Shown here: positions 1 to 64,000 of the stretch, piece after piece | Numbering within the stretch: the stretch's first letter is position 1 | How the letters are laid out: each line of letters starts with the position of its first letter | NCBI GenBank assembly: GCA_945861275.1 | Contig: CAMATZ010000002.1 | Location: 10,300-74,299 of the forward strand | Direction of reading: 5' to 3' | Source of the DNA: Bordetella parapertussis | GTDB taxonomy: Bacteria > Pseudomonadota > Gammaproteobacteria > Burkholderiales > SG8-41 | Length of the DNA stretch: 64,000 nucleotides | Position numbers and translations under genes: made by a program | The notes under the pieces: generated by a model | Told to the model about the DNA's origin: nothing | The model's input: the letters and a program-made list of their open reading frames with translations, nothing else | The model's database searches: none

Positions 1-2
1 AC

Positions 3-101
3 GTGCATGACGGTTTCTGGCAATGCATGGATACGCTGCGTGACAAGCAGCATCTGGAAGACTTGTGGGCAGCGGGTCACGCCCCGTGGAAAGTCTGGTG
101 A
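3..101 (+). CDS. rfbF: glucose-1-phosphate cytidylyltransferase, C-terminal fragment (5' end lies outside the window)
   Basis: Frame-3 translation [32 protein letters not shown] ends at TGA 99-101. The FWQxMDTLRDK...APWKVW tail matches the conserved RfbF/DdhA C-terminus. The stop overlaps the next gene's GTG (GTGA). Confidence 0.7.
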
Positions 102-1162
102 TCGATCCCGCGTTCTGGCGCGACAAGCGCGTATGGATAACGGGTCACACGGGGTTCAAGGGCGCGTGGCTGTGCCTGTGGCTGCAAATGCTCGGCGCGC
201 GCGTGTCGGGCTACGCACTGGCGCCGCCGACTTCCCCCAGTTTGTTTGACCTGGCGCGCATTGCGCAGGGCATGACATCAATTACCGGCGACATTCGCGA
301 TCCCGCGTGCCTGCGCCGCGCGCTCAACGATGCGCAGCCGCAGATCGTTTTTCACCTGGCGGCACAATCGCTGGTGCGACGCTCGTATCACGATCCGGTG
401 GAAACATTCGCAACCAATGTCGCCGGCACCGTCAACGTGCTTGAGGCCATTCGCCATGCACCGGGCGTCAAGGCAGTGGTGGTGGTGACCAGCGACAAGT
501 GTTACCAGAACCGCGGAGCGGCCATTGCCTACCGCGAAGACGACGCCCTGGGCGGCTACGATCCTTATTCCAGCAGCAAGGCTTGCGCGGAAATTGTGGC
601 ATCGAGCTACCGTCAATCGTACTGGCAGGAACCATCGTCACCGGCCCTGGCCAGCGTGCGCGCGGGCAACGTCATCGGCGGCGGTGATTGGGCCGCAGAC
701 CGTTTGGTGCCCGATGCCATCGCCGCCTTCGCACAAGGCAAGCCGGTGCGCATCAGAAATCCCGCCGCGCTAAGGCCATGGCAGCACGTGCTGGAGCCGC
801 TAACCGGTTACCTGATGCTTGCGGAACGCTTATGGGACGGGCCCGCTGAGTTGCGCGGTGCGTGGAACTTTGGCGCCGAGCAGGAGGATGCGAAGCCGGT
901 GTCCTGGGTGGTTGAGCATCTGGCGCGCGCCTGGGGTGATGGCGCAGGCTGGGAGCCCGACAGCGGCAAGCATCAACATGAGGCGGGGCAGTTGCTGCTC
1001 GATTGTAGCAAGGCGAAACACCGTTTAGGCTGGCGGCCTCGTCTCGCGCTGGAAGAGGCGCTGGCATGGGTTGTCGAGTGGCACCGTGCCGGTATTGCCG
1101 GCGCCGACGCGCGTGACAACAGCGTGGCGCAAATCTCGCGGTATCAGGCGCTCACAGGATGA
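98..1162 (+). CDS. rfbG: CDP-glucose 4,6-dehydratase
   Basis: ORF 65..1162. The N-terminus [24 protein letters not shown] is an extended-SDR Rossmann motif. [12 protein letters not shown] supplies YxxxK. Overall similarity to RfbG/DdhB. Start placed at GTG 98, which overlaps the rfbF stop; 65 or 86 are also possible. Confidence 0.88.
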
Positions 1163-2397
1163 TCCCGACGCGCTCCTGCCGGTTTTGCGCCGCGCCGCTC
1201 GAACATTCGTTCTGCGACTTGGGCATTTCACCACTGTCGAACGCCTACCTGTCGGCGCAGGAATTGCAGCTTCCTGAAAAATTTTATCCACTGCATGCCT
1301 ATGTGTGCGCCCATTGTTTTCTGGTGCAGTTGGAGTCCTTTGAAACCCCCGAACAGATTTTTGGCGATTACGCCTATTTTTCTTCCTATTCGCAATCCTG
1401 GCTCGACCACGCGCGCGCGTATTGCGATGTGATGAGCGCCCGCCTTGGCCTCACCGCCAGACATCAGGTGGTGGAGATCGCGAGTAATGACGGCTATTTG
1501 CTGAAAAATTTCAGCGCAATGGGCATACCGGTGCTGGGGATAGAGCCCGCCGCCAATGTGGCGCGTGTCGCGGAGAGTGCCGGCATTCCCACGCGGGTAA
1601 ATTTTTTCGGCACGCAGTTCGCGCGCGAGCTAAAGTCCGAAGGCGTGCAGGCCGATCTGCTGCTCGGCAACAACGTGCTGGCGCATGTGCCTGACCTCAA
1701 CGATTTTGTCGCCGGCATGAAAATTCTGCTCAAACCTGGCGGGCTGATTACCCTGGAGTTTCCGCACCTGCTGCGAATGATGGCGGAGAATCAGTTCGAT
1801 ACCATTTATCACGAACATTTTTCGTATTTCTCCCTGATCACGGTAGAGCGCGTATTCGCGCAGCATGGATTGACCATCGTTGATGTGGACAATCTGCCCA
1901 CGCATGGCGGTTCAATCCGCATACACGCCATGCATGCCGGCGCGTCGGCGCGGCCGGTATCGTTGGCCGTGGAACAACTCAAGGCCATGGAGTTGCAGGC
2001 GGGGCTGCAAACTCTGGAAGCCTATGCGGCTTTTGCAGCGCAAGTCAGGCTGACCAAACGCCGGCTGCTGGCATTCCTGATTGACGTGAAAGATGCCGGC
2101 AAGTCGCTCGTCGGCTATGGTGCGCCGGCCAAGGGCAATACCTTGCTGAATTACTGCGGCATACGCCGCGATTTCATCGACTACACGGTCGATCTCAGCC
2201 CGCACAAACAGGGCAAGTTCCTGCCCGGTACGCACATACCCATATACGCGCCGGAAAAAATCCGCGACACACGGCCGGACTATGTGCTGGTGCTGCCGTG
2301 GAATATCAAGGACGAAATCATGGCGCAGATGAGCTACATTCGCGATTGGGGCGGCCAATTCATCCTGCCTATTCCCGAGGTTCGAGTAGTACCGTGA
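1159..2397 (+). CDS. NDP-hexose C-methyltransferase family protein (TylCIII-like: Zn-ribbon, SAM fold and C-terminal C-MT domain)
   Basis: 412 aa. N-terminal four-Cys ribbon CRFC...CAHC, SAM-binding VVEIASNDGYLL, and a C-terminal LVGYGAPAKGNTLLNY module. ATGA overlap with rfbG. Confidence 0.75.
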   Translation: MIPTRSCRFCAAPLEHSFCDLGISPLSNAYLSAQELQLPEKFYPLHAYVCAHCFLVQLESFETPEQIFGDYAYFSSYSQSWLDHARAYCDVMSARLGLTARHQVVEIASNDGYLLKNFSAMGIPVLGIEPAANVARVAESAGIPTRVNFFGTQFARELKSEGVQADLLLGNNVLAHVPDLNDFVAGMKILLKPGGLITLEFPHLLRMMAENQFDTIYHEHFSYFSLITVERVFAQHGLTIVDVDNLPTHGGSIRIHAMHAGASARPVSLAVEQLKAMELQAGLQTLEAYAAFAAQVRLTKRRLLAFLIDVKDAGKSLVGYGAPAKGNTLLNYCGIRRDFIDYTVDLSPHKQGKFLPGTHIPIYAPEKIRDTRPDYVLVLPWNIKDEIMAQMSYIRDWGGQFILPIPEVRVVP

Positions 2398-2924
2398 AAT
2401 TCATACCCACACGACTCGCGGGCGTTTTCATTATTGAACTGGAGCGGCTGGACGACGAACGCGGATTTTTTGCGCGTTCGTTTTGCCGCGATGATTTCGC
2501 GCAGCACGGACTCGCCACCGAGTTCGTGCAATGCAATGTTTCGTTTAACCGCAGCCGCGGAACCCTGCGCGGCTTGCACTATCAAGCAAGCCCGCACGCC
2601 GAGCCCAAGCTGGTGCGCTGCACGCGCGGAGCCATATACGATGTTGTCGTAGATATTCGCGTAAAATCAAATACTTACAAAGAATGGCTGACAGTGGAAC
2701 TGAGCGCCGATAATTACCGCATGATCTACATACCCGACGGATGCGCCCACGGCTTTCAGACGCTTACGGACAGCGCCGAGGTGTTCTATCAAATGTCTGC
2801 CGCCTATCAACCCGACGCGGCGCGCGGGATACGCTACAACGATTCCGCTATAGGCATCCAATGGCCGCTGGCGAATCCGACGCTGTCTGCGCGCGATGCG
2901 GCTTACCCCGATTTTGAGCAGTAG
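2394..2924 (+). CDS. NDP-4-keto-6-deoxyhexose 3,5-epimerase (RmlC-type cupin)
   Basis: From GTG 2394 (GTGA overlap with the upstream stop): VKFIPTRLAGVFIIELERLDDERGFFARSF, LRGLHYQ, KLVRCTRGAIYDVVVDIR and HGFQTL are RmlC/RfbC hallmarks. The listed ORF start at 2298 is an upstream extension. Confidence 0.85.
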   Translation: MKFIPTRLAGVFIIELERLDDERGFFARSFCRDDFAQHGLATEFVQCNVSFNRSRGTLRGLHYQASPHAEPKLVRCTRGAIYDVVVDIRVKSNTYKEWLTVELSADNYRMIYIPDGCAHGFQTLTDSAEVFYQMSAAYQPDAARGIRYNDSAIGIQWPLANPTLSARDAAYPDFEQ

Positions 2925-2958
2925 CGCTCGCGCGCACGCGTCATTATCCACTTCGAAC

Positions 2959-4017
2959 ATGCTGCAGCCGCCGACCATAGCCGTTGTGATTCCGAACTAT
3001 AACGACTCGCGCTACATCCCCAAGTGTTTACGCTCGGTGCTCGAACAACCGTCGCCGCCGGATCAGGTCATCGTGATTGATGACGCATCAACCGACAACA
3101 GCGTGGCAATTATCCGCGCCGTGATAGAGCCCCACCGCTGCGCACGGCTTATTGTTAACGCCGCCAACCTGGGGGTGAATGGCGCGGTGGCGGCAGGACT
3201 ACAGCAGGTCACGGCGGACTACGTGCTGTTTCTTTCGGCAAACGATTTTGTGCTGCCGGGGATCTTCGCCAAGGCACGTGAAGGGTTTTCACGATCACCC
3301 GAAGTGGGGCTTTGGTCGGCGATGGCCTGGCTGGTGAACGAAGATGACGCGGTGATTCGCTTGCATATGTCACCGGTGGTGGCGCTTGCGGATACGGTAT
3401 TTTCCGCGGATGAGTGCGCTAAGCTCGCGTATCGCGTGGGCAACTGGTTCACGGGATCGACGCTTATCTATCGGCGGGACGCCTTTAACAGCATAGGCGG
3501 TTTTGATCACGCCTATGGCGCGCTAACCGACCTGATTACCGCGTGGGCAGTAGCGAGCCGCTATGGCGCCGCCTATTCGCCCGAACCGCTCGCGGCATTC
3601 AGGATTCATGCGGATAGCTACTGCGTATCGACTCTCAAAGGCGATTCGCGAATGGACGAGGTGCGAATCAGGCTCGCTCAGCGTGGCCCGGCGTTGTCTC
3701 CACGCCTGTTTAATTCAGCCTTTATCGACCGCGTGATATTGCGGTTTCGCTTCGCCGCGCTTAGATACACCGGCGGACAACTGCTGGAGGAAATCGCGGA
3801 TCACGCGACAGGGTGGAAACGTGCATGGTTACGGGGAATTCACGGCATACTGCCCCGCGGCATGCAAACGCTGCGGGTTGCAATCGGGTTTCTTATTTTG
3901 CTGCCCTTTGATGTGGTGCCAACCATAGTACATCGGTGCTTCGGATGGGTGATTGTGCGTATGCGGCACCGGAAACACCCGCTGACGACCGTGGGCAGCG
4001 CGGGTTTGCCGCAGTAA
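2959..4017 (+). CDS. glycosyltransferase family 2
   Basis: From ATG 2959: IAVVIPNYNDSRYIPKCLRSVLEQ...VIVIDDASTDNS is a GT-A/GT2 N-terminus. There is a C-terminal hydrophobic segment. Confidence 0.8.
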   Translation: MLQPPTIAVVIPNYNDSRYIPKCLRSVLEQPSPPDQVIVIDDASTDNSVAIIRAVIEPHRCARLIVNAANLGVNGAVAAGLQQVTADYVLFLSANDFVLPGIFAKAREGFSRSPEVGLWSAMAWLVNEDDAVIRLHMSPVVALADTVFSADECAKLAYRVGNWFTGSTLIYRRDAFNSIGGFDHAYGALTDLITAWAVASRYGAAYSPEPLAAFRIHADSYCVSTLKGDSRMDEVRIRLAQRGPALSPRLFNSAFIDRVILRFRFAALRYTGGQLLEEIADHATGWKRAWLRGIHGILPRGMQTLRVAIGFLILLPFDVVPTIVHRCFGWVIVRMRHRKHPLTTVGSAGLPQ

Positions 4018-4070
4018 ATATGGGTTTGCGACGTGATGCTTAAACTAACCGCTTTCCATCGGGGCTGCTT

Positions 4071-5189
4071 TTGAGTGCCTGCCCGATATGTAACAGCACG
4101 AAATGTCAAACATTTCTGCGTCGCAATCAGGTTCCCGTTCATCAAAACCTGCTTATTCGCAGCCAGCATGCCGCGCGCGCTATCCCGAAAGGCGACCTTG
4201 ATTTTGCCATTTGCGAATCGTGCGGCTTTGTATTTAATCAGGCCTTTGCCGCGACGTTGCTGTCGTATAACGAGAATTATGAAAATACCCAGTCCTACTC
4301 AGAATATTTTGAGGGATACCTGGATGAATTGGTGTCAGACCTTATCCATAAACATGGTGTAAAAGATTCAACGGTTGTCGAAGTCGGATGTGGCAAGGGC
4401 GTTTTCCTGCGCAAGCTTGTCGCGCATCCCGACGGAAATAATTGCGGGATAGGTTTTGATCCAAGCTATGCCGGAAAAGCGTCGGATCTTGACGGCCGTT
4501 TGCACTTCCACAAGCGCTTTTATGACGAATCGTGTGTCGATGTTCCCGCGGATTTTATCGTTTGCCGTCACGTTATAGAGCATGTCCCAAATCCGCTGGC
4601 CTTGCTGCGCACTGTCCGTAGCGCGCTTATTTCAGCGCCACGCGCACGCATTTTCTTTGAAACACCCTGTGTGGAATGGATATTGAAAAACCAGGTACTG
4701 TGGGATTTTTTTTATGAGCATTGTTCACTTTTCACAGCCAACTCGCTGGCACTTGCATTTGCGGCGGCTGGATTCCATGTAGAGCGTGCCGGACATGTCT
4801 TTGAAGGACAGTACCTGTGGCTCGAAGGCCGCATTGCAGCGAACGGCCCGGAGACACCACCGCCGTCAAACCCAACTGCCCTTATTTCGATGGCGCGGCG
4901 ATATGGCGACGAAGTCGCTGAGGTGGTTGGAAATTGGGCCTCCCGGATAAATGCGCTGCGCGCTCACGGGAAGGTTGCCTTGTGGGGTGCTGGTGCGAAG
5001 GGCGTGACTTTGGCGAATTTGGTTGATCCCGCCTGCCAACTCATCGAGTGCCTTGTGGATATTAACCCGCAGAAGCAGAATTGCTATGTGCCTGGAACCG
5101 GACACCCGATTGTTGCTCCGACAGACCTTATGGATAGGGATGTTCGCAGCGTGATCTTGATGAATCCCAACTATCACGAAGAAATCTAG
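4071..5189 (+). CDS. class I SAM-dependent methyltransferase with N-terminal Zn-ribbon and C-methyltransferase-type C-terminal domain
   Basis: 372 aa with a TTG start. CPICNS...CESCG ribbon, VVEVGCGKGVFL SAM motif I, C-terminal VALWGAGAKGVTLANL. Same architecture as ORFs 1159 and 14886. Sits in a lower-GC segment. Confidence 0.75.
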   Translation: MSACPICNSTKCQTFLRRNQVPVHQNLLIRSQHAARAIPKGDLDFAICESCGFVFNQAFAATLLSYNENYENTQSYSEYFEGYLDELVSDLIHKHGVKDSTVVEVGCGKGVFLRKLVAHPDGNNCGIGFDPSYAGKASDLDGRLHFHKRFYDESCVDVPADFIVCRHVIEHVPNPLALLRTVRSALISAPRARIFFETPCVEWILKNQVLWDFFYEHCSLFTANSLALAFAAAGFHVERAGHVFEGQYLWLEGRIAANGPETPPPSNPTALISMARRYGDEVAEVVGNWASRINALRAHGKVALWGAGAKGVTLANLVDPACQLIECLVDINPQKQNCYVPGTGHPIVAPTDLMDRDVRSVILMNPNYHEEI

Positions 5190-5236
5190 CGGATGGTGAA
5201 GGATGCCGGGATAATGGTTGACCTGATTGTCTGGAG

Positions 5237-6010
5237 TTGATGATGAAGCTAGTTATGGATACCGAGGCTCGTACGCTAACGATTGAAGAGGCTGAGCAAT
5301 CTACGGTCCTGAATCTTTATTCAAAAGATGCGTTTGAGGCGGTTTCGAGGCAGTGGGTGCGGCTGGGATGGAATCAAAAATATCAGTATACGTTCTCATG
5401 GATGGGACGACCGATCATTCAGTTGCCGGAAGACATCGTCCGCATGCAAGAGGTTATTTACCAGTTGAAGCCGGACGTGATTATCGAAACCGGCGTGGCG
5501 CACGGCGGATCGCTGATCTTCTATGCCAGCATTTTTGCTGCGATGGGAAAGGGGCGCGTGATCGGCGTTGATATTGATATTAGAGCGCACAATCGCAAAG
5601 CAATTGAGAGTCATAATTTATCAAATCGTATTGAGTTGATAGAAGGAAGTTCTACGGCGCAAGACGTTGTTTCAAAGGTGAAAAGCCTCGTCCGCCCCAA
5701 TGAAACCGTTATGGTTGTTCTGGATTCCAATCACACCCGGCAACACGTGCTCGACGAACTGGACGCCTACGCGGAATTGGTGACACCCGGTTCGTATATT
5801 GTTGCAACGGACGGGATAATGTTCGATCTTTCGGATGTGCCGCGCGGGAAACGCGAGTGGGCAACAGACCATCCCGCTGCTGCTGCGCGAGAATTTGCCG
5901 CGAAACACCCGGAATTCTTCCTGGGACAGCCTGCGTGGCCGTTTTGCGAAAGCGAATTGCAAAACAATATTACGCATTGGCCGGATGCCTGGTTGCAAAG
6001 ACGGGTGTGA
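5237..6010 (+). CDS. cephalosporin hydroxylase (CmcI) family methyltransferase
   Basis: 257 aa. WMGRPIIQLPEDIVRMQEVIYQLKPDVIIETGVAHGGSLIFYA is the CmcI / rhamnosyl O-methyltransferase signature region. Confidence 0.8.
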   Translation: MMMKLVMDTEARTLTIEEAEQSTVLNLYSKDAFEAVSRQWVRLGWNQKYQYTFSWMGRPIIQLPEDIVRMQEVIYQLKPDVIIETGVAHGGSLIFYASIFAAMGKGRVIGVDIDIRAHNRKAIESHNLSNRIELIEGSSTAQDVVSKVKSLVRPNETVMVVLDSNHTRQHVLDELDAYAELVTPGSYIVATDGIMFDLSDVPRGKREWATDHPAAAAREFAAKHPEFFLGQPAWPFCESELQNNITHWPDAWLQRRV

Positions 6011-6011
6011 A

Positions 6012-6848
6012 ATGGCAAAGAAATTGACATTTAGAACGCTTCTTAAACGCACCGCGATGCTGGTGCCGCCCGTGCGCCGGCTCATAACGCAGCGAGACTA
6101 TCTCCTGCAACGACTTGCGGAGGTCAATGCTCAGCCGACACAGCCGGTGTACAACGCCGACTTTCTTGCCGTCTGGAACAAGAGTACCGATTTTCTGGAC
6201 GATCCGCGATTCGTCAGCGCTTATCAGGCCGGGGTTCGTTCGGGACACAAGATTGGCCCGAACCAGGGGGCCGACCCGGATTTGCATATTGAGTGGCGCG
6301 TCTTCGTGGGCTGTTGGGCCGGCTGGCACTCAGCCCATCTGGATGGAGATTTCGTCGAGTGCGGGGTCAATACGGGCGTAATGTCACTTGCTGTTTGCAA
6401 CTACATTGATTTCAACGCCACGGGTAAAAATTTCTACCTTTTCGACACTTTCCGCGGTATCCCGGACGACCAGATTTCGCCGGAAGAACGCGCCTTAAAT
6501 CGCGCAAGCGAGAACAGCATGTATGAAGAATGCTTCGATCTCGCGAAACGCAATTTCGCGCCGTTTCCCCGCGCGCATCTGGTGCGAGGCAAGGTCCCGG
6601 ATACACTCGATTCAGTCGCCATAGCCAGGGTCTGCTACCTTCATCTGGATATGAATATCGCCAAACCCGAGTACGAGGCCATTACCTATTTCTGGGACAA
6701 ACTCGTTCCCGGGGCGATCGTGTTGCTTGACGACTATGGTTGGGCCGGATACATCAACCAGAAAAAAGCGCTTGATGCCTTCGCCAAAAGCAAGGGGGTG
6801 AAAATTCTGACAATCCCCACCGGTCAGGGGCTACTGCTCAAGCCCTAG
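6012..6848 (+). CDS. TylF/MycF (macrocin O-methyltransferase) family methyltransferase
   Basis: From ATG 6012 (1 nt after the upstream stop): GDFVECGVNTG...LHLDMNIAKPEYEAI...IVLLDDYGWAGY is typical of the TylF family. The ORF-track start 5835 overlaps the previous gene. Confidence 0.78.
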   Translation: MAKKLTFRTLLKRTAMLVPPVRRLITQRDYLLQRLAEVNAQPTQPVYNADFLAVWNKSTDFLDDPRFVSAYQAGVRSGHKIGPNQGADPDLHIEWRVFVGCWAGWHSAHLDGDFVECGVNTGVMSLAVCNYIDFNATGKNFYLFDTFRGIPDDQISPEERALNRASENSMYEECFDLAKRNFAPFPRAHLVRGKVPDTLDSVAIARVCYLHLDMNIAKPEYEAITYFWDKLVPGAIVLLDDYGWAGYINQKKALDAFAKSKGVKILTIPTGQGLLLKP

Positions 6849-6868
6849 TGAAGCCTATGCAAAGCGGC

Positions 6869-7807
6869 TCAGCCATGCGTCATTGTTTCGCGGTAGTAAG
6901 CGGCCAGTTCATCCCACGCATTCTGTTCATTCCAGTTTAATACAGTGGCATCCAATGGATCGGTGTTGATGCGCACTTTAGGTTCTATAAACGTGTCGTG
7001 GTCATGGAGTTTATAGGCGCAGGAGATGCCCAGTCGCGTTCCCAATTCTTTGGAAAAGCGCTTTGCGAAATCGCCTAAAGGCTCCACATATTGACTGGGA
7101 TTAAGTTTTGAAAAGCCCTGACTCGGCTGAAGGGCAACTGCGAAATGGCGATAAGCCTTTGCCAGCAAAGTGACGTGGATATTATCGCGGATGTACTCGG
7201 GGAACATCACTGGGGCTACTTTCCGCTCTATCCAGGAACGCGCAAGAAAAGAGGTAAAGCGATCTTCCTCGTATGGACCAAAGGGGTTGGGGATAACGAA
7301 TTTCCCCAGAGACAGGTCTCGTTTTGCACATTCGAACTTAAATACCTCTGCCGTGAGTCCTTTAGAAAGGCCGTACGCAGACACCGCTCTGAGCTCATCG
7401 CTGCCGCGGCCTTCCCCCGCTTCAAAAACACTGCCCGTAAGAAGGACGCGATCGCACCCATGTTGAATAAAAGCATCGAGAACAGCAGGTAAGTGCAGGG
7501 TATTGTTGGCCAGTGCCTTCTGGTAATCAAAATCTGGACTTTTGTAATCGGTGACATCGGCCGCGTGATGGCAGAAGAGATCCCACCTGGCGCTTTTAAC
7601 AAGCGTGAGGAATGGTTCTGATCCAAATGGGCAGGAGGAGACAAGGCGCGCGTGCGCGGCGATCTGTTGCAGACGATTCTTTCGCACCCCCTCGTACTTT
7701 TCAAGCGGTCTTAGTAGAGGCGCCGTAACCGCGTGCCCGGCTGCGCTGAGTTCTTTCACAAACCACATGCCGGTAAAAGAACTGGCGCCGGTAAAAAGGA
7801 TTTTCAT
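6869..7807 (-). CDS. NAD-dependent epimerase/dehydratase (extended SDR)
   Basis: 312 aa. MKILFTGASSFTGMW Rossmann motif and SAYGLSK (YxxxK). Confidence 0.75.
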   Translation of the reverse strand: MKILFTGASSFTGMWFVKELSAAGHAVTAPLLRPLEKYEGVRKNRLQQIAAHARLVSSCPFGSEPFLTLVKSARWDLFCHHAADVTDYKSPDFDYQKALANNTLHLPAVLDAFIQHGCDRVLLTGSVFEAGEGRGSDELRAVSAYGLSKGLTAEVFKFECAKRDLSLGKFVIPNPFGPYEEDRFTSFLARSWIERKVAPVMFPEYIRDNIHVTLLAKAYRHFAVALQPSQGFSKLNPSQYVEPLGDFAKRFSKELGTRLGISCAYKLHDHDTFIEPKVRINTDPLDATVLNWNEQNAWDELAAYYRETMTHG

Positions 7808-7813
7808 TATTGC

Positions 7814-9301
7814 TCAAGCCATAGCGGCGGCTCGCCGCGCGATCCAGGTGCGAATTTCGGGCACTACAAGGAGGGCGGCTAGCGCGGTTAGCAAGGACAC
7901 GGCCACCAGGCCAATGAGCGTTCCCAGATACGATACCGGCGCCGGAATCGCAAGCTTCCAGGCGCCCGCCACCAGTAGCGTCACGGCGAGCACGGGGGCT
8001 ATATCCGACACTAGCCATTGGCCAAGATGCCCGCGCAGCAACTTCAGATGCATGAGCCACAGTGTAACAGCGCCATAGCAAAGGTTAAACGCCAGCCACA
8101 CGTACGCAGCACCTAAGCCGCCATAGCGGGCGGAGACAAACCACATCAATGGCGCGAGCACAATGACGGCTCCAATGGCTGAGAACAACGCGAGCCGGGT
8201 CCAGCCATATGCAAGTTGAACAGAAATCGGCATATTCATCAGACCGTTGATCGCCGTCCCCGCCGCGAGCACCGCCAGAATCAGGCCGGTGTTGTTAGCG
8301 ATTAATACGTTCATCGTCCAAAGCTCCAGTAATTCCCGGGCAAACAGCGTGAGAATTACCGCGACCGGCAAAATACTTACCGCCATTAGCCGGGTGCCGC
8401 GATGATAGGTGTGTGCCACCTCTTGGTGATCACCCATCGCGGCAAGCTGTGTCAAGCGTGGGAAAAATGCCGACTGTATGGGAGCAACGAGCACGTACAA
8501 TCCACTCACCACACGCCACGCAAGGCTGTAATAGCCAAAAGCTTCCAGGGTCAGCAGTTTGCTGAGGATTACTTTGTCGAGTTGACCGAGTATCACTGCC
8601 ATTATGGAAATGCCTGTCATACCGGCTGCAAATCGCCAGACGGCATGAAGTTGAGACTTGCTGAATGCAGGCTTTCGCAGCGGTATGGGAAGGCGGCCTA
8701 ACAAGACAGCGCGAGTGGCGATGGTTTCCACGAGACTGACCCCAATGGTCCATGCAATAAGCGCTTCTACCGTCGGCGAAATCAACCATAAGATCAGAAC
8801 ACCGCCTACCGCAAGCACGGTCGAACTTACCGTAGCAACCACGGATAGAAGCACCTGCTGCTGAATACCCTGCAACCCGCCGGTGTACAGCGCACGCGGC
8901 CATTGCACCGCAATGGCGATGCCCATCATCGCGAGCGATTGCGACACGCGCTCCGTCGTCAGTGTGTTTGCGCGGACCCAATGCTCGGCGATAAGCGGAG
9001 CGACTATTACCGTTACCACGCCAATCACGATACCAACGAGCCAATAGATGCTTTCAAGGGTGCGCAGCAAATCATGCGCATCCTGTTCCTTTCCAGGCTG
9101 TACGGAGTATTGCGCCAACTGCCGGTTCAGCGCATTGCCGAGACCCAGATCCAGAATTGCGAAAATGGCCGTCAGTGTCAGGAAAATGCCGAGCAGCCCG
9201 TACTGTTCCATCCCGAGCAGACGGATGTAAAGCGGAACAGCTGCGAGCGATATCAATAGCGCCCATACTTTACCGCCCAGATTCGCTCCGACATTTTTCA
9301 A
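7814..9301 (-). CDS. wzx: polysaccharide/O-antigen flippase (Wzx-like, MOP superfamily)
   Basis: 495 aa, highly hydrophobic with about 12-14 predicted TM segments. The N-terminus GGKVWALLISLAAVPLYIRLLGMEQYGLLGIF is typical of Wzx/RfbX proteins. Confidence 0.75.
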   Translation of the reverse strand: MKNVGANLGGKVWALLISLAAVPLYIRLLGMEQYGLLGIFLTLTAIFAILDLGLGNALNRQLAQYSVQPGKEQDAHDLLRTLESIYWLVGIVIGVVTVIVAPLIAEHWVRANTLTTERVSQSLAMMGIAIAVQWPRALYTGGLQGIQQQVLLSVVATVSSTVLAVGGVLILWLISPTVEALIAWTIGVSLVETIATRAVLLGRLPIPLRKPAFSKSQLHAVWRFAAGMTGISIMAVILGQLDKVILSKLLTLEAFGYYSLAWRVVSGLYVLVAPIQSAFFPRLTQLAAMGDHQEVAHTYHRGTRLMAVSILPVAVILTLFARELLELWTMNVLIANNTGLILAVLAAGTAINGLMNMPISVQLAYGWTRLALFSAIGAVIVLAPLMWFVSARYGGLGAAYVWLAFNLCYGAVTLWLMHLKLLRGHLGQWLVSDIAPVLAVTLLVAGAWKLAIPAPVSYLGTLIGLVAVSLLTALAALLVVPEIRTWIARRAAAMA

Positions 9302-9362
9302 TACTTGAGACGCGATGGCGGGAACCTCGAAAAACCTTTATGATACAAGAGAATAAGAGTAA

Positions 9363-10655
9363 ATGGTCAGGGTGCAAGTAATGCAAGCCGGCACGCACAA
9401 CGGCGATCAAGAGCATACGCTCGTAATTCCAACCTATAACCGTCCAGCGTTACTCCAGAAACTTGTCCGGTACTACCGGGACCGGGCGTCGTGGATCGAT
9501 CTGCTGGTTCTGGATTCCAGCCGAACCGAAATCGCGCAACAGAATGCGGCGGCCCTGTTGTTGTTTGGCGCAGGCGTGTCCCATGTGGTATTTCCGGAAG
9601 ATGTAGCGGTTGTTTCAAAGCTCGCCGACGGGCTTGCTTTGGTGCGAACCCCAACCGTATCGTTTTGCGCGGATGACGATCTGGTATTTCCGCAGGGTCT
9701 GTCCGAGGCGATCGCGTTTCTTCAAGACCACCACGACTATGTGTGCGCCCACGGCCTGTACCTGAACTTTCGCACGGCGGGGCAGGACTTATATCTGTCG
9801 AGCGAGTACAGCGGGCCAGGCATAGAGGCGACGCATTCCGGCGCGCGGGTTTTTCAATTGTGCCAAAAATATGAATCGCTGTTTTATGCGGTGTTCCGTA
9901 GCGCGGACGCGCGTGGAATTTATGCGGCGCTTACGGCGATTTCGACCATTCATTTCCAGGAACTATTTCAATCTGTGGCCGCTGTCATACAGGGAAAAGC
10001 CCAGCGCTTGCCGGTGATTTATGGCGCCCGCCGGTCTGGCCCTCCCGCCGAGACAGATCGAAATAAATGGCAAACTTATAGCTGGTTTGCCGATAATCCC
10101 GCTGAGGTCCTGGAACACTATCGTATTTACCGTGATTTGCTGGAAACGTTTTATCAGGCGCATGTAACGGAACCGCGATCACCGCGGCAGGAATTCGTGA
10201 GAATGCTCGATCTTGCCCACGCCGTGTATTTTGCGGCGGGTTGTCCACCCGATTATTTTTTCTCGAAATTGCAGCCGCTTTGGCCGGAAGACTCTTACCG
10301 CCGGGTGGGCCGGCTAGACAATCTGCTTGAAGCCGGCAGACTGGCCGCCATGAAACGCGCCTTGCTGCCCGATAGACAGCAGGAACTTGATGTATTGGAA
10401 CAATTCAGATTGTCCTCCGATACGCGCGATTGGGCGAGCAGCGGCTTGGTGGGTGGCGTCAGATTTCTTTGCGAAAGCGCACTGGGGTACCTGCGGCTTA
10501 TGCACCTGAATGCCGCGGGCAATCAGAGCAACAGCGGCGCTTGGCGATGCCGCCTGCCCAAGCCACTGACTTGGATGGCGGCTAACCCGTCGTTTCGCAA
10601 TGGCTATTTCGAGCTGCATCACTATCTGGGCAAGCCGGATTCATCCGCGCGTTAG
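9363..10655 (+). CDS. putative GT-A fold glycosyltransferase (GT2-like)
   Basis: 430 aa. HTLVIPTYNRPALLQKLV, LVLDSS and SFCADDDLVF (DxD) resemble a GT2-type domain. The C-terminal half is uncharacterised. Divergent from wzx. Confidence 0.5.
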   Translation: MVRVQVMQAGTHNGDQEHTLVIPTYNRPALLQKLVRYYRDRASWIDLLVLDSSRTEIAQQNAAALLLFGAGVSHVVFPEDVAVVSKLADGLALVRTPTVSFCADDDLVFPQGLSEAIAFLQDHHDYVCAHGLYLNFRTAGQDLYLSSEYSGPGIEATHSGARVFQLCQKYESLFYAVFRSADARGIYAALTAISTIHFQELFQSVAAVIQGKAQRLPVIYGARRSGPPAETDRNKWQTYSWFADNPAEVLEHYRIYRDLLETFYQAHVTEPRSPRQEFVRMLDLAHAVYFAAGCPPDYFFSKLQPLWPEDSYRRVGRLDNLLEAGRLAAMKRALLPDRQQELDVLEQFRLSSDTRDWASSGLVGGVRFLCESALGYLRLMHLNAAGNQSNSGAWRCRLPKPLTWMAANPSFRNGYFELHHYLGKPDSSAR

Positions 10656-10664
10656 CAGCAACGC

Positions 10665-12143
10665 ATGCTGTTTAACTCGCACATTTTCATATTTTTGTTC
10701 CTGCCGGTAGTGCTGGCGGGTTACCTCATCTTTCGTAGCCGCTTGCAGCACAACTGGGCTATCGCCTGGCTGGTGCTCGCGTCCCTGTTTTACTACGCCT
10801 GGTGGAAGCCCGAATACCTGGCATTGTTGCTGGTGTCCGTGCTGTTCAATGCCGCGGTGGGCCAGGTGCTGTGTAGCGGGCACCTGTCGCGGGCGAATTC
10901 CAAATGGCTGTTGATCGCCGGCATAGCATGCAATCTGGGCTTGCTCGGCTATTTCAAGTACACCATGTTCGTTGTGGAAAATCTCAATCGCCTGGGCGCC
11001 GGACTTACCGTACCCGAGATCATTTTACCCATCGGCATTTCATTCATTACTTTTCAGAAAATCGCATTTCTCGTAGACGCCCATCGCGGCGCCGTTCGGG
11101 ATTACTCATTTCGGAATTTTTTGTTGTTCGTCACCTTCTTTCCGCAGCTCATTGCCGGGCCGATTGTTCATCACGCGGAAATGATGCCGCAATTTCAACG
11201 CACTCAAGCGCGCGACGCATGGCGGGAAAACTTCGCGGTAGGCTTGAGTCTGTTTTGCGTGGGGTTGTTCAAGAAAGTGGTAATCGCCGACGCCTGCGCG
11301 CCGTATGCCGATGCCGGGTTTGATTCCGTCAAGGCGGGGAACATGCTCCCCGCCAAGGAGGCGTGGATGGCGGTGCTCGCCTATTCGTTTCAAATCTATT
11401 TTGATTTCTCGGGCTATTCCGACATGGCGGTCGGCCTTGCGCGGTTATTCGGCATTACCATGCCGGTGAATTTTCACTCGCCTTACAAAGCAACCGGCAT
11501 TATCGATTTCTGGCGGCGCTGGCACATGACGCTGTCGCGCTTTATGCGCGATTACCTCTACATTCCGCTGGGTGGCGGCCAGCATGGCGCGTTGCGGCGC
11601 AATCTCAATCTGGCGATCGTCATGGTGCTGGGCGGTTTGTGGCACGGCGCGAACTGGACCTTTATTGTGTGGGGTGCGGCACATGGTGTGATGTTAGGGA
11701 TAAATCATGCATGGAATCAAACACTTATCTCGAGACGCACAGTATTCCAGTCAGCGCTGGCGCACCGCAGCTTTGTGTTGCTGACGTTTGTTATGGTGAC
11801 ACTGGCGTGGGTGCCGTTTCGGGCGGACAGCATGGCTACTGCATGGCGCATGTTCGAGAGTCTTGCAGGGTTTGGCGCTTCAGCCCTTGTGCTGGGTTTG
11901 CCTCACTTTTGGTCCGGGGCATGGCTGCTTGTTTTAGTGGCAGCGGTTACGTTTTTTACACCCAATTCGAACCAATGGTTTGCGCGATTTTCGCCTGTCA
12001 TGGGCTTATCGGCGTCGCAATTGCAACACCGCTTCACGCTGTCACGGCTCGACAAACGGGTAGCCGTGGCAATCGCCGGAGCGTTTGTAATTTCGGTGTT
12101 GCATTTGTCACGCGTCAGTCCGTTTCTCTATTTCCAGTTTTAA
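10665..12143 (+). CDS. MBOAT family O-acyltransferase (AlgI/DltB-like)
   Basis: 492 aa. MLFNSHIFIFLFLPVVL N-terminus, FWRRWHMTLSRFMRDYLYIPLGG with the conserved His, and multiple TM segments. Confidence 0.9.
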   Translation: MLFNSHIFIFLFLPVVLAGYLIFRSRLQHNWAIAWLVLASLFYYAWWKPEYLALLLVSVLFNAAVGQVLCSGHLSRANSKWLLIAGIACNLGLLGYFKYTMFVVENLNRLGAGLTVPEIILPIGISFITFQKIAFLVDAHRGAVRDYSFRNFLLFVTFFPQLIAGPIVHHAEMMPQFQRTQARDAWRENFAVGLSLFCVGLFKKVVIADACAPYADAGFDSVKAGNMLPAKEAWMAVLAYSFQIYFDFSGYSDMAVGLARLFGITMPVNFHSPYKATGIIDFWRRWHMTLSRFMRDYLYIPLGGGQHGALRRNLNLAIVMVLGGLWHGANWTFIVWGAAHGVMLGINHAWNQTLISRRTVFQSALAHRSFVLLTFVMVTLAWVPFRADSMATAWRMFESLAGFGASALVLGLPHFWSGAWLLVLVAAVTFFTPNSNQWFARFSPVMGLSASQLQHRFTLSRLDKRVAVAIAGAFVISVLHLSRVSPFLYFQF

Positions 12144-12144
12144 G

Positions 12145-13302
12145 TTGATAGATCAACGCTATTTGAGCTATTTGAGCCTGGCCGCCGCCGCCTGGGTGCT
12201 GGCCTATTTTGGTCTCACTTTGGTGGTAGACCCTTACGGCATTTCTCCGTTGAGTTGGAAAATTCCGGGCATCAACCAACACAAGCCTGCTCGTGTCGAT
12301 ATAGATCGCCAACTGAAGCCCTATGAAGTGTGGCGTTACCAGCCTTCCACGCTGTACCTGGGCACTTCGCGCATGCATCAGGCGATGGATCCGTCCGTGT
12401 TGAATGATTCGGCCTTTGCCACTGCCTATAACGCATCAATACCCGCCAGCACCCTGGAAATGAATGTCGAGCATCTAAGGGAATATGTGCGTATCAATCC
12501 GCGGCTGCGCAAGGTGGTGGTGGAGCTGTTTTTCTATAATTTCGCGGGCGCGAGCACGCAAGCTGCATCAACGCAGGGCACGGACTTTTTAAAGCGCTCA
12601 ACGGCGTTGTTCGTCAGCGCGGATACCTTTTGGGGGGCGCTAAAAACGCTGGCCAAAAACGCCGCTGGCCTCTGCCCCTGTTACGAAATCAAATCCGGCG
12701 GCCATTTCTTTTATCCGGAGGGACACGATCCGCGCGCCCAATTTGCCGGGTTCGCGGAGGGTGTCTGGAAGTTGCATCGTACGCGCAATGACTTCAAGTT
12801 GAACGATTCAGCGTTTAAAGCATTGACAGAAATGGTTTCGATCGCCCTGGAGCATGGGTTGGATATTCGCCTGATCTTGACCCCCAATCATGTCTACGAT
12901 GATTACTATCTTGATGCGGTGGGCGCATGGGACGCTGTCGAAGCATGGTTGCAGCGCCTTGCTGATATATCGCCCCTGCACAGCTTCGCGCAGCCGAACG
13001 CATGGACGCAGGAGTCGGTAAGTTCGCGCATGCGCCACTGGAATGATCCCTACCACTTCACCGTCCACACCGGGCGCGCCATGCAACTGGCGCTATTTCA
13101 GAGGCCGGTCGAGGGGACACCGGACGGGTTCTATGAACGGCTCACTCGCGACAAAATATCCGCGCATGTCGAAAGCCGAAGGCAGGCGGTTAAGTTATGG
13201 GCCGCTGCGCATCCGGATTTTGTCAAACAATTTCAGCAGGCGCGCGTGCGCCACGACGCTGCGGTTGTGCGGTTGCCGGACGCCAAACGACCTCGCCAGT
13301 AG
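12145..13302 (+). CDS. hypothetical membrane-anchored protein, probable extracytoplasmic partner of the MBOAT acyltransferase
   Basis: 385 aa. TTG start 1 nt after the MBOAT stop. One N-terminal TM segment (LSLAAAAWVLAYFGLTLVV). I recognise no catalytic motif; the role is inferred from position only. Confidence 0.45.
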   Translation: MIDQRYLSYLSLAAAAWVLAYFGLTLVVDPYGISPLSWKIPGINQHKPARVDIDRQLKPYEVWRYQPSTLYLGTSRMHQAMDPSVLNDSAFATAYNASIPASTLEMNVEHLREYVRINPRLRKVVVELFFYNFAGASTQAASTQGTDFLKRSTALFVSADTFWGALKTLAKNAAGLCPCYEIKSGGHFFYPEGHDPRAQFAGFAEGVWKLHRTRNDFKLNDSAFKALTEMVSIALEHGLDIRLILTPNHVYDDYYLDAVGAWDAVEAWLQRLADISPLHSFAQPNAWTQESVSSRMRHWNDPYHFTVHTGRAMQLALFQRPVEGTPDGFYERLTRDKISAHVESRRQAVKLWAAAHPDFVKQFQQARVRHDAAVVRLPDAKRPRQ

Positions 13303-13323
13303 CGGTCAGGTCGATGCGCCGGA

Positions 13324-14844
13324 TCACACCGCGCCACGTTTGAACAAGTAAGCGATCTTGCGCGGAATGCGGTGCTTGCGTTTCCAATAATCCATGAGTT
13401 TCATCCTTGCGGGATACGCCCATCTGCTCGCGCGTCGCATCTCTGCAAGGATGTACGCCAGCCCTTTTGCGGACGGCGCAATGCGCGCGAGATTTGCGCG
13501 GCACGCATTCGCTACTGCGAAATCTCCGCGCGTTATCGCCATTTTCTCCTGCAGCCGCAGAAAATCATTGAATCGCACACACAGGCGCGGAAAACACGCT
13601 TGAATTCGGTGCAGGAGCTGTTGCGCGAAGTCGGGCCGGCCACGCGCTAGCGCATCCCTTGCCTCGCGGATTTTGGGGCTCATCAGAAACGCCATTTCCT
13701 TATCGGCATAGCGATCGTCGGCATAAAAACGATAGGTCGTGGCGGACGGTGCCAGCCATTGCGCGCGCTCCCATTCCCAGCTGCGCACGTCAATGAATTC
13801 GTCGACACCGGGACCTGGCGGCCGCTGGCGCGGCGGCGACTGCGCCAGCCCCGACTCCAGCAGCCGCATCAGCATGGCGGCGCTTTCCGCTTCATAGACC
13901 AGAACTTGTCGTGGCTGCGCGAACGGCAGCCGGTCGGCGCCAAAGGGTATTTGATAGGCTTTGCAGGAGGCCGACGTCATGCGCGTAATGAAATAAGGCG
14001 TGGCGCAAAAATTGGCCATGGCGGCAAAACCGCTGGAGGTCCCCATGAACAAATCACACTGCGTAATCAGCGTCAGTTCATGGCCCAATCCGAGTCCCAG
14101 TGTTCGCAAATTCACCACATTGGGCAGGCGCAAAAATTCCAGCGGCTTTTCCTGCAATCGTCCCAGCAGTACGAACATCACATGCGGATGCTTTTGCTGC
14201 GCAGCGCGCAAAAACTCATACCATTCCAGTACGTCGGAATCCCGCGCATAGGAATGCTCCCCGCCATAACCCGCATCCAGTCGTCGCAGTCGCGTGTGTA
14301 TGGCAACCATCCGTTTGCCGGCAAAGCAGGCTGCGATCAAGCCCGCTACGTCCGGCTCACAACCGAGGCTGGGGCGTAACAGGGGAATCTGCCCTGATTT
14401 TGCGTAATGCGCGTTCAGTTGCGCGTGGGTGTGAACTTTTTGCGTGAAGTACTCGATGACCGCGGCTTCATCGTGCCGGCGCGCGAGGATTTCCACATAG
14501 CCGGGCAAAGCGCTGGTGTTTGATGATGCGCTTTGCGCTTCTTCGCGCAATCGCGACAACATTTCATCGCGTGAGCGATACACCAGCAGATTTCCCAATT
14601 TGGGATGGGTGCCGAACGCGCCGTAGAGTTCGCTGAAAAACAGCCCGTAGTTTTCCGCGTTAACCAGATCACGCTGGTAAATGCTCGCAGGATAGCGCGC
14701 GTCGTGACAAATATAGACATCCACCTTGTCGCAGCCTGCTGCTTCGCATTCGATGGCCGTTTGCACATTCCAGGTCAACACATCCCCCAGTGCATAGGGC
14801 ATCAGCTCGAAATCGTAAATGGCGCATAAGGTGTTCGCAGGCAT
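13324..14844 (-). CDS. hypothetical protein, possibly a GT-B-like glycosyltransferase
   Basis: 506-aa intact ORF in the glycan locus. Only a weak GT-B-like stretch is seen (LFMGTSSGFAAMANFCATPYFI). The C-terminal roughly 120 aa look helical. Function not established. Confidence 0.4.
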   Translation of the reverse strand: MPANTLCAIYDFELMPYALGDVLTWNVQTAIECEAAGCDKVDVYICHDARYPASIYQRDLVNAENYGLFFSELYGAFGTHPKLGNLLVYRSRDEMLSRLREEAQSASSNTSALPGYVEILARRHDEAAVIEYFTQKVHTHAQLNAHYAKSGQIPLLRPSLGCEPDVAGLIAACFAGKRMVAIHTRLRRLDAGYGGEHSYARDSDVLEWYEFLRAAQQKHPHVMFVLLGRLQEKPLEFLRLPNVVNLRTLGLGLGHELTLITQCDLFMGTSSGFAAMANFCATPYFITRMTSASCKAYQIPFGADRLPFAQPRQVLVYEAESAAMLMRLLESGLAQSPPRQRPPGPGVDEFIDVRSWEWERAQWLAPSATTYRFYADDRYADKEMAFLMSPKIREARDALARGRPDFAQQLLHRIQACFPRLCVRFNDFLRLQEKMAITRGDFAVANACRANLARIAPSAKGLAYILAEMRRASRWAYPARMKLMDYWKRKHRIPRKIAYLFKRGAV

Positions 14845-14885
14845 GATGATGTCCCCGATGATGGCTGCCGAAACAGTCTCGGGCG

Positions 14886-16073
14886 CTATCCCTGTCCTTT
14901 CGCGTCTGCGGGCGACACCAACGCAATGGACAGGCCACGCAGCCGATTGCGTATGGATTGCGCAACGGTTTGCACAAAAGCCAGGTACACGGTTACACCC
15001 GCGGGCACTTCCGCAGGCTTCAGAATTGGGCGTCCCATGTGGGTGTGGCCTTCACGCGCGGGATCTTCATCAACAAAAAATTCAACATTGCCGCCCAGGC
15101 CATGCGCCAGCCAGGTCGCGGCAACCGAGGTGCCGAATATCGCGAAGCGCCCCGTTTGGCTGGATTTTAACGCGTGATTGAGCATTCCCGTCAGCCAGCC
15201 GACGTCCTCGCGAGTTCGTTCCAGCGCCTGCCGCGGGTCGTGAGGATGAGGCGCGGATGGCCCAGCGCCGGCTGATGCAAGCAGCGAAATCTCCTTGTGG
15301 ACCCAATCCGTTTTTAATAGAGCGGCGTTCAACCCCGCGCGGGCGGTCATTGCGGCCAGCGTTTCCGGGGTGAAATGACACAGGTGGTCGGCGACAACCA
15401 GATCAAACGGCGTTATGCCCGCATTGTTGACCTGCACAAACAAGTGGCCACCGGCATTCATTCTGCTGCCTAGCGTACGCAGCATGGCGAGTGGTTCGGC
15501 GAAATGTTCCAGCGAGTGAATGAGCGTAAGCAGATCAAATTGTTGAGACAGTTGGTCGGGCGCGGCCGTGTAGAGTTTTTCGAAACGCGGAATGGCTTTG
15601 AGCGCCGGTTCCTTGCGGCTGTCAAGGTCAAGGCCGAACAAACGCCAGACGCTACTCGCCTGTGAAAAAGCACCGAGCATGGCGCCACTGCCCGCGCCGA
15701 CGTCAAGCAAGGTGCCCTGCACCGGCAGCACGCCGGATTGCAGCAGGTGGCGCGCCAACACCGAACAGCGCCCGCTTGGGCGTCCGCTCAGCGGATCAAA
15801 CACCATCTGATCGTTGGCCGATGATTGATGGTACATCTCATAATCGCGGTAAATTTCATTGATTTCCGCCAACCATAATCCGTCGGCGATTTTCTGTACC
15901 AGACCGCAACCCATACACACGAATAGCCGCCCGCCGGATCGAAATGGCTTGCTGTCCGAGGTCACGCGGGGCAGTTGCGGGAAGCCTGCGATTTCATGCA
16001 ATTCACTGGCGTCGCAGGCTTGACAGCGGGTGGGGGCAGGAGCGGGCATGGTTACGACGGGATTCACTGCCAT
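14886..16073 (-). CDS. class I SAM-dependent methyltransferase with Zn-ribbon and C-MT-type C-terminal domain
   Basis: 395 aa. CQAC...CMGCG ribbon, LLDVGAGSGAM SAM motif I, C-terminal FAIFGTSVAATWLAHGLG. Third paralogue of this architecture. Confidence 0.72.
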   Translation of the reverse strand: MAVNPVVTMPAPAPTRCQACDASELHEIAGFPQLPRVTSDSKPFRSGGRLFVCMGCGLVQKIADGLWLAEINEIYRDYEMYHQSSANDQMVFDPLSGRPSGRCSVLARHLLQSGVLPVQGTLLDVGAGSGAMLGAFSQASSVWRLFGLDLDSRKEPALKAIPRFEKLYTAAPDQLSQQFDLLTLIHSLEHFAEPLAMLRTLGSRMNAGGHLFVQVNNAGITPFDLVVADHLCHFTPETLAAMTARAGLNAALLKTDWVHKEISLLASAGAGPSAPHPHDPRQALERTREDVGWLTGMLNHALKSSQTGRFAIFGTSVAATWLAHGLGGNVEFFVDEDPAREGHTHMGRPILKPAEVPAGVTVYLAFVQTVAQSIRNRLRGLSIALVSPADAKGQG

Positions 16074-16217
16074 AACGCCTGCCCAGATTGCCGGTTAGTC
16101 CCACGCGTACGGCGACGGCCAAATTTCGCGTCCGTGCAATTGCGGCACCGCAGGGATTTTAGTAGACTCACAGCGCAGTATCCACGAGTAAATAAGTGAT
16201 TTTACAGGCTATTTCCG

Positions 16218-16802
16218 ATGTTGCACGTTGCCAAATATTTTGCTCAGGTCAATACCATCGCCGCGACCATCGACCAGCGCGCGGTGGAGTCGATGGCCCA
16301 TGCACTGGCAGCGCTGCGTGCTGCGGGCGGCAGGTTATTTTTTATCGGCGCCGGCGGCAGTGCGGGAAATTGTGGGCATGCGGTGAACGATTTCCGCAAG
16401 CTGTGCGGCATTGAAGCTTATGCACCGACAGACAATGTGTCGGAATTGACGGCGCGCACCAATGACGAAGGCTGGGAAACGGTTTTCGCGGCGTGGCTGG
16501 TGACCAGCAAACTCTCGGAAAAAGATGGGGTATTTGTTTTTTCGGTCGGCGGCGGGGATCTTGAACGCAACGTCAGCCCCAACATCGTGCGCGCGCTGGA
16601 ACTTGCCAAAAAACGCAATGCGCGAATTTTCGGCGTGGTGGGACGCGACGGCGGCTATACCAAAAAAGTGGGGGACCACGTGATTGTGATTCCTACTGTC
16701 GATCCCGCGCATGTCACGCCGCACACCGAGGCTTTTCACGCGGTGGTATGGCACTGCCTGGTGTCGCACCCCAAGCTGCAACAAAATGCCACGAAATGGT
16801 AG
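16218..16802 (+). CDS. gmhA: SIS-domain sedoheptulose-7-phosphate isomerase
   Basis: 194 aa. GRLFFIGAGGSAGNCGHAVNDF and VFVFSVGGG are SIS/GmhA motifs. Confidence 0.78.
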   Translation: MLHVAKYFAQVNTIAATIDQRAVESMAHALAALRAAGGRLFFIGAGGSAGNCGHAVNDFRKLCGIEAYAPTDNVSELTARTNDEGWETVFAAWLVTSKLSEKDGVFVFSVGGGDLERNVSPNIVRALELAKKRNARIFGVVGRDGGYTKKVGDHVIVIPTVDPAHVTPHTEAFHAVVWHCLVSHPKLQQNATKW

Positions 16803-16835
16803 TGCATGCGCCCGCTAAACCCGGAGGCGCGTTAG

Positions 16836-17375
16836 TTGCGCCGCGCGGTTTTTCTGGATCGGGACGGCGTTATCAATCGCTGCGTGGTGCGCAATGGCAA
16901 GCCGTACGCGCCTCAAAGCGCGAAAGACTTTCGCTTGTTGCCGCGCGCGGCGGCCGCGGTGCAGGAGTTGAAGGCGGCGGGTTTTCTGGTAATTGTCGTG
17001 ACAAATCAACCGGATATCGGTAACGGTTTGGTGGATGCCGCAGTGGTCGCGGCGATGCACGCCAAGTTGGCGCGACGTGTCGCAGTAGACGACATTCGCA
17101 CCTGCCCGCATCGCCAGAACGAAAATTGCGGCTGCCGCAAACCGGCTGCGGGATTATTGCTGGAGGCTGCTGCCTGGTGGCAAATTGACCCGCAAAAGAG
17201 CTTCATGGTTGGCGACCGATGGAGTGACATCGTTGCCGGCCAAGCCATTGGATGTTATAGTATTTTCCTTGATCGTGGGTATCTGGAGACCCGCCAAATA
17301 ACGCGGCGGCTTGTCCCTGACGGTCGCGCTAAATCCCTCCCTGCAGCCGTGCGTTTGATACGCGCCCTGGCGTAA
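16836..17375 (+). CDS. gmhB: HAD-IIIA heptose 1,7-bisphosphate phosphatase
   Basis: 179 aa. AVFLDRDGVIN (DxD nucleophile motif), VVTNQPDIG, a CxC...RKP Zn-binding loop, and MVGDRWSD. Confidence 0.78.
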   Translation: MRRAVFLDRDGVINRCVVRNGKPYAPQSAKDFRLLPRAAAAVQELKAAGFLVIVVTNQPDIGNGLVDAAVVAAMHAKLARRVAVDDIRTCPHRQNENCGCRKPAAGLLLEAAAWWQIDPQKSFMVGDRWSDIVAGQAIGCYSIFLDRGYLETRQITRRLVPDGRAKSLPAAVRLIRALA

Positions 17376-17411
17376 AACGGTAACCCCGTAACACAAGAAT
17401 CGTTTTGGACA

Positions 17412-18131
17412 GTGCTCATGAATAACTTGCGGGTCAAGATTTTTGCTGATGGCGCGGACTTTGACGGCATCATGAAAATGTATGCCAACCCTTTGATCAA
17501 GGGCTTCACTACCAATCCCACCCTGATGCGCAAGGCCGGTGTAACGGATTACGAGGCGTTTGCCCGTAAACTGCTTAAAGCAATTCCCGACCGGCCGGTA
17601 TCTCTGGAAGTGTTTGCAGACGAATTCGACGCCATGGAGCAGCAGGCAATGGCGATTGCCGCCTGGGGCAAGAACGTCAACGTAAAAATCCCGGTGACCA
17701 ACAGCCGCCGCGAGTTTTCCGGACCGTTGATCAAAAAACTTTCCGCCGCGGGCGTCGCGCTCAATGTGACGGCGGTGTTTACCCTTGATCAGGTGCGGCG
17801 CGTGACCGAGTGTCTGGCGGACGAGACCCCCGCCATTGTGTCGGTGTTTGCCGGCAGAATTGCCGACACCGGCATCGATCCGGTGCCCTTAATGACCGAG
17901 GCGGTGGCGGTGTTAAAGGCGAGGCCAAAGGCTGAGTTGATCTGGGCAAGCCCGCGCGAGTTGCTCAATATCTTTCAGGCCGATGAGATTGGCTGCCATA
18001 TTATTACCGTTACCAACGATATTCTCGGCAAATTGCCGCTGGTGGGCAAAAATCAGGACGATTATTCGCTGGAGACCGTTCAGATGTTTTACCGCGATGC
18101 GATTGCCGCGGCATTTTCGATAAAAACCTGA
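17412..18131 (+). CDS. transaldolase family protein (short TalC/Fsa-like type)
   Basis: 239 aa. KIFADGADFDGI...IKGFTTNPTLMRKAG and NVNVKIPVT (Schiff-base Lys region). Confidence 0.82.
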   Translation: MLMNNLRVKIFADGADFDGIMKMYANPLIKGFTTNPTLMRKAGVTDYEAFARKLLKAIPDRPVSLEVFADEFDAMEQQAMAIAAWGKNVNVKIPVTNSRREFSGPLIKKLSAAGVALNVTAVFTLDQVRRVTECLADETPAIVSVFAGRIADTGIDPVPLMTEAVAVLKARPKAELIWASPRELLNIFQADEIGCHIITVTNDILGKLPLVGKNQDDYSLETVQMFYRDAIAAAFSIKT

Positions 18132-18163
18132 TTGAAATTATTGTTGTTTATTTTTGAGGACGC

Positions 18164-19159
18164 ATGAAAAACATACTGATCACGGGTGGCGCGGGTTATG
18201 TCGGGTGCGTGCTTACACCGCAACTGCTCAAGGCCGGCTACAACATCACGATTTACGACACCATGTGGTACGGCAATCATTTGCCCAAGAGCCCGAATTT
18301 GAAAATCATCGAAGGCGACATTCGCGATACCAGCAAATTGGCGGGCGCCTTTAACGGCATCGAAGCGGTAATCTCATTGGCCTGCATTTCAAATGATGCC
18401 AGCTTTGAGCTCGATGAAAAACTCAGCACCAGTGTCAATCTGGACGCGTTTGAACCGATGGTGATGGCCGCCAAAAAGGCAGGCGTGCAGCGTTTTGTTT
18501 ATTGCTCGTCGAGCTCGGTATACGGCGTCTCGGACCAGCCCAATGTGACCGAAGATCATCCGCTGCTGCCGGTATCGCTCTACAACAAGTACAAGGGCAT
18601 GTGCGAGCCCTTGTTGTGGAAGCATCAAGGCCCGGGGTTTACCTGCGTCGCCATCCGTCCCGCCACGGTTTGCGGCTATAGCCCGCGCACGCGGCTTGAT
18701 CTGTCGGTCAATATCCTGACCAATCACGCGGTGAACAATAACAAGATCACAGTCTACGGCGGCTCGCAGTTGCGCCCCAACCTGCATATACAGGACATGT
18801 GCAATCTGTACCAGATGCTGCTGGAATTGCCCGCTGAAAAAATTGCCGGACAGACCTTCAATGCGGGCTATCAGAATCTGAGCATCATGGAAATCGCGGA
18901 AATTGTGCGTAAAGTGGTGAAAGAAGAATTCCCCGAAAAAGGCGAGATCGAGATTGTCACCACGCCTTCGGACGACATTCGTTCCTATCACATCAATTCC
19001 GACAAGATTGCCAATGTGATTGGGTTTCGCCCCCAGCACACCATCGAAGACGCCGCGCGTGATTTGTGCAAGGCGATCAAGGCCGGCAAGTTGCCGGACA
19101 GCTTTAACGACGACGTCTATTTCAACGTCAAACGCATGAAGCGCCTGGGTATCACATGA
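18164..19159 (+). CDS. NAD-dependent epimerase/dehydratase (extended SDR)
   Basis: 331 aa. ILITGGAGYVGCVL and SLYNKYK (YxxxK). Confidence 0.8.
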   Translation: MKNILITGGAGYVGCVLTPQLLKAGYNITIYDTMWYGNHLPKSPNLKIIEGDIRDTSKLAGAFNGIEAVISLACISNDASFELDEKLSTSVNLDAFEPMVMAAKKAGVQRFVYCSSSSVYGVSDQPNVTEDHPLLPVSLYNKYKGMCEPLLWKHQGPGFTCVAIRPATVCGYSPRTRLDLSVNILTNHAVNNNKITVYGGSQLRPNLHIQDMCNLYQMLLELPAEKIAGQTFNAGYQNLSIMEIAEIVRKVVKEEFPEKGEIEIVTTPSDDIRSYHINSDKIANVIGFRPQHTIEDAARDLCKAIKAGKLPDSFNDDVYFNVKRMKRLGIT

Positions 19160-20157
19160 CGGCGCGGCCCATCGCCGTGGTGACCGGCGGTGCAGGGTTT
19201 ATCGGCAGTCACATGGTGGATAACCTGCTCGCCCATGGCTATGTCGTGCGCGCGGTGGATAACCTCATCAGCGGCCGCGAAAGCAACCTGGCCCACCTCT
19301 CCGGCAACACGGATTTTTCGTTTGACCGCGCCGATATACGCAGCCTCGAACCGGGCCATGCGCTGTTTGGCCAGGCGCAACTGGTGTTTCATTTTGCGGG
19401 CATCGGCGACATCGTGCCGTCGATCGAACGCCCGCTCGAGTACATGTCGGCCAATGTGCAGGGCACGGCACATGTGCTGGAGTGCGCGCGCCATGCATCC
19501 GTGAAAAAATTGGTTTATGCGGCATCGTCATCCTGCTATGGGCTGGCCGCAACACCTACCCGCGAAGACCATCCGATACAGCCGCTGTATCCTTACGCAT
19601 TAAGCAAATACATGGGAGAGCAAGCGTGCTTTCACTGGCACAAGGTGTACGGCTTGCCGGTAAACGCCATCCGCATTTTTAATGCCTATGGCACAAGGGT
19701 TAGAACGACCGGGGCCTATGGTGCTGTGTTCGGTGTGTTCTTCCGCCAGAAGCTTGCGGGTAAGCCCTACACAGTGGTGGGCGACGGCGCGCAACGGCGC
19801 GACTTTCTGTATGTCACCGATGTTGCGGAAGCATTCCGGCTCGCGGGCGAAACCGCGAAAACCGGCGAAGTATGGAATCTGGGTGCGGGTAATCCACAGT
19901 CCGTGAATCATCTGACGGACTTGCTGGGCGGCGAAAAAATTTCGATTCCCAAGCGCCCCGGGGAACCGGATTGCACGTGGGCGAACATTACCAAAATCGT
20001 GACCGACCTGGGCTGGAAGCAAAAAATTTCATTTGAACAGGGCGTTGCGCTGATGATGCAGGAAATCGACGTGTGGCGCGATGCGCCGCTGTGGGATCCT
20101 GATTCCATAGAACAGGCCACGGCAACGTGGTTTCGCTATATGGGGGCACGCACGTGA
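19156..20157 (+). CDS. NAD-dependent epimerase/dehydratase (UDP-glucose 4-epimerase/decarboxylase-like SDR)
   Basis: 333 aa. VVTGGAGFIGSHMV and YPYALSKYMGE. ATGA overlap with the upstream gene. Confidence 0.8.
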   Translation: MTARPIAVVTGGAGFIGSHMVDNLLAHGYVVRAVDNLISGRESNLAHLSGNTDFSFDRADIRSLEPGHALFGQAQLVFHFAGIGDIVPSIERPLEYMSANVQGTAHVLECARHASVKKLVYAASSSCYGLAATPTREDHPIQPLYPYALSKYMGEQACFHWHKVYGLPVNAIRIFNAYGTRVRTTGAYGAVFGVFFRQKLAGKPYTVVGDGAQRRDFLYVTDVAEAFRLAGETAKTGEVWNLGAGNPQSVNHLTDLLGGEKISIPKRPGEPDCTWANITKIVTDLGWKQKISFEQGVALMMQEIDVWRDAPLWDPDSIEQATATWFRYMGART

Positions 20158-21710
20158 GCGTACTGGCTTCACTGTCGGAGAAATACCGCCACAAGATCAA
20201 GACGGTAGACGAATTGATCGCGGCCATCGGGCCGCGTCCGCGGGTTAAAAAAGTAATCATGTGTCACGGCGTGTTTGACGTGGTACATCCCGGACACCTG
20301 CGTCACCTGCTCTACGCGAAAAACAAGGCCGATATCCTGGTCACCAGCATTACCGCGGATGCGCACATCAGCAAAGGCGTGTATCGCCCGCATGTGCCGC
20401 AGGATTTGCGTGCGCTCAATCTGGCGGCATTCGAGACCGTGGATTATGTGTTGATCGATCAAAACGCAACGCCGCTGGAGAACATAGCGCGCCTGCAGCC
20501 GGATTTTTTCGCCAAAGGCTACGAATACACCGAAAGCGGCGTCGCCCAGAAAACACTGGAAGAAGCGGAAATACTTCGCCGCTACGGCGGCGAAATCATC
20601 TTCACCCCCGGCGATATTGTTTATTCATCGTCGAGTCTGATCAATTTGGCGCCGCCGTCGATACGCACCGAAAAGCTGCTGACCTTCATGGAAAATGAGC
20701 AGCTGACCTTCGACTCTCTGCGTAACAGTCTGTCGCAACTCAAGGGCAAGCGGGTGCATGTCATTGGCGACACCATCGTTGATAGCTACACGCAGACCGC
20801 CATGATCGGCGGACAAACCAAAACCCCCACCATGAGCGTGCTGTATGAGCGGCGCGATGATTTCATCGGCGGCGCCGCGGTGGTGGCGGAACATCTGCGC
20901 GCGGCAGGTGCGGAAGTCTATTTTTCCACCGTGTTGGGCGACGACAAGCTCAAGGACTTTGTGCTGGCGGGGCTGGCGAAATCCGGGGTAACGTGCAATC
21001 CCATCATCGACGCGACACGGCCTACCACCAATAAGAACGCCATCGTCGCCGGCGGCTACCGGCTGCTGAAAATTGACACGCTGGATAACCGCTCGATCTC
21101 GGATGAGATCGTGCAGAAGCTGAAAAATACCATTAGTTCCATCGCCTGCGATGCGGTGGTATTCAGCGATTTCCGCCACGGCATTTTCAACCGGCGCACC
21201 ATACCCGCGCTGATCTCGGGCATTCCGGCGGGCGTGTACAAAGTTGCCGATAGCCAGGTGGCCAGCCGCTGGGGCAACATCACCGAATTCAAGGGGTTTG
21301 ATCTGATCACCCCCAACGAGCGGGAAGCGCGATTTGCGCTCGCCGATCAGGATTCCGGCATTCGTCCGCTGGCATCAACACTGTATGACACGGCGCAATG
21401 TAAAACGCTGATCCTCAAGCTGGGCGAACGCGGCGTGCTAACGTGCCGCAGCAGCGATCATGAATCACTCGATTCGTTCGTGGTGGTGGATAGCTTTGCC
21501 GATCATGTAGTCGACGCCGTGGGCGCGGGCGACGCCTTGCTTGCCTATGCCACTTTGTCGAAGCTGACCACAGGTTCTGATGCAGTGGCCACCATACTCG
21601 GCTCGCTGGCGGCAGCTTGCGAATGTGAGTACGACGGGAACATACCCATTACGCCGGAAGATGTCCGCCGCAAGCTGGACGCCATCGAGCGGCAGGCCCA
21701 CTACACCTGA
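20154..21710 (+). CDS. bifunctional sugar-phosphate nucleotidyltransferase (N-terminal) / PfkB carbohydrate kinase (C-terminal), HldE-like with reversed domain order
   Basis: The N-terminal CHGVFDVVHPGHLRHL is the HxGH cytidylyltransferase-fold motif. The C-terminal half is ribokinase-like with DAVGAGDALLA (PfkB signature 2). GTG 20154 overlaps the upstream TGA; the ORF-track start is 20127. Confidence 0.78.
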   Translation: MSVLASLSEKYRHKIKTVDELIAAIGPRPRVKKVIMCHGVFDVVHPGHLRHLLYAKNKADILVTSITADAHISKGVYRPHVPQDLRALNLAAFETVDYVLIDQNATPLENIARLQPDFFAKGYEYTESGVAQKTLEEAEILRRYGGEIIFTPGDIVYSSSSLINLAPPSIRTEKLLTFMENEQLTFDSLRNSLSQLKGKRVHVIGDTIVDSYTQTAMIGGQTKTPTMSVLYERRDDFIGGAAVVAEHLRAAGAEVYFSTVLGDDKLKDFVLAGLAKSGVTCNPIIDATRPTTNKNAIVAGGYRLLKIDTLDNRSISDEIVQKLKNTISSIACDAVVFSDFRHGIFNRRTIPALISGIPAGVYKVADSQVASRWGNITEFKGFDLITPNEREARFALADQDSGIRPLASTLYDTAQCKTLILKLGERGVLTCRSSDHESLDSFVVVDSFADHVVDAVGAGDALLAYATLSKLTTGSDAVATILGSLAAACECEYDGNIPITPEDVRRKLDAIERQAHYT

Positions 21711-21719
21711 GCGCCTGAG

Positions 21720-22652
21720 ATGCGTGCCATCGTCGTGGGCCTCGGCGTTCAGGGCAACAAGCGCCGCAAGTTCGCCGGTGCGGATTTCGTCTGCGCGGTT
21801 GATCCGGTCAATCCCGAAGCCCAATACAAAAAGATCGAGGACGTTCCGCTCGGAGACTACGATGCAGCCTTAGCGTGCATCCCCGACGAGCCGAAGATAG
21901 CGGTGCTTAGCTATCTTCTGCGCAACGGCAAACACGTGCTGGTGGAAAAACCGCTGTGGGCTGCGGATGACGCAGAAATTCAGCAACTCGAGAACCTGGC
22001 GCGTGCCGGCAATGCCGTTTGTTACACCGCTTACAACCATCGCTTCGAGCCGCATTACGCACGTATGCGTGAGCTGATTCAATCCGGAAAATTGGGCACT
22101 ATCTACCGTTGCCGCATGTTTTACGGTAATGGGACGGCACGCCTGGTGCGCGACTCGGCGTGGCGCGATCAGGGCGCCGGCGTGCTGCCCGACCTCGGTT
22201 CGCATCTACTCGACACCGCAAAATTCTGGTTTGGCGAGGTCGGCAACGATTTTCAGGTGATCGCAGCGCATTGCCATGAGAATCGTTCGCCCGACCACGT
22301 CGTCATTCTTTCCAAACGCACACAGCCGGTGATCGAACTGGAAATGTCGCTGCTGTCATGGCGCAACCACTTTACCTGCGATATTTTTGCCGAAAAAGGC
22401 ACCGCGCATATCCGCTCCCTGTGCAAATGGGGGCCGGCCACATTTACCCACCGCACGCGCGTGCTCCCCTCGGGACGGCCTGCCGAGGAAGTGGAAACGC
22501 TGGAACAAGAGGATCCGACGTGGGCGCTTGAGTATGCGCATTTCAAGTCACTCTGTGCGCAAGCCCAAGCCACCAGCCTGGCCAACGACCTGTGGCTGAA
22601 TAAACTATTGCGCGATTTGGGCGCGGTCGCCATCAAGGAGGCTGCAACGTGA
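21720..22652 (+). CDS. Gfo/Idh/MocA family oxidoreductase
   Basis: 310 aa. MRAIVVGLGVQG...HVLVEKPL N-terminal Rossmann motif and EKP motif. Confidence 0.78.
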   Translation: MRAIVVGLGVQGNKRRKFAGADFVCAVDPVNPEAQYKKIEDVPLGDYDAALACIPDEPKIAVLSYLLRNGKHVLVEKPLWAADDAEIQQLENLARAGNAVCYTAYNHRFEPHYARMRELIQSGKLGTIYRCRMFYGNGTARLVRDSAWRDQGAGVLPDLGSHLLDTAKFWFGEVGNDFQVIAAHCHENRSPDHVVILSKRTQPVIELEMSLLSWRNHFTCDIFAEKGTAHIRSLCKWGPATFTHRTRVLPSGRPAEEVETLEQEDPTWALEYAHFKSLCAQAQATSLANDLWLNKLLRDLGAVAIKEAAT

Positions 22653-23920
22653 GCAAGCCGGTGATAGGCTTTGCGGGCATGACGCATCTGGGCATCAACT
22701 CTGCCGCAGGCGCCTTGGGCCACGGCTTTGAGACCGTGTGTTTTGACGCCGATTGCGCGCTTATACAGCGCCTTAAAGCGGGCGAACTGCCGGTAAGCGA
22801 ACCGGGGTTGCCGGAGTTGCTCAATCAACACACCGGGAGAGCGCTTTATACCGACGCCATAGCAAACCTGTCACTCTGCGATGTGGTGTATATCGCCACC
22901 GACGTGCCTACCGATGATCAGGGCGAGAGTGATCTTTCCGGCATATCGTTACTGATCAAGCAGGTGGCGGCAGTACTGGCGCCTCACGCCGTATTGGTGG
23001 TGCTGTGTCAGGTGCCGCCGGGATTCACACGCGGCCTTGCGGTGCCTGTGCAACGCCTGTTCTATCAGGTTGAAACACTGGTGTTCGGCCGCGCCGTCGA
23101 GCGCGCCATGCAGCCGGAACGTTTTATTGTCGGTTGTGCCGATGCGGCAGCCGCGCTGCCCGTGGCGTACCTGGAATTTCTGCAGTCGTTCGCCTGCCCC
23201 TTGCTGCTGATGCGTTATGAAAGTGCGGAGCTGGCGAAGATCGCGATCAATTGTTGTTTGGTGGCATCGGTGACAGTGGCGAATACACTGGCCGGTGTGG
23301 CGGAACGCATCGGCGCCAACTGGCATGAGATAGTGCCGGCACTCAAGCTCGACCGCCGTATCGGCCCCCACGCGTACCTCGCGCCGGGGCTGGGCCTTGC
23401 CGGCGGCAATCTTGAACGTGACCTGGCTACGGTATTGCGCCTGGCGGGCGAAACCGGCAGCGAAGTCAGCCTGATTGAAGCGTTTGTGACGAACAGCCGC
23501 CATTGCCGGGACTGGGTGTTGCGCGCGCTGCATCGCGAAGTGTTCGGGGTGAATCCACATCCCGCGATCAGCGTGCTCGGACTCGCCTACAAAGAAAACA
23601 CCCGCTCCACGAAAAATTCGCCATCACTGGCGTTGCTTGAAAACCTGAAACCGTGGCCGCTACGCGTATACGATCCAGCGGTAGTCGTTTGCGCTGACTA
23701 TCATCCGCAACTCACCGGCTGCGCGTCGGCGCTGGACGCGGTGGCCGGCACCGATGTGCTGATTATCATGACGCCGTGGCCGGAATTTCGCGAGCTTAAG
23801 CCCGCCGCGTTGGCCGCCGCCATGAACGGACGACTGGTAATAGATCCCTACCGCATGCTGGATGGCGAGGCCCTGGTTAAGGCCGGGTTGCGTTACCTGA
23901 CGCTGGGCAGCTCACAATAA
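22649..23920 (+). CDS. UDP-glucose/GDP-mannose dehydrogenase family nucleotide-sugar dehydrogenase
   Basis: 423 aa. IGFAGMTHLG N-terminus, central helical domain, and C-terminal LGLAYKENTRSTKNSP typical of the UDPG_MGDP_dh family. GTGA overlap upstream. Confidence 0.78.
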   Translation: MSKPVIGFAGMTHLGINSAAGALGHGFETVCFDADCALIQRLKAGELPVSEPGLPELLNQHTGRALYTDAIANLSLCDVVYIATDVPTDDQGESDLSGISLLIKQVAAVLAPHAVLVVLCQVPPGFTRGLAVPVQRLFYQVETLVFGRAVERAMQPERFIVGCADAAAALPVAYLEFLQSFACPLLLMRYESAELAKIAINCCLVASVTVANTLAGVAERIGANWHEIVPALKLDRRIGPHAYLAPGLGLAGGNLERDLATVLRLAGETGSEVSLIEAFVTNSRHCRDWVLRALHREVFGVNPHPAISVLGLAYKENTRSTKNSPSLALLENLKPWPLRVYDPAVVVCADYHPQLTGCASALDAVAGTDVLIIMTPWPEFRELKPAALAAAMNGRLVIDPYRMLDGEALVKAGLRYLTLGSSQ

Positions 23921-23937
23921 AACCGTACAATCATCCA

Positions 23938-24807
23938 ATGCTGACTCACGAAAACCCAACCCCAATAAAACCCCGCCGGGTGGTCATCATCGGCGCCGGT
24001 GGCTTTGTCGGCGGCGCCATCCGCAAAGCGCTGTTGTCCCAAGCGATCGACGTGCTCGCGTTAACGCGCAAGGAACTCGATCTGCTGGCCGGCGGCGCAG
24101 CAGAAAAATTGGCGCACCTGCTGCGGCCTGACGACAGCGTGGTGATGGTATCGGCGATCGCGCCGGTAAAGACCGTGCCGATGCTGATGCAAAACCTCGC
24201 GATGGCGGAAGCCGTGTGTGCGGCACTGTCGCAGGCGCCGATTGCGCATCTGCTGTATATCAGTTCGGACGCGGTTTACAGCGACGACGCAAATCCGGTC
24301 ACCGAGTCCTCCGCCTGCGCGCCGTCCACCCTGCACGGCATGATGCACGCCGCGCGTGAGCTGATGTTAAAGAGCGCGGCCGCAGCGCCGCTCGCCTGCT
24401 TGCGTCCGACGCTGATCTACGGCGCGGCTGATCCGCATGGCGGCTATGGTCCCAATCGCTTTCGCCGGCAAGCGGATAAGGGTGAACCCATTTCAATATT
24501 CGGCGAAGGCGAAGAGCGTCGCGATCATATTGCGGGTGAGGATGTGGCCGCGCTCGCGACGTTGATGCTGACCCACAAGAGCCGTGGCGCGCTGAACGCC
24601 GTTACCGGGATTTCTACTTCCTTCAGCGACATCGCGCAAATCGTGGCGCAACTGCACGGCGGCACGGTAAAAAGCGTGCCTCGACCCGGCCCGCGGCCAC
24701 ACCTGCTGCACCGGTTTTTCGATATTACGAATTGTCATAAAGCGTTTCCTGAATTTCGCTTTACGCCGTTGGCGGCAGGCCTGGCTCGCGCCAGAGCCAG
24801 CCACTGA
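23938..24807 (+). CDS. NAD-dependent epimerase/dehydratase (SDR)
   Basis: 289 aa. VVIIGAGGFVGGAI Rossmann motif. Confidence 0.72.
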   Translation: MLTHENPTPIKPRRVVIIGAGGFVGGAIRKALLSQAIDVLALTRKELDLLAGGAAEKLAHLLRPDDSVVMVSAIAPVKTVPMLMQNLAMAEAVCAALSQAPIAHLLYISSDAVYSDDANPVTESSACAPSTLHGMMHAARELMLKSAAAAPLACLRPTLIYGAADPHGGYGPNRFRRQADKGEPISIFGEGEERRDHIAGEDVAALATLMLTHKSRGALNAVTGISTSFSDIAQIVAQLHGGTVKSVPRPGPRPHLLHRFFDITNCHKAFPEFRFTPLAAGLARARASH

Positions 24808-24818
24808 GGAGAGTTGCC

Positions 24819-25472
24819 GTGGCTGAGATCAATCTGCTGGCGCGTTTGCCTACCATCAAACGCAATATCGAAAAACGCAAGGAAGCACAGACCGCGGAAA
24901 ATATTGCCATTTCGCGGCAATACGGAGAGCAATATTTCGACGGGCCGCGCGAAGTGGGTTACGGCGGCTATCGCTACGATGGCCGGTGGATGCCGGTGGC
25001 CGAGGACTTCATCCGCCATTTCAATCTCAAGCCCGGCGACCGGGTGCTGGATGTGGGTTGCGCGAAGGGGTTTCTGGTCAAGGACCTGATGAAAGTATGC
25101 CCCGGACTGGAGGCGTTCGGGCTGGACATTTCCGAGTACGCGCTGATGCATTGCGAGCGCGAACTAGCCGGCCGGCTGCATCTGGGCAGCGCCGACAAAT
25201 TGCCGTTTCCAGACAACAGCTTCAATGCCGTAATTTCACTGAATACGATACACAACTTTGAACGGCATGATGCGGTGCGGGCGGTGCGCGAGATCGAGCG
25301 GCTCGCGCCGGGAAAAGGGTTTATCCAAGTCGACTCGTATCGCACGCCCGAGCAGCGCGCGCTTTTCATGAGTTGGGTTTTGACCGCTAAATTTCATGAC
25401 TATCCCGACGGCTGGATCAAGCTCTTTGGCGAAGCGGGCTATACGGGCGACTGGTTCTGGACTATACTTTAG
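24819..25472 (+). CDS. class I SAM-dependent methyltransferase (Methyltransf_11-like)
   Basis: 217 aa with a GTG start. VLDVGCAKGFLVKDL motif I and FNAVISLNTIHNF. Confidence 0.78.
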   Translation: MAEINLLARLPTIKRNIEKRKEAQTAENIAISRQYGEQYFDGPREVGYGGYRYDGRWMPVAEDFIRHFNLKPGDRVLDVGCAKGFLVKDLMKVCPGLEAFGLDISEYALMHCERELAGRLHLGSADKLPFPDNSFNAVISLNTIHNFERHDAVRAVREIERLAPGKGFIQVDSYRTPEQRALFMSWVLTAKFHDYPDGWIKLFGEAGYTGDWFWTIL

Positions 25473-25505
25473 CAGACGTAACTAATTGTTTTAAAAGGAA
25501 TATTA

Positions 25506-26495
25506 ATGAAGACCTACGCTGTCCTCGGCGCCGGCGGCTCGTTTGGCATCCACACCGCGCTGTATTTGCTGGACCACGCCGATCCCAAAAAGGTGATCGG
25601 CATAGGCCGCAATCCGCTGCGTCCGGAACCGTTTTCGCTGAATATCGAGAAGCGCAAAAATTTCAGCTACCACGCCTATCACATCACCTATGAGTTGGAC
25701 TCGGTGCTTGAAGTGCTGGATAAGGAAAAACCCCAAGTCATTATTAATTATGCCGCGCAAGGTGAAGGCGCGGTGTCGTGGAAAAAATCGTGGCGCTTCT
25801 TCGAGACCAATTCCATGGCGCTCGCCAAATTGAGCGAGGAACTGATGTCCCGGGATTATCTGGAGCGCTTCATTCAGATTGGTACGTCCGAACTCTATGG
25901 CTCAGTGGATTTTGCAGCTAAAGAAACCACACCGATACAGGCCACCAGCCCCTACGCCGCTTCGAAAGCGGCGTTTGACATGTACCTGATGTCGGCGCAC
26001 CGTTTTCTGAAGTTTCCGATGAATATCATACGTCCCTCCAATGCGTATTGCCCCGGTCAACTGTTGCATCGTGTGATTCCCAAAACCATAGTTTGTGGAT
26101 TGACCGGCCGCAAGCTGCCGTTGCAAGGCGGCGGGCGTGCCGAGAAATCCTACATTCATGCGCGTGATTTGGCGCGCGCCGTATTGCTGGTGTCGGAGAA
26201 AGCGCCCCTGGGTGCGATTTACAACGCCGGCCCCAAGGATCCGACATCGATACGCCGGGTGGTTGAACTGACGGCACAGGCACTGGGTATGCCGTTTGAA
26301 CAATTGTGTGAAATGACTGGAGATCGACTGGGTCAGGACTCGCGCTACTGGCTGGATTCCAGCGCCATCAAGAAAGACGTGGGTTGGGAGCCGCAAATCA
26401 GTTGGGAGGAAGGGCTTGCGGAAATGGTGGCGTGGGGCCGCAAGTACATCGATCAATTGCACGACTGGCCCACTGATTACGTGTTGCGGGCGTGA
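25506..26495 (+). CDS. NDP-sugar 4,6-dehydratase-like extended SDR
   Basis: 329 aa. AVLGAGGSFG, IQIGTSELYGS and SPYAASKAAFDMYL follow the SYK triad layout of RmlB-type dehydratases. Confidence 0.75.
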   Translation: MKTYAVLGAGGSFGIHTALYLLDHADPKKVIGIGRNPLRPEPFSLNIEKRKNFSYHAYHITYELDSVLEVLDKEKPQVIINYAAQGEGAVSWKKSWRFFETNSMALAKLSEELMSRDYLERFIQIGTSELYGSVDFAAKETTPIQATSPYAASKAAFDMYLMSAHRFLKFPMNIIRPSNAYCPGQLLHRVIPKTIVCGLTGRKLPLQGGGRAEKSYIHARDLARAVLLVSEKAPLGAIYNAGPKDPTSIRRVVELTAQALGMPFEQLCEMTGDRLGQDSRYWLDSSAIKKDVGWEPQISWEEGLAEMVAWGRKYIDQLHDWPTDYVLRA

Positions 26496-27355
26496 GCTTG
26501 AGCCCTTCATCGCACACTATGACGAATCCTGCTGCGGCACTGGATGTGGCGGCGGCACGGCGCCGCTGCCTGCAATACCGCCGCCGCATCCTTGATATCT
26601 CGCAGCAAGTCAGCGCGCTGCATGTGGCGCCGGCATTCTCCTGTCTGGAAATGGTGGATGTGGTGTATCACGGTTTGATGCGGCGTGATCCCGCGTCCGC
26701 TGCGGCTGCGTTCCTCGATGGTTTTGTCATGTCCAAGGGCCACGGCTGTCTTTCGCAGTACGTGATGCTCGAAGAACTGGGCATTTTAATGCGTGATGAT
26801 CTTGCCGCGTATTGCACCCCCGCCGGACGGCTGGGCGCGCATCCCGACTACGGCGTGCCCGGCATCGAGGCATCGACCGGTTCGCTGGGTCACGGCATGG
26901 GCATATCTACCGGCATGGCGTATGCGGAAAAAATCAAAGATACCGACCGGCAGATGTATGTGGTGTTGTCGGATGGAGAAATGCAGGAGGGATCGACCTG
27001 GGAGTCGATGATGATGGCGGCGAATCTGGGGCTGGACAACCTGATCGCGCTGCTGGATTTGAACGATTTTCAGGGTCTGGGGCGCACCTCCGAGACCCAT
27101 CCGCGCTTTTATCCGATACTCGACAAAGTGCAGGCCTTCGGCTGGGAAGCGGTGGAAGTCAATGGCCACGACGCAGCCGCCATACACCATGCGATAGTTT
27201 CGCGGCAGGGCGACAAGCCCTTTTTTCTGGTGGGCAAGACGGTAAAAGGCAAGGGCGTTTCCTACATGGAAAACGTTCCCATATGGCATTACCGCTCACC
27301 CAACAAGGACGAGTACCAAAAGGCCCTGGCGGAACTGGCCGAGGTGGGGTCGTGA
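26492..27355 (+). CDS. transketolase, N-terminal (ThDP pyrophosphate-binding) subunit
   Basis: 287 aa. SKGHGCLSQY, GSLGHGMGISTG and VVLSDGEMQEGSTWE are the ThDP GDG-type motif region of split transketolases. GTGA overlap upstream. Confidence 0.88.
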   Translation: MSLSPSSHTMTNPAAALDVAAARRRCLQYRRRILDISQQVSALHVAPAFSCLEMVDVVYHGLMRRDPASAAAAFLDGFVMSKGHGCLSQYVMLEELGILMRDDLAAYCTPAGRLGAHPDYGVPGIEASTGSLGHGMGISTGMAYAEKIKDTDRQMYVVLSDGEMQEGSTWESMMMAANLGLDNLIALLDLNDFQGLGRTSETHPRFYPILDKVQAFGWEAVEVNGHDAAAIHHAIVSRQGDKPFFLVGKTVKGKGVSYMENVPIWHYRSPNKDEYQKALAELAEVGS

Positions 27356-28269
27356 GAAACACCTTCGCCAATACTTTTTTCGAGGCGGCAAAACTCGACT
27401 CGCGCCTGTGCGTGATCGTCGCCGACATCTCGCCGGCGGGCGCGATGGACAAATTTCGCCAGACGTTTCCGCGGCGCTTCATCAACACCGGGGTGGCCGA
27501 GCAGGTGATGATCGGCATGTGTGCCGGCATGGCGCTGCGCGGGCTGAGACCTTTCGCCTACACCATCGCGACCTTCACGCTGTTCCGACCGTTTGAGTTT
27601 GTGCGTGATGATCTGTGCTACCACAACCTGCCGGTAACCATCGTCGGCATCGGCGGCGGCGTTACCTATTCCACGCTCGGCGGTACGCACCACGCACAGG
27701 AAGATGTGGCGATCGCAAGCGCGATTCCCAATATGGCGGTGATTGCGCCGTGCGATCCGGCGGAAACCACCGCCGCCACGCTGTGGTGTACCCGGCAGGA
27801 GCGCGGACCGGTATATCTGCGTCTGGGCAAGGCCGGGGAGCCTGATTTGACTTCCGGCGCCGCGGACCCCTTCGAGTTCGGGAAGATCCGTTATCTGCAA
27901 CGCGGACGCGACGTTTGCATCATCGGCTATGGATCAATACTGAAGCTGGGTAAGGATTTGGCGGCGGCCTTTGAGCGTCAGGGTAAATCCGTGTCGCTGA
28001 TCTCGGCGCATACCATCACGCCGTTTGACCAGGCGGGCGTAGCGGCGGCGTTACACGCGCACAAACAAGTCGTGGTGATTGAAGAAATGGTGCCTCACGG
28101 CGGGCTGGGTTCGCGGGTCAAGGAGGTGGCGTGGGACTCGCGCGCGAGCTGCCGGCTGGATGCGTTTTCGCTGAAAGCGGAATTCATCCACAACTACGGC
28201 AGCCACGGCGATTTGTTGGCGGCTCACGGGCTGGATCTGAAATCACTGTCCGCGGCACTGGGCTTGTAG
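27352..28269 (+). CDS. transketolase, C-terminal (pyrimidine-binding) subunit
   Basis: From GTG 27352 (GTGA overlap): VRNTFANTFFEAA...FINTGVAEQVMIGMCAGMALRG...HHAQEDVAI. The ORF-track start 26812 is a spurious upstream extension overlapping the N-terminal subunit in another frame. Confidence 0.88.
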   Translation: MRNTFANTFFEAAKLDSRLCVIVADISPAGAMDKFRQTFPRRFINTGVAEQVMIGMCAGMALRGLRPFAYTIATFTLFRPFEFVRDDLCYHNLPVTIVGIGGGVTYSTLGGTHHAQEDVAIASAIPNMAVIAPCDPAETTAATLWCTRQERGPVYLRLGKAGEPDLTSGAADPFEFGKIRYLQRGRDVCIIGYGSILKLGKDLAAAFERQGKSVSLISAHTITPFDQAGVAAALHAHKQVVVIEEMVPHGGLGSRVKEVAWDSRASCRLDAFSLKAEFIHNYGSHGDLLAAHGLDLKSLSAALGL

Positions 28270-28305
28270 TTGCGCCGCGGACCGGTTGCCGGGACCCACG
28301 GCTAA

Positions 28306-28773
28306 ATGGCTGAACCGGTTTTTCTCACGGCTGAGGACAAGTTGCGCGGTGACGACGCCGTCGCCGCCTTGCTGGTGCTTGACGATGGCCGCTATGTGAT
28401 GCAATTGCGTGACGCGATTCCGCGGATTTTCTACCCTGGACATTGGGGTTGTTTCGGCGGCGCTGTCGAGGAGGGAGAAGAACCTGAACTCGCGCTGCGG
28501 CGGGAACTCGCCGAGGAAATAGAATTTGCAGCGGGCACAATGACAGAATTCACGCGCTTTGATTTTGACTTGCGCGGTCTGGGCCAAAAGAAAGTGTACC
28601 GGATTTTTTACGAAGTGCCGATCACGCAGGCAGCACTCGCAAAACTGGTGTTACACGAAGGCGCTGCATACCAGGTATTCAGCGGCGCGCAACTTTTGCA
28701 GGAAAGACACGTAACGCCGTACGATGCCTTCGCCATTTTGTTGCATTACCGGCGCGAGCGCTTTCAGCCTTGA
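28306..28773 (+). CDS. NUDIX hydrolase
   Basis: 155 aa. Complete Nudix box GGAVEEGEEPELALRRELAEEIEF. Last gene of the plus-strand glycan operon. Confidence 0.82.
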   Translation: MAEPVFLTAEDKLRGDDAVAALLVLDDGRYVMQLRDAIPRIFYPGHWGCFGGAVEEGEEPELALRRELAEEIEFAAGTMTEFTRFDFDLRGLGQKKVYRIFYEVPITQAALAKLVLHEGAAYQVFSGAQLLQERHVTPYDAFAILLHYRRERFQP

Positions 28774-28794
28774 ACTGACCGCAACGTACATGCA

Positions 28795-29493
28795 CTACCC
28801 AAGGTGCTTGCGAAAGAACGCCACCGTCAGCGCCAGCGCCCGATCCGCATCCGCCTTGCGATAAGGCTTGCCCCCATGCCGTGCGAACGCATGATCGGCT
28901 TCGGGATATTTGTGGAGAGTCACCAGCGGATTGGGTGACAGCCGCCGCTCCAGCAATTCATTCACTTCGGCTTGCACCCAGCGATCCTTCATCGCCATGT
29001 GCAGCATGAACGGCCGATGCAGATTGCCCGCTTCGCGAATATTGTGTTCGATGTAAGTGCCGTAATAGGCCACAGCACAATCGATATCGGTACGGCAACA
29101 CAGCAGATAACACAGCTTGCCACCGAGACAATAACCGACCGCGCCCGCTTTGCCGTTGCACGCAGGCAGGCCCGCGAGATATTTCAGGGTGTCTTCCATG
29201 TCACGCACACCGAGGTCGTAGTCGAAATCGTAATAGAGATCGAACGCCTTTTTCCCGTCCTCGGGATTGCGGTCGGACAATTCCACCCCCGCCTCCTGCC
29301 GCCAGAACAGATCGGGCACCAGGCACACGAAGCCGGCTTCGGCAAACTCCTGTGCATGTTTGCGCATGGTGTCGTTGACGCCCCAGATTTCCATGATGGC
29401 GACGATGCCGCCCACCGGCGCACCATCCGGCACTGCAAGGTAGGCGCCCATCACGCCGTCGCGCAGAGGCACTTTGATGTTGGATGTTTTCAT
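28795..29493 (-). CDS. dienelactone hydrolase family protein
   Basis: 232 aa. GAVGYCLGGKL (nucleophile Cys elbow) and EADHAF (catalytic His region). Lies 10 nt downstream of cofC on the same strand. Confidence 0.82.
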   Translation of the reverse strand: MKTSNIKVPLRDGVMGAYLAVPDGAPVGGIVAIMEIWGVNDTMRKHAQEFAEAGFVCLVPDLFWRQEAGVELSDRNPEDGKKAFDLYYDFDYDLGVRDMEDTLKYLAGLPACNGKAGAVGYCLGGKLCYLLCCRTDIDCAVAYYGTYIEHNIREAGNLHRPFMLHMAMKDRWVQAEVNELLERRLSPNPLVTLHKYPEADHAFARHGGKPYRKADADRALALTVAFFRKHLG

Positions 29494-29503
29494 ATTACGT
29501 GTT

Positions 29504-30205
29504 TTATTTGGTGCGCGATGTTATTGCGCCCGTGCTGCGCGACGCAGTGCGGGGCAATGTGGCCAGAAACGCTTGCGGTGCGTCACCGCTGTTCCGCCAT
29601 TCCGCGAGATCTTCCGGCGTGTCCAGATCAAACGCCAGCGCCGCGTTGATACACGGAAAAGTACGCACACCACGCGCTTCGCCCTGCGCGATGTGCCGTG
29701 CGTAACTATCCTTGCCAAACGCGAACTTGCGCACGCTGGCATCCACCAGCAAGGCATTGGTGCCTGCGTGATGACGGTCGGGCGCGATCACTACGCCCTT
29801 ACCGAAAACCGGCAGCATCTCCATCGCCTCCAACGCCTCAGCCTCCAGCCGCGGTAAATCACACGGCAGAATCAGCAGGCGCTGCGCGCCCAGCGCAGCG
29901 GCATGAGCGGCAGCCTGCGACAATGCAGCATTCAGCCCACCGGTGGATGCGTGCTTACTTGTGTGTTCCGGCAGCGCAATCGCTCCGGCTTTACGCGCCA
30001 GCGCGAGCGTGACTTCGCATGGGCTCACCACCACACAGCGCTGCGCGTCGCCCAGCCACCCGCTCACCACGCGCAAGGTGCGTGCGAGCAACCAACGATT
30101 GAGCTTGGCGCGCGCGGCCGGTTCCAGAACGGCGGACAATCTGGACTTGCCTTCATTCACGCCGCGATGCGGCACAATAATAAGTAAGTGTTTGTATTTA
30201 AACAT
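29504..30205 (-). CDS. cofC: F420 biosynthesis guanylyltransferase (2-phospho-L-lactate / PEP / 3-PG guanylyltransferase, CofC/FbiD)
   Basis: 233 aa. IIVPHRGVNEGKSRL, LILPCDLP, DRHHAGTNALL and FGKDSYARH are CofC family motifs. 8-nt overlap with cofD. Confidence 0.85.
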   Translation of the reverse strand: MFKYKHLLIIVPHRGVNEGKSRLSAVLEPAARAKLNRWLLARTLRVVSGWLGDAQRCVVVSPCEVTLALARKAGAIALPEHTSKHASTGGLNAALSQAAAHAAALGAQRLLILPCDLPRLEAEALEAMEMLPVFGKGVVIAPDRHHAGTNALLVDASVRKFAFGKDSYARHIAQGEARGVRTFPCINAALAFDLDTPEDLAEWRNSGDAPQAFLATLPRTASRSTGAITSRTK

Positions 30206-31145
30206 TATTTATAGATCGGCCCAGCGCCAGACTGAGCACGCGGCGCGCGAGTATTGTGCTCTTGCGGCAATTGCTCATCAACGTATCGGTAACCAACACG
30301 CGCTTGCCCAGGCGTTCAATCGCGCCGGCTAACTTCACGTCTTGCTGGTCGATCACCCAGCGATCTACTGCGCTGCCATAGTGCCGCGCGACTTCCAGCG
30401 CAGTCGGCTGCATCCCCAGCTCCCGCATCATTTTCGCCGCCGGGCCTTTGACCGCCGCGCCGCCGATGATCGGTGACACCGCCACCACGGGAAACGTGCG
30501 CGCCTTCAACCACGCCTTGATGGCAGGCACGCTGAAGATCGGCGCAATGCTCACGAACGGGTTTGAGGGGCACAGCACCACGGCATCCACACGCCCTCGC
30601 AGCACACGCGCGAGCGCGTCGGGCACACGCGCATTGCGCGCGCCTGTGTAACGAAATCCGCTTACGCGCGGCTTGCACTGCTGCCGCACAAAGTAATTCT
30701 GGAAATCCATTTCGCCCGATGTTGTTTTCACACGGGTGCGCACCGCCGTCTCGCTCATCGGCAAAATCTTGTGCTGGATGCCCAGGCGCGCGGCAAGATC
30801 GCTGGTCACTGCCGAGAGTGATGCGCCCCCACGCAATGCTTCACGCCGCAGCACATGCAGCGCGAGATCGCGATCACCCAATTGAAACCAGTGTGCGCCG
30901 CCCAGACGCTTTACTTCGCTGATGAACTGCCATGTTTCGCCTGCGCGGCCCCAGCCGGTTTGCGGATTGTTGACGCCTGCCAGCGTGTACAGCACGGTGT
31001 CGAGGTCGGGACAAACGGTAAAACCCAGATGCTCGAAATCGTCGCCGGTATTCACCACAATGGCCAGTTCCTTCGGCGACAACACCGCCGCCAGCCCGAC
31101 CGCGAGCTTCGCGCCACCGACACCGCCTGCGAGCGCCACGATCAT
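30198..31145 (-). CDS. cofD: 2-phospho-L-lactate transferase (FO phosphotransferase)
   Basis: 315 aa. MIVALAGGVGGAKLAVGL...VVNTGDDFEHLGFTVCPDLDTVLYTLAG is the CofD/FbiA signature. Confidence 0.9.
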   Translation of the reverse strand: MIVALAGGVGGAKLAVGLAAVLSPKELAIVVNTGDDFEHLGFTVCPDLDTVLYTLAGVNNPQTGWGRAGETWQFISEVKRLGGAHWFQLGDRDLALHVLRREALRGGASLSAVTSDLAARLGIQHKILPMSETAVRTRVKTTSGEMDFQNYFVRQQCKPRVSGFRYTGARNARVPDALARVLRGRVDAVVLCPSNPFVSIAPIFSVPAIKAWLKARTFPVVAVSPIIGGAAVKGPAAKMMRELGMQPTALEVARHYGSAVDRWVIDQQDVKLAGAIERLGKRVLVTDTLMSNCRKSTILARRVLSLALGRSINNV

Positions 31146-31906
31146 CGAAATAAATCCTCGGCTTCGGGGCGCAGCAGTTCTTTGACGGAACTCTCACGCG
31201 GCGCGTACGGAAACCCGCGCACCAGCACGGCGGGCGTGCCCTCATCCGCCTGACCCATAACCAGCGAAGCGGCAGCAGCGAGTTCATCCGCAGCGGCCAC
31301 CTGCGTCACCTTCAGGGTGCGGCCTTCGCGGTCCTTATTCCCGCGCAAATCAATCAGCGCCGGTATGCCGGCAACGCCAATCGCGGTGCCGGTCACGCCG
31401 TTGCGCCAGGCGCGTCCGAAGCTGTCGATGATGAGCACGCCCACGTCGACTCCACTGTGGCCGCGCAATGCGTCGCGCAGCTTATGCGCGCTGCCATCGG
31501 GGTCCACCGGCAATAACAACACCGCGTCTTCAGCGCCCGGCACATTGGATTGATCGATACCCGCGTTCGCCATCACGAAGCCCAGCTTGTGTTCGACGAT
31601 AATGATGCCGGGCTTCACGCGCAGCACTTGGTGTGATTCACGCAGCATCAGTTCGACGATGCGCGGGTCTTTGTGGGCTGCCTTGGCCAGAGTCTGCGCC
31701 CGTGCAGAGGGCTGCACGCCCGCAAGTTGTACCAAACGGCCTTCGGCTTTGGAGACGATTTTTTGCGCGATTACGAGTATGTCGCCGGATTGCAGGGCCC
31801 TATGCGCACGCGCAATGGCGGTTGCAAGCAAATCGCATAGTGACGCACCTACAACCACTTCTGGTATGCCGGGCAACGCCACCAGACTCAATGCACGTTC
31901 AGTCAC
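31142..31906 (-). CDS. cofE: coenzyme F420-0:L-glutamate ligase (stand-alone CofE, no FbiB nitroreductase-like C-terminal domain)
   Basis: 254 aa. ILVIAQKIVSKAEGRLV, GFVMANAGIDQSN and DSFGRAWRNG. The length corresponds to the ligase domain only. Confidence 0.88.
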   Translation of the reverse strand: MTERALSLVALPGIPEVVVGASLCDLLATAIARAHRALQSGDILVIAQKIVSKAEGRLVQLAGVQPSARAQTLAKAAHKDPRIVELMLRESHQVLRVKPGIIIVEHKLGFVMANAGIDQSNVPGAEDAVLLLPVDPDGSAHKLRDALRGHSGVDVGVLIIDSFGRAWRNGVTGTAIGVAGIPALIDLRGNKDREGRTLKVTQVAAADELAAAASLVMGQADEGTPAVLVRGFPYAPRESSVKELLRPEAEDLFR

Positions 31907-32555
31907 GCATCACACCAGTAATCCGTATCCCCGACCCCGCAACCTTGTAGCGCTTATTGATCGCGATCAGCACCGAAGTCAGCGCCTCGGACGCCACCGA
32001 ATTCGCCAACACGCCCGCGTGCCACGCGCGCAGGCCCGCGTCATGCGCGAGGCCGATCACCACCTCACGCGCTTCGGCATCATCGCCGCACACCAGCACA
32101 TCGCAATCGACCTCGTGCGCCGCATCCTTGAGGTGGGTGGCGGAAACATTCTGGAATGCGGAGACCACTTTCACCTGCGCGCCCAGCCGCCGCTGCAACG
32201 CAAGCACCGCCGATTCGCCGTTGGGCAACTGCACTTTATCCACTCGCGGTGGTGTGAGCGGTACCGTGACATCAATCAGAATTTTGCCTGCCAGCTGACC
32301 GGCAACACTTTCGGCAGTGGCAAGTTGTGCCGCGAAGGGGACGGTGAGCACCACTATCGCTGCCTGCGCCGCTTCCGCATTACTGGCGCCACGCACCCTC
32401 GCTTTGCCGCCGAGCAATTGATTCAATTCCGCCGCGCTGGTTTGCGCTTTGCCCGCATCGCGCGAGCCTATCACCACCGCGTGCCCTGCAAGCGCCCAGC
32501 GATAGGCGAGCCCGCTGCCTTCCTTGCCGCTACCGCCGAGCACGCCGATGTTCAC
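31899..32555 (-). CDS. npdG: NADPH-dependent F420 reductase
   Basis: 218 aa with a GTG start (GTGA overlap with the fbiC stop). IGVLGGSGKEGSGLAYRWALAGHAVVIGSRD is the NpdG/Fno-type dinucleotide fold. Confidence 0.82.
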   Translation of the reverse strand: MNIGVLGGSGKEGSGLAYRWALAGHAVVIGSRDAGKAQTSAAELNQLLGGKARVRGASNAEAAQAAIVVLTVPFAAQLATAESVAGQLAGKILIDVTVPLTPPRVDKVQLPNGESAVLALQRRLGAQVKVVSAFQNVSATHLKDAAHEVDCDVLVCGDDAEAREVVIGLAHDAGLRAWHAGVLANSVASEALTSVLIAINKRYKVAGSGIRITGVMRD

Positions 32556-34870
32556 GCGGCGCTGCGCTCTTTTTGCGCTGGCATGGGCAACGCCACCAGC
32601 GGTGGCGCCGCCTGCGCTGCAGCATGCCGCTCCAGCGTCGCGTCGCCATACAGCGTGGTGCGCTGCTGCGGCACGCGCCCTGCCGCACTGATCATCGCCT
32701 CCATGCGCGCCGGCGGCATTTCCTGCCCGTGCTGCGTGCCCGCGGCGCGCGAAATGCTTTCGTTCATCAGCGTGCCGCCAAGATCATTGACGCCGGCGGC
32801 GAGGCATGCGGCCACACCGTCTGCGCCCAATTTCACCCACGATACTTGTATGTTCTGTATCACCGGATGCAGCACCAGCCGTGCCACCGCGTGCATCAAT
32901 ATCGCTTCGCGCGACGTCGGTCCCTTGCGCGCGCGGCCCTGCTGATACACCGGCGCGCCCATATGCACAAAAGGCAGCGGGATGAATTCGGTGAAGCCGC
33001 CGGTCTTCTGCTGCAAGGCGCGCACTCTCAGCAGATGCCGCGCCCAGTGGCGCGGATGATCCACGTGGCCGAACATGATGGTAGCGGTGGAACGCAAGCC
33101 CAGCCCGTGCGCGGTTTCCATCACGGTGAGCCATTCTTCGGTGTTCACTTTATCCGGGCAGATCATGCGCCGCACTTCATCATCGAGAATTTCCGCGGCG
33201 GTACCGGGCAGGCTGTTCAGGCCCGCGTCGATCAACCGCAACAGAAATTCACGCACCGGCAAACCCAGTGTTTGCGCACCGTGGGTGACTTCCAGCGGCG
33301 TAAACGCATGCACGTGAATGCCGGGCGCCGCGCGTTTGACCGCGCGCAAAATGTCGAGATAGGTGTCGCCGGTGTACGAGGGATGAATGCCGCCCTGCAT
33401 GCACACTTCGGTGGCGCCGCGCGACCACGCTTCGGCCACACGCCGCTCGATTTCTTCGAGCGGCAGATCATAGGCCGCGCCACGCAGCGACGCACTGTGG
33501 CGGCCCTTGGAAAACGCGCAGAAGGTGCAACGATAAGTGCAGATGTTGGTGTAGTTGATATTGCGGTTCACCACATAGCGCACGGTGTCGCCTACGGTAT
33601 TGCGTCGCAGTGCGTCTGCCGCGGCGCAGATGTCGTGAAACGCGTCGCCGCGTGCGGTGAATAGCCGCGCGATGCCTGGTTCGGTTGATGTATCGTAAGT
33701 ATTTGTTTTTATTGATAATTTTTTGGATCGTGATAACACGTTCAACGGCAGCGCCAACCCCGGCGACCAGCCATCGGCGCGCGCATAACCATCAGTGTCA
33801 CTCGCACGGATTATGGCGGTGGCGATTTTCGGATGATGCCAGGCGTGCGCCTCGTGCACGTACGAGGGGTAGCTCGGCAGCCGCGCAACCAGTTCCTTGC
33901 CTTGCGCGGCAGTAATGCGGCGCAGTTCTTCAATGGCGGGCCACGGCGCTTCGGGATTCACATGATCAGGCGTCACCGGCGACACACCGCCCCAATCGTT
34001 GATGCCGGCGGCTATCAATTCCCCGCTATTCCCGGCACTCAGATTCGGTGGCGCCTGCAGGTTCATCTGCGCGCCCAGAATCATTCGCGCCACGGCGATG
34101 GTCCACAGCAATTCTTCGTGCGGCGCGTGCGGTGCAGTTGCCATGCGCGTAGCGGGCTTGGCGCGAAAATTCTGGATGATCACTTCCTGAATGTGGCCGT
34201 AGCGCTGGTGCAGATCGCGGATCGCAACCAGCGCGTCGATACGCTCCGCGCGTGTTTCACCGATGCCGATGAGTATGCCGGTGGTGAACGGTATCTTAAG
34301 CTCCCCCGCGAGCCGCAGTGTTTCAAGCCGCGCTGCCGGATGCTTGTCAGGCGAGCCAAAATGCGGTCCGCCTTTTTCGCACAGGCGCTCGGAGGTGCTT
34401 TCCAGCATCAAACCCTGCGACGCACTCACCTCGCGTAACCTCGCCATCTCATCGCGCGTCATCACTCCCGGATTCACGTGCGGCAACAGCGTAGTCTCGC
34501 GCAACACCAGCGCACACATCGCATGCAGGTAATCGATGGTGCTGGCGTAGCCCAGCGTCGCGAGTTCTTCGCGCGCGGCCTTGTAGCGCAACTCCGGTTT
34601 GTCGCCGAGTGTAAACAAGGCCTCGGTGCAATCTGCCGCCTGCCCTGCTTTGGCAATAGCCAGTACTTCATCGGGCGTGAGATAACCACGCACGCCCAGC
34701 TGTGGCGCGTGCGCAAAGGTGCAGTAGCTGCACACATCGCGGCACAGCCGCGTCAACGGAATGAATACCTTGCGCGAGTATGAGATGAGCGGGCCGTGGC
34801 CTGCGTCGCGCAGGCGCGCGGCTTCAGGCATCAGGCCGACTACGGGACTTGCTGTCAGGTGCTCAAACAT
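32552..34870 (-). CDS. fbiC: FO synthase, fused CofG/CofH (7,8-didemethyl-8-hydroxy-5-deazariboflavin synthase)
   Basis: 772 aa with two radical-SAM CxxxCxxC sites (CRDVCSYCTF and CTYRCTFCAF), one in each half. Confidence 0.93.
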   Translation of the reverse strand: MFEHLTASPVVGLMPEAARLRDAGHGPLISYSRKVFIPLTRLCRDVCSYCTFAHAPQLGVRGYLTPDEVLAIAKAGQAADCTEALFTLGDKPELRYKAAREELATLGYASTIDYLHAMCALVLRETTLLPHVNPGVMTRDEMARLREVSASQGLMLESTSERLCEKGGPHFGSPDKHPAARLETLRLAGELKIPFTTGILIGIGETRAERIDALVAIRDLHQRYGHIQEVIIQNFRAKPATRMATAPHAPHEELLWTIAVARMILGAQMNLQAPPNLSAGNSGELIAAGINDWGGVSPVTPDHVNPEAPWPAIEELRRITAAQGKELVARLPSYPSYVHEAHAWHHPKIATAIIRASDTDGYARADGWSPGLALPLNVLSRSKKLSIKTNTYDTSTEPGIARLFTARGDAFHDICAAADALRRNTVGDTVRYVVNRNINYTNICTYRCTFCAFSKGRHSASLRGAAYDLPLEEIERRVAEAWSRGATEVCMQGGIHPSYTGDTYLDILRAVKRAAPGIHVHAFTPLEVTHGAQTLGLPVREFLLRLIDAGLNSLPGTAAEILDDEVRRMICPDKVNTEEWLTVMETAHGLGLRSTATIMFGHVDHPRHWARHLLRVRALQQKTGGFTEFIPLPFVHMGAPVYQQGRARKGPTSREAILMHAVARLVLHPVIQNIQVSWVKLGADGVAACLAAGVNDLGGTLMNESISRAAGTQHGQEMPPARMEAMISAAGRVPQQRTTLYGDATLERHAAAQAAPPLVALPMPAQKERSAA

Positions 34871-34908
34871 TAACGGCCTGGATTTTTATTTTCCGTGGTT
34901 AATCAATT

Positions 34909-35877
34909 TTAGTTAATCCGCACACCCGTCACTTTCACCACTTCTGCCCAGGTCTTCACATCCTGCTCCATCACGCGCTGCATTACGTCCGGGCTTTGCT
35001 TCATCGCTTCAGCCGCATTGGCCAGGAAAATCTCTTTGGCCTTCGGTGCATCCACCGCTTTGGCGAATTCGGCGTTCAGCTTCTCGATGATAGCGCGCGG
35101 CACGTTGGCCGGGGCCAGCACGGCCGCGATCACGGCCGCATCCACGCCCTTGACAGTTTCGCCCAGCGCGGGGATTTCCGGCAAGGCTGCGGCGCGTTTG
35201 TCCGAGGTGAGACCGACCGCTACCAGCTTTTTCGAGCGCACGTGTTCCAGCGCCGCCGGTATGGTGGTGACGATCAATGCAATCTCGCCGGTGAGCAACG
35301 ACACGGTGGATGTTGTACCGCCCTTGTAGTTGACGGCAATCAGGTCGATACCGGCCCGCGTGCGGAATTTCTCCGCTGCCAGATGCGTGACAGTGCCCGC
35401 GCCGGCATTGCCGCAGGTGATGCCGGGGCTTTTTTTCGCCAGCGCGATCAGCTCTTTTGCGTTTTTCACACCCACCGAGGGATGCGCCACCATGATCAGC
35501 GGTGACGCCGACACCGGCGCTACGGCAACCAGATCGCGCGCATGGTTAAAGCCGAGCTTGTGGTAAAGCGAGGGCATGATGGCGTGTGTGGAGAGGTCGG
35601 TAAACAGCAGGGTATAACCATCCGCTGCAGATTTGGCAACAAAGTCCGCAGCGAGCGTGGTACCGGCGCCAGCGCGATTTTCAACGATGACCTGGTGACC
35701 GAGGCTGCGCGTCATTTCCGCTGCGGTTACGCGCGCGAAGGTGTCGGTGGCGCCGCCGGGTGCGAAGGCTACGATCAGGCGCACGGGTTTGGTGGGAAAG
35801 GTTTGAGCCGTTGCCTGCCCCAAGGCAGCAATCAGCGCAGCACTCATAGCGGTAGTTAAGTAATTGTTTTTAATCAT
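34909..35877 (-). CDS. Bug family tripartite tricarboxylate transporter substrate-binding protein (TctC-like)
   Basis: From ATG 35877: signal peptide MIKNNYLTTAMSAALIAALGQATAQ, then TFPTKPVRLIVAFAPGGATD. ATGA overlap with the LLM gene stop. Confidence 0.85.
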   Translation of the reverse strand: MIKNNYLTTAMSAALIAALGQATAQTFPTKPVRLIVAFAPGGATDTFARVTAAEMTRSLGHQVIVENRAGAGTTLAADFVAKSAADGYTLLFTDLSTHAIMPSLYHKLGFNHARDLVAVAPVSASPLIMVAHPSVGVKNAKELIALAKKSPGITCGNAGAGTVTHLAAEKFRTRAGIDLIAVNYKGGTTSTVSLLTGEIALIVTTIPAALEHVRSKKLVAVGLTSDKRAAALPEIPALGETVKGVDAAVIAAVLAPANVPRAIIEKLNAEFAKAVDAPKAKEIFLANAAEAMKQSPDVMQRVMEQDVKTWAEVVKVTGVRIN

Positions 35878-36827
35878 TTTTTCTTCAAGGCGGGTAACAC
35901 ATCCACAATGAACTGCGCCAGCTGCGCCACCTGATCCTCGCCCACCAGCCGTATGCACAGGTCGGTAACACCTGCTGCCTCGTAGCGCTTAAGCACATCA
36001 ATCACCACCGACGCGGGTCCCAAGCCCATCATGCCACGGAAATTCACGCCGCCGCCGTAGTATTTTTCGAGGAACTCGTGCGTCAGCGACTCGGCCTTGG
36101 CCGCATCGTCTTCAAGCCGGATGGTAGTGTAAACGCACAGGGGAAAATCAGGGCGCGGGCGCGCGTGCTTCGCCATCGCCTCCGCGCACACCTCGCGCAG
36201 TTTACGGATATCGTCTTCAGTCACGTACGTGGTAATCACGCCGTCACCGAATTTGCCCACACGCTCGATCTGCGCCGGAATGAATTCGCCGCGATTGCCT
36301 GCGGTGACCAGCAGCGGCGGGCCTTCTTCGTTCCACGGCAGCGGGCCGATGGTGTGTTCGGTGAGCTTGAAGCCGCTGCCTGCATACGTCACCGGCCTGC
36401 CGCTCCACAGCATGCGCCACACTTTCATGTGTTCTTCGAGGTCTTTGGCGCGGCGCTTGTGTACTTGCCCGCACGCCTCCCACTCGCGCGCAATCGCGGG
36501 CAGACCCCAACCCACGCCGAGACCCAGCACCAGCCGCCCCTGCGAAATCTGATCGATGTTGGCGAGCTGATGCGCCAGTACCGTGGGCTGGCGCAATGCC
36601 GGCAACAAAACCGCAGTTCCCAATCTGGCGCGCCGGGTCATCGCCGCTACATACGCGAGCGTGGTCAGCGGTTCCAGACGCGGCTTGGCCACTACGCTGT
36701 CACCCACCCACACGTCCATGTCCGCCTCATCGCACAAGCGCGCGATGGTCCAGCAGTCTTCCACCGGCGGACGCCGCGCCGACTGAATAATCACACCCCG
36801 GTGGGGCAGCAACACGCCCAAACGCAT
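35874..36827 (-). CDS. LLM-class (luciferase-like) oxidoreductase, probably F420-dependent
   Basis: 317 aa. LGVLLP...GDSVVAKPRLEPLTTLAYVAAMTRRARLGTAVLL...GRLVLGLGVGW resembles the F420-dependent LLM subfamily. Adjacent to the F420 operon. Confidence 0.78.
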   Translation of the reverse strand: MRLGVLLPHRGVIIQSARRPPVEDCWTIARLCDEADMDVWVGDSVVAKPRLEPLTTLAYVAAMTRRARLGTAVLLPALRQPTVLAHQLANIDQISQGRLVLGLGVGWGLPAIAREWEACGQVHKRRAKDLEEHMKVWRMLWSGRPVTYAGSGFKLTEHTIGPLPWNEEGPPLLVTAGNRGEFIPAQIERVGKFGDGVITTYVTEDDIRKLREVCAEAMAKHARPRPDFPLCVYTTIRLEDDAAKAESLTHEFLEKYYGGGVNFRGMMGLGPASVVIDVLKRYEAAGVTDLCIRLVGEDQVAQLAQFIVDVLPALKKK

Positions 36828-36951
36828 GGCAATTCTCTCCTCAAACTTTGTAGCAGACTTCTAAACCATTCCGGCGCCATCGGCAAGCATTCTGCCATCG
36901 GCGCAATTGGTGTAGGCTCGCGCTATGAATGAGTGTCTTGGAGCGAATGTT

Positions 36952-37926
36952 ATGAAATATTGCGCTATTGCCAGCACGCTGATGTTGGGCACGGCACTGG
37001 TTGCAAACGGTGTTGCGCACGCACAGACTTACCCCGCCAAGCCGGTACGCGTCATCGTGCCTTTTGCGCCGGGCGGCGGCACCGACATTCTCGCGCGTGT
37101 CATGTCACAAAAGTTGTCCGAACAGATCGGGCAGCAGTTTTTCGTCGAGAACCGTCCCGGCGCAGCCGGTAATGTGGGGCTGGAACTGACGGTGAAATCG
37201 GTGCCCGATGGCTACACGCTGCTGGTCGGTTCGACGTCGGAAATCGGCATCGGCCCCAGCCTCTATTCACGGCCGGCGTTCGATGTGCAACGCGATCTGG
37301 CCGTCGCAGCACCCCTTGCTTCAACGCCCATGGTGCTGGTGGTGCATCCGTCATTACCGGTAAAAACCGCAAAGGAACTTGCCGATCTCGCGCGCGCACG
37401 TCCCGGTCAAATCAATTACGCATCGGCCGGCACCGGCACCGGCAATCACATGTCCGCTGAAATGTTTTTGCATGTCACCAAAACCAGGATGGTGCACATC
37501 TCCTACAAGGGCGCCGGCCCGGCATTGACCGACGTAGTGGGTGGACAGGTGCATGTCATGTTCTCGACCTTGCCGGCAGCCACCGCGCTGATCAAGGCGG
37601 GCCGCCTGAAAGCACTGGCGGTTTCGTCGCCACAGCGTGCGCCCACCATGCCGGGTATTCCAACCATGCTCGAATCGGGGTTGCCCAATTATGAAGTCGA
37701 ATACTGGTACGGTTTCTTCGCGCCCGCGGCAACGCCGAGGGAGGTGCTCGCGCGCATCCATACCGAGTCGCAACAAGTGCTGCGCAACGCAGATACCATC
37801 GCCCGGCTGGCGGAACAGGGCTTGCAGGTTATCGCCAGGACACCAGAGCAATTTACGGCATTCGTGAAAGCGGATATGGAAAAATGGGCGGCTGTGGTGA
37901 AAGCGTCGGGAGCGAAGCTGGAGTGA
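36952..37926 (+). CDS. Bug family TTT substrate-binding protein (TctC-like)
   Basis: From ATG 36952: signal peptide, then AQTYPAKPVRVIVPFAPGGGTD. Confidence 0.85.
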   Translation: MKYCAIASTLMLGTALVANGVAHAQTYPAKPVRVIVPFAPGGGTDILARVMSQKLSEQIGQQFFVENRPGAAGNVGLELTVKSVPDGYTLLVGSTSEIGIGPSLYSRPAFDVQRDLAVAAPLASTPMVLVVHPSLPVKTAKELADLARARPGQINYASAGTGTGNHMSAEMFLHVTKTRMVHISYKGAGPALTDVVGGQVHVMFSTLPAATALIKAGRLKALAVSSPQRAPTMPGIPTMLESGLPNYEVEYWYGFFAPAATPREVLARIHTESQQVLRNADTIARLAEQGLQVIARTPEQFTAFVKADMEKWAAVVKASGAKLE

Positions 37927-38100
37927 TCTTCATCAAGTGCAGCTTGTGATCCGATTTTCGATTGCCGGATGACGGCCAGCTTCCTCGCGCCCATTCTCAC
38001 CCCGCACGGCCATCTGCTGTTTGCGCCGGAGGCGGGTGTGCGGCGTTGCAGGGTGGATCACGCTGTATAGTAGTGCGCTCAACCAACGGAGGAGAAAGTA

Positions 38101-39213
38101 ATGAATACGCATCACACACCTGGCGCAACCCATCCGCGCGCAGTGGATCCCGCAATTGTTTTCACCAGCTGCGAGCTCATTGCCGCGCAGGAGCCGCGGC
38201 TTGCTGCGGCGGCACAATCGGGCTCGGGCTCGGCGCAACCCGCGGTCAAACGCCGCGAAGTTGTGGTCAAGGGCCGCCGCGTGAAAACCATCGACGTGCA
38301 CGCGCACTGTCTCATCCCTGGCGCGTCGAAGCTTCTCGGCGAGGACGCCTACAAGCACCATACCGGCGGCATCGTGATGGAGGATGTGACGACGCGGCTG
38401 CGCGACATGGACGTGCAGGGCATCGACATGGAAGCGCTCAGCATCAATCCGTTCTGGTATGAGGCCGATCGCGACACCGCCACGCAAGTCGTGCGTCTGA
38501 ACAACGAAGGGCTGGTCGAGATCTGCGCACGCAATCCCGACCGCTTCGTCGCGTTGGCGTCAGTTGCCCTGCAGTTTCCCGACCTCGCCGCGCAGCAGCT
38601 CGAGCACGCAGTGAAGAAGCTCGGTTTGCGCGGCGTCGCGGTCGGCGCGAGCGTCGGCAACGACGAGTTCGCGGATCCGAAATTTCACCCGTTCTGGCGC
38701 AAGTGTGAGGAACTCGACATCCTCGTCTTCCTGCACCCGCAGGGCACGCCCGATCTGGCGCGGCGTCTGAAAGGCAATGGCGTGCTCGACAACGTGATCG
38801 GCAATCCGCTCGACACCACGATCGCGCTTTCGCATTTGATCTTCGAGGGGACGCTCGACATGTTCCCGGGGCTGAAAATTTGCGCCGCGCACGGCGGCGG
38901 CTACATCGCGTCCTACATGGACCGCTCCGATCACGGCTGCCTCACCTTCCCGCACCGCTGCAATCGCACGCTCAAGAAGCGGCCGACGGAGTACCTGAAG
39001 CAGCTCTACTACGACGCGCTCATTTTCACGCCCGAAGCGTTGCGGCATCTCGCCGCGAACGTGGGATCGAGCCAGATCATGCTCGGCACCGACTACCCCT
39101 ACCCGTGGGAGGACAAGGCAGTGGATCACATCCTCGGCACGCCCAGCCTGAGCGACGACGAGCGCATCGCGATCCTCGGTGAAACCGCAGCGAAACTGTT
39201 GAGGATCAAATAA
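38101..39213 (+). CDS. amidohydrolase_2 family protein (ACMSD/LigW-like metal-dependent hydrolase or decarboxylase)
   Basis: 370 aa. IDVHAHCL (HxH metal site), later FLHP and AHGGG, and C-terminal GTDYPYPWED. Confidence 0.78.
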   Translation: MNTHHTPGATHPRAVDPAIVFTSCELIAAQEPRLAAAAQSGSGSAQPAVKRREVVVKGRRVKTIDVHAHCLIPGASKLLGEDAYKHHTGGIVMEDVTTRLRDMDVQGIDMEALSINPFWYEADRDTATQVVRLNNEGLVEICARNPDRFVALASVALQFPDLAAQQLEHAVKKLGLRGVAVGASVGNDEFADPKFHPFWRKCEELDILVFLHPQGTPDLARRLKGNGVLDNVIGNPLDTTIALSHLIFEGTLDMFPGLKICAAHGGGYIASYMDRSDHGCLTFPHRCNRTLKKRPTEYLKQLYYDALIFTPEALRHLAANVGSSQIMLGTDYPYPWEDKAVDHILGTPSLSDDERIAILGETAAKLLRIK

Positions 39214-39240
39214 CGCAATAGCCCGCTCGGGCAGGGACTC

Positions 39241-39559
39241 GATGCCCCTACTCCCGCCAGGCATCGATATCTACACATCTCAAAGAGACCCCCTCGCCCC
39301 GGAAACGGGGAGAGGGTGGGGGTGAGGGGCGGCTATCTCATGCTGCGGTAGTGCCCCTCACCCTAGCCCTCTCCCCGTTTCCGGGGCGAGGGAACTGTGA
39401 AGTGGAGATGTGTAGATACCGATGCCCGCCGGGAGAAGGGCTGGGGATAGCGCAGCGAGGGGGCCGAACGCGGGAAGGGACGCCACGTTCATGGGCGCAA
39501 TTCGCGACGCACGCGCCGTGGCGTCACTCCCGCTCAATCGGGCGAGGGAGTTTCTTTGA
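39241..39559. repeat. composite GC-rich REP/MITE-like nested palindrome
   Basis: Two inverted copies of about 70-90 bp: 39241-39330 against 39353-39448. Each contains the hairpin core CCCTCGCCCCGGAAACGGGGAGAGGGTGGGGGTGAGGGGC (39291-39330, reverse copy 39353-39392). TCAAAGAGACCCCCTCGCCC at 39280-39299 and its inverted partner GGGCGAGGGAGTTTCTTTGA at 39540-39559 match the termini of the 47.7-kb copy. Lies between convergent genes. Confidence 0.85.
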
Positions 39560-39603
39560 ACCGAGTAAATTGTCTTGCTTCACATCAGTTTCAATCGTAC
39601 CCC

Positions 39604-40827
39604 CTACACCACCCCGCCGCTACGCAACGCCGCAATCTCCGCCTCACTCTTCTTCAGCACCCCGCGCAGAATCTCATCGGTATGCTGCCCCACCGCGGGC
39701 GGCGGGATTTCGTGCTTGATCGGGGTTTCGGAAAAGCGCATGGGGCTGGCCACCAGCGTTACTTTACCTGCCACCGCGTGCGGCAGTTCGATTTTCAGCC
39801 CGCGCGCGATTACCTGCGGTTCCTTGAACACTTCGGCGATGGTGTTGATGGGGCCGTTGGCGACACCGGCATCGTCCAATAACTTGACCCACGCCTGCGT
39901 GGAACGCTTTTCAAAAATCTCGTTCAGCACGCGCGTCACTTCGACGCGGTTCTTCACGCGATCACCGTTGGTGGCGAAGTGCGGGTCTTTGAGCAGGTGC
40001 GCGCAGCCTGCCGCCTCGCAGAATTTGTTGAACAGGTTGTCGTTGCCGCAGGCGAGTATCACCGCACCATCCGCAGTTTTGAAGGTTTGATAGGGCACGA
40101 TGTTCGGATGCGCGTTGCCGATGCGCGAGGGTGATACGCCGGTGGCGAAATAATTCATCGCCTGATTAGCGAGGAAGGCGACGCAGGTGTCGAGCAGCGC
40201 CACGTCGATCCACTGTCCTTTGCCGCTGACCGCGCGATGGGTCAGCGCGGCGCATATCGCGATGGTGGCGTACATGCCCGTGGTCATATCGATGATGGGG
40301 ATGCCCACGCGCTGCGCTCCGGCGCCGGGCAGGCCGTCGGCTTCGCCGGTGATGCTCATCAATCCGCCCATGCCCTGCGCCATAAAGTCGTAACCGGGAC
40401 GCTCTTTGTAGGGGCCGGTCTGGCCGAAACCGGTGACTGAACAATAGATGAGACCCGGATTGAGTTTTTTCAGGTCTTCATACCCCAGCCCGTAGCGCGC
40501 GAGATCGCCGAACTTGTAATTTTCAACCAGCACATCGCATTGCGTGGCCAGTTCGCGCACCAGTTGCTGGCCTTCGGTCTTGCTGAGATCGACGGTGATC
40601 GACTTTTTGCCGCGATTGGCGGCGCAAAAATACGCAGATTCTTTGGTCTCGTTACCCTGCTCGTCCTTCAGAAACGGCGGCGCATAAGCGCGTGAATCGT
40701 CGCCCTTGCCGGGACGCTCAACCTTGATCACTTCCGCACCCAGATCGGCGAGGTTCTGCGCCGTCCACGGCCCGGCGAGCACGCGCGAGAGGTCGAGTAC
40801 TTTGATGTGCGATAACGGTCCTGACAT
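39604..40827 (-). CDS. CaiB/BaiF family (class III) CoA-transferase
   Basis: 407 aa. IKVLDLSRVLAGPWTAQNLADLGAEVIKVERPGKGDDSR is the family N-terminal signature. Confidence 0.9.
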   Translation of the reverse strand: MSGPLSHIKVLDLSRVLAGPWTAQNLADLGAEVIKVERPGKGDDSRAYAPPFLKDEQGNETKESAYFCAANRGKKSITVDLSKTEGQQLVRELATQCDVLVENYKFGDLARYGLGYEDLKKLNPGLIYCSVTGFGQTGPYKERPGYDFMAQGMGGLMSITGEADGLPGAGAQRVGIPIIDMTTGMYATIAICAALTHRAVSGKGQWIDVALLDTCVAFLANQAMNYFATGVSPSRIGNAHPNIVPYQTFKTADGAVILACGNDNLFNKFCEAAGCAHLLKDPHFATNGDRVKNRVEVTRVLNEIFEKRSTQAWVKLLDDAGVANGPINTIAEVFKEPQVIARGLKIELPHAVAGKVTLVASPMRFSETPIKHEIPPPAVGQHTDEILRGVLKKSEAEIAALRSGGVV

Positions 40828-40869
40828 GATTGTTCCTGTAAAAATATAATAAAAACAAAGACTTATAAT

Positions 40870-41655
40870 TTATCTACCAATGAAGTTCGGCTTGCGTTTT
40901 TGCTGGTAAGCGGCGTAGCCCTCGCGAAAATCCGCGGTATCGAAATAGGCAAAACTGGCGTCGATTTCAGCTGCGGTCAGCGGCTGCGCACTTGGCGTAA
41001 GCCGACGCACAAATTGTTTATGCCAGCGCGCCACCAGCGGCGCGCCCGCCGCGATGCGCTCGACGGTTGCGCGCGTTTCTTCGGCGAGTTGTGCATCGGG
41101 TGTCACGCGCGTGAGCAAACCTTTGGCCAACGCTTCGTGCGCATCCCACACGCGGCCTTCGAGCAAAATTTCCAGCGCGGCGGCGCGCCCCACCACCGGC
41201 AGCACCGCTGCGAGTTCGTCGCAGGCTATTGAAAACCCCAGCCGGTTGATCGGCACGCCAAAGCGCCCGGATACACCGGCGAGCCGCAGGTCGCACTGGC
41301 ATGCAATTTCGAGCCCGCCGCCCACGCAGGGACCGTGAATCATCGCCACCACCGGATGCCGGCAGTCGGCCACCGCTTGCAGCGCGCCATACACGTGCTC
41401 GCGGTGATAGATAACGCCCTGCTCGCGCGTGTTGCGCACGGTTGCAAATTCGGCGATGTCGGCGCCGGCGGCAAACGCCTGGTCGCCCGCGCCACGCAGC
41501 ACCACACAGCGCACATCGTCAGCTGCCGACAACTCGCGCATCACGCGCGCGAGTTGCTGCCACATCGCAACCGTCAGCACGTTTAACTTGGCGGGGTTGT
41601 CGATGAAAACGGTTGCTACCGCGGCAGACCGCTCGACACTGATTTGGCCTGGCAT
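40870..41655 (-). CDS. enoyl-CoA hydratase/isomerase (crotonase) family protein
   Basis: 261 aa. RCVVLRGAGDQAFAAGADIAEF and GPCVGGGLEIACQCDLRL are the oxyanion-hole motifs. Confidence 0.85.
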   Translation of the reverse strand: MPGQISVERSAAVATVFIDNPAKLNVLTVAMWQQLARVMRELSAADDVRCVVLRGAGDQAFAAGADIAEFATVRNTREQGVIYHREHVYGALQAVADCRHPVVAMIHGPCVGGGLEIACQCDLRLAGVSGRFGVPINRLGFSIACDELAAVLPVVGRAAALEILLEGRVWDAHEALAKGLLTRVTPDAQLAEETRATVERIAAGAPLVARWHKQFVRRLTPSAQPLTAAEIDASFAYFDTADFREGYAAYQQKRKPNFIGR

Positions 41656-41660
41656 GGGCG

Positions 41661-42689
41661 CTAGCCGCCGAGCTCTTTACGCATGATTTTCGCGCCTTCG
41701 ACCATTGCGCGCATTTTGCCGATGGCGGTTTCACGCGGCAGATACTTCATGCCGCAATCAGGCGCGACGATAATGTTTTCGGCTTTCACATACGGCAACG
41801 CACGGCGGATGCGCGAGGCCACCACCGCGCCGATTTCCACATTAGGATCGCCCAGATCAATCACCCCAAGCAGGATTTTTTTGTTATCGAGTTTGCTCAA
41901 CACCGCGCAATCGAGATTAGGCTGCGCGGTTTCCAGGGACACCTGCTGGCAGGAACAGTCGCGCAACTCGGGCAGGAAGGAGTATCCCGTCGCCGGTTTA
42001 TCGTGCACGACGGCAGCGTAACCAAAGCACAGGTGCACGATGGTGGTTCCGCTAATGCCGTCAAGCGCGCGGTTGATCGCCTTGATCGCGTACCGACGCG
42101 CCTTTTCCGGCCGCGCCTGCATGTACGGTTCGTCGATTTGCACAATGTCGGCGCCCGCCGCGAACAAGTCGCGAATTTCCGCATTGACCGCATCGGCGTA
42201 CGCCATCGCCGCGCTTTCATCATCCGCATAAAAATCGTTCTGCGCCTGTTGCGTCATGGTGAACGGCCCCGGCACGGTAATCTTTATCGGCTTCGCGGTG
42301 TGTGCGCGCAAAAACCGCACGTCTTCGACCTCGACCGGGCGCGTGCGGCGGATCGGCCCGACGATACGCGGCACCGGGTTGGGATGGCCAGTACGGTCCA
42401 TCGCCGTGCCGGGGTTGTCGAGATCAATACCATCGAGGCCCGTAGCGAAGCGGTTGGAATAGCTCTCACGGCGGATTTCGCCATCGGTGATGATATCGAG
42501 CCCGGCTTCTTCCTGCGCGCGTATCGCCACCAGCGTCGCGTCGCGCTGCGCTTCCTCGAGCAGCGGCTCAGGAATACGCCACAGCTCCTTCGCGCGAACT
42601 CGGGGCGGCAGCCGCGCCGACAGCCGCGCGCGATCGATCAGCCAGTCGGGCTGCGGAAAACTTCCAACGAGGGTTACTGGGAATAGCAT
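41661..42689 (-). CDS. cobalamin-independent methionine synthase family protein (MetE C-terminal-domain-like, single domain)
   Basis: 342 aa. VTLVGSFPQPDWL, IDEPYM, HLCFGY and APDCGM (Zn-ligand positions) as in Meth_synt_2. Confidence 0.78.
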   Translation of the reverse strand: MLFPVTLVGSFPQPDWLIDRARLSARLPPRVRAKELWRIPEPLLEEAQRDATLVAIRAQEEAGLDIITDGEIRRESYSNRFATGLDGIDLDNPGTAMDRTGHPNPVPRIVGPIRRTRPVEVEDVRFLRAHTAKPIKITVPGPFTMTQQAQNDFYADDESAAMAYADAVNAEIRDLFAAGADIVQIDEPYMQARPEKARRYAIKAINRALDGISGTTIVHLCFGYAAVVHDKPATGYSFLPELRDCSCQQVSLETAQPNLDCAVLSKLDNKKILLGVIDLGDPNVEIGAVVASRIRRALPYVKAENIIVAPDCGMKYLPRETAIGKMRAMVEGAKIMRKELGG

Positions 42690-42707
42690 GAGCGCGCTCC
42701 TGACCGG

Positions 42708-43634
42708 CTATTGATGCGAAAACAACTTCTTGCCCGCCACCGGCAATTGTGCCCGCAGTATGTCGCCGGACAGCGACTCGGTAATGTAGAGCGTTTTCAG
42801 ATCGGGGCCGCCCGCCGCAATATTTGCCAGATGATGATGCCTGTGATCGGGCGAATGAATCAGGTGCGTGGGCAGCATGTTGGCATCGAAGCGCCAGATG
42901 CCGACACCCAGCTGGCACACCAGCAAACCGTTCTCGCAATCCATTTCGATGCCGTCGGGCCCGCCTACACCGCCGGAGAGTTGCACCGCAACGCCGGTCT
43001 TGGAGACATTGCCGTCAGCCATGATCGGCAGGCGCCAGATTTGCTGCGAGCGCGTCACGCCCACATAGCAATGTTTGTCGGTGGCGGAAAGCGTGATGCC
43101 ATTGGGGCTGGGCACGTTGTCGCACAGCCGGTCGAGGCGCCCGCTCATCGAGAAACGGAACACGCGCCCGGTCGGATCGGCGATGCCGGTCTGGCCCTGA
43201 TCGGTGAAATACAAATCGCCATTGGCGGCAAAATGCAGATCGTTCAACCCCTTGAAGCCTTCGCTGAACGCGGTGCGCAAAATGGTTTCGAGCTTGCCGC
43301 TTTTCGGGTCCAGCATCAGCAGGCCTTCTTTATAGTCGCAAATAAAAATGCGGCCGTCTTTGTGTATCTTCAAACCGTTGGGCCAGCCGTCATACTGCGT
43401 GACCAGTTCCCACTCCTTTTTCGGCGTGATGCGAAAAATGCGCCCGAACGGAATATCGACAAACCACAGATTGCCTTCGCGATCGAACGACGGGCCTTCG
43501 AGAAAGCATTCGACTTCCGCGCCCTGCCGATTGGGGTCCGACCATGCAGTGCGCTGCTTCTTGCGAAACTTTGCCGGCATCGACATGAACACTTCGGTTT
43601 CGATAAGTTCGAGTTTTTTGAAGGGGTTGAACAT
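42708..43634 (-). CDS. SMP-30/gluconolactonase/LRE family protein
   Basis: 308 aa. LEGPSFDREGNLWFVDI, WPNGLKIHKDG, FKGLNDLHF and SPNGITLS are beta-propeller lactonase repeats. Confidence 0.8.
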   Translation of the reverse strand: MFNPFKKLELIETEVFMSMPAKFRKKQRTAWSDPNRQGAEVECFLEGPSFDREGNLWFVDIPFGRIFRITPKKEWELVTQYDGWPNGLKIHKDGRIFICDYKEGLLMLDPKSGKLETILRTAFSEGFKGLNDLHFAANGDLYFTDQGQTGIADPTGRVFRFSMSGRLDRLCDNVPSPNGITLSATDKHCYVGVTRSQQIWRLPIMADGNVSKTGVAVQLSGGVGGPDGIEMDCENGLLVCQLGVGIWRFDANMLPTHLIHSPDHRHHHLANIAAGGPDLKTLYITESLSGDILRAQLPVAGKKLFSHQ

Positions 43635-43832
43635 GACTCGCTTTCGCTAAAATTCCCTGAAGGAACAAACAGATTGCGCGTCGCATTATAACTGCGGCGG
43701 TGCGCAGGATTTGATGCCGCCCCGCCCTGGGTGAGAACGATACGTGTTGACACACCCACGAGGGGCTATAACAATGCCGTTTCCGATAAGAGACCCGCTT
43801 ACGGGTTTGCGTCCTTCACCGAGGAGATTTAC

Positions 43833-44813
43833 ATGCCACGATTACTCCCTGCCGCTGCACTGGTTTGCCTTGCGTTTTCCGCCCACGCGCAGGACCCTTC
43901 GACAGGCTCAGGACAGGCTTATCCGTCCAAGGCCATCAACATTACCGTGCCTAATCCACCCGGCGGCATGAATCAGGTTCACGCGCAACCGCTGTCGACA
44001 ATTCTTGAAAAAATTACAGGCCAGGCCGCGCCGGTGGTCAATCGCCCGGGCGGCACCGCGGCCGCGGGTACTGCCTACGTGGTAAATCAACCGCCTGACG
44101 GACACAGTTGGCTGGTGACCACGGCCAACCTGCATCTCGCGCTGGAGAAAGACATACTGTATGGCGTCAAATCGCCTTACGCGCTGAATCAGATTGGATT
44201 TATCGCGCTGATGAGTGCCGACCCATTGGTGATGGGCGTGCATCCGGTGTTGCCGGTAAAGACCGTCAAGGAGCTGATCGCGCTCACAAAATCAAAACCG
44301 AATGAGCTGGTGTTTTCGACCTCTGGCCCGTACGGCATCACGCACACGCCGATGGTGTTGTTCCTCGACGCCACCAAAACCACCATGCGTCATCTGCCCA
44401 CCACCGGCGGCGGCCCGGCGATCACCCAGGCACTGGGCGGACACTCGCAAGTTACCGCCGGCGCACCGGCGACCATGTTGCCCCACAGCAACTCGGGCAA
44501 GCTGCGTCTGCTGGCCAGTTGGGGCGACAAAGTACATCCGGCGATCCCCACGGTGCCTACATTTAAATCGTTGGGCATCAATATCGAGGCTTATCTGTGG
44601 GTGGGCCTGTTCACCTCGGCGGCGGTGCCGGAAGTGACAATGACCAAAGTACGCGATCTGGCGCGCAGAGCCACCAGCGATCCGCTGTTCAAGAAGTCGC
44701 TGGAAAACCTGCAGGTGGTGCTCGATTACCGCGATGCGCCGGAATTTCGCAAGTTTTTTGACGCCGACCACCAACGCATGGCGCGCGCCGTGAAAAGCAT
44801 CGGCAAGATTTAA
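43833..44813 (+). CDS. Bug family TTT substrate-binding protein (TctC-like)
   Basis: From ATG 43833: signal peptide MPRLLPAAALVCLAFSAHAQ. The mature part is Bug-like but divergent (AINITVPNPPGG). Confidence 0.8.
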   Translation: MPRLLPAAALVCLAFSAHAQDPSTGSGQAYPSKAINITVPNPPGGMNQVHAQPLSTILEKITGQAAPVVNRPGGTAAAGTAYVVNQPPDGHSWLVTTANLHLALEKDILYGVKSPYALNQIGFIALMSADPLVMGVHPVLPVKTVKELIALTKSKPNELVFSTSGPYGITHTPMVLFLDATKTTMRHLPTTGGGPAITQALGGHSQVTAGAPATMLPHSNSGKLRLLASWGDKVHPAIPTVPTFKSLGINIEAYLWVGLFTSAAVPEVTMTKVRDLARRATSDPLFKKSLENLQVVLDYRDAPEFRKFFDADHQRMARAVKSIGKI

Positions 44814-44839
44814 TGCGGTTGGGTACGCCAGAAAAGCAA

Positions 44840-46882
44840 TCAAACCTCAACTTTAAGACAAGCCGCGAAATGCCCGGCGCGCACCTCGCGTAACGGCGGG
44901 CGTTCAGCCCTGCACGCTGCATCCGCGCGCGGGCAGCGTGTGTGAAACACGCAGCCCGATGGTGGTGTCAGCGGACTGGGCACTTCACCGCCCAGCACAC
45001 GATGCGCGCGCTGCGCTTCGATCAGCGGATCAGGCACCGGCACCGCTTCGAGCAACGCCTGCGTGTAGGGGTGCAGCGGCTCTGCATACAAGGTGTCGCG
45101 ATCGGCGATCTCCATCACCCGGCCGAGGTACATGACGATCACGCGATCCGATATGTGGCGCACCACCGCAAGATCGTGCGCGATGAACAGATAGGTGAGC
45201 CCCAGTTTTTTCTGCAGTTCTTCCAGCAGATTGATGATCTGCGCCTGTATCGACACATCGAGCGCCGACACCGGCTCGTCGCACACGATAAATTCCGGTT
45301 CCATCGCCAGCGCGCGCGCTATGCCCACGCGCTGGCGCTGGCCGCCCGACAACTCATGCGGGTAACGGCCTGCCATGTAGTCAAACAGGCCCACCTGCCG
45401 CAACAGCCCGCTGACTTTGGCGCGCGCCGCGGCCTTGTCCGGCTGCAATTTATATACCAGCAGCGGCTCGGCGATGCTGTCGCCGATAGTCATGCGTGGA
45501 TTGAGTGAACTGAACGGGTCCTGAAAAATTACCTGTATCTTGCGGCGATAGGTTTTTAGCGCGTCGCCGCGCGCATGTGTGACGTCGGCGTTGTCAAAAG
45601 AGATGCTTCCGGCGGTGGAATTCTCCAGCCGTAACAACGTGCGCCCGACAGTGGTTTTGCCGCAGCCGGATTCGCCCACCAGGCCGACGGTCTCGCCCTT
45701 GAATACATCGAATGACAGATCATCTACCGCGCGCACTTCAGCCTTGTTGGCGGCGAAAGTTTTTAACCCGGTGGAAACATCGAAGTAGGTTTTGAGCCCG
45801 CGCACACTGAGCAAAGGCCGCTCGCGATTTACCGGCTTCACCACCGCTGCGCTGTGCGCGGCGGCTTGTAACCCCAGCGCGGCCGGGCCTTTATGTTCCA
45901 TTTCCTGCGCGCGCAGGCACGCGCTGTAACGACCGGCAGTCACCTCAAGCATGGCAGGCAGGCTCAGCTCACACGCCGGCTGGCGCCCCGCACAGCGCGG
46001 CGCAAAGCGGCAACCCGGCGGCGGCGCGAGCAGATCGGGCGGCGCGCCATCGATGGTTTCGAGCCGCAGGCCGCGCGGCTGGTCGAGCCGCGGCACCGAG
46101 CGCAGCAGGCCAGCGGTATACGGGTGCAGCGGCTTGGCAAATACCGCTTCCGCCGCACCCTGCTCGGCCAGGCGCGCCGCGTACATTACATTCACGCGGT
46201 CGGCGTAGCGCGCGACGATGCCCAGGTTGTGCGTGATCACCACCAGCGCGATGTTGAGATCACGCGCGAGGTCCTGCATCAGCTTGAGTATCTGCGCCTG
46301 GATCGTGACATCGAGCGCGGTGGTCGGCTCGTCCGCAATAATGAGCTTGGGGTTGCAGGCCAGCGCGATGGCAATCACCACGCGCTGGCGCATGCCGCCG
46401 GAGAATTGGTGCGGATATTGATCGAGCCTGCGCTCGGCGTCGGGAATGCCCACCATTTCCAGCAGCTCCAGCGCCCGCGTGCGTGCCGCCTCCGGCGTCA
46501 TATGCAAATGCAGAAACAGCGGCTCCATGATCTGAAACCCGACGGTGAGCACCGGATTCAGCGAAGTCATCGGATCCTGAAAAATCATCGCGATGTCGCG
46601 TCCGCGGATCGCACGCATTGCGTCATCGGCCAGCGTGAGCAGATCGCGGCCTTCGAACAGTATATGTCCTTGCGTCACGCGCCCTGATTGCGCCAGCAGC
46701 CGCATGATCGCCAGCGACGACACCGACTTTCCGCAGCCGGATTCACCCACCAGCGCGACGATTTCACCCGCCTTGACCGTATAGGAAATGCCTTCCACCG
46801 CACGCACCACGCCGCGCGGGGTGTGAAATTGCACATGCAGGTTGTCGACTTCGAGCAGGCAGGGCTGCCCTTCAACTGTCAC
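44840..46882 (-). CDS. ABC transporter ATP-binding protein with duplicated ATPase domains (DppD/DppF-type fusion, GsiA/YejF-like)
   Basis: Two Walker A sites ([22 protein letters not shown]), two signatures ([16 protein letters not shown]), and two oligopeptide-type C-terminal tails (HPYTAGLL.., HPYTQALL..) with Cys clusters. Start set at GTG 46882, which overlaps the upstream TGA. Confidence 0.85.
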
Positions 46883-49800
46883 GCCAGCGCGTCCGCCAGC
46901 ACGCGTGCCACATGCACCGCCTCGCGTTGCGCGCCGTCGTGTATCTGGTGGCGGCAACTTGTGCCATCGGCGACGATCAAGGTATCTTTGCCGGCCTCGC
47001 GAACTTTCGGCAGCAATGCGGCTTCGGCCATTTGCATCGATACCTCGTAATGCTCAGCGTCGTAGCCGAAACTGCCGGCCATGCCGCAGCAACTGGATTC
47101 GATCAATTCGGTTTGCAGCTCGGGTATCAGATTCAGCACGCGCAGCACCGCGGGCATCGCGGCGAACGCTTTTTGATGGCAGTGGCCGTGCAGCAGCGCT
47201 TTTTTCTGCGGCAACGCTTTTAAATTCAGCTTGAAGCGCCCGGCGTCGAGCTCGCGCGCGATGAACTCCTCGAACAGGTAGGCGTTCAACGCCAGTTCCG
47301 CCGACTGGGGATTCGGCAGCATCGACAGGAATTCGTCACGCATGCCGAGCAAACACGAGGGTTCCAATCCGACGATGGCAATGCCGCGTTCGATGTAGGG
47401 CAGCAGCGCGGCTATGGTGCGCTCGGCTTCCGCGCGCGCTTTGTCAACCATGCCGGTGGCAAGGTACGTGCGGCCGCAGCACAGCGGGCGCGATTCGCCT
47501 GGTGCGCGCGGCAGGTGTACGGTGTAGCCGGCGGCTTGCAGCACTTTTAATGCTGCTTGCGCATTCTCGGGTTCGAAGTAGTTGTTGAAGGTATCGATGA
47601 AGAGGACGACTTCGCGCTTTACAGTACTTTCCCCAGTAGCATCGCTGGCGTTACCACTCAAAGAAACCCCCTCGCCCGCCTTGGGGCGGGACAAGGGAAC
47701 ACTTGAAGCGGAGCAGAGGGTGGGGGAGAGGGTAGGGGAAGCAAGCCCCTCACCCCCACCCTCTCCCCGCAAGCGGGGCGAGGGGGTTTCTTTGGATGCT
47801 GCCATAGAGGAGAGAACGCCAATTGCGTCACCTTTCCACTTCGGCAACGACCGCTGCGCGGCAAATCCCACAAAGCCCTTCGCCACCGCCTGCGCCATAT
47901 TCACCAGCGGCCCCAGTTTCGATAGCCACGGCGCGTAATGCGGCAGGCCGGCAATCAGCTTGTCCTTCAAGCTATATCCATGCCGCCGTTTGTAATGATA
48001 AAGAAATTCGATCTTCATCTTCGCCATGTCCACGCCGGTGGGACATTCGCGCTTGCAGCCTTTGCAGGACACGCACAGATCCATCGCCTTGTGCATTTCG
48101 TCCGAGGTAAACGCGTCGGGGCCTAACTGCCCGGACAGCGCCAGCCGCAGCGTGTTGGCGCGGCCGCGCGTGAGATGCTGTTCGTCGCGTGTGACGCGAA
48201 ACGACGGGCACATGGTGCCGGCGTCGAACTTGCGGCAGTGGCCGTTGTTGTTGCACATCTCGACGGCTTTATCCAGACCGCCCCACTCTTTCCAGTCGAG
48301 CGCGGTGCTGATCGGGATGGTCTTGTAACCGGGCTTGAAGCGGAACAGCGAGCGGTCGTCCTGCTTCGACGGGCGCACGATCTTGCCGGGATTGAGCAGA
48401 CCTTTGGGATCGAAAATATCCTTGATTTCGCCAAACGCCTGGGTGAGATTGGGCCCGAAGAAGGGTGCTATCCACTCGCTGCGCACCAGGCCGTCGCCGT
48501 GTTCGCCCGAGTACGAGCCTTTGTATTGCTTGACCATTTCCGCGGCTTCTTCGGCGATGGCGCGCATTTTTATTGCACCGTCTTCACGCATATTGAGTAT
48601 GGGACGCACATGCAGCGTGCCTACCGATGCATGCGCGTACCAGGTGCCGGTGGTGCCGTGTTTCTCGAATACGCGCGTCAAGCGCTCGGTATACTCGGCG
48701 AGATGTTCCAGCGGCACCGCGCAGTCTTCGATGAACGACACCGGTTTGCCGTCGCCCTTCATCGACATCATGATGTTCAGCCCCGCCTTGCGCACCTCCC
48801 ACACGTCGCGCTGCAGCGCGGCGTCGGTGATCTCGATCACGCCGCCGGGGAATCCCAGGTCGCCCATCAGTTCGACCAATTGTTTTAACTTGTGGTGTTG
48901 CTCGTCCTTGTCGTCACCCGCGAATTCCACCAGCAAAATCGCGTCCGGGTCGCCCTGAATAAATTTCTCGACGATGGGCCGGAACGTGGCATTCGCACGC
49001 GCCAGCCCGATCATGGTGCGATCCACCAGCTCGACTGCGGTGGGCTTGAGCTTGACGATATGCAACGGCGCTTGCATCGATTTAAAAAACGTCGGGAAGT
49101 GACACACGCCGAGTGTCTTGTGCTTGGGCAGCGTTGACAGGTTGAGATGTATGCGTTTCGAGTACGCCAGCGTGCCTTCCGAGCCCACCAGCAGATGCGC
49201 CATGTTAAATGCGTAGCCCGACACCATGTCAAGGTTGTAACCGCCGACGCGCCGCAGCAGCTTCGGATAGCGGTGCTCAATTTCCTCGGCGTTGACTACC
49301 GCAATATCGCGGATTTTCCTCACCAGATCGCGGTAGCCCTGTGGCCCATCGAGTTGCGACAGATCCGAAGGCACACCGCCGAAGTGATATTCATTGCCGT
49401 CGGCGAGTACCGCATCCACACCGCGCACGTTGTGCACCATGTTGCCGTAGAAAATCGAGCGCGAGCCGCAGGAGTTGTTGCCGGTCATGCCGCCGATGGT
49501 TGCCTGCGCGCTGGTCGATACGTCCACCGGATACCACAGGCCGTGCGGTTTCAAAAATGCGTTGAGTTGGTCGAGCACCACGCCCGGTTGCACCACGGCC
49601 GTGCGCGCCTCAGCATTGAAATCGACGACGTTGCGCAAATACTTGCTGACATCAATGATCAGCGCCGCGCCCACCGTCTGCCCGCACTGCGAAGTACCGC
49701 CGCCACGTGGCAATACCGCCACGCCGGCGTCGAGCGCGATCTGCATGGCGACAATGGCGTCTTCCTCGGTCTGCGGAATGACCACACCGACCGGTTCGAT

Positions 49801-49905
49801 CTGGTAGATCGAAGCATCGGTGGAATAGCGCCCGCGTGTTGCGGCGTCAAACAGCACGTCGCCGCGGATTTCTTGCTTGAGGCGGGTGGCGAGGGTCGAA
49901 GGCAT
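46879..49905 (-). CDS. FAD-binding and Fe-S/CCG-domain fusion oxidoreductase (YdiJ-like; GlcD-type plus GlcF-type modules)
   Basis: An N-terminal FAD-linked oxidase domain is followed by a 4Fe-4S dicluster region (CNNNGHCRKFDAGTMCP, CVSCKGCKRECP). Two CCG domains follow (VVLFIDTFNNYFEP, CCGMAGSFG). Start set at ATG 49905 (MPSTLATRLKQEIRG); the 20-codon extension to 49965 is encoded by repeat DNA. Confidence 0.85.
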   Translation of the reverse strand: MPSTLATRLKQEIRGDVLFDAATRGRYSTDASIYQIEPVGVVIPQTEEDAIVAMQIALDAGVAVLPRGGGTSQCGQTVGAALIIDVSKYLRNVVDFNAEARTAVVQPGVVLDQLNAFLKPHGLWYPVDVSTSAQATIGGMTGNNSCGSRSIFYGNMVHNVRGVDAVLADGNEYHFGGVPSDLSQLDGPQGYRDLVRKIRDIAVVNAEEIEHRYPKLLRRVGGYNLDMVSGYAFNMAHLLVGSEGTLAYSKRIHLNLSTLPKHKTLGVCHFPTFFKSMQAPLHIVKLKPTAVELVDRTMIGLARANATFRPIVEKFIQGDPDAILLVEFAGDDKDEQHHKLKQLVELMGDLGFPGGVIEITDAALQRDVWEVRKAGLNIMMSMKGDGKPVSFIEDCAVPLEHLAEYTERLTRVFEKHGTTGTWYAHASVGTLHVRPILNMREDGAIKMRAIAEEAAEMVKQYKGSYSGEHGDGLVRSEWIAPFFGPNLTQAFGEIKDIFDPKGLLNPGKIVRPSKQDDRSLFRFKPGYKTIPISTALDWKEWGGLDKAVEMCNNNGHCRKFDAGTMCPSFRVTRDEQHLTRGRANTLRLALSGQLGPDAFTSDEMHKAMDLCVSCKGCKRECPTGVDMAKMKIEFLYHYKRRHGYSLKDKLIAGLPHYAPWLSKLGPLVNMAQAVAKGFVGFAAQRSLPKWKGDAIGVLSSMAASKETPSPRLRGEGGGEGLASPTLSPTLCSASSVPLSRPKAGEGVSLSGNASDATGESTVKREVVLFIDTFNNYFEPENAQAALKVLQAAGYTVHLPRAPGESRPLCCGRTYLATGMVDKARAEAERTIAALLPYIERGIAIVGLEPSCLLGMRDEFLSMLPNPQSAELALNAYLFEEFIARELDAGRFKLNLKALPQKKALLHGHCHQKAFAAMPAVLRVLNLIPELQTELIESSCCGMAGSFGYDAEHYEVSMQMAEAALLPKVREAGKDTLIVADGTSCRHQIHDGAQREAVHVARVLADALA
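47658..47794. repeat. MITE/REP-like element inserted in-frame within the YdiJ-like CDS
   Basis: Terminal inverted repeats TCAAAGAAACCCCCTCGCCC (47658-47677) and GGGCGAGGGGGTTTCTTTG (47776-47794). The interior carries the same GGGTGGGGG / CCCTCTCCCCGCAAGCGGGGCGAGGG hairpin core as 39.3 kb and 63.8 kb. On the minus strand it translates as ..SPRLRGEGGGEGLASPTLSPT..PKAGEGVSL.. Confidence 0.85.
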
Positions 49906-49908
49906 AAA

Positions 49909-50004
49909 GGCGTGAACGAGTGAACGGGTTAACGAGTGAACGTGTGGGCGCCGTGGCAGGGGCACTTACTCGTTCACCCCTTCACCCGTTCACCCGTTCA
50001 CGCC
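49909..50004. repeat. imperfect 34-bp inverted repeat built from tandem GTGAACG(R) octamers, in a divergent promoter region
   Basis: Left arm 49909-49942 is GGCGTGAACGAGTGAACGGGTTAACGAGTGAACG. The right arm 49971-50004 is its reverse complement with 4 mismatches. The spacer is 28 bp. TATAAT at 50007-50012 follows immediately, 27 nt before ATG 50039. Confidence 0.8.
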
Positions 50005-50038
50005 CTTATAATACCGCACCATTTTCCGGAGCACCGCC

Positions 50039-51223
50039 ATGACTTACCAAGCCGGCCGCCATTTTCTGCAGATTCCCGGCCCCACCAATGTGCCCGACCG
50101 CGTGTTACGCGCCATAGACCGGCCGACTATCGACCATCGCGGGCCGGAGTTTCAGCAATTGGGTTACGACGTGCTGGCGGGCATGCAACGTATTTTAAAG
50201 ACCAAGGGCGCGGTGGTGATTTACCCGGCGTCTGGCACCGGCGCGTGGGAAGCGGCTTTGGTCAATACGCTGTCGCCCGGCGACAAAGTTTTAATGTACG
50301 AAACCGGCCAGTTCGCGTCGTTGTGGCAAAAGCTGGCGCTGCGCATGAACCTGGTTCCGGAATTTATCGCCGGCGACTGGCGTCACGGCGCGGATGCCAC
50401 AGCCATAGAAGCGCGGCTGATTGAGGACAAGTCGCACACCATCAAAGCGGTGTGCGTGGTGCATAACGAAACCTCGACCGCAGTCACCTCGCGCATCGCG
50501 GAAGTGCGCAAAGCCATCGACCGCGCGAAGCATCCTGCGTTGCTGATGGTGGATACCATTTCGGGCCTCGGTTCCATCGATTATCGTCACGATGAGTGGG
50601 ACGTGGATGTCACCGTCGCCGGTTCGCAGAAGGGGTTGATGCTGCCGCCGGGATTGTCGTTCAACGCGGTCAGCGAAAAGGCGCTCGCCGCTTCCAAGAC
50701 CGCGAAGCTGCCGCGATCCTACTGGTCGTGGGATGAAATGCTCGGTCCCAACAAAACCGGATTTTTCCCGTACACCCCCGCTACCAATCTGCTCTATGGG
50801 CTGCGCGAGGCGGTGGCGATGCTGGAGGAAGAGGGCCTCGACAATGTGTTCAAACGCCACGACCGCCACGCCGAAGCCACGCGCCGTGCGGTGCATACCT
50901 GGGGCCTCGAAATCCTGTGCAAAAACGAAACCGAATATTCCAGCGCGCTCACCGCGGTGCTGATGCCCACGGGTTACAGCGAGGTCGCGTTCCGCAAAGT
51001 GGTGCTCGATAACTTTAATATGTCGCTCGGCAGCGGACTGGGCAAGATCGCCGACAAGGTGTTTCGCATCGGACACCTCGGCGACTTCAACGATCTCACC
51101 TTGATGGGCACGCTGGCCGGTGTGGAAATGGGGCTGGCGCTGGCCAAGGTGCCGCATCAGCCGGGCGGGGTTGCGGCAGCGATGGAATGCCTGAAAGAAA
51201 GTTGTTTAAAAACAAATAGTTAA
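50039..51223 (+). CDS. class V aminotransferase (serine-glyoxylate / alanine-glyoxylate aminotransferase-like)
   Basis: 394 aa. HFLQIPGPTNVPDRVLRAIDRPTIDHRGPEF N-terminus and VAGSQKGLMLPPG (PLP-Lys region) are typical of SgaA/AGXT-type enzymes. Confidence 0.85.
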   Translation: MTYQAGRHFLQIPGPTNVPDRVLRAIDRPTIDHRGPEFQQLGYDVLAGMQRILKTKGAVVIYPASGTGAWEAALVNTLSPGDKVLMYETGQFASLWQKLALRMNLVPEFIAGDWRHGADATAIEARLIEDKSHTIKAVCVVHNETSTAVTSRIAEVRKAIDRAKHPALLMVDTISGLGSIDYRHDEWDVDVTVAGSQKGLMLPPGLSFNAVSEKALAASKTAKLPRSYWSWDEMLGPNKTGFFPYTPATNLLYGLREAVAMLEEEGLDNVFKRHDRHAEATRRAVHTWGLEILCKNETEYSSALTAVLMPTGYSEVAFRKVVLDNFNMSLGSGLGKIADKVFRIGHLGDFNDLTLMGTLAGVEMGLALAKVPHQPGGVAAAMECLKESCLKTNS

Positions 51224-51224
51224 C

Positions 51225-52196
51225 ATGAAAATTAAATGCACGCTGCTCGCACTGGCGCTACTCTGTTTCGGCGCAACCGGATGGGCGCAGGGCTGGACCC
51301 CGCAACGCAACGTGGAAATCGTCGTCGGCTTCGCGCCAGGCGGCGGTGTCGACCGCACGGCGCGTACGCTGGAACGGATCCTGACGACCAACAAGCTGGT
51401 GAGCACGAGCATTGCAGTGGTCAACAAGCCCGGCGGCAACACCAACATCGCCTACACCTATGTCAGCCAGCGCCCTGGAGATGCGCACACCCTGATGGTG
51501 TTCGGGCAGACCATCATGACCAATCACATCACCGGCGCCATTCCGCTCAACTACACTGATTTCACCCCTATCGCATCGCTTTTCAGCGAGTACCATGTCT
51601 ACGTGGTTAGCGCAAACACGCCGGTCAGAACCGGCAAGGACCTGGTGCAGCGCCTTAAAACCGATGTCAGGTCGGTGACTACCGGGGTCTCCGCGATCGG
51701 CAGCCCCGGCCACATCTCAGCCGGGCTGCTCAATAAAGCGATCGGCGGCAACGCGAAGGACCTCCGCATAATTGCCTTCAAGGGGTCGTCCGAAGCATTG
51801 ACCAACGTGCTCGGCGGACATGTCGAACTCACGCCCGCCCCAGCCAGCATTGCCGCCCCACATGTCACCTCCGCGCATATCCGCATGGTAGCCGTTGCGG
51901 CCCCCAAGCGGCTCGGCGGTGCATTTGCCGCGATTCCGACATGGAAGGAACAAGGTGTCGATCTCGTGTATGGCCCCTGGCGCGGGATCCTGGCGCCGAA
52001 GGGCTTGACCGCCGCTCAGATCGCCTACTGGGAAAACACGCTGCGCAGAGTCACCGAATCCGCGGAATGGAAAAGCGACCTCGAGAAAATTCACGGGGTC
52101 GACGACTTCCTGACCGGATTGCCGTTTCGCAAAGACCTCGAAAAGGATTACGCCGACACCAAAGCGGTGCTGGTTGATCTGGGCATGGCCAAGTAG
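51225..52196 (+). CDS. Bug family TTT substrate-binding protein (TctC-like)
   Basis: 323 aa. Signal peptide MKIKCTLLALALLCFGATGWAQ, then RNVEIVVGFAPGGGVD. Starts 1 nt after the aminotransferase stop. Confidence 0.82.
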   Translation: MKIKCTLLALALLCFGATGWAQGWTPQRNVEIVVGFAPGGGVDRTARTLERILTTNKLVSTSIAVVNKPGGNTNIAYTYVSQRPGDAHTLMVFGQTIMTNHITGAIPLNYTDFTPIASLFSEYHVYVVSANTPVRTGKDLVQRLKTDVRSVTTGVSAIGSPGHISAGLLNKAIGGNAKDLRIIAFKGSSEALTNVLGGHVELTPAPASIAAPHVTSAHIRMVAVAAPKRLGGAFAAIPTWKEQGVDLVYGPWRGILAPKGLTAAQIAYWENTLRRVTESAEWKSDLEKIHGVDDFLTGLPFRKDLEKDYADTKAVLVDLGMAK

Positions 52197-52202
52197 TGGC
52201 CG

Positions 52203-52640
52203 TCAGCGGATATTCGCCTGAGCCGTAGTCCCCAGCGGCACCGCATCGGGCACATGTTCCTTCTCAAAATTAAATTCGAGTTTGGTGCCGACCGGGTCGT
52301 ATAAAAACACCTGGTAGCCCGCGTCCTTGATGTTTTGCTCCTCGAACTCGATATCGAGCTTTTTCAAACGCTTGCGGAAATCCACCGCCCCGCTCGCCTT
52401 CCACGCGATGTGATCGAGGCTACCGGAGTGATAGTCCTTCACCTGCGCGCCCTTTTTGAAGCGCGCACCGACGTGCAGGATGGGATCGTCGCCGTTATAA
52501 AGCCAAACGCCGGGGGCATTGAAATTGGGACGCGGCCCGGCCTTGAGGTCCAGCACGTCGCCGTAGAATTTTTCGATGGCCGGAAGGTCGTCCTCCGAGC
52601 AGCGGATGTTGAAATGCAAAAAACCCTGGAAGAATTTCAT
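52203..52640 (-). CDS. VOC (glyoxalase/bleomycin-resistance/dioxygenase) family protein
   Basis: 145 aa. LHFNIRCS...FYGDVLDL...LDHIAW...FLYDPVGTKLEF is the VOC beta-alpha-beta-beta-beta pattern with metal-ligand His/Glu positions. Confidence 0.7.
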   Translation of the reverse strand: MKFFQGFLHFNIRCSEDDLPAIEKFYGDVLDLKAGPRPNFNAPGVWLYNGDDPILHVGARFKKGAQVKDYHSGSLDHIAWKASGAVDFRKRLKKLDIEFEEQNIKDAGYQVFLYDPVGTKLEFNFEKEHVPDAVPLGTTAQANIR

Positions 52641-52713
52641 GATGTCTCCTTGAATAGAATCGATGGCGATATCTTACCCGCCATCGTGAAAACGGTCTAA
52701 TGCCATTGCGTAG

Positions 52714-53679
52714 TCACTGCTGCGGCACACCCGCATCACGCGCGGCGGCAGCCCACGAAGCTAGCTGTTCTTTAATGAATGCAGGGAGTTCTTTGCGCGT
52801 AGGGCCTCCCGTTTCAAGGCCGATCTTTTGGAACTGCTCCTGGATCTCCGGGCGCTTTAGAACCACGTTGACCTCACGCTCAAGACGTTCAATTCTGGCC
52901 GCGGGCGTCTTTGCCGGCGCGAGCAGGGCGAACCATCCATAAATCGAGAAATTCGGAATGCCCGCCTCGACAATGGTCGGCACCTCGGGCGCCGGCCGCG
53001 TACGGGTGCGGGTAAGCGCGGCAAGTGCGCGCAATCTGCCGTCTTTTACATGCGGCAGCAGCAGGTTGGTGCCGCCGGTAAGGATATGCACACGCCCGGA
53101 CAGCAGGTCCGGCACCGCCGCTGCGTCACCCTTATACGGGACGTTCAGGAAGTCCACTTTCGCAGCCGCTTTTATTTGCGCCATAGTGAAAATCGTCGGT
53201 GGATTGGCGGCGGCGACGATAAGCTTGCCGGGATTCGCGCGCGCGTAAGTAATCAGTTCAGCCAGCGTTTTTGCCGGCACGCCGGGATGCACCACCAACA
53301 GCAAGCTGCTCCATCCGACAAACACCACCGGCACGAAATCAGCAATCGAATCATACGGCGGATTTTTGCGCATAGCCGGCACGCCGGCAATATTGGAGCC
53401 GCTGCCCATCAGCAGGGTATGGCCGTCAGGCGTGGCTTTCGCTACCAACTCCGCGCCAATCGCACCGTCCGCGCCGGGCCGGTTATCGATCAGCACGGTC
53501 TGACCCAGTGCCGGCGACAGCGCCTGCGCGATAATCCGGCCCGCGGCATCGGTGGGACCGCCGGCGGGAAATCCAAGGACGAAACGCACGGGCCGGGTCG
53601 GATACGGCTCCGCCGCTTGTGTAACTGCACCAAACGCAAGGATTGCTGTTGTCACAACGGCGCGAACGATGTTTGTCAT
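52714..53679 (-). CDS. Bug family TTT substrate-binding protein (TctC-like)
   Basis: From ATG 53679: signal peptide MTNIVRAVVTTAILAFGAVTQAA, then EPYPTRPVRFVLGFPAGGPTD. Confidence 0.85.
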   Translation of the reverse strand: MTNIVRAVVTTAILAFGAVTQAAEPYPTRPVRFVLGFPAGGPTDAAGRIIAQALSPALGQTVLIDNRPGADGAIGAELVAKATPDGHTLLMGSGSNIAGVPAMRKNPPYDSIADFVPVVFVGWSSLLLVVHPGVPAKTLAELITYARANPGKLIVAAANPPTIFTMAQIKAAAKVDFLNVPYKGDAAAVPDLLSGRVHILTGGTNLLLPHVKDGRLRALAALTRTRTRPAPEVPTIVEAGIPNFSIYGWFALLAPAKTPAARIERLEREVNVVLKRPEIQEQFQKIGLETGGPTRKELPAFIKEQLASWAAAARDAGVPQQ

Positions 53680-53825
53680 TTTTCGTCCCAAAATCCTTTA
53701 ATCTGATTTTTTGCGGAAATCCATTTAAGCATATTTTGTTCGTCAACGCAGTGCCACACCTGGGTTTGCCGCGGTACTTTGCGCTATTATCAGGCAATCC
53801 AAACGGCACTTACACAGGAGGAGAA

Positions 53826-54653
53826 ATGGGACTCAAGGATCGCATCGGCGTCGACATCAGCCGCCGCCTGAAACTGGAAACCGCCATCGACTGGGCGGCG
53901 AACAACGGCTTGAAACACATCGACATCCAGCTCGACACGGGGGATAACGCACTACCCAAGTTCGACACCAAGCGTTGTGCCGGCGTGCGCAAGTTACTGG
54001 ATAAACACAATCTTAAGCTCGGCCTGCACAGCAGTTCGGCGGTGAACGTCGCCGAGTATTCGCCACTGGTGTCCGATGCAGTGACCGAATACCTGAAACG
54101 CTACATCGATCTGGTGGTCAAGCTCGGCGCCAGCTGGACCGAGATGCACGCGGGTTATCACTTCACCAAGGACAAACAAATGCGCATGGCGGCGGGCAAA
54201 GAGCGCCTCCAGCGCATCGTCGCCTATGCCGAGAAGAAAAAGGCACTGGTGCTGCTGGAAAATCTCAACAAGGAGCCGGATGACGCGGAAGTGCATTACC
54301 TCGCGCACACCGTCGAAGAGTGGCAGTACTATTGGGACATCAAGTCGCCCAGCTTCAAGCTGAGCTTCACCGCCAACCACGCGCACCTGGTGCCCGACGG
54401 GATCGAGGGTTTCGTCAAAGCGCTGAATTTCAAGCGCGTGCACGAAGTGCGGCTCGCGGATTGCTTTCGTAACGGCTTTGAGGTGCATCTGCCGCCGGGC
54501 AAGGGCAATATCGATTTCGGACTCATGTTCAAGCTGATCGAGGGCGCGGGCTACAAGGGCGGCTACACCAACGCCTTCGGCACGCTGGATGACATGCTGG
54601 CGGCGCGCGACACCCTGGTGAATCACGCGCGGGCAGCCGGGGTGAAGGTGTAG
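53826..54653 (+). CDS. sugar phosphate isomerase/epimerase (xylose isomerase-like TIM barrel) family protein
   Basis: From ATG 53826 (RBS GGAGGAG upstream): about 275 aa with HID...LGLHSS...LLENLN...ANHAHL, a pattern of metal ligands typical of AP_endonuc_2/TIM-barrel proteins. Confidence 0.7.
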   Translation: MGLKDRIGVDISRRLKLETAIDWAANNGLKHIDIQLDTGDNALPKFDTKRCAGVRKLLDKHNLKLGLHSSSAVNVAEYSPLVSDAVTEYLKRYIDLVVKLGASWTEMHAGYHFTKDKQMRMAAGKERLQRIVAYAEKKKALVLLENLNKEPDDAEVHYLAHTVEEWQYYWDIKSPSFKLSFTANHAHLVPDGIEGFVKALNFKRVHEVRLADCFRNGFEVHLPPGKGNIDFGLMFKLIEGAGYKGGYTNAFGTLDDMLAARDTLVNHARAAGVKV

Positions 54654-54696
54654 TTACGAGAGCAACCCGTGGTTTATCAACCGCAATACAACGCCT

Positions 54697-54775
54697 GTCA
54701 TTCCCGCGAAGGCGGGAATCCATACGACGCGGCATATGGCACAGTGTTATAGATTCCCGCCTTCGCGGGAATGAC
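54697..54775. repeat. inverted pair of REP hairpins (GTCATTCCCGCGAAGGCGGGAATC)
   Basis: 54697-54720 GTCATTCCCGCGAAGGCGGGAATC and 54752-54775 GATTCCCGCCTTCGCGGGAATGAC are exact reverse complements. Each unit is itself a hairpin (TTCCCGC-GAA-GGCGGGAA). Confidence 0.9.
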
Positions 54776-54876
54776 ACGTGAAAAGGTAACCTGAGCTTAT
54801 CTGTGTCAGTCCCTGTTCATCCGTGGTTAAAAATATTTTTTCTCGCCGCCTGCGCGATGCAAACACACGAGCAGAA

Positions 54877-55908
54877 ATGAATAGAACGTTGACAGTATCG
54901 TTGCTCAGTCTGCTGCTGACAGCCACGAGCGCGCACGCGCAAACGAAATCACCGGTGGCAGCGGCCAAAGACAAGGGGGCGCCGCCGCCAACCGAAGCGC
55001 CCAAGCCCGGTGCTTATCCCAACAAACCTATCCGCTTCATGGTGCCGTTCGCGCCCGGCGGCACTACCGACCTGGTCGCACGCATGGCCGGTCAGAAGAT
55101 GTCGGAGTCGCTGGGCCAGCCGCTGGTGATTGACAATCGCGGCGGTGGCGGCGGCACCATCGCCACCGACATCGTAGCCAAGGCCGCGGGCGATGGCTAC
55201 ACGCTGATGATGAATCACCAGGGCATGACTTTTAACGCGACGCTCTATGCCAAACTGCCGTATGACACGCTCAATGATTTCGCCACCATCGCCATGGTCG
55301 GCGTCACCCCCAACGTGCTGGTAGTCAATCCGGGTGTCGCGGCGAAATCGGTGAAGGAGCTAGTGGCGCTGGCCAAGGCCAAATCCAATAGCATCAACTA
55401 TGGCTCCGGCGGCATGGGCAGTTCCGCGCATCTCGCCGTGGAATTGTTCGTGCGGCTTGCCGGCGTGCAACTGCAACATGTGCCTTACAAGGGCGCCGGT
55501 CCAGCACTCACGGATACTATCGGCGGACAGATTCAAATGATGATCGCTACCATGCCGGCGGCGGCGGGTCACATCCGCAGCAACCGGCTGCGCGCACTCG
55601 GTGTGTCGGGCGCAAAAAAATCGCCGGCATTTCCAGAACTGCCGACCATCGCCGAGGCCGGCGTACCGGGGTATGACTACACCACCTGGTACGGCATCCT
55701 CGGCCCAAAGGCGTTGCCGCAAAACATTGTGCAGTATCTGGCAGCGGTCGCCAATAAAACGCTGTCACAAAAAGATTTGCGCGACAAACTTTCACAGCAG
55801 GGCATGGAAGTGGAATTGATGACGCCGGAGAAATTCGCTGAAGTGCTCAAAAGTGATGTCGCGCGCTGGGGTAAGATCATTCGTGATGCCGGCATCAAGG
55901 CGGAGTAG
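54877..55908 (+). CDS. Bug family TTT substrate-binding protein (TctC-like) with Pro/Ala/Lys-rich N-terminal linker
   Basis: From ATG 54877: signal peptide MNRTLTVSLLSLLLTATSAHA, then linker KSPVAAAKDKGAPPPTEAPKPG, then YPNKPIRFMVPFAPGGTTD. Confidence 0.85.
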   Translation: MNRTLTVSLLSLLLTATSAHAQTKSPVAAAKDKGAPPPTEAPKPGAYPNKPIRFMVPFAPGGTTDLVARMAGQKMSESLGQPLVIDNRGGGGGTIATDIVAKAAGDGYTLMMNHQGMTFNATLYAKLPYDTLNDFATIAMVGVTPNVLVVNPGVAAKSVKELVALAKAKSNSINYGSGGMGSSAHLAVELFVRLAGVQLQHVPYKGAGPALTDTIGGQIQMMIATMPAAAGHIRSNRLRALGVSGAKKSPAFPELPTIAEAGVPGYDYTTWYGILGPKALPQNIVQYLAAVANKTLSQKDLRDKLSQQGMEVELMTPEKFAEVLKSDVARWGKIIRDAGIKAE

Positions 55909-55909
55909 C

Positions 55910-56692
55910 TTGAAGTCCGAACCCATACTCGTCACCCGCGACGGCAGCATTGCCACCGTCGCGCTGAATAATCCCGACCGCCTTAACGCGCTGAACAAGC
56001 CGATGTGGGAACGCCTCGGTGCGGCGATGCGCGAATTGTCGGCCGACGACACGCTGCGCTGCGTGGTACTGCGCGGCGCAGGTGAAAAGGCCTTCGCCGC
56101 AGGCGCCGACATTTCTGAATTCGCGTCTGAGCGCGCGAATTCAACGCAGGCCAAAATCTACGGTGATCTGGTACACCACACCATGCAGGCCGTGGGCATG
56201 TGCAAGCATCCGACGGTGGCGATGATCAAAGGCGCGTGTGTCGGCGGCGGCCTCGAAATCGCCGCCATGTGCGATATGCGCATTTGCGGCGTATCGAGCC
56301 GCTTCGGCGTGCCGATCAACAAGCTGGGCCTGACCATGGGTTACGGCGAACTCGCCGGTCTGCTGGCGCTGGCAGGGCGCGCTGTGGCACTGGAAATTTT
56401 GCTCGAAGGCCGCGTATTTGATGCGAACGAGGCACTGCAAAAGCGTCTCGTCAATCGTGTGGTGGCCGACGATCAAGTGGAAGTCGAGGCCTACGCCACC
56501 GCGGCACGCATTGCCGCCGGCGCGCCGCTGGTTGCGCGCTGGCACAAGCAATTCATCGAGCGCCTGACGGTGCAGGCCAGTATTGCGCCGGAGGTGTGGG
56601 ACGAGGGGTTTGCGTGCTTTGACACCGAGGATTACCGCTTGGGTATCGCGGCATTTTTGGCCAAAAAACCACCGCAGTTCAAGGCAAGATGA
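55910..56692 (+). CDS. enoyl-CoA hydratase/isomerase family protein (paralogue of 40870..41655)
   Basis: RCVVLRGAGEKAFAAGADISEF, GACVGGGLEIAAMCDMRI and the C-terminal AAGAPLVARWHKQFIERL are near-identical blocks to the other ECH. Start is uncertain: TTG 55910 gives a length matching the paralogue; ATG 55886 is the alternative. Confidence 0.8.
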   Translation: MKSEPILVTRDGSIATVALNNPDRLNALNKPMWERLGAAMRELSADDTLRCVVLRGAGEKAFAAGADISEFASERANSTQAKIYGDLVHHTMQAVGMCKHPTVAMIKGACVGGGLEIAAMCDMRICGVSSRFGVPINKLGLTMGYGELAGLLALAGRAVALEILLEGRVFDANEALQKRLVNRVVADDQVEVEAYATAARIAAGAPLVARWHKQFIERLTVQASIAPEVWDEGFACFDTEDYRLGIAAFLAKKPPQFKAR

Positions 56693-57264
56693 AATCTCTC
56701 CTGGTCTGCTGCGCACTGCTTACGCTGGCCGCCTGCGCACCGCCGGCGCAGGCGGCGGTCGATCTCAGTGATCAAGTCGAACGTTATGCTATCGAGGGCG
56801 CCACACCGGCTGACCTGCGCCGCGAAATGAACACCAGGGGGCCGCAAGGCGCGGGAGGCCGCCGCTTCGACGGCTATACGCGTTGGTTCGTGAGTTGGCG
56901 TTACAGTTACCGCAACACGGGTAGTGGGTGTGCCATCGCCTCCGTAACAACCAGCGTCAAGGTGACGATGACACTGCCTCAATGGGACGACGAAAGCCGG
57001 GCGAACAGCGTCACGCGCCAGCAGTGGGCCCGCTATCTCGCCGCGCTGGAGCTGCACGAACAGGGGCATCGCCGTCACGGCATAGATGCGGCCAACGAAG
57101 TCGATCGCGCGATCGCCGCCATGCCGCCTGCCGGCAATTGTGATGCGCTCGGCAAAAATGCGAACGCGCTGGGCATGAGCATCCTGCGCAAATACAACCA
57201 ACTCGATCTCGATTACGATCGCGACACCGGGCATGGCGCAAGCCAGGGAGCACGGTTTCCATAG
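56689..57264 (+). CDS. DUF922-like predicted secreted Zn-dependent peptidase, lipoprotein
   Basis: 191 aa. Lipobox LLTLAAC, an HEQGH (HExxH) motif, and C-terminal YDRDTGHGASQGARF as I recall for COG5661/DUF922. ATGA overlap with the ECH stop. Confidence 0.6.
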   Translation: MKSLLVCCALLTLAACAPPAQAAVDLSDQVERYAIEGATPADLRREMNTRGPQGAGGRRFDGYTRWFVSWRYSYRNTGSGCAIASVTTSVKVTMTLPQWDDESRANSVTRQQWARYLAALELHEQGHRRHGIDAANEVDRAIAAMPPAGNCDALGKNANALGMSILRKYNQLDLDYDRDTGHGASQGARFP

Positions 57265-57274
57265 TGTGCTGAAC

Positions 57275-57434
57275 CTGAAATTCGTAGCGAAAATGCAAGG
57301 CAGAACAATGCCATATCTGAATTTTTTTGCATGCGCGTTGCAGCGCGAAGGGCGACGAGGCAGGGTTGGGCACCCGGTGAGGAGCGCGACAGAGCTGCAG
57401 CGCGCAGGCAAAGAAATTCTGCTGCGAATTTCAG
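57275..57434 (+). other. 160-nt long-range hairpin in the intergenic region (candidate structured RNA or palindromic element)
   Basis: The outer 14-bp helix is CTGAAATTCGTAGC (57275-88) with GCTGCGAATTTCAG (57421-34). The inner 26-bp helix is GAATTTTTTTGCATGCGCGTTGCAGC (57319-44) with GCTGCAGCGCGCAGGCAAAGAAATTC (57394-419). Three of four imperfect positions are U-G wobbles only in the plus-strand transcript. Confidence 0.5.
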
Positions 57435-57451
57435 ACTCAGGACACTCAGCC

Positions 57452-58207
57452 ATGCGCGCACTCGCCTACTTACTGTTTTTTGTGGTGTCGGCAAGCTGTT
57501 TTGCGCAAACGGCTCAGCCGGACTACGCCCGCGAAAAGCGCTGGGCGGACGAAATCACCCCGGCGATACTGGTCGGCGATCCGCTCTATCTCGCGCTCAA
57601 ATCGGGACACAAATTTCTGGCGCTCCACGCACCCAACCCCAAGGCGCGCGCAGGCGTGATCGTGGTGCATGGCTTGGGTACGCATCCGGACTGGAATCTT
57701 ATCAACGTGTTGCGCAGCCAGCTTGCCGAACAAGGCTACACCACACTGTCGGTGCAAATGCCGGTGCTGGCCGCGGATGCCAAAGCGGATTCATATACTG
57801 CGCTATTTCCCGAAGCCGCAGAGCGCCTGCAAGCCGCTGTCGCCTTTCTGCGTGAGCAAGGGCACCGCAAAATCGTCCTCGTGTCGCACAGCATGGGCGC
57901 GCGCATGGTGAACCATTTTCTGGCCGCCGATCATGACAGGGGCGGCGCGGTCGACGCCTGGGTATCCGTGGGCATCAGCAGCGGCGTTTATCTGCATCCG
58001 GAATTGTTCAAAGCACCGGTGCTCGACATCTACGGCGAGAAAGATTTTCCGCTAGTGCTCGCCAACGCCGCCAGGCGTGTCGATGCGATCAAGCGCGTGC
58101 GCGGCTCCGGGCAAATGTCAGTGGCTGGTGCCGATCATTACTTCACTGGCGCGGAATCAGATCTGGTGCGCCACGTAAGGCGCTTTTTGGATAACTTAAC
58201 GCGATAA
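57452..58207 (+). CDS. secreted alpha/beta hydrolase
   Basis: From ATG 57452: signal peptide MRALAYLLFFVVSASCFAQ, VIVVHGLGTHPDWN, nucleophile elbow VSHSMGA (GxSxG-type), and a late DHYF His region. Confidence 0.72.
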   Translation: MRALAYLLFFVVSASCFAQTAQPDYAREKRWADEITPAILVGDPLYLALKSGHKFLALHAPNPKARAGVIVVHGLGTHPDWNLINVLRSQLAEQGYTTLSVQMPVLAADAKADSYTALFPEAAERLQAAVAFLREQGHRKIVLVSHSMGARMVNHFLAADHDRGGAVDAWVSVGISSGVYLHPELFKAPVLDIYGEKDFPLVLANAARRVDAIKRVRGSGQMSVAGADHYFTGAESDLVRHVRRFLDNLTR

Positions 58208-58322
58208 CATACGCCCGTCGTTCCGCGCTTGAACCGAAACCCTGCGCTTTTCTGGGTGCTGGCGCACGCCAAAACGAGGATTTTGATTATCCATGAGGAG
58301 ACGTTCAGTGTACACAACGAAA

Positions 58323-59276
58323 ATGGTCCACGCCATCGCAGGGCTTGCGCTCGCCGCGCTGGCCCTTGCCGGCAACGCTCATGCCGCCTGGCCGGAAAAG
58401 ACCGTGCGCATAGTCATTCCGTGGCCGCCCGGCGGCAGCACCGATATCGTCGGACGCCTGATGGCGGCTGAACTCACGCAGCGCTTGAAGCAGCAATTCC
58501 TCATTGACAACCGTGCCGGGGCCGCTAGCATCATCGGCCTGCAACTCGCTTCACAGCTACCGCCCGACGGCTACTCGTTGATGATGACTTCGACCGCGTA
58601 TGGTTTTCTGATCGACAAACCTAAGGTACCGATTGATCTGGTCAATTCGTTTGCCCCTGTGGCCTTTATCGGCATGGGGGACAGCGCGTTCGCGATTCAC
58701 CCTTCGTTGCAGGTGAATTCGGTGAAGGAGCTTATAACGCTTGCCAAGAAACGGCCTGGAGAAATCTTCTATGCATCATCGGGCATCGGCGGTTTTCCGC
58801 ACATGTCCACCGAACTCTTCAAAATGATGACCAAGACGAATCTGGTTCACGTGCCGTTCAAGGGCGGCGGGCCGGCCGCAGCCGATGTCATGGCGGGGCA
58901 TACGCAAATCCTGTTAGGGTCGCTGCCCACGGTGACGGGAATGATCAACGCAAAACGGTTAAAGTTGCTGGCGACCGGCGGCAAGCAGCGCAACCCGCAT
59001 TTTCCGAAAACGCCCACCGTGGCCGAAACGGTGCCCGGTTACGAATCGACGATCTGGTGGGGCCTGTTCGCACCCAAAACCACGCCTGCCGAACTCATTG
59101 CCCGCGTGCATGCGGAGTTTAACAACGCGCTGACTTCGCCCGAATTGCTCAGGCGTCTTGAAGAGCAGGGCGCGGTACCGTCAAAAATGAGTTCCGCGGA
59201 GTTCGGCAAGTTGATGGTGTCGGAAACCAACAAGTGGCTGGAAGTGATACGTGTAGCGGGTATTAAAGCCGAGTAA
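58323..59276 (+). CDS. Bug family TTT substrate-binding protein (TctC-like)
   Basis: From ATG 58323: signal peptide MVHAIAGLALAALALAGNAHA, then AWPEKTVRIVIPWPPGGSTD. Confidence 0.85.
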   Translation: MVHAIAGLALAALALAGNAHAAWPEKTVRIVIPWPPGGSTDIVGRLMAAELTQRLKQQFLIDNRAGAASIIGLQLASQLPPDGYSLMMTSTAYGFLIDKPKVPIDLVNSFAPVAFIGMGDSAFAIHPSLQVNSVKELITLAKKRPGEIFYASSGIGGFPHMSTELFKMMTKTNLVHVPFKGGGPAAADVMAGHTQILLGSLPTVTGMINAKRLKLLATGGKQRNPHFPKTPTVAETVPGYESTIWWGLFAPKTTPAELIARVHAEFNNALTSPELLRRLEEQGAVPSKMSSAEFGKLMVSETNKWLEVIRVAGIKAE

Positions 59277-59399
59277 ACGGCCACGGCGTTGATTGGTTTA
59301 GCTATTTGTTTTTTGAATGACGGATTCAACGAACAAGCTCTGATTAATAATTGTGCGGGAGCGTAAGATACAGACCGATTTGTTGAAAAGGAAGAGAAG

Positions 59400-62300
59400 T
59401 TGGCAGACGCACAGCAACGCCAGGGCGACGAATTATTCATCGTCGATAACAGCGATTCCGACTGGAAAGTAAGGGACTATCTTCGCGAATGGTCGGGGAT
59501 ATCCCGTGCTTTCGATATCGCTACCGGGTACTTTGAAATTGGCGCATTGCTGGCCTTGGACGGGCAGTGGCAGCAATTGGAAAAGCTTCGAATCCTCATG
59601 GGTGACGAGGTATCGAAGCGTACTAAAAAGGCGCTGCTGGCGGGCATCCAAAACGTCAATCAAATTCTCGACGCGAGTCTTGAGAAGGAGAAAGAAAAAA
59701 ACGACTTCCTCACCGGTGTGCCTGCAATCGTTGAAGCGATTCGGGATCGCAAGATCGAATGCCGGGTTTACACGAAGGAAAAGTTTCACGCCAAGGCTTA
59801 CATTACCCACTCCAAACTAGCGGTCGTCGGCTCCGCAGCACTGGTTGGCTCCAGCAATCTTACCTATCCGGGACTCACCCAAAACGTCGAACTTAATGTT
59901 CAATTGCGCCGTGAAGTGCCGGTATTGCAGGAATGGTTCGAGCGACACTGGAATGAGGCGGAAGACGTTTCCGACGAGATCCTCAAAGTGATCGAGCGGC
60001 ACACACGGGATTACCTTCCGTTCGAGATTTACGCCAAGGCACTTCAAGAGTACTTCCGCAACCACGAAATCACTGTGGGCGAGTGGGAGTTACTTCATTC
60101 GAAAATGTTTTCTGTGCTCGACCAGTACCAAAAAGAGGGCTATCAGGCGCTAATCAAGATCGCCAACACTTATCACGGTGCATTCTTGTGCGATGGCGTC
60201 GGCCTTGGCAAAACGTTTGTCGGCATGATGGTGATCGAGCGTCTCATCATGCACGACCGCAAGCGCGTCATGCTGCTGGTGCCCAAAGCCGCACGCAAAC
60301 CTGTATGGGAAGCGGCTCTCAAGCGGTATCTGCCGCATCTCGCGGGCGACTTCAGCAACCTCGTTATTTTTAATCATACCGATCTTCAGCGTGAGGGCGA
60401 ATACCCTGAACGATTCGAGCGAATGAGAGAAATGGCGGACGTGATTCTGGTCGATGAGGCGCATCATTTCCGCAACCCCGGTATCAAGGGCATAACGGGC
60501 AAGGCCCCGTCCCGATATCGGAAATTCTTCGAATTGGCACAGGGCAAGCAGTTGTTTCTGCTCACCGCTACGCCGATCAACAACAAGCTCATCGATCTTC
60601 AACACCTGATCGAACTCTTTTCACAGCGCCAGGCGGACTATTTCAAATCGGCGCCGCTCGGTATTCATTCCTTGCCCGGCCACTTCCGCCGGATGGAAAA
60701 GGAGTTGGATCGGTTGGTTTCCGGCGCCGCCCCGGGCGCACAACAACAACTGGAAATTAGCGAAATCGAGGCCGAGCGAGTACTAACACAGGACGCTTTA
60801 TTCCAGGCGCTGGTTGTTCAGCGGAGTCGTGCCTACGTTACTGCGAGCCAGAAGCAGCACGGGGGAAGCGAAGCGCTCTTTCCGCAGCGGGAGGATCCTC
60901 GCGTCGCGGCCTACTCAATCAAAAAAACCTATGGGCGCTTACTGACCATGATGGAGGAGGCATTCTCAAAGAGTAAGCCGTTGTTCTCGCTACCGATGTA
61001 CTACCCTTTGGCTTACTTCAAGGGTGACGATAAGAATGTGGATCCGCTAATCGAAAATCGCCAGAAGCAAGTCGTGGGCTTGATTCGCATTCTGTTTCTG
61101 AAGCGTTTCGAGAGCTCCGCCAAAGCATTTGAAACGTCATGCGAGATGCTATTGCTCAAGCTGCTGACCTTCATGACGAAGAATTCCAAATCGGCTTCGG
61201 AACTTCGTGTACTGGAACGCTGGAAGCTGCAGCACGCAGATTTGATCGGTTATGTACAAAAGCACCAGCTCGAGTTGTTCGGCGAGGAGGACGAAGAGGC
61301 CGACGAGGACATCATCACCGAAGAAATGCTGGACGAAGTGGAGGAGCTTTCCCGTGAACAATACAGGGTTGAAGAGATATTGCAGGAAACGGTGCTCGAC
61401 CTCGATCAGGTCGCGCAGTTTCTGGAAGAGTTGCGCAAATTCAAGCCCTCGCATGACGACAAGCTGCGCGCATTGATTTCGTTATTGAAAAACGACCCTG
61501 TGCTCAAAAAGCACAAAGTTTTGATATTCTCAGAATTCATGTCCACCGCCCGCTATTTGCGGCATCAGTTGAGCGACGCGGGGATAGGTGGCATTGACCA
61601 GATAGACAGTGCTACCAAGCGCGACCGCGGCGAAGTGATCAAGCAGTTCGCGCCTTACTATAACGATTCGTCGAGCGCGCAACTGGCTGCTGCAGGGCTA
61701 ACCGAAACAACGGTGTTGATATCGACGGATGTGCTGTCAGAAGGCCTTAACCTGCAAGATGCGACCCGCCTCATCAATTACGATCTGCATTGGAACCCGG
61801 TCAGGCTGATGCAACGCATCGGTCGCGTCGACCGGCGCATGAACCCGGAGATCGAGGCCAGGTTGATTGCGGATCACCCTGACGAGAAGAAACTTCGCGG
61901 CAAAGTCGTGTATTGGAACTTCCTGCCCCCTGAGGAACTGGATAATCTGCTCGCGCTTTACGGCAAGGTATCGCATAAAACGTTGCGCATCTCGAAAACG
62001 TTTGGCATAGAAGGTAAAAAGCTCCTCAAGCCGGATGATGATTACGAAGCCATGAAGGACTTTAATCATTCCTATGAGGGCGCCACAACGGCCGATGAGG
62101 CCATGCACCTCGAATACCAGCGCTTGCTCCAGGAGCACCCTGACCTTAAGGCACGGCTCGACGTACTGCCGGGCCGGGTTTTTTCCGGCAAGGCGCATCC
62201 TGAAAAAGGCAAGCGGGCAGTATTTTTCTGTTATGCCTTGCCCGCGCAGGATCAAAGCATAGCCGACGAGGCTGCACTGGACGCTGGCCGTTGGACTATC

Positions 62301-62546
62301 GATTCGGGATACACGCGGTGGGTCTTATATGACTTTGAAACGAAGAAACTGATTGAGGACGCAACCCAGATTATCGAGTTTATCCGCAGCGGTCCGAATA
62401 CCCCGCGTGTGGTGGCGATTCCGCAACTGACGCTGGGCGAAATTCGAGGCGAGGTGGAGAAGCACTTAAGAAACACCTATCTCAGGCAAGTGCAGGCGCC
62501 GGTCGGCGTCAAACCTGTGTTGCGAGCGTGGATGGAATTGAACTGA
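59400..62546 (+). CDS. PLD/HKD-nuclease-domain plus SNF2-family helicase fusion protein (defence-associated helicase-related protein)
   Basis: 1048 aa. TTG start preceded by AAGGAAGAG. The N-terminus has an HKD-type motif, KFHAKAYITHSKLAVVGSAALVGSSNLT (aa about 128-155). It is followed by helicase motifs DGVGLGKTFVG (I), VDEAHHFRN (II), LLTATPINN (III) and HWNPVRLMQRIGRVDR (VI). Confidence 0.85.
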   Translation: MADAQQRQGDELFIVDNSDSDWKVRDYLREWSGISRAFDIATGYFEIGALLALDGQWQQLEKLRILMGDEVSKRTKKALLAGIQNVNQILDASLEKEKEKNDFLTGVPAIVEAIRDRKIECRVYTKEKFHAKAYITHSKLAVVGSAALVGSSNLTYPGLTQNVELNVQLRREVPVLQEWFERHWNEAEDVSDEILKVIERHTRDYLPFEIYAKALQEYFRNHEITVGEWELLHSKMFSVLDQYQKEGYQALIKIANTYHGAFLCDGVGLGKTFVGMMVIERLIMHDRKRVMLLVPKAARKPVWEAALKRYLPHLAGDFSNLVIFNHTDLQREGEYPERFERMREMADVILVDEAHHFRNPGIKGITGKAPSRYRKFFELAQGKQLFLLTATPINNKLIDLQHLIELFSQRQADYFKSAPLGIHSLPGHFRRMEKELDRLVSGAAPGAQQQLEISEIEAERVLTQDALFQALVVQRSRAYVTASQKQHGGSEALFPQREDPRVAAYSIKKTYGRLLTMMEEAFSKSKPLFSLPMYYPLAYFKGDDKNVDPLIENRQKQVVGLIRILFLKRFESSAKAFETSCEMLLLKLLTFMTKNSKSASELRVLERWKLQHADLIGYVQKHQLELFGEEDEEADEDIITEEMLDEVEELSREQYRVEEILQETVLDLDQVAQFLEELRKFKPSHDDKLRALISLLKNDPVLKKHKVLIFSEFMSTARYLRHQLSDAGIGGIDQIDSATKRDRGEVIKQFAPYYNDSSSAQLAAAGLTETTVLISTDVLSEGLNLQDATRLINYDLHWNPVRLMQRIGRVDRRMNPEIEARLIADHPDEKKLRGKVVYWNFLPPEELDNLLALYGKVSHKTLRISKTFGIEGKKLLKPDDDYEAMKDFNHSYEGATTADEAMHLEYQRLLQEHPDLKARLDVLPGRVFSGKAHPEKGKRAVFFCYALPAQDQSIADEAALDAGRWTIDSGYTRWVLYDFETKKLIEDATQIIEFIRSGPNTPRVVAIPQLTLGEIRGEVEKHLRNTYLRQVQAPVGVKPVLRAWMELN

Positions 62547-62558
62547 CAGGGGAAGCGT

Positions 62559-63092
62559 GTGACTGACGAGCAGCGCAAGCGTTTGCGCAACATCAAAACG
62601 TTTCACCAGCTCATTGCTTTCCTGCGTGATGAGTTGTGGTGGCCCATTGACCGGGGCGAAGACGAAGATGATCTGACATTCGATTGGTCCGACGACCTCG
62701 GGCTCGAAGCATCCGCGAAAGTAGGTATTAAGGAGATAAAGCAGCTCCGTCCGCTCGAGAGCGGCCAGCCCTGGGGCATCTTCTTCATCAACTTCGAAAA
62801 AAAGCGCCTGCCTATTGTTATCCTGCGCCGCATCCTGAATGCGCTGGTGGTCAAAAAGCGCGCCAGCGCCAACAAAGGCCAGCGTGCCGCGTGGCAGCAG
62901 CATGACCTGCTGTTCATCTCGGCCTACGGTGAGGACGACGAAGCGCGCCAGCTCACCTTTGCGCATTTCAGCGAACCAGCCAGCGAACTCGCAGATACCA
63001 AGCCCACCTTGCGCGTATTGGGCTGGGACGACGACGACACCAACCTCAAGCTGGACTACGTCGCCGACAAGCTCAAAGAAAAACTTACCTAG
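62559..63092 (+). CDS. N-terminal module of a large Eco57I/PglX-type DNA methyltransferase, terminated by an in-frame TAG (177-aa product)
   Basis: GTG start with RBS GGGGAAG, 12 nt after the helicase stop. MTDEQRKRLRNIKTFHQLIAFLRDELWWPI...QPWGIFFINFEKKRLPIVILRRIL...LFISAYGE matches my recollection of the N-terminus of full-length enzymes of this type. The same frame continues open after TAG 63090-63092. Confidence 0.6.
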   Translation: MTDEQRKRLRNIKTFHQLIAFLRDELWWPIDRGEDEDDLTFDWSDDLGLEASAKVGIKEIKQLRPLESGQPWGIFFINFEKKRLPIVILRRILNALVVKKRASANKGQRAAWQQHDLLFISAYGEDDEARQLTFAHFSEPASELADTKPTLRVLGWDDDDTNLKLDYVADKLKEKLT

Positions 63093-64000
63093 CCGGAGAA
63101 TACTGCTGACCTGAAAACCTGGCGCAAGCGCTGGTCTGACGCCTTCGAGTTCCGTCCTCGGCAGGTGATCAATACATCCGAAGAACTTGCACTGCGGCTC
63201 GCCGAACTGGCCAAGCGTATCCGTGGCCGTGTGCTGCTCGTGCTCAAGCACGAAAGCGAAAAGGGCGCGTTACGCAAGTTGATGAAGGGTTTCAGGACTG
63301 CGCTGATCCACGATCTTGACGCGGATCAGTTCGCCGACATGTATGCGCAGACGATCACTTATGGGCTTTTCTCGGCTGCGGTTTCCCGCACAGTGCCGGG
63401 CGCCGGGACTGCTGTGGTGCAGGAAAACGTGGCCGACATGGTCCCGGTTACCAATCCTTTCCTCAAGGAAATGCTCGAAACTTTCCTCAGGGCCGGTGGC
63501 CGCAAAGGTAAGCTGGATTTCGATGAGCTTGGCATTCAGGATGTCGTCGAACTGCTCAATGACACGAACACTCGCCTCGATGCCGTGCTGCGGGACTTCG
63601 GCAACAAGACCCGGCAGGAAGATCCCGTTATCCATTTCTACGAGCACTTCCTGGCTGTCTACGACAAGAAACTCAAGGTGCAGCGCGGCGTTTTCTATAC
63701 GCCGTTACCGGTCGTTTCCTACATCGTCCGCAGCGTGCATGAACTTCTGCAAACGGAGTTTGGCCTTGAGGACGGTCTTGCCTCAACCGTTACATGGGGC
63801 GAAATGGCGCTCGGATTCCCTCCCCCGCTTGCGGGGGAGGGCAAGGGTGGGGGTATCCGAATCCCCGATGGAACTGGCCCTGACGAACCTTTTGTGCAGA
63901 TTCTCGACATCGCCACCGGCACCGGCACGTTCTTCATCACAGTGATCGAGGTTATTTTCCAGCACCTCAAGGCAAAGTTCGCGAAAGGCGGCATCGCCGC
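63093..64000 (+). CDS. Eco57I/PglX-like N6-adenine DNA methyltransferase, central part (3' end outside window; 5' end separated from the previous ORF only by TAG)
   Basis: Stop-free frame from 63093 to the window end. DQFADMYAQTITYGLFSA, DPVIHFYEHFLAVYD, RGVFYTPLPVVSYIV and SAM motif I ILDIATGTGTFF are present. The first in-frame restart candidates are GTG 63165 and ATG 63282. Confidence 0.78.
63818..63854. repeat. REP hairpin core of the same family, in-frame inside the methyltransferase CDS
   Basis: CCCTCCCCCGCTTGCGGGGGAGGGCAAGGGTGGGGGT closely parallels CCCTCGCCCCGCTTGCGGGGAGAGGGTGGGGGT (reverse complement of 47752-47784) and 39291-39323. It translates as PPPLAGEGKGGG. Confidence 0.8.

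Follow-up and report, generated by a model that had tools for sequence, protein, structure and literature searches.

A block of consecutive plus-strand genes in the 64,000-nucleotide stretch of DNA analysed here (the window) probably starts from central sugar phosphates and makes a sugar of the heptose class, nucleotide-activated and extensively tailored, that goes into a glycan of O-antigen type, in a Coxiella-like pathway that would here include the addition of a two-carbon (C2) unit; we hold this reading with moderate confidence. The first-pass annotation, which had proposed a self-contained modified-heptose operon, is thereby borne out in part, namely for the self-contained, conserved cassette, the nucleotide-activated and tailored heptose-class sugar, and the O-antigen-like context. 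An open reading frame listing combined with Pfam and NCBIfam scans gave 14 consecutive plus-strand genes across 16218–28773, next to flanking glycan genes:

65–16073, strand not given: flanking glycan genes (Pfam scans)
16218–16802, plus strand: g01, SIS-domain, GmhA-like ketose-phosphate isomerase of a divergent subfamily (Pfam SIS_2)
16836–17375, plus strand: g02, HAD-IIIA phosphatase, GmhB/histidinol-phosphatase-like (Pfam HAD families)
17412–18131, plus strand: g03, transaldolase of TIGR02134 type, probable start ATG 17418 (TAL_FSA, E 2e-42)
18164–19159, plus strand: g04, extended SDR, NDP-heptose C4-dehydrogenase-like (Pfam Epimerase)
19156–20157, plus strand: g05, extended SDR of 4-epimerase type, WbpP/WbgU/UDP-GlcA epimerase-like (family scans, Y147xxxK151)
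20154–21710, plus strand: g06, fusion of an N-terminal nucleotidyltransferase and a C-terminal PfkB sugar kinase (CTP_transf_like, PfkB)
21720–22652, plus strand: g07, Gfo/Idh/MocA oxidoreductase (Pfam GFO_IDH_MocA N and C domains)
22649–23920, plus strand: g08, UDPG/MGDP-dehydrogenase-family enzyme without the catalytic Cys (all three family domains)
23938–24807, plus strand: g09, atypical extended SDR with RmlD/Fcl-like fold, without YxxxK (Pfam Epimerase, RmlD_sub_bind)
24819–25472, plus strand: g10, class I SAM-dependent methyltransferase (Methyltransf_11/25)
25506–26495, plus strand: g11, NDP-sugar 4,6-dehydratase-type SDR, a variable tail gene (GDP_Man_Dehyd and dTDP-glucose 4,6-dehydratase matches)
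26492–27355, plus strand: g12, split transketolase, ThDP-binding N subunit (Transketolase_N)
27352–28269, plus strand: g13, split transketolase, Pyr and C-terminal subunit (Transket_pyr, Transketolase_C)
28306–28773, plus strand: g14, accessory NUDIX hydrolase (Pfam NUDIX)

The earlier count of 13 plus-strand genes was right in strand and one short in number; the gene passed over is the NUDIX hydrolase at 28306–28773, although it lies inside the stretch then described. All five 4-nt overlaps reported there (at 19156, 20154, 22649, 26492, and 27352) are present and of ATGA/GTGA type, and family scans recovered the full set of four SDRs, one Gfo/Idh/MocA oxidoreductase, one UGDH-family protein, and one methyltransferase. 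The remaining intergenic gaps measure 9–36 nt, or 42 nt if g03 begins at ATG 17418. Promoter and terminator scans of the locus gave no signal beyond shuffled controls, so the term operon is based on strand, spacing, and overlaps. According to Pfam, the genes at 65–16073 encode a 4,6-dehydratase-like SDR, two TylCIII-type C-methyltransferases, RmlC, two GT2 proteins, O-methyltransferases, a Wzx-like flippase, an MBOAT protein, and a Methyltransf_23 protein, along with two proteins for which these scans found no family match. Given these neighbours, the cassette belongs to an O-antigen/polysaccharide locus. The window also contains many TctC genes, and it shares 90% nucleotide identity with a MAG labelled Bordetella.

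A synteny search in other genomes, comprising 80 related loci taken from species-representative genomes of several phyla, showed that most of them share the g01–g10 order, with collinearity from g01 to g11. The full 10-gene core is present in 39 of the 49 loci holding both g01 and g10. Carriers include Burkholderiales, Nitrospira, Acidobacteria, Gemmatimonadota, Alphaproteobacteria, and one Coxiellaceae MAG; the g06 homologues are 68–98% identical over the 80 loci and at least five phyla, and the best 120 are 78–98% identical. The flanks vary between loci but consist of glycan genes (GT2, GT41, methyltransferases, DegT), and the cassette remains intact while they change. The gene arrangement is far beyond chance, and by sequence comparison the cassette is a widely shared, horizontally mobile unit. 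It is very improbable, and contradicted by the synteny data, that the transaldolase and transketolase are housekeeping pentose-phosphate genes that happen to adjoin a polysaccharide locus. That explanation could draw on their generic family assignments only, and against it stand the collinearity with 4-nt overlaps across dozens of genomes from several phyla, the constancy of the cassette amid changing flanks, and the split form of the transketolase, whereas housekeeping transketolases of Proteobacteria are normally single chains of ~660 residues. The two genes are thus cassette-specific and not stray housekeeping copies: the transaldolase occurs in 61 of the 63 loci spanning its slot, and cassette transketolases from different phyla share at least 51% identity.

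The first-pass annotation had assigned GmhA, GmhB, and a kinase/nucleotidyltransferase to the activation of the sugar. The families hold, but the NCBIfam scores fall far under the equivalog cut-offs: 50 bits against 209 for g01 (TIGR00441, gmhA), 124 against 178 for g02 (GmhB equivalog NF006506; g02 also matches TIGR01656 with 134 bits), and 143 against 521 for g06 (HldE equivalog). The best PDB matches of g01 are GmhA structures (E 3e-13), with HAVND in place of H..AE (Glu to Asp) and a Gln to Glu change in the active site, and a six-residue insertion in the Ser-rich phosphate loop; among 58 aligned sequences, 95% or more share each of the active-site and loop changes. In g06, numbered from the 527-residue reading frame at 20127, which is nine residues longer than that starting at 20154, the CTP_transf_like domain (46–146, HPGH at residue 45) precedes the PfkB domain (239–507, GAGD at 457–460), so that the order is reversed relative to HldE and the rfaE domain II and domain I matches are swapped. 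The transaldolase g03, by contrast with these low-scoring proteins, exceeds its cut-off (TIGR02134, 359 bits against 282). Alignment to the Thermoplasma acidophilum enzyme indicates conservation of Asp13, Glu66, Lys92 (the Schiff base residue), and Arg149, as well as of Phe146, which marks the TAL rather than the FSA type. It is a core cassette gene whose catalytic residues are canonical by this alignment, which fits either precursor supply or chain building.

A different chain length, which we consider doubtful, would follow if the transaldolase joined a C3 unit to ribose-5-phosphate (R5P), the activation set handled the resulting octulose-8-phosphate, and C2 addition then gave a C10 sugar. 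A core transaldolase would be superfluous if only the ubiquitous sedoheptulose-7-phosphate (S7P) were needed, the SIS enzyme departs from GmhA precisely and invariantly at catalytic and phosphate-loop positions, and all activation enzymes score far under the heptose cut-offs; carriers with LPS-core heptose would otherwise keep two redundant sets, C. burnetii having CBU1655 and CBU0678. However, none of the sequence features examined discriminates between erythrose-4-phosphate (E4P) and R5P as acceptor, the nucleotidyltransferase and kinase are of HldE type and not of the GDP type used for lincomycin, and the TIGR02134 family presumably supplies the ordinary transaldolase of Staphylococcus and Coxiella.

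Most of the remaining core genes encode candidate tailoring enzymes. The best PDB match of g04 is 6vo6/6vo8 (E 2e-34), which we take to be Campylobacter jejuni Cj1427; its SSS...Y140xxxK144 motif is present, and the dehydratase acid pair was absent on motif inspection. The catalytic pair Y147xxxK151 is likewise present in g05, which shares a 4-nt overlap with g04, and g07 is retained in nearly all related loci. The UGDH-family protein g08 scores slightly under the TIGR03026 cut-off (188.4 against 189.8 bits) and reads AGGNLERD where the family has GGxCxPKD. Asn254 takes the place of the catalytic Cys in all 64 of 64 orthologues, with Lys197, Asn201, and Asp258 retained. As the Cys is missing, a uronic acid product cannot be assumed, and the enzyme probably stops oxidation at the aldehyde; aldehydes are natural transketolase acceptors. 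In g09, H133xxxH137 replaces YxxxK, and H137 is kept in 57 of 57 orthologues. The dehydratase-type g11 has GTSELYG and Y150xxxK154.

Family profiles and motifs confirm that the cassette has its own transaldolase and a two-subunit transketolase. The best PDB match of g12 is the N chain of the split transketolase from C. hydrogenoformans (6yak, E 2e-46) and that of g13 the C chain (6yaj/6yak, E 5e-43); the SDGE...N ThDP/Mg motif is present in the former, and the cofactor-activating Glu in GVAEQ and the THH...ED motif are conserved in the latter. Nevertheless, the split transketolase is an accessory, exchanged at the same place for PDH-E1 α/β pairs: 30 of the 55 evaluable loci have the transketolase, 13 the E1 pair, none both, and 12 neither (Fisher p 3.6e-6 for mutual exclusion, with shared ancestry left uncorrected). 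Either enzyme directly follows g11 or g14 in most loci; g11 itself occurs in 25/30 transketolase loci, 11/13 E1 loci, and 6/12 loci with neither, and g14 in 19/55. ThDP enzymes recur in much more distant clusters that combine a reversed HldE, 31% identical to g06, with a SIS protein. A plasmid cluster of A. oryzae has E1 α/β genes, a g04 homologue (51% identity), and, at its end, a NUDIX gene homologous to g14 (41%), and a plasmid cluster of S. carbinolicus has a split transketolase nearby on the other strand.

This interchange favours ThDP-dependent C2 addition to a sugar over pentose-phosphate supply. Both had been suggested initially, the first as a two-carbon branch added to a nucleotide-sugar and the second as a private supply of precursor, which the transaldolase would fit (core, canonical residues) and the transketolase less so (accessory, swapped with E1). 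If supply were the sole function, the transaldolase and split transketolase would form a private non-oxidative pentose-phosphate shunt feeding S7P to the cassette, and none of the carbons in the resulting tailored heptose would come from ThDP chemistry. The transketolase would convert fructose-6-phosphate (F6P) and G3P to E4P and Xu5P, and the transaldolase E4P and F6P to S7P and G3P; combined, by textbook stoichiometry, the two reactions yield S7P from F6P alone. The canonical motifs of both enzymes agree with this, including the Phe typical of transaldolases as opposed to aldolases, as does the close match of the transketolase to a genuine split transketolase, and these features weigh against C2 addition; we also know of no transketolase that acts on an NDP-sugar. 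A transketolase dispensable in 25/55 cassettes is what one would expect of a booster. On the other hand, it lies at the tailoring end after g11, away from the transaldolase, SIS, and HAD genes, and it belongs to one family that travels with the cassette. E1 pairs, which are incapable of making S7P, replace it in 13 loci without a single co-occurrence, and a distant cluster with the same activation module but no transaldolase also has E1 α/β. We therefore rate supply alone as unlikely, though less so than the octose route. Because 12 of the 55 cassettes have no ThDP enzyme, C2 addition cannot belong to the core pathway.

From the gene families, motifs, synteny, and transketolase/E1 interchange, we infer substrates, step order, nucleotide, and product as follows for the favoured reading, with C2 addition in the transketolase variant. 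The transaldolase g03 would form a ketose phosphate, in the simplest case S7P from F6P and E4P, which the GmhA-like g01 would isomerise to an aldose phosphate. Phosphorylation of C1 by the PfkB domain of g06, removal of the distal phosphate by g02, and nucleotidyl transfer by the N-terminal domain of g06 would then give the NDP-sugar. Tailoring could involve g04 (C4 dehydrogenase-like), g05 (4-epimerase-like), g07, g09, and g10, while g08 would take the terminal alcohol to the aldehyde only. Finally, the dehydratase g11 and g12/g13 may attach glycolaldehyde to a carbonyl of the NDP-sugar, either the terminal aldehyde or a 4-keto group, resulting in a C9 chain-extended or C2-branched sugar. The NUDIX protein g14 would trim the NDP-sugar pool, its probable role being pool control.

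Parts of this scheme resemble known pathways. Heptose activation uses the same four families (SIS isomerase, PfkB kinase, HAD-IIIA phosphatase, and cytidylyltransferase-like nucleotidyltransferase), probably with the same logic, from ketose phosphate through aldose phosphate, 1,n-bisphosphate, and 1-phosphate to NDP-sugar. However, the four activities in the cassette score far under the equivalog cut-offs, the fusion domains are reversed, and a transaldolase, eight tailoring enzymes, and a ThDP enzyme are added. The capsular GDP-heptose system of C. jejuni (Cj1427 and others), which provides the best structural match of g04, also relies on SDR dehydrogenases, dehydratases, and reductases to tailor an NDP-heptose, but employs a GDP/α-anomer activation set and cupin epimerases and, to our knowledge, no transaldolase, transketolase, Gfo/Idh/MocA, or UGDH-like enzyme. 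Lincosamide octose biosynthesis, with LmbR transaldolase, LmbN isomerase, LmbP kinase, LmbK phosphatase, and LmbO nucleotidyltransferase, is the only sugar pathway we know of in which a cluster-encoded transaldolase begins a GmhA/GmhB-like activation; it differs in serving antibiotic biosynthesis in Streptomyces and in its GDP activation.

In ThDP-dependent branched-sugar pathways (AviB1/AviB2, Pau11/Pau12, and YerE-type carboligases), the ThDP gene lies beside a 4,6-dehydratase, as it does here. The E1 α/β-like pairs AviB1/B2 and Pau11/12 have been genetically implicated in, and proposed for, the formation of C2 branches on 4-keto sugars, ThDP branching has been described as general in LPS sugars, and sister cassettes have E1 α/β pairs of AviB type. 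Unlike these pairs and the carboligases, the window enzyme is a split enzyme of transketolase type, for which we found no sugar-branching role in the literature, and a ketose or hydroxypyruvate, instead of pyruvate, would provide the unit transferred (glycolaldehyde).

The closest parallel is the O-antigen region cbu0673–cbu0683 of C. burnetii, for which horizontal transfer from Alphaproteobacteria is the published view. By published annotations, CBU_0676–0682 are collinear with g04–g10: 0676 and 0677 (SDRs) and 0678 (nucleotidyltransferase-kinase) belong to the families of g04, g05, and g06, the "NADH-dependent dehydrogenase" CBU_0679 corresponds to g07, the UDP-Glc-DH-like 0680 to g08, the weak SDR CBU_0681 to g09, and the "methyltransferase" CBU_0682 to g10. 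CBU_0673 ("histidinol-phosphatase", HAD) and CBU_0674 (SIS) correspond by family to g02 and g01. CBU0678 is HldE-like, with the nucleotidyltransferase before the kinase, and C. burnetii cannot make phase I LPS without it; its functionally mapped residues P74, G369, and D455 are each numbered five lower than the matching P79, G374, and D460 of g06. A Coxiellaceae MAG (L070) that carries the cassette adds to this link. Here, orthology refers to published annotations, gene order, and these three residues, not to aligned sequences; C. burnetii is absent from the best 120 g06 matches. The LPS locus of C. burnetii holds a TylCIII-type C-methyltransferase, of which the window neighbours hold two. The two systems differ in the ThDP enzyme, with a split transketolase and a NUDIX gene in the window and E1-type genes in Coxiella (CBU_0686, 0692, and 0693, annotated as "pyruvate dehydrogenase" and close by in locus numbering), and in host, that of the window being, by its TctC genes and its match to the MAG labelled Bordetella, an environmental Alcaligenaceae-like bacterium. 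Analyses of C. burnetii LPS, as summarised in the literature, mention neither a modified heptose nor a C9 sugar. By published annotations, the cassette and cbu0673–0682 appear to be one module, and the cassette accordingly appears not to be previously unseen; by published gene order, it matches a module that the Q-fever bacterium requires for full-length LPS.

The stretch of the window between 16218 and 28773, described in the first-pass annotation as a 13-gene modified-heptose operon, holds 14 consecutive plus-strand genes, the NUDIX gene g14 having been overlooked there. The five 4-nt overlaps claimed at 19156, 20154, 22649, 26492 and 27352 are all present as ATGA or GTGA, and the remaining intergenic gaps measure 9–36 nt, or up to 42 nt if g03 starts at the ATG at 17418. 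Consensus scans for promoters and terminators of the cassette gave nothing exceeding shuffled controls. The genes, of which g01–g10 form the core, were assigned as follows.

Genes of the cassette (window 16218–28773)
g01, plus strand, SIS/GmhA-like protein
g02, plus strand, HAD-IIIA/GmhB-like protein
g03, plus strand, transaldolase (TAL)
g04, plus strand, extended SDR
g05, plus strand, extended SDR
g06, plus strand, cytidylyltransferase-like nucleotidyltransferase (N-terminal) fused to a PfkB kinase (C-terminal)
g07, plus strand, Gfo/Idh/MocA protein
g08, plus strand, UDPG/MGDP-dehydrogenase family
g09, 23938–24807, plus strand, SDR
g10, plus strand, SAM methyltransferase
g11, plus strand, dehydratase-type SDR
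g12 and g13, plus strand, the two chains of a split transketolase (TK)
g14, plus strand, NUDIX hydrolase

Homologues of g06 with the same architecture number in the thousands, the best 120 being 78–98% identical. Scanning a single representative genome for each species gave 283 relatives, and the best 80 loci were examined; these are 68–98% identical to g06 and come from Burkholderiales, Nitrospira/Nitrospirota, Acidobacteria, Gemmatimonadota, Rhodospirillales (including Nisaea denitrificans DSM 18348, Azospirillum sp. TSO22-1 and a Magnetospirillum MAG) and Hyphomicrobiales (including Labrys miyagiensis NBRC 101365), with an Actinomycetota-labelled MAG and a Coxiellaceae MAG as further carriers. 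When the 14 proteins were compared with the loci by tblastn, the gene order from g01 to g11 proved to be conserved nearly everywhere, and the complete ten-gene core is present in 39 of the 49 loci having both g01 and g10. The cassette order, which the first-pass annotation had proposed to look for elsewhere, thus recurs in other genomes, and this synteny excludes the explanation that TAL and TK are stray housekeeping copies placed side by side by coincidence. The flanks of the cassette vary between loci, each flanking family occurring in at most 12 of them, and are still made up of glycan genes (GT2, GT41, methyltransferases, DegT aminotransferases and RmlD-like reductases). The conserved order within varying glycan flanks indicates a horizontally transferred sugar-synthesis module that has been inserted into different polysaccharide loci.

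A plasmid search with g06 returned two distant relatives only, at 31% identity, which served as outgroup cluster types. One of these, on the Azospirillum oryzae plasmid NZ_CP054615.1 (9884–22239), represents a second, distantly related cluster type with the order SDR, SDR (g05-like, 56% identity), reversed HldE (31% to g06), SIS, SDR (g04-like, 51%), E1 alpha, E1 beta (a pair of the pyruvate dehydrogenase E1 type), two DegT aminotransferases, hypothetical protein, radical-SAM protein and NUDIX. TAL and HAD genes are absent from this cluster, and its product is probably a different, amino-branched higher sugar.

In the window, profile scans place polysaccharide genes upstream of the cassette (65–16073), including GT2 enzymes, O-methyltransferases, a Wzx-like flippase and an MBOAT protein. 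The locus starts, at 65–6848, with a GDP-mannose/CDP-glucose-dehydratase-like SDR, an RmlC 3,5-epimerase, GT2, two TylCIII-type C-methyltransferases (Methyltransf_13/14) and CmcI- and TylF-type O-methyltransferases, which together look like a toolkit for a C-methylated, O-methylated 6-deoxyhexose; a parallel exists in the Coxiella burnetii region discussed below, where a TylCIII-like gene, CBU_0691, has been proposed for virenose. Two proteins have no Pfam or NCBIfam match, one of 385 residues (12145–13302, plus strand) and one of 506 residues (13324–14844, minus strand). Homologues of the latter occur at four related loci, in L002 for instance upstream of the cassette. Near its N terminus it carries a 'YDF/LxxxP' motif that also occurs in a second orphan family, in the related locus L078, and no TM segments are predicted; it is a candidate for a dedicated transferase for the unusual sugar.

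The downstream end of the locus is marked by opposite-strand genes for a dienelactone hydrolase and F420 biosynthesis. The F420 set, which lies directly after the cassette (29504–34870, minus strand), looks complete, with CofC, CofD, CofE/F420 ligase, an F420-dependent NADP oxidoreductase and a fused CofG/CofH radical-SAM FbiC, and is followed by a luciferase-like monooxygenase; such a set is uncommon in Alcaligenaceae-type bacteria. Six TctC/Bug-family periplasmic receptors lie within 21 kb (34909–35958, 36925–37926, 43731–44813, 51225–52196, 52714–53691 and 54823–55908), an expansion typical of Bordetella and Alcaligenaceae. From their abundance, and from the 90% nucleotide identity of the window to a Bordetella-labelled MAG contig (L001), the host looks like an Alcaligenaceae-type betaproteobacterium. 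Further along, at 59400–62546 on the plus strand, a 1048-residue protein carries both a PLD-like nuclease domain (PLDc_2/NgoFVII) and an SNF2/ResIII helicase, an architecture that looks like that of a defence or restriction enzyme.

We compared the activation genes with the canonical GmhA/HldE/GmhB/HldD pathway, using NCBIfam equivalog cut-offs. All four scores lie far below them: g01 scores 50 bits on the gmhA equivalog TIGR00441 (cut-off 209), g02 124 bits on the GmhB equivalog NF006506 (cut-off 178), g06 143 bits on the HldE equivalog (cut-off 521), and the best SDR on the HldD epimerase model TIGR02197, g05, 108.5 bits (cut-off 274.6). In g06, CTP_transf_like precedes PfkB, the reverse of HldE, where the kinase is N-terminal and the adenylyltransferase C-terminal. 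In g01, relative to GmhA, a Glu has become Asp (in HAVND), a Gln has become Glu, and the Ser-rich phosphate loop is longer by 6 residues; of the 58 sequences aligned, at least 95% keep the substitutions and the insertion, and the altered positions correspond to GmhA Glu65 and Gln172, which we take to be catalytic or metal-binding. Judged from sequence, the families fit the four activation activities, yet the pathway appears not to be the canonical heptose one.

The TAL is found in 61 of the 63 loci spanning its slot and is thus a member of the core pathway. With 359 bits on TIGR02134, g03 clears the cut-off of 282, and alignment to the Thermoplasma acidophilum TAL shows that D13, E66, the Schiff-base K92, F146 and the phosphate-binding R149 are kept. 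A Phe rather than a Tyr marks TALs as against fructose-6-phosphate aldolases (FSA); an FSA-type function of g03 was ruled out by the conserved Phe146. The simplest function would be formation of sedoheptulose-7-P (S7P) from F6P and E4P. It is also possible that the enzyme carries out an LmbR-like condensation with ribose-5-P to octulose-8-P, and the divergent isomerase would be in keeping with that. Such an octose route is compatible with either role of the TK considered below, and the cluster has the TAL, SIS, kinase, phosphatase and nucleotidyltransferase families of a lincosamide-type pathway, which would yield an NDP-octose. We regard the octose route as improbable.

Among the other enzymes, g08 scores 188.4 bits on TIGR03026, slightly below the cut-off of 189.8, and keeps Lys197, Asn201 and Asp258, but the catalytic Cys of GGxCxPKD is replaced by Asn254 in all 64 orthologues (64/64). 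Formation of a uronic acid, the four-electron oxidation typical of NDP-sugar 6-dehydrogenases of the UGDH/GMD family, was dropped as the default function of g08 because this Cys is missing. In the UGDH mechanism, an enzyme without the Cys should stop at the aldehyde, and an aldehyde is the natural type of TK acceptor; g08 should, on these residues, halt at the aldehyde. g09 has the extended-SDR fold with HxxxH where the YxxxK dyad is expected, H137 being present in 57/57 orthologues, Glu141 in 56/57, and Arg140 being invariant or nearly so. g11 bears the TSE and YxxxK signature of 4,6-dehydratases, and the best structural match of g04 is 6vo6/6vo8, which we take to be the C. jejuni GDP-heptose C4-dehydrogenase, Cj1427.

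By Pfam domains, g12 is the N (ThDP-binding) and g13 the Pyr+C subunit, the division that identifies a split-chain enzyme, and their best PDB matches come from the Carboxydothermus split TK, one chain each (6yak, E = 2e-46; 6yaj, E = 5e-43). The ThDP/Mg motif and the cofactor-activating Glu are intact. Among the 55 loci with enough downstream sequence, 30 carry a split TK, 13 carry instead an E1 pair (E1_dh alpha and Transket_pyr/Transketolase_C beta), none carries both and 12 carry neither (Fisher p = 3.6e-6 for exclusivity, n = 55 loci, uncorrected for phylogeny). The TK or E1 genes usually lie immediately after the g11 dehydratase or NUDIX g14, and the cassette TKs form one family (median identity 65%, minimum 51%). 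L. miyagiensis and Azospirillum sp. TSO22-1 are TK-type carriers and N. denitrificans is an E1-type one, while the Pseudolabrys loci, all from MAGs, have the core only. Distance-matrix correlations intended to show g11 and TK moving together were weak (Spearman 0.2–0.3) and carry no weight here. The two far more distant plasmid clusters, each built around reversed HldE and SIS, also hold ThDP enzymes, E1 alpha/beta on the A. oryzae plasmid (L081) and a split TK on a Solidesulfovibrio plasmid.

The first-pass annotation had left the TK with either of two roles, private precursor supply or C2 transfer. Were TAL and TK to serve supply alone, together they would convert 2 F6P to S7P and Xu5P; PDH-E1-like pairs, however, are unable to make S7P, and the pairs AviB1/B2 and Pau11/12 are genetically implicated in, and proposed to carry out, the installation of C2 branches on 4-keto sugars. 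More generally, ThDP carboligation serves to make branched sugars of LPS. Because TK and E1 interchange, and given the branching role of E1 pairs and their inability to provide S7P, we favor transfer of a C2 unit by TK onto a cassette intermediate, and consider supply alone rather unlikely. Unlike systems of the AviB1/B2 or YerE type, the window has no E1 alpha/beta-like or YerE-like enzyme and has a transketolase-type enzyme instead; AviB-like E1 alpha/beta pairs occur in the 13 sister loci. Literature searches found no described cluster combining TAL, TK and heptose genes.

One locus, L049, has neither TK nor E1 in its cassette; there a DAHP-synthase-I/NeuB-like (PEP-dependent aldolase) gene (17958–19085) adjoins SIS and is followed by a GT41/TPR protein. 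Enzymes of the DAHP-synthase/NeuB class, like TK, extend aldehydes, and this gene may represent a third route of sugar-chain extension.

From the observed family assignments, motifs, synteny and TK/E1 interchange, we infer substrates, step order, nucleotide and product as follows. TAL would form a ketose phosphate, which the SIS enzyme would convert to an aldose phosphate; the kinase domain of g06 would phosphorylate this, the HAD enzyme would strip the distal phosphate, and the nucleotidyltransferase domain of g06 would yield an NDP-sugar. Oxidation, epimerization, reduction and methylation of the NDP-sugar would fall to g04, g05, g07, g09 and g10, and g08 would produce a terminal aldehyde. 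In the variant found in the window, g11 and TK would add a C2 unit, either lengthening the chain at its aldehyde end or branching the sugar at the 4-keto group, with the NUDIX enzyme regulating the NDP-sugar pool and glycosyltransferases encoded nearby consuming the product.

A counterpart of the cassette is apparently present in C. burnetii, for which we used the published annotations of CBU_0673, 0674 and 0676–0682; an annotation of CBU_0675 was not found in the texts consulted. CBU0678 is homologous to HldE but has its domains in what is called an 'unconventional, reversed' order; it is mutated in all phase II strains and essential for phase I LPS, and its neighbors are the phosphoheptose isomerase CBU0674 and the SDR epimerase/dehydratases CBU0676 and CBU0677 (Beare et al. 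2018). A review and a preprint, both of 2026, still call its role unclear. In their supplement, Moses et al. (2017) annotate CBU_0673 as a histidinol-phosphatase, CBU_0678 as a nucleotidyltransferase, CBU_0679 as an NADH-dependent dehydrogenase, CBU_0681 as a member of the NAD epimerase/dehydratase family and CBU_0682 as a methyltransferase, and the same study reports that the 'pyruvate dehydrogenases' CBU_0686, 0692 and 0693, which by locus numbering lie inside the same LPS region, were acquired horizontally. Like CBU0678, g06 is HldE-like with the nucleotidyltransferase before the kinase. The families of CBU_0676–0682 follow exactly the order of g04–g10 (SDR, SDR, NT-kinase, NADH dehydrogenase, UDP-Glc-DH-like, SDR, methyltransferase), with HAD and SIS upstream in both, and P79, G374 and D460 (GAGD) of g06 match, by residue number, the functionally mapped P74, G369 and active-site D455 published for CBU0678, always five positions apart. 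With the Coxiellaceae-MAG orthologue of g06 as query, the top 120 matches did not include C. burnetii. The published annotations and residue positions suggest that CBU_0673–0682 are orthologous to the cassette genes, and the annotations indicate that the Coxiella genes belong to the ten-gene core cassette.

A more far-reaching reading would have the Cys-less UGDH-type enzyme generate the terminal aldehyde of an NDP-heptose or NDP-octose, to which TK (E1 in sister cassettes) would add a ThDP-bound C2 unit, giving a sugar extended to C9–C10, possibly carbocyclic and akin to caryose or bradyrhizose, by chemistry new to sugar pathways; the same chemistry would supply a component, so far undetected, that the C. 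burnetii phase I O-antigen would require. Taken as a whole we consider this a long shot. The core cassette, to which the Coxiella genes belong if judged by the published annotations, is spread among free-living Nitrospira, Burkholderiales, Rhodospirillales and Hyphomicrobiales, and the cultured, harmless carriers N. denitrificans, L. miyagiensis and Azospirillum sp. TSO22-1 make the chemistry approachable outside containment. This wide environmental range, together with the ThDP slot and the Cys-less dehydrogenase, renders an old question about Q-fever LPS directly testable in harmless bacteria. The hypotheses raised are a transaldolase-primed activation, an aldehyde-forming UGDH relative and an interchangeable ThDP slot; the last, if true, would be the first role of a transketolase in nucleotide-sugar tailoring, and with the product, the O-antigens of many environmental bacteria would gain a sugar not seen before.

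In photosynthetic Bradyrhizobium, an 11-gene operon with a dTDP-glucose-4,6-dehydratase is needed for the bicyclic C10 O-antigen sugar, and a sugar kinase/cytidylyltransferase and a phosphoheptose isomerase are encoded in its vicinity. That this operon is the same cassette was rejected, since Bradyrhizobium proteins are absent from the top 120 homologues of both g06 and its Pseudolabrys orthologue and the published gene order differs; we treat it as an analogous system. The cassette is a variant within the nucleotide-heptose pathway family, and its apparent counterpart in Coxiella is genetically well known.

Follow-up and report, generated by a model that had tools for sequence, protein, structure and literature searches.

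This locus bears on which enzyme consumes reduced F420 in Betaproteobacteria. According to a 2021 review, experimental work on a betaproteobacterial F420-dependent enzyme is lacking, what F420 does in Gram-negative bacteria is not known, and Fno is the only known reducer of F420 in the Betaproteobacteria (PMC8498797).

Gene content of the F420 array

Within the window (the whole stretch of 64,000 nt that was analysed), eight co-directional genes were found on the minus strand at positions 28795–36827, encoding in order a luciferase-like (LLM) oxidoreductase, a TctC/Bug periplasmic solute-binding protein, FbiC, NpdG, CofE, CofD, CofC and a dienelactone hydrolase (DLH). The ORFs bore out to the base the gene order, strand and coordinates given in a preliminary description, and Pfam and NCBIfam searches confirmed the identities. 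The array is a compact, clonable 8-kb unit, which makes it suited to heterologous testing. Successive junctions from LLM to DLH measured −4, +38, −4, −8, −4, −8 and +10 nt: the LLM and Bug genes overlap by 4 nt, gaps of 38 and 10 nt separate Bug from fbiC and cofC from DLH, and the overlaps of 4, 8, 4 and 8 nt from fbiC through cofC agree with the 4–8 nt described before. Since junctions of −8 to +38 nt are combined with a lack of terminator-like signals above chance within the array, the eight genes are probably co-transcribed as one unit.

Identities were assigned using Pfam and NCBIfam profiles, applying the curated equivalog cut-offs of NCBIfam, and all four synthesis enzymes (FO synthase, CofC, CofD and CofE) as well as NpdG scored above these cut-offs, which upheld the previous reading as an F420 synthesis operon with an NADPH:F420 reductase. 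The FO synthase FbiC (32552–34870, 772 aa, fused CofG/CofH) matched NF006687 with 1140.7 bits (cut-off 1018), and retains both radical-SAM CxxxCxxC motifs, CRDVCSYC at residue 43 and CTYRCTFC at residue 444. It is followed by the NADPH-dependent F420 reductase NpdG/Fno (31899–32555, 218 aa), matching TIGR01915 over its full length (195.4 bits, cut-off 149.8), the F420-0:gamma-glutamyl ligase CofE (31142–31906, 254 aa; TIGR01916, 292 bits versus 180.65), the 2-phospho-L-lactate transferase CofD (30198–31145, 315 aa; TIGR01819, 290.5 bits versus 257.45), and the guanylyltransferase CofC (29504–30205, 233 aa; TIGR03552, 132.2 bits versus 105). On these profile scores, chance cannot explain five consecutive pathway-specific equivalog matches. 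The window matches a metagenome contig in ENA, and its closest relatives are metagenome-assembled genomes (MAGs) labelled Betaproteobacteria or Burkholderiales, consistent with the proteobacterial context assigned earlier, and judged by its gene content the array is an intact, LLM-led operon for F420 synthesis and recharging in an uncultured betaproteobacterium.

We consider it likely that the LLM oxidoreductase is the resident consumer of F420H2 in this operon, with Bug delivering an acid, and DLH and a nearby CoA-transferase acting in neighbouring steps. FbiC would make the deazaflavin FO, CofC and CofD would attach the C3 acid phosphate linker, CofE would add the glutamate tail, and NpdG would keep the cofactor as F420H2 by spending NADPH; such an embedded Fno implies a demand for F420H2. 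The LLM would meet this demand as a reductase, most likely one that transfers hydride to a carboxylic acid substrate. The gene identities, the tight junctions and the conserved lead position of the LLM are established by the data, whereas F420 use by the LLM, the reductive direction, the link to Bug and DLH and the class of substrate are inferred. The translationally coupled Bug would probably pass this acid, or a compound leading to it, to a TTT transporter whose genes lie elsewhere, while DLH, together with an upstream dicarboxylate-type CoA-transferase and enoyl-CoA hydratase, may plausibly provide lactone or ester opening followed by CoA activation.

The binding protein, the hydrolase and their conservation

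The Bug gene (34909–35877, minus strand, 322 aa; PF03401, 198 bits) encodes an N-terminal signal peptide, with a hydrophobic leader ending in ATA-QT as read from the sequence, and its closest relatives in the PDB are Bug27, a terephthalate-binding protein and BugD (145–158 bits). Its start is the ATG at 35877, which shares an ATGA with the stop codon of the LLM gene and agrees with the called gene; the start of the longest ORF at 35958 was rejected. Where the window is annotated, its called genes include neither TctA nor TctB, and this Bug is thus classified from sequence as an orphan binding protein. The import function proposed previously was therefore too strong for this locus, and as TctC genes are dense here (at least seven in about 42 kb), adjacency of Bug on its own constitutes weak evidence.

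The ClcD-type DLH (28795–29493, minus strand, 232 aa; PF01738, 148.7 bits) is the last gene of the array, and its alignment with 1DIN (142.5 bits) places Cys122, Asp170 and His201 on C123, D171 and H202 of ClcD, which we take to be the catalytic triad. No other gene of the array is as well conserved, its mean identity being 88% in 15 complete loci. Upstream of the array, a Family III CoA-transferase resembling succinate-glutarate CoA-transferase (39604–40827, minus strand, 407 aa; PF02515) scored 478.6 bits with NF052585, below the cut-off of 750, and is 45% identical to a counterpart adjoining fbiC in Sphingobium. Of 39 related loci, 23 have a co-directional orthologue upstream, and the enzyme possibly acts in the same pathway as the operon.

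Related loci were selected by LLM similarity alone. Among the betaproteobacterial species-representative MAG loci that extend 4 kb or more downstream (n = 38), same-strand F420 genes followed the LLM orthologue in 32, and an orthologous Bug was found directly downstream of the LLM in 32/45 loci (50–95% identity), which supports the earlier statement that both genes are tied to the F420 genes. The two are orthologous as a pair, since Bug identities rise and fall with those of the LLM. The arrangement varies in several ways: six loci (L023, L024, L032, L037, L046 and L055) lack fbiC and npdG and have the LLM abutting cofE-cofD, either directly or with only Bug in between, and in L044 a more divergent F420 cluster is convergent to the LLM, which suggests an independent juxtaposition of a xenologous cluster.

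A real, if unlikely, possibility is that Bug and DLH are passengers, and that the functional unit consists of the LLM and the five F420 genes. The abundance of TctC genes without TctAB nearby would fit such a reading, as would the seven loci, out of the 32 with downstream F420 genes, where Bug is missing after the LLM. DLH may likewise be merely a conserved neighbour, since a second TctC gene, absent from the window, intervenes between cofC and DLH in most related MAGs; its distance from cofC varies, and in L043 it is on the opposite strand. Against this, the LLM and Bug genes are joined by their ATGA overlap and by the conservation of the pair, 16 of the 28 long loci keep DLH at their 3′ end and it is the most conserved gene, and L048 retains the order CoA-transferase, LLM, second Bug and DLH with no F420 genes in between. 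We favour a unit in which Bug and DLH may take part alongside the LLM and the F420 genes.

Cofactor preference of the LLM oxidoreductase

The first gene of the array encodes an LLM oxidoreductase of 317 aa (35874–36827, minus strand; PF00296, 142 bits), for which the preliminary description had proposed probable F420H2 use and a comparison with F420-dependent LLM subfamilies by HMM. This comparison ranked TIGR03619 (F420_Rv2161c) first with 149.4 bits (E 1.2e-43), F420-class families made up 12 of the 13 top NCBIfam matches, and the best FMN-class family reached only 54.5 bits, approximately 95 bits lower. TIGR03619 was also the best family for all 19 sequences consisting of the window LLM and 18 orthologues (best E 4.2e-45). 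As 149.4 bits is under the cut-off of 166.9, the window LLM is not counted as a member of TIGR03619 and is treated, on its profile scores, as a sister group. The proposed cofactor is therefore backed by the ranking (149 versus 54.5 bits), but not by family membership, nor by the fold: Foldseek searches with the AF2 model (pLDDT 78) ranked the FMN-dependent MsuD, SfnG and SsuD alongside the F420-dependent Mer, Fgd and Adf, so that the predicted fold fits both classes equally and cannot separate the cofactors. The β3 bulge motif GTAVLLP aligns with GTSVLTP of Fgd1, but such a bulge occurs in FMN-dependent LLMs as well.

Full-length homologues beyond the clade were found in Rokubacteria/Methylomirabilota, Nitrososphaerales, haloarchaea, Streptomyces and Pseudonocardia, all of which are F420-producing lineages. 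In haloarchaea these homologues adjoin CoA-transferase, enoyl-CoA hydratase and MR/MLE genes. A point against the F420 link is that no F420 genes were detected within 10 kb of the rokubacterial orthologues (65–68% identity). The HMM ranking, the genomic association with F420 genes and the taxonomic range of the homologues all favour F420, and the LLM is taken as a probable F420H2-dependent enzyme.

It is improbable that the LLM is instead an FMN-dependent two-component monooxygenase, or otherwise independent of F420, and owes its position to synteny inherited within one clade. The score below the TIGR03619 cut-off and the structural matches to MsuD, SfnG and SsuD would allow for this, the top PDB sequence matches include RslO1 (7BIP) and 3RAO, and every locus with the arrangement comes from one group of related MAGs. 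However, the lead of F420-class over FMN-class profiles is large, the eight-gene array contains no flavin reductase partner in Pfam searches, and distant homologues are almost confined to F420-producing taxa. Inherited synteny is also countered by the persistence of the association through rearrangements, with Bug, or fbiC and npdG, present or absent, and the convergent cluster of L044. With the LLM as a probable F420H2 consumer, the locus and its roughly 30 species-level relatives single out a specific enzyme that may become the first F420 user identified in Betaproteobacteria. This LLM heads the F420 genes, and in most cases its gene is coupled to that of a solute-binding protein, which could serve as bait for the substrate.

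The lactyl linker and comparison with known systems

The best PDB match of CofC is 7P97, the 3-PG enzyme of Mycetohabitans (64.6 bits, compared with 44.7 bits for M. tuberculosis FbiD). Ser or Thr at the position of S162 in the Mycetohabitans enzyme is the criterion for 3-PG use (PMC8764529), and the window CofC has a Gly there (FGKDS), while its M91/L92 site is occupied by Leu and its H145 site by Ala. In the alignment of 27 CofC sequences (the window and 26 related loci), every one has Gly at the S162-equivalent site and none has His at the H145 site, while the M91 site is Leu in the window and in 26/27 overall. CofC is accordingly predicted to be of the 2-phospholactate (2-PL)/PEP type rather than the 3PG type.

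This type leaves the saturated lactyl linker to be explained. CofE is stand-alone, lacking a nitroreductase domain in its 254 aa and covering only positions 9–243 of the 449 in the FbiB-type model NF009810, which is the N-terminal half. The operon contains no dehydro-F420-0 reductase of the FbiB C-terminal or FbiE nitroreductase kind, nitroreductase-family genes were absent among the called genes at about 1–46900 and 46000–62500 of the window and from the additional ORFs that 66 related loci contain, and no 2-PL source was found in the operon or elsewhere in the window where it is annotated. With neither a nitroreductase of these kinds nor a known 2-PL source, the step to the saturated linker is unaccounted for, and the preliminary description of F420 synthesis as complete was an overstatement. 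A whole clade with CofC of the PEP/2-PL type and no known route to this linker sharpens the biosynthetic question.

The LLM itself could be this step, acting as an F420H2-dependent reductase either on the enolpyruvyl moiety in dehydro-F420-0 or on PEP to give 2-PL, and replacing the nitroreductase of FbiB or FbiE, which Gram-negative clusters lack. Were this true, the LLM would be the long-sought missing F420 step in Gram-negative producers. The CofC type, the stand-alone CofE, the missing nitroreductase and the lack of a known 2-PL source in any F420 producer are all compatible with such a role, as is the position of the LLM beside cofE-cofD in loci without fbiC and npdG, which echoes the fusion of CofE and reductase in FbiB; Mycetohabitans, with no known F420-dependent enzymes, avoids the reduction by using 3-PG. 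We nevertheless regard this role as distinctly improbable, as the LLM and a periplasmic Bug make up a conserved, translationally coupled pair that also exists without nearby F420 genes (L004 and L036), no LLM accompanies the same core in Aromatoleum aromaticum EbN1, and the TIGR03619 LLM of Paraburkholderia sp. PGU19 belongs to a different gene group at a distance of 5 kb. If F420 synthesis included a step that depends on F420H2, a cofactor primer would furthermore be needed, and such a step lacks biochemical precedent. Production of 3PG-F420 as in Mycetohabitans rhizoxinica, which the closeness of CofC to 7P97 and the dispensability of a reductase would favour, is highly improbable given the residues found at all three diagnostic sites. 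A consumer role for the LLM outside the synthesis of F420 is our preferred reading.

The actinobacterial FbiC/FbiD/FbiA/FbiB system consists of the same four enzyme families; as in the window, FbiC is fused and the CofC/FbiD pocket is of the PEP/2-PL type. In mycobacteria, dehydro-F420-0 is reduced by the C-terminal nitroreductase domain of FbiB, which is absent from the window operon. The mycobacterial F420 genes are dispersed rather than placed in one operon. The npd genes for picrate degradation in Rhodococcus combine the NpdG Fno with the LLM-type F420H2 hydride transferases NpdC and NpdI, and would share with the window the pairing of an NADPH:F420 reductase and a (here probable) LLM-family F420H2-dependent reductase in one catabolic group. 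They differ in having an actinobacterial host, F420 synthesis genes elsewhere, nitroaromatic substrates and no binding protein in the cluster. The 2021 review refers to Heiss et al. 2002 for Fno alone.

The betaproteobacterial Mycetohabitans (Paraburkholderia) rhizoxinica resembles the window in its stand-alone CofE and lack of a DF420 reductase, and has the closest solved relative of the window CofC. That enzyme carries Ser162 and prefers 3-PG, in contrast to the Gly of the window, and Mycetohabitans is without Fno or a known F420-dependent enzyme, whereas the window operon has Fno and the LLM.

Closest in design are clusters of cultured Proteobacteria, and the earlier view of F420 clusters as sparse in this phylum is dated, with FbiC homologues on 71 plasmid records that include many from Proteobacteria. 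The window FbiC is about 58–63% identical to the proteobacterial plasmid copies listed. Plasmid 2 of A. aromaticum EbN1 is annotated with the identical core order fbiC-npdG-cofE-cofD-cofC, where a PNPOx-family protein, a putative user of F420, comes before the core and an enoyl-CoA hydratase after it; Sinorhizobium meliloti pSymA has F420 genes with CoA-transferase A/B and a TIGR03619 LLM nearby (34% identical to the window LLM over 172 residues), and a plasmid of Paraburkholderia sp. PGU19 also carries an F420 cluster with a TIGR03619-family LLM in its vicinity. All three share with the window the fused fbiC, npdG, stand-alone cofE, cofD and cofC, and like the window have no nitroreductase-type DF420 reductase. 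Their combination of core, Fno and putative user provides a precedent for the same design, from which the window differs in that the putative user slot is taken by a distinct LLM, scoring below the TIGR03619 cut-off and coupled to Bug, and a ClcD-type hydrolase ends the array. The locus is thus a well-supported new example of an arrangement already annotated in cultured Proteobacteria.

Organisation of the F420 operon

The minus strand carries eight closely packed and intact ORFs at positions 28795-36827, which were identified using Pfam and NCBIfam. In order of transcription these encode a luciferase-like (LLM) oxidoreductase (35874-36827), a TctC-family periplasmic binding protein (Bug, 34909-35877), the fused FO synthase FbiC (32552-34870), the NADPH-dependent F420 reductase NpdG or Fno (31899-32555), CofE (31142-31906), CofD (30198-31145), CofC (29504-30205) and, based on Pfam, a dienelactone hydrolase (DLH, 28795-29493). 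The five F420 genes all passed the curated cut-offs of their NCBIfam equivalog families, and both radical-SAM cysteine motifs are kept in FbiC. Both the sequence itself and the genes called on the matching metagenome contig place the start of the bug gene at 35877, where it shares an ATGA with the stop codon of the LLM gene, and not at the GTG further upstream with which the longest ORF begins. In transcription order, the junctions are thus -4, +38, -4, -8, -4, -8 and +10 nt, and the coupling of LLM and Bug is as tight as that among the cof genes. The preliminary description of this region was accurate. A pattern scan detected no terminator-like or σ70 promoter-like sites beyond shuffled expectation, and hence neither backs nor contradicts a single transcript, while Rfam and tRNA scans across the window were empty. 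A NUDIX hydrolase gene on the plus strand (28306-28773) converges on the DLH gene with 21 nt between the stop codons, and is kept only in the two closest relatives (loci L005 and L006).

The window further contains a large glycan biosynthesis cluster (1-28270, O-antigen or capsule-like) of somewhat lower GC content (0.51-0.58 in places), encoding several methyltransferases (TylF/CmcI types among them), glycosyltransferases, an MBOAT acyltransferase, a Wzx-like flippase, a dTDP-sugar isomerase, epimerases, an HldE-like kinase/CTP-transferase, a split transketolase and a transaldolase-like protein. On the plus strand, 59400-62546 encodes a 1048-aa protein in which a PLD-like nuclease is joined to SNF2/ResIII helicase domains. 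Contigs from an ENA metagenome assembly of the same sample correspond to the window, and two of them, k141_579868 (window 1-55485 if collinear) and k141_994490 (from ~46015 onward), overlap at about 44.8-55.5 kb, and this region may therefore be repeated, or differently assembled, in that assembly.

Conservation of the operon in related loci

A scan with the LLM alignment, using one genome per GTDB species, yielded 66 loci, onto which the proteins of the window were then mapped. As these loci were picked on LLM similarity only, the association of the LLM with F420 genes is not circular. Among betaproteobacterial loci that extend 4 kb or more past the LLM gene, 32/38 had F420 genes after it on the same strand. 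Where 9.5 kb or more was available downstream, the full fbiC-npdG-cofE-cofD-cofC set was present in 20/28 loci, 16 of which had the hydrolase as well. Mean identity over 15 complete loci was highest for the hydrolase (88%) and the LLM (83%), and lowest for CofC (62%). The closest LLM relatives are MAGs labelled Betaproteobacteria, Burkholderiales or Nitrosomonadales; implausible labels (Bordetella parapertussis, Klebsiella pneumoniae, Chitinophaga pinensis and uncultured Streptomyces) are attached to L005, L006, L013, L015, L020, L026, L027, L029, L031, L038, L044, L045 and L051, the gene content of which is that of one uncultured betaproteobacterial group.

The association survives rearrangement of the loci, as the Bug gene is lacking from L002, L022 and L035, and fbiC and npdG from L032, L037, L046 and L055, where the LLM gene adjoins cofE-cofD. 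In L044, a clearly more divergent F420 cluster (7100-15845, cofE-cofD-cofC-fbiC without npdG, preceded by two other LLM paralogues) is convergent to the LLM-Bug pair, which suggests that F420 genes were recruited beside this pair independently. L048 has a CoA-transferase-LLM-TctC-hydrolase arrangement with no F420 genes in between, and none were found within 10 kb of the rokubacterial LLM orthologues (65-68% identity). Two loci have an ORF of 141-142 aa without Pfam match between bug and fbiC (L010, 12065-12493; L017, 7351-7776), which is missing from the window, where the gap is 38 nt. A GntR-family regulator is located directly upstream of the F420 operon in the MAG relative L002 (GntR/FCD-type, 9278-9940, on the LLM strand) and in Aromatoleum EbN1 (L073, 6710-7378, divergent), with no regulator at the equivalent position in the window.

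A Bug ortholog (50-95% identity) is encoded directly downstream of the LLM in 32/45 loci, and L004 and L036 have the LLM-Bug pair without F420 genes. Bug resembles solved binding proteins of the Bug/TTT family, among them Bug27, BugD and a terephthalate-binding protein, but this indicates no specificity. These proteins bind carboxylates. In most relatives, cofC and the hydrolase gene are separated by a second TctC gene, a paralog (~40% identical to the Bug proteins of the window), at 18124-19092 in L010 and in the same slot in L008, L013-L015, L017, L018, L030, L040, L042, L047, L055 and L061, but missing from the window, L005, L006 and L034. This second gene, rather than an unknown biosynthetic one, occupies the ~1.1 kb that separates cofC from DLH in the relatives. 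At least seven TctC/Bug genes are present within ~42 kb of the window (22.5-64 kb), at 34909-35877, 36952-37926, 43832-44812, 51225-52196, 52714-53691, about 54.8-55.9 kb and 58293-59276, with no TctA or TctB genes seen alongside. Such a high density of TctC genes fits the Burkholderiales, and makes any one Bug adjacency less telling. Together with the varying spacing of DLH, this density makes it a serious possibility, albeit not the likelier one, that Bug and DLH are passengers of the operon.

Cofactor use, pathway and proposed mechanism

The LLM was previously described as a probable F420H2-using enzyme, and the HMM ranking favours this: its best NCBIfam match was the F420-dependent LLM family TIGR03619 (F420_Rv2161c; 149.4 bits, which is below the curated cut-off of 166.9, so that the protein is not filed as a member); the next-ranked matches were nearly all F420-class LLM families as well, and the best FMN-class family scored 54.5 bits. 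The ranking of F420 over FMN families was the same for all 18 orthologs tested. The AlphaFold model (pLDDT 78) matched both FMN-dependent MsuD, SfnG and SsuD and F420-dependent Mer, Fgd1 and Adf in a Foldseek search of the PDB, with indistinguishable E-values and TM-scores of 0.72-0.80 for both cofactor classes, and the modelled fold is therefore uninformative on the cofactor. Full-length homologs outside the clade were found in Rokubacteria/Methylomirabilota, Nitrososphaerales, haloarchaea, one Acidoferrum MAG, and on Streptomyces and Pseudonocardia plasmids; nearly all lineages with such homologs are known or predicted F420 makers (PMC8498797), with the Acidoferrum MAG and a match on one sphingomonad (Tardibacter) plasmid as exceptions. 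An FMN enzyme acting independently of F420 would be compatible with both the family score and the fold, but is improbable given the HMM ranking, the genomic context and the taxonomic range of the homologs.

The operon encodes all four canonical F420 enzymes as well as Fno for regeneration, with CofE in its stand-alone form (254 aa). However, it leaves the step that provides the saturated lactyl linker unexplained, and a nitroreductase-family gene was absent from the operon, from the additional ORFs of related operons and from the genes called on the contigs matching the window. The pathway, previously described as complete, is hence so solely in the sense applied to other Gram-negative clusters. 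Among solved structures, CofC best matched the 3-PG enzyme of Mycetohabitans rhizoxinica (7P97, 64.6 bits), followed by FbiD of Mycobacterium tuberculosis (44.7) and CofC of Methanosarcina mazei (19.7), which raised the possibility of a 3PG-F420 route. This was rejected on the residues diagnostic for 3-PG use as defined by Hasan et al. (PMC8764529), since the diagnostic residue is Gly in 27/27 aligned sequences (that of the window and 26 from related loci), while the supporting positions are Leu and Ala in the window, with Leu kept in 26/27 and His at the second position in 0/27. From these residues, use of 2-phospholactate or PEP is predicted for the clade; PEP would call for a reductase, and no F420 producer has a known source of 2-phospholactate. 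Judging from residues and structure-match scores, the Gly-type clade might include the nearest 2-phospholactate/PEP-type relatives of the 3PG lineage, which was described as isolated (PMC8764529). A fusion protein of ~1008-1028 aa encoded on the minus strand at 46879-49965 (FAD_binding_4, FAD-oxidase_C and 4Fe-4S/CCG domains) resembles glycolate oxidase or D-lactate dehydrogenase, and any connection with lactate chemistry would be speculative. That the LLM itself is the missing dehydro-F420 or PEP reductase would fit the absent step and the persistent adjacency of LLM and cofE, but is very unlikely in view of the LLM-Bug pairing, the location of such pairs away from F420 genes, and the presence of the same core without LLM in Aromatoleum.

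The hydrolase is of the true ClcD type with a Cys-Asp-His triad, and just upstream of the operon are genes for a succinate-glutarate-type family III CoA-transferase and an enoyl-CoA hydratase. The CoA-transferase is found upstream in 23/39 loci, a 45% identical one flanks fbiC in Sphingobium, and CoA-transferases flank LLM homologs in pSymA of Sinorhizobium meliloti and in two haloarchaea. The pairing of LLM and DLH does not recur in distant lineages, as the alpha/beta hydrolase beside a Streptomyces LLM homolog is unrelated to the DLH of the window. Beyond the identity of the genes, we infer that the operon would supply F420, kept reduced by Fno using NADPH, and that the LLM is the predicted consumer of F420H2, with a carboxylic acid as its putative substrate, as indirectly hinted at by the Bug relatives, the CoA-transferase and enoyl-CoA hydratase neighbours and the ClcD-type hydrolase. 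Opening of a lactone or ester might be followed by reduction and CoA activation. This combination of F420 supply, consumer and substrate class is the most economical reading. The operon is a compact 8-kb unit conserved over ~30 uncultured species, which names a first candidate F420-dependent enzyme for Betaproteobacteria, and puts the question of the missing linker step in a clonable, testable form.

Comparison with known F420 gene clusters

In total, 71 plasmid records encode FbiC homologs, and many of these plasmids are proteobacterial. The annotation of plasmid 2 of Aromatoleum aromaticum EbN1 shows a GntR regulator and a PNPOx-family protein, the core fbiC-npdG-cofE-cofD-cofC in an order identical to that of the window, and then an enoyl-CoA hydratase. 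On S. meliloti pSymA, npdG, cofD, cofC and fbiC are followed by two CoA-transferase subunits and an LLM named by NCBI as TIGR03619-family F420-dependent (34% identical to the LLM of the window over 172 residues). In Paraburkholderia sp. PGU19 the order is npdG-cofE-cofD-cofC-fbiC, and a TIGR03619 LLM lies 5 kb away. In P. sprentiae, fbiC-npdG is linked to a different LLM. None of these examples includes a nitroreductase. The design of an F420 core with Fno and a putative user oxidoreductase is thus recurrent and annotated already, and the operon described here, which is real and well described, belongs to a known type of gene cluster rather than a new one. What distinguishes the window-type operon is its LLM lineage, the coupling of this LLM to Bug binding proteins, and a hydrolase gene at its end.

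Follow-up and report, generated by a model that had tools for sequence, protein, structure and literature searches.

An F420 operon of an uncultured freshwater betaproteobacterium, without a reductase gene nearby, encodes a CofC of the predicted 2-phospho-L-lactate/phosphoenolpyruvate class

The locus analyzed here is a proteobacterial-type operon with genes for both making and using F420, carried by an uncultured freshwater betaproteobacterium. The ordinary pocket of its CofC, of the predicted 2-phospho-L-lactate (2-PL)/phosphoenolpyruvate (PEP) class, suggests that the side chain is probably of the lactyl type found in canonical F420, and not glyceryl. Because this pocket is standard and not of the 3-phosphoglycerate (3-PG) type, the missing dehydro-F420-0 reductase is no sign of a new cofactor, and the locus reveals none; the absence belongs to a known open question. 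F420 matters for biocatalysis and drug activation, and the C3 precursor used by Gram-negative bacteria is still debated.

Gene calls and profile matches in the window (the whole 64-kb stretch of DNA that was analyzed) reveal a tightly packed string of minus-strand genes in the order LLM–TctC–fbiC–fno–cofE–cofD–cofC–DLH, listed here with its flanking features.

35874..36827, minus strand: F420-dependent-type oxidoreductase of the luciferase-like (LLM) kind, encoded at the head of the string (PF00296, E 3e-41)
34909..35958, minus strand: TctC/Bug-family periplasmic solute-binding protein (PF03401, E 3e-58)
32552..34870, minus strand: fbiC (fused CofG/CofH), FO synthase (NF006687 bifunctional CofGH, 1140 bits; TIGR03550 and TIGR03551 also match)
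31899..32555, minus strand: fno/npdG, NADPH-dependent F420 reductase (TIGR01915, 195 bits; cut-off 149.8)
31142..31906, minus strand: cofE, F420-0:gamma-glutamyl ligase, 254 aa (TIGR01916, 292 bits, residues 7-254; PF01996, residues 14-231)
30198..31145, minus strand: cofD, transferase joining the activated C3 acid to FO (TIGR01819, 290 bits)
29504..30205, minus strand: cofC, guanylyltransferase selecting the side-chain precursor, 233 aa (TIGR03552, 132 bits)
28795..29493, minus strand: DLH, ClcD-like dienelactone hydrolase (PF01738, E 2e-43)
39604-40827, minus strand: family III CoA-transferase (PF02515, E 9e-130)
40870-41655, minus strand: enoyl-CoA hydratase (PF00378, E 7e-45)
65..28773, plus strand: sugar-nucleotide/polysaccharide biosynthesis cluster and a NUDIX gene (Pfam content)

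Consecutive genes overlap at fbiC/fno (4 nt), fno/cofE (8 nt), cofE/cofD (4 nt, ATGA), and cofD/cofC (8 nt), and the DLH start lies 10 nt beyond the cofC stop, as the earlier note had said. All four biosynthetic activities (FO synthase, guanylyltransferase, transferase, and gamma-glutamyl ligase) are encoded, each above the curated cut-off (NF006687, TIGR03552, TIGR01819, and TIGR01916, respectively). On these assignments, FbiC would form the deazaflavin FO, CofC would activate a C3 acid with GTP, CofD would transfer the activated acid to FO, and the monofunctional CofE would add the glutamate tail; Fno would place hydride from NADPH onto the cofactor, which the LLM oxidoreductase of the same operon would consume. 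The LLM protein, a probable user of F420, finds its best NCBIfam match in TIGR03619 (F420_Rv2161c) at 149 bits, under the cut-off of 166.9; it is 73 to 95% identical across about 18 related loci, in which its gene always lies upstream of TctC-fbiC. Related loci likewise keep the TctC gene in its place between LLM and fbiC. A second possible start, “MIK”, follows 27 codons into its translation, and translation probably begins at this ATG (35877), immediately after the LLM stop. Promoter and terminator scans of the locus gave nothing above chance, and the same was true of an Rfam scan.

CofE is full length, its ligase domain ends the protein at residue 254, and no further domain is detected by Pfam or NCBIfam. 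The C-terminal nitroreductase domain of FbiB-type fusions (PF00881 after PF01996, as in the positive examples P0250, P0264, and P0387) is absent and, because the cofE stop overlaps the cofD start, there is no space for a relic of it. Pfam scans gave zero PF00881 matches among the 61 open reading frames of the window and no PF00881 gene in the parent contig over the roughly 9 kb that precede it on the left. An FbiB-C/FbiE profile built from six sequences, which recovered all positive controls at E ≤ 1e-91, matched nothing at E ≤ 1 in the six-frame translation of the whole window. The Pfam scans, together with a six-frame search that used two such profiles with positive controls, led us to reject a hidden reductase inside the window; the total sequence covered is about 73 kb of the genome. 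These results bear out the earlier description of a 254-residue, ligase-only CofE with no FbiB-type nitroreductase in or near the operon. This architecture is the majority state and is not unusual: among the 150 cluster representatives nearest to this CofE, 124 measure at most 300 aa and only 5 have a nitroreductase domain, and CofE ends at the ligase domain in all 80 related loci. The question raised from the stand-alone CofE, namely, which side chain is made, is shared by the literature, where the route in ligase-only, reductase-less bacteria is still debated (PMC8498797; PMC8764529; 10.1101/670455).

The choice as framed in the earlier note, between a non-canonical side chain and an unidentified reductase, leaves out the known stand-alone FbiE, which is found in Burkholderiales both in and outside F420 operons. 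FbiE-like stand-alone proteins number at least 5395. The betaproteobacterial metagenome-assembled genome CP070643 has the order fbiC-LLM-fno-cofE-NTR-cofD-cofC, with a translationally coupled stand-alone nitroreductase (NTR); in Variovorax, an FbiE-like gene lies 6 kb from npdG-cofG-cofH-cofD, and Paraburkholderia sp. PGU19 carries one without any F420 gene within 10 kb. The cluster of the cultured Paraburkholderia sprentiae (cofE-cofD-cofC, fbiC, and npdG) is without a reductase. Fused FbiB is present in some metagenomic relatives, and T. roseum shows the order cofD-cofC-DMT-NTR. Given linked or unlinked reductases among the sister betaproteobacterial operons, a reductase elsewhere in the present genome is possible. 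Local absence tells little about a genome, since no reductase was found within 10 kb of cofC in any of the Chloroflexi and Rubrobacter loci, which for this reason could not serve as nearby positive controls; Thermomicrobium, a Chloroflexi-type bacterium, depends on a stand-alone reductase (PMC8498797). Every member of the window clade lacks the reductase, with cofE overlapping cofD, and this pattern fits equally well with relocation and with a true loss accompanied by a switch of substrate. No direction of gain or loss could be concluded from a neighbor-joining tree of CofE and CofD, in which deep nodes reach only 43% bootstrap.

Aligned to 7P97, 6BWG, and 2I5E, the window CofC has the pocket residues L91, L95, A147, G164, and S167 and the Mg-binding residues D116, D193, and D195. 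Mutagenesis of the Mycetohabitans CofC defined M91, C95, H145, and S162 as diagnostic of 3-PG use (PMC8764529); residue by residue, their equivalents in the window CofC are L, L, A, and G. Thus, the Ser/Thr by which 3PG-F420 producers are recognized at the S162 position is Gly164 here, within an FGKDS motif (FSGPS in 7P97), and the supporting M91, C95, and H145 are L91, L95, and A147. Gly occupies the S162-equivalent position in all 204 non-reference homologues, and both G164 and L91 are invariant in the alignment of the clade (A1). The comparison with characterized utilizers that had been proposed as a check therefore places this CofC in the 2-PL/PEP class and not with the 3-PG enzymes, as far as the sequence tells, and pocket residues cannot tell 2-PL users from PEP users.

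The earlier note had entertained 3PG-F420, pointing to a Burkholderiales endosymbiont; as in Mycetohabitans, CofC would then activate 3-phospho-D-glycerate to give a glyceryl linker. The background is indeed that of Mycetohabitans (a betaproteobacterium whose CofE is ligase-only and whose operon has no reductase nearby), and the best PDB sequence match of the window CofC is the Mycetohabitans enzyme, 7P97 (E 9e-17). However, a special link to Mycetohabitans is not supported: the two enzymes are only 31.5% identical, the window CofC ranks 142 among the matches of the Mycetohabitans enzyme in the homologue set, and 7P97 is as distant from this clade as from the Chloroflexi or Actinobacteria enzymes. 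In Mycetohabitans, C95L strongly cut 3-PG activation, and every tested S162 substitution except Thr moved the preference to 2-PL; moreover, archaeal CofCs with Ser/Thr, when paired with the CofD of the same organism, failed to make a 3PG product (PMC8764529). An L/L/A/G pocket with an invariant Gly thus makes 3PG-F420 unlikely, and we reject this reading, which we hold to be very improbable, on the diagnostic residues and the lack of specific relatedness to 7P97. The diagnostic Ser/Thr has been described as “correlated with” 3-PG tolerance (PMC8764529), and the lack of this residue argues strongly, though not absolutely, against 3-PG use. CofD also filters intermediates (PMC8764529); no diagnostic residues are known for CofD. 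Within the lactyl outcome, the most likely route, which we favor tentatively, would lead from PEP to dehydro-F420-0, to be reduced by an FbiE-type nitroreductase; both the substrate and the presence of the reductase elsewhere in the genome are what we infer. Where 2-PL is not available, PEP is taken: in yeast, MjCofC/D gave dehydro-F420-0 and no other product (PMC10949242). Next in likelihood, as a possible but less favored branch, the cognate CofC and CofD would take 2-PL directly, as proposed for methanogens, with 2-PL arising from some kinase or a side reaction of central metabolism, and a reductase would then not be needed. The pocket residues are compatible with this, every operon of the clade is without a reductase whereas sister operons retain a coupled one, and other Gram-negative CofCs, those of Paracoccus and Oligotropha, favored 2-PL in vitro (PMC8764529). 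Yet this preference was measured with a foreign CofD, that of M. jannaschii, in a biased set-up that its authors consider prone to artefacts (PMC8764529). Furthermore, a 2-PL-forming enzyme is known in no organism (PMC8498797), the annotated genes of the window include no candidate for one, and the product in yeast cells was PEP derived alone (PMC10949242). Our literature search found no newly described 2-PL kinase or proteobacterial reductase.

It is also conceivable that dehydro-F420 is the final cofactor, in which case PEP would be used without a reductase and CofE would glutamylate dehydro-F420-0 to DF420-n, used as such by LLM and Fno. The pocket is compatible with PEP, neither the window nor the other loci of the clade showed a reductase, and the glutamyl ligase may precede reduction, DF420-1 having been seen in yeast (PMC10949242). 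We nevertheless judge this outcome to be distinctly improbable: the phosphoenol bond of DF420 reportedly lowers its stability (PMC8498797; PMC8764529), its use as a mature cofactor is known from no organism, and the sequence covered is no more than some 73 kb of the genome. There is even less to recommend the idea that dehydro-F420-0 is reduced, in place of FbiE, by another enzyme of the block that is not a nitroreductase, with LLM the most plausible candidate, and we give it hardly any weight. This LLM type (at least 73% identity), encoded by the first gene of the string, is confined to the reductase-less clade, and the LLM of a reductase-bearing operon (L095) is just 31% identical to it. However, LLM genes also lie beside the reductase-bearing operons L087, L088, L095, and L097, so that LLM and reductase are not clearly complementary, and in relatives LLM adjoins the CoA-transferase and hydratase genes, which indicates a catabolic substrate. 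We know of no LLM enzyme that reduces an enolpyruvyl group. Overall, we consider it unlikely that this widespread clade truly lost the DF420-0 reductase without a Mycetohabitans-type change in CofC and adopted an undescribed solution, be it a bacterial source of 2-PL, dehydro-F420 as the working cofactor, or reduction by an enzyme other than a nitroreductase, for example LLM.

The DLH protein aligns with the ClcD structure 1DIN (E 1e-40) over the Cys (GYCLGG), Asp, and His residues; PF01738 covers its full length, and C122 is the equivalent of C123 of 1DIN, so that the DLH fold and its Cys-His-Asp triad are both present. Previously regarded as an unexplained extra, DLH proves to be a regular member of the block, being 81 to 95% identical in related loci and marking the 3' edge of the segment conserved in about 17 to 20 loci of uncultured Betaproteobacteria. 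Its orthologues (82 to 86% identity) also occur without F420 biosynthesis genes nearby, in TctC/Amidohydro_2/CoA-transferase/hydratase or Rieske-dioxygenase contexts, and we therefore reject an F420-specific or biosynthetic role. DLH is most likely an enzyme of the cofactor-using pathway, and we read it as a putative lactone or ester hydrolase of a catabolic pathway; a single feature, the 10-nt gap, suggests its co-transcription with the F420 operon. The CoA-transferase and hydratase genes lie directly upstream of LLM in four related loci (L009, L022, L024, and L025), and the same families accompany the DLH orthologues in L098-L100. The window offers no chlorocatechol ortho-cleavage context, since families of catechol dioxygenase, cycloisomerase, and maleylacetate reductase were all missing from it. 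DLH, TctC, CoA-transferase, hydratase, and Amidohydro_2 form a conserved catabolic set in which the F420 operon is embedded, and this arrangement suggests that abundant freshwater bacteria run a specific catabolic pathway that depends on F420.

The Amidohydro_2 partner of DLH sits just left of the window, where the parent contig reads Amidohydro_2-EVE-ZapA-TonB. This Amidohydro_2 is 73 to 86% identical to the gene directly after DLH in L023, L026, and L031, and L085 has the order DLH-EVE-ZapA-TonB. The Amidohydro_2 inside the window (38101-39213) was rejected as the partner, being only 26 to 36% identical to the DLH-adjacent ones. DLH and the Amidohydro_2 gene that usually adjoins it were probably separated by insertion of the polysaccharide cluster with its NUDIX gene, which lies outside the F420 module.

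Betaproteobacterial operons of near-identical layout, one containing the reductase (cofE-NTR-cofD in CP070643) and the other lacking it (the window clade), constitute a natural experiment. It bears on whether reductase-less proteobacterial operons make F420 from 2-PL, halt at dehydro-F420, or draw on a reductase from elsewhere.

Among known systems, the closest are the proteobacterial clusters, which likewise combine a fused fbiC, npdG/fno, a monofunctional cofE, cofD, and cofC with an adjoining LLM gene and no nitroreductase (PMC8498797). Examples are Paracoccus denitrificans and Oligotropha carboxidovorans from the literature and, examined in this analysis, Paraburkholderia sprentiae (pl2WSM5005) and Novosphingobium resinovorum (pSA2). 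The window differs from these clusters in having all genes in a single co-directional string, flanked by CoA-transferase/hydratase genes on one side and DLH/Amidohydro_2 genes on the other; identity to the P. sprentiae proteins is about 50% for CofE and CofD and 33% for CofC, and the window represents another, uncultured freshwater lineage of Betaproteobacteria. Mycetohabitans (Paraburkholderia) rhizoxinica, also a betaproteobacterium, shares the enzyme families, the ligase-only CofE, and the absence of a DF420 reductase (in the window, a local absence), whereas its CofC has M/C/H/S at the specificity positions that read L/L/A/G in the window enzyme. In addition, the window encodes Fno and LLM, while the M. 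rhizoxinica genome is reported to be without all well-characterized F420-dependent enzyme families (10.1101/670455). The pocket of Mtb FbiD resembles that of the window CofC (L92, G163, S166, and three Asp residues), and the chemistry of the mycobacterial FbiD/FbiA/FbiB pathway is shared up to (D)F420-0; in contrast to the mycobacterial and Thermomicrobium pathways, the window has, locally, neither the FbiB C-terminal domain nor an FbiE gene. Finally, Pseudomonas ClcD (1DIN) matches the window DLH in length, fold family, GYCLGG Cys motif, His, and Asp, but in the window chlorocatechol/maleylacetate pathway genes are not nearby, and the recurring partners of DLH are TctC, Amidohydro_2, family III CoA-transferase, and hydratase.

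From 28.8 to 36.8 kb, eight genes run in one direction on the minus strand:

35874-36827, minus strand, F420-type luciferase-like oxidoreductase (LLM)
34909-35958, minus strand, TctC/Bug solute-binding protein, start probably at 35877
32552-34870, minus strand, fbiC (fused CofG/CofH)
31899-32555, minus strand, fno/npdG
31142-31906, minus strand, cofE (254 aa, TIGR01916 over residues 7 to 254)
30198-31145, minus strand, cofD
29504-30205, minus strand, cofC
28795-29493, minus strand, dienelactone hydrolase (DLH)

All five F420 genes pass the curated NCBIfam cutoffs. Four junctions of the string are overlaps of 4 or 8 nt, and DLH follows cofC at the 10-nt spacing reported in the earlier note. Judged by family membership, FbiC would make FO, CofC and CofD would attach a C3 acid of the 2-phospho-L-lactate (2-PL)/phosphoenolpyruvate (PEP) class, CofE would add glutamates, and Fno would reduce with NADPH the cofactor that the LLM enzyme would use. 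Because TIGR01916 spans residues 7 to 254 and the cofE stop codon overlaps the cofD start, a fused reductase domain is absent and there is no room for a relic of one; CofE is thus the ligase domain alone, as had been claimed.

The accompanying claim, that no FbiB-type nitroreductase is encoded in or near the operon, was borne out as well. Pfam scans of 61 window open reading frames (ORFs) gave no match to PF00881; at an E value of ≤0.001, they assigned no family to the sizeable ORFs at 12145-13302, 13324-14844, 52203-52640, 62466-63251, and 63316-63945. A reductase profile drew on P0250, P0264, and P0387, which belong to the nearest CofE relatives and are true FbiB fusions (PF00881 after PF01996 in all three), and on stand-alone FbiB-C homologs retrieved from Thermomicrobium, Variovorax, and Paraburkholderia. 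It found every control at an E value of ≤1e-91 and nothing at an E value of ≤1, either in the six-frame translation of the window (the sole search covering the 1,048-aa ORF at 59400-62546) or in the loci of the clade to which the window belongs; the roughly 9 kb of parent contig lying left of the window were reductase negative too. Local absence is, however, weak evidence on the whole genome, since more than 40 Chloroflexi and Rubrobacter loci likewise have no reductase gene within 10 kb of cofD-cofC-cofE, and the stand-alone copy of Paraburkholderia sp. PGU19 (54% identity) has no F420 gene within 10 kb.

A ligase-only CofE is not unusual. Of the CofE proteins representing the 150 nearest clusters at 50% identity, 124 have at most 300 aa and 5 carry a nitroreductase domain, and in the 80 related loci every CofE gene is ligase only. 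The same sample holds eight CofC-CofE fusions of about 450 to 480 aa with CofC N terminal (P0260, P0275, P0276, P0316, P0326, P0330, P0343, and P0388) and at least two Fno-CofE fusions (P0248 and P0291); we know of no characterization of either architecture. The cultured species Paraburkholderia sprentiae and Novosphingobium resinovorum carry plasmid-borne F420 clusters that, like the window operon, lack a reductase. The side-chain question is real but not special to this locus, as the structure of F420 and the route to it are not established for most Gram-negative bacteria (10.1101/670455; PMC8498797).

Unlike the gene observations of the earlier note, which stood in every detail, its interpretation is supported in part, and the most novel branch, 3PG-F420 made from 3-phosphoglycerate (3-PG), runs counter to the specificity residues. 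In Mycetohabitans CofC (structure 7P97), mutagenesis and crystallography showed that 3-PG activation depends on S162, with contributions from M91 and C95, and H145 was required to transplant the activity; Ser/Thr at the S162 position was proposed as diagnostic (Hasan et al., PMC8764529). Whereas Mycetohabitans CofC has M91/C95/H145/S162, the window CofC, aligned residue by residue to 7P97, 6BWG (Mycobacterium tuberculosis FbiD), and 2I5E, has L91, L95, A147, and G164. The carboxylate-binding Ser (S167) and three Mg-binding Asp residues are kept, and the local motif is FGKDS (FGPDS in M. tuberculosis FbiD, FSGPS in Mycetohabitans). Gly occupies the S162-equivalent position in 20/20 clade members and all 204 retrieved homologs. 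Although 7P97 is the top PDB match, its identity is only 31.5%, and its own best matches are Actinobacteria and Chloroflexi. Because of these residues and the lack of special kinship, 3PG-F420 is very improbable.

The pocket residues do not discriminate between 2-PL and PEP users, and CofD is a second filter, for which no sequence markers are known (PMC8764529). We tentatively favor PEP, with a reductase encoded elsewhere in the genome, at somewhat below even chances, because no organism is known to have an enzyme that forms 2-PL (PMC8498797), archaeal CofC and CofD in yeast gave dehydro-F420-0 as the sole product (PMC10949242), and FbiE-like genes (stand-alone reductases) unlinked to F420 genes occur in Burkholderiales. 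Direct use of 2-PL by CofC and CofD ranks next and is doubtful; it draws on the clade-wide lack of a reductase gene that sister operons hold translationally coupled and on the 2-PL preference of other Gram-negative CofCs in an in vitro assay that is itself biased (PMC8764529). Dehydro-F420 as the end product is unlikely, and reduction by a non-nitroreductase enzyme such as the LLM is as improbable as 3-PG use.

The DLH is ClcD-like, matching Pseudomonas ClcD (1DIN) at an E value of 1e-40 and sharing its Cys-His-Asp triad. No other protein of the block evolves as slowly: its identity to the DLH genes of L001 to L031 is 81 to 95%, versus 45 to 88% for CofC and 52 to 93% for CofD, and it is still 82 to 86% in Alphaproteobacteria, a pattern that would point to unusually strong constraint or recent horizontal spread. 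The family is very large, with more than 7,400 homologs, of which the best 120 are all at least 81% identical. Several gene neighborhoods that have no F420 biosynthesis gene within 8 to 10 kb also hold orthologs of 82 to 86% identity, which led us to reject a role in cofactor biosynthesis. They adjoin Amidohydro_2 and Rieske dioxygenase genes (in Alphaproteobacteria, still at 82 to 86%), adjoin Amidohydro_2 and TctC genes, or lie in TctC–FAA-hydrolase–Amidohydro_2–DLH–MaoC–CoA-transferase strings. Since the same partner families flank the window operon (CoA-transferase, 39604-40827; hydratase, 40870-41655; TctC genes), we read DLH as part of a predicted carboxylate or lactone catabolic set embedding the F420 operon and LLM.

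Many TctC/Bug genes are typical of Burkholderiales, and the 64 kb hold at least seven (34909-35958, 36925-37926, 43731-44813, 51225-52196, 52714-53691, 54823-55908, and 58293-59276), which fits a lifestyle centered on carboxylate uptake. A 1,028-aa fusion of FAD-linked oxidase (PF01565/PF02913), 4Fe-4S dicluster, and CCG domains (46879-49965, minus strand) resembles a fused GlcD/GlcF-type 2-hydroxyacid dehydrogenase and may be relevant to the metabolism of lactate or glycolate; no tie to 2-phospholactate was found. On N. resinovorum plasmid pSA2 (L091, 4889-13244), a CaiB/BaiF CoA-transferase gene precedes fbiC-npdG-cofC and a TIGR03619 F420-dependent LLM gene comes after it, with cofD and cofE not adjacent; the pairing of CoA-transferase and F420-type LLM recurs across proteobacterial classes.

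In most clade loci, the block ends at DLH or at an Amidohydro_2 gene just past it. In the window and the parent contig to its left (window 65-28773 plus L102 1-8842), a NUDIX gene and a polysaccharide/sugar-nucleotide gene cluster spanning some 31 kb, which encodes epimerases, C- and O-methyltransferases, glycosyltransferases, a flippase, an MBOAT, and a split transketolase, lie between DLH and an Amidohydro_2–EVE–ZapA–TonB-receptor stretch. Because DLH directly adjoins the orthologous Amidohydro_2 gene in three relatives (L023, L026, and L031) and EVE-ZapA-TonB in another (L085), the cluster looks like an insertion in the window lineage and in L001 and L002.

The closest genomes are metagenome-assembled genomes (MAGs) of uncultured freshwater or soil Betaproteobacteria/Burkholderiales, and about 20 related MAGs keep the block [enoyl-CoA hydratase–family III CoA-transferase]–LLM–TctC–fbiC–fno–cofE–cofD–cofC–(TctC)–DLH–(Amidohydro_2). 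Several freshwater MAGs with the cluster are titled "Bordetella parapertussis" (L001, L002, L006, L007, L009, and L024), and two loci titled Streptomycetaceae/Streptomyces (L026 and L027) carry betaproteobacterial-type TctC genes, L026 also a DLH at 81% identity; these titles are probably taxonomic mislabels or belong to misbinned contigs.

Other metagenomic relatives encode a fused FbiB in the order Fno-FbiB-CofD. The complete betaproteobacterial MAG CP070643 (L095, 9141-12266) has a near-identical operon layout, fbiC-LLM-fno-cofE-NTR-cofD-cofC, where NTR is a 220-aa FbiE-like nitroreductase gene between cofE and cofD that overlaps cofD, and an unassigned contig (L097, 8129-12405) has fno-cofE-PNPOx-NTR-cofD-cofC-LLM, with a PNPOx-like gene beside NTR between cofE and cofD. 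In a neighbor-joining tree of CofE plus CofD, the window clade has 100% bootstrap support and the reductase-bearing operons form a separate clade (94%); the order of deep branches is poorly supported (43%), and the tree favors neither loss nor gain of the reductase. The window locus belongs to an already known class of Gram-negative F420 clusters. The L095 and L097 operons are natural "split FbiB" versions of it, with a stand-alone NTR that the window lacks. The main value of the locus is that betaproteobacterial operons with the reductase (L095) and without it (the window clade) form a natural pair, which makes the precursor question directly testable.
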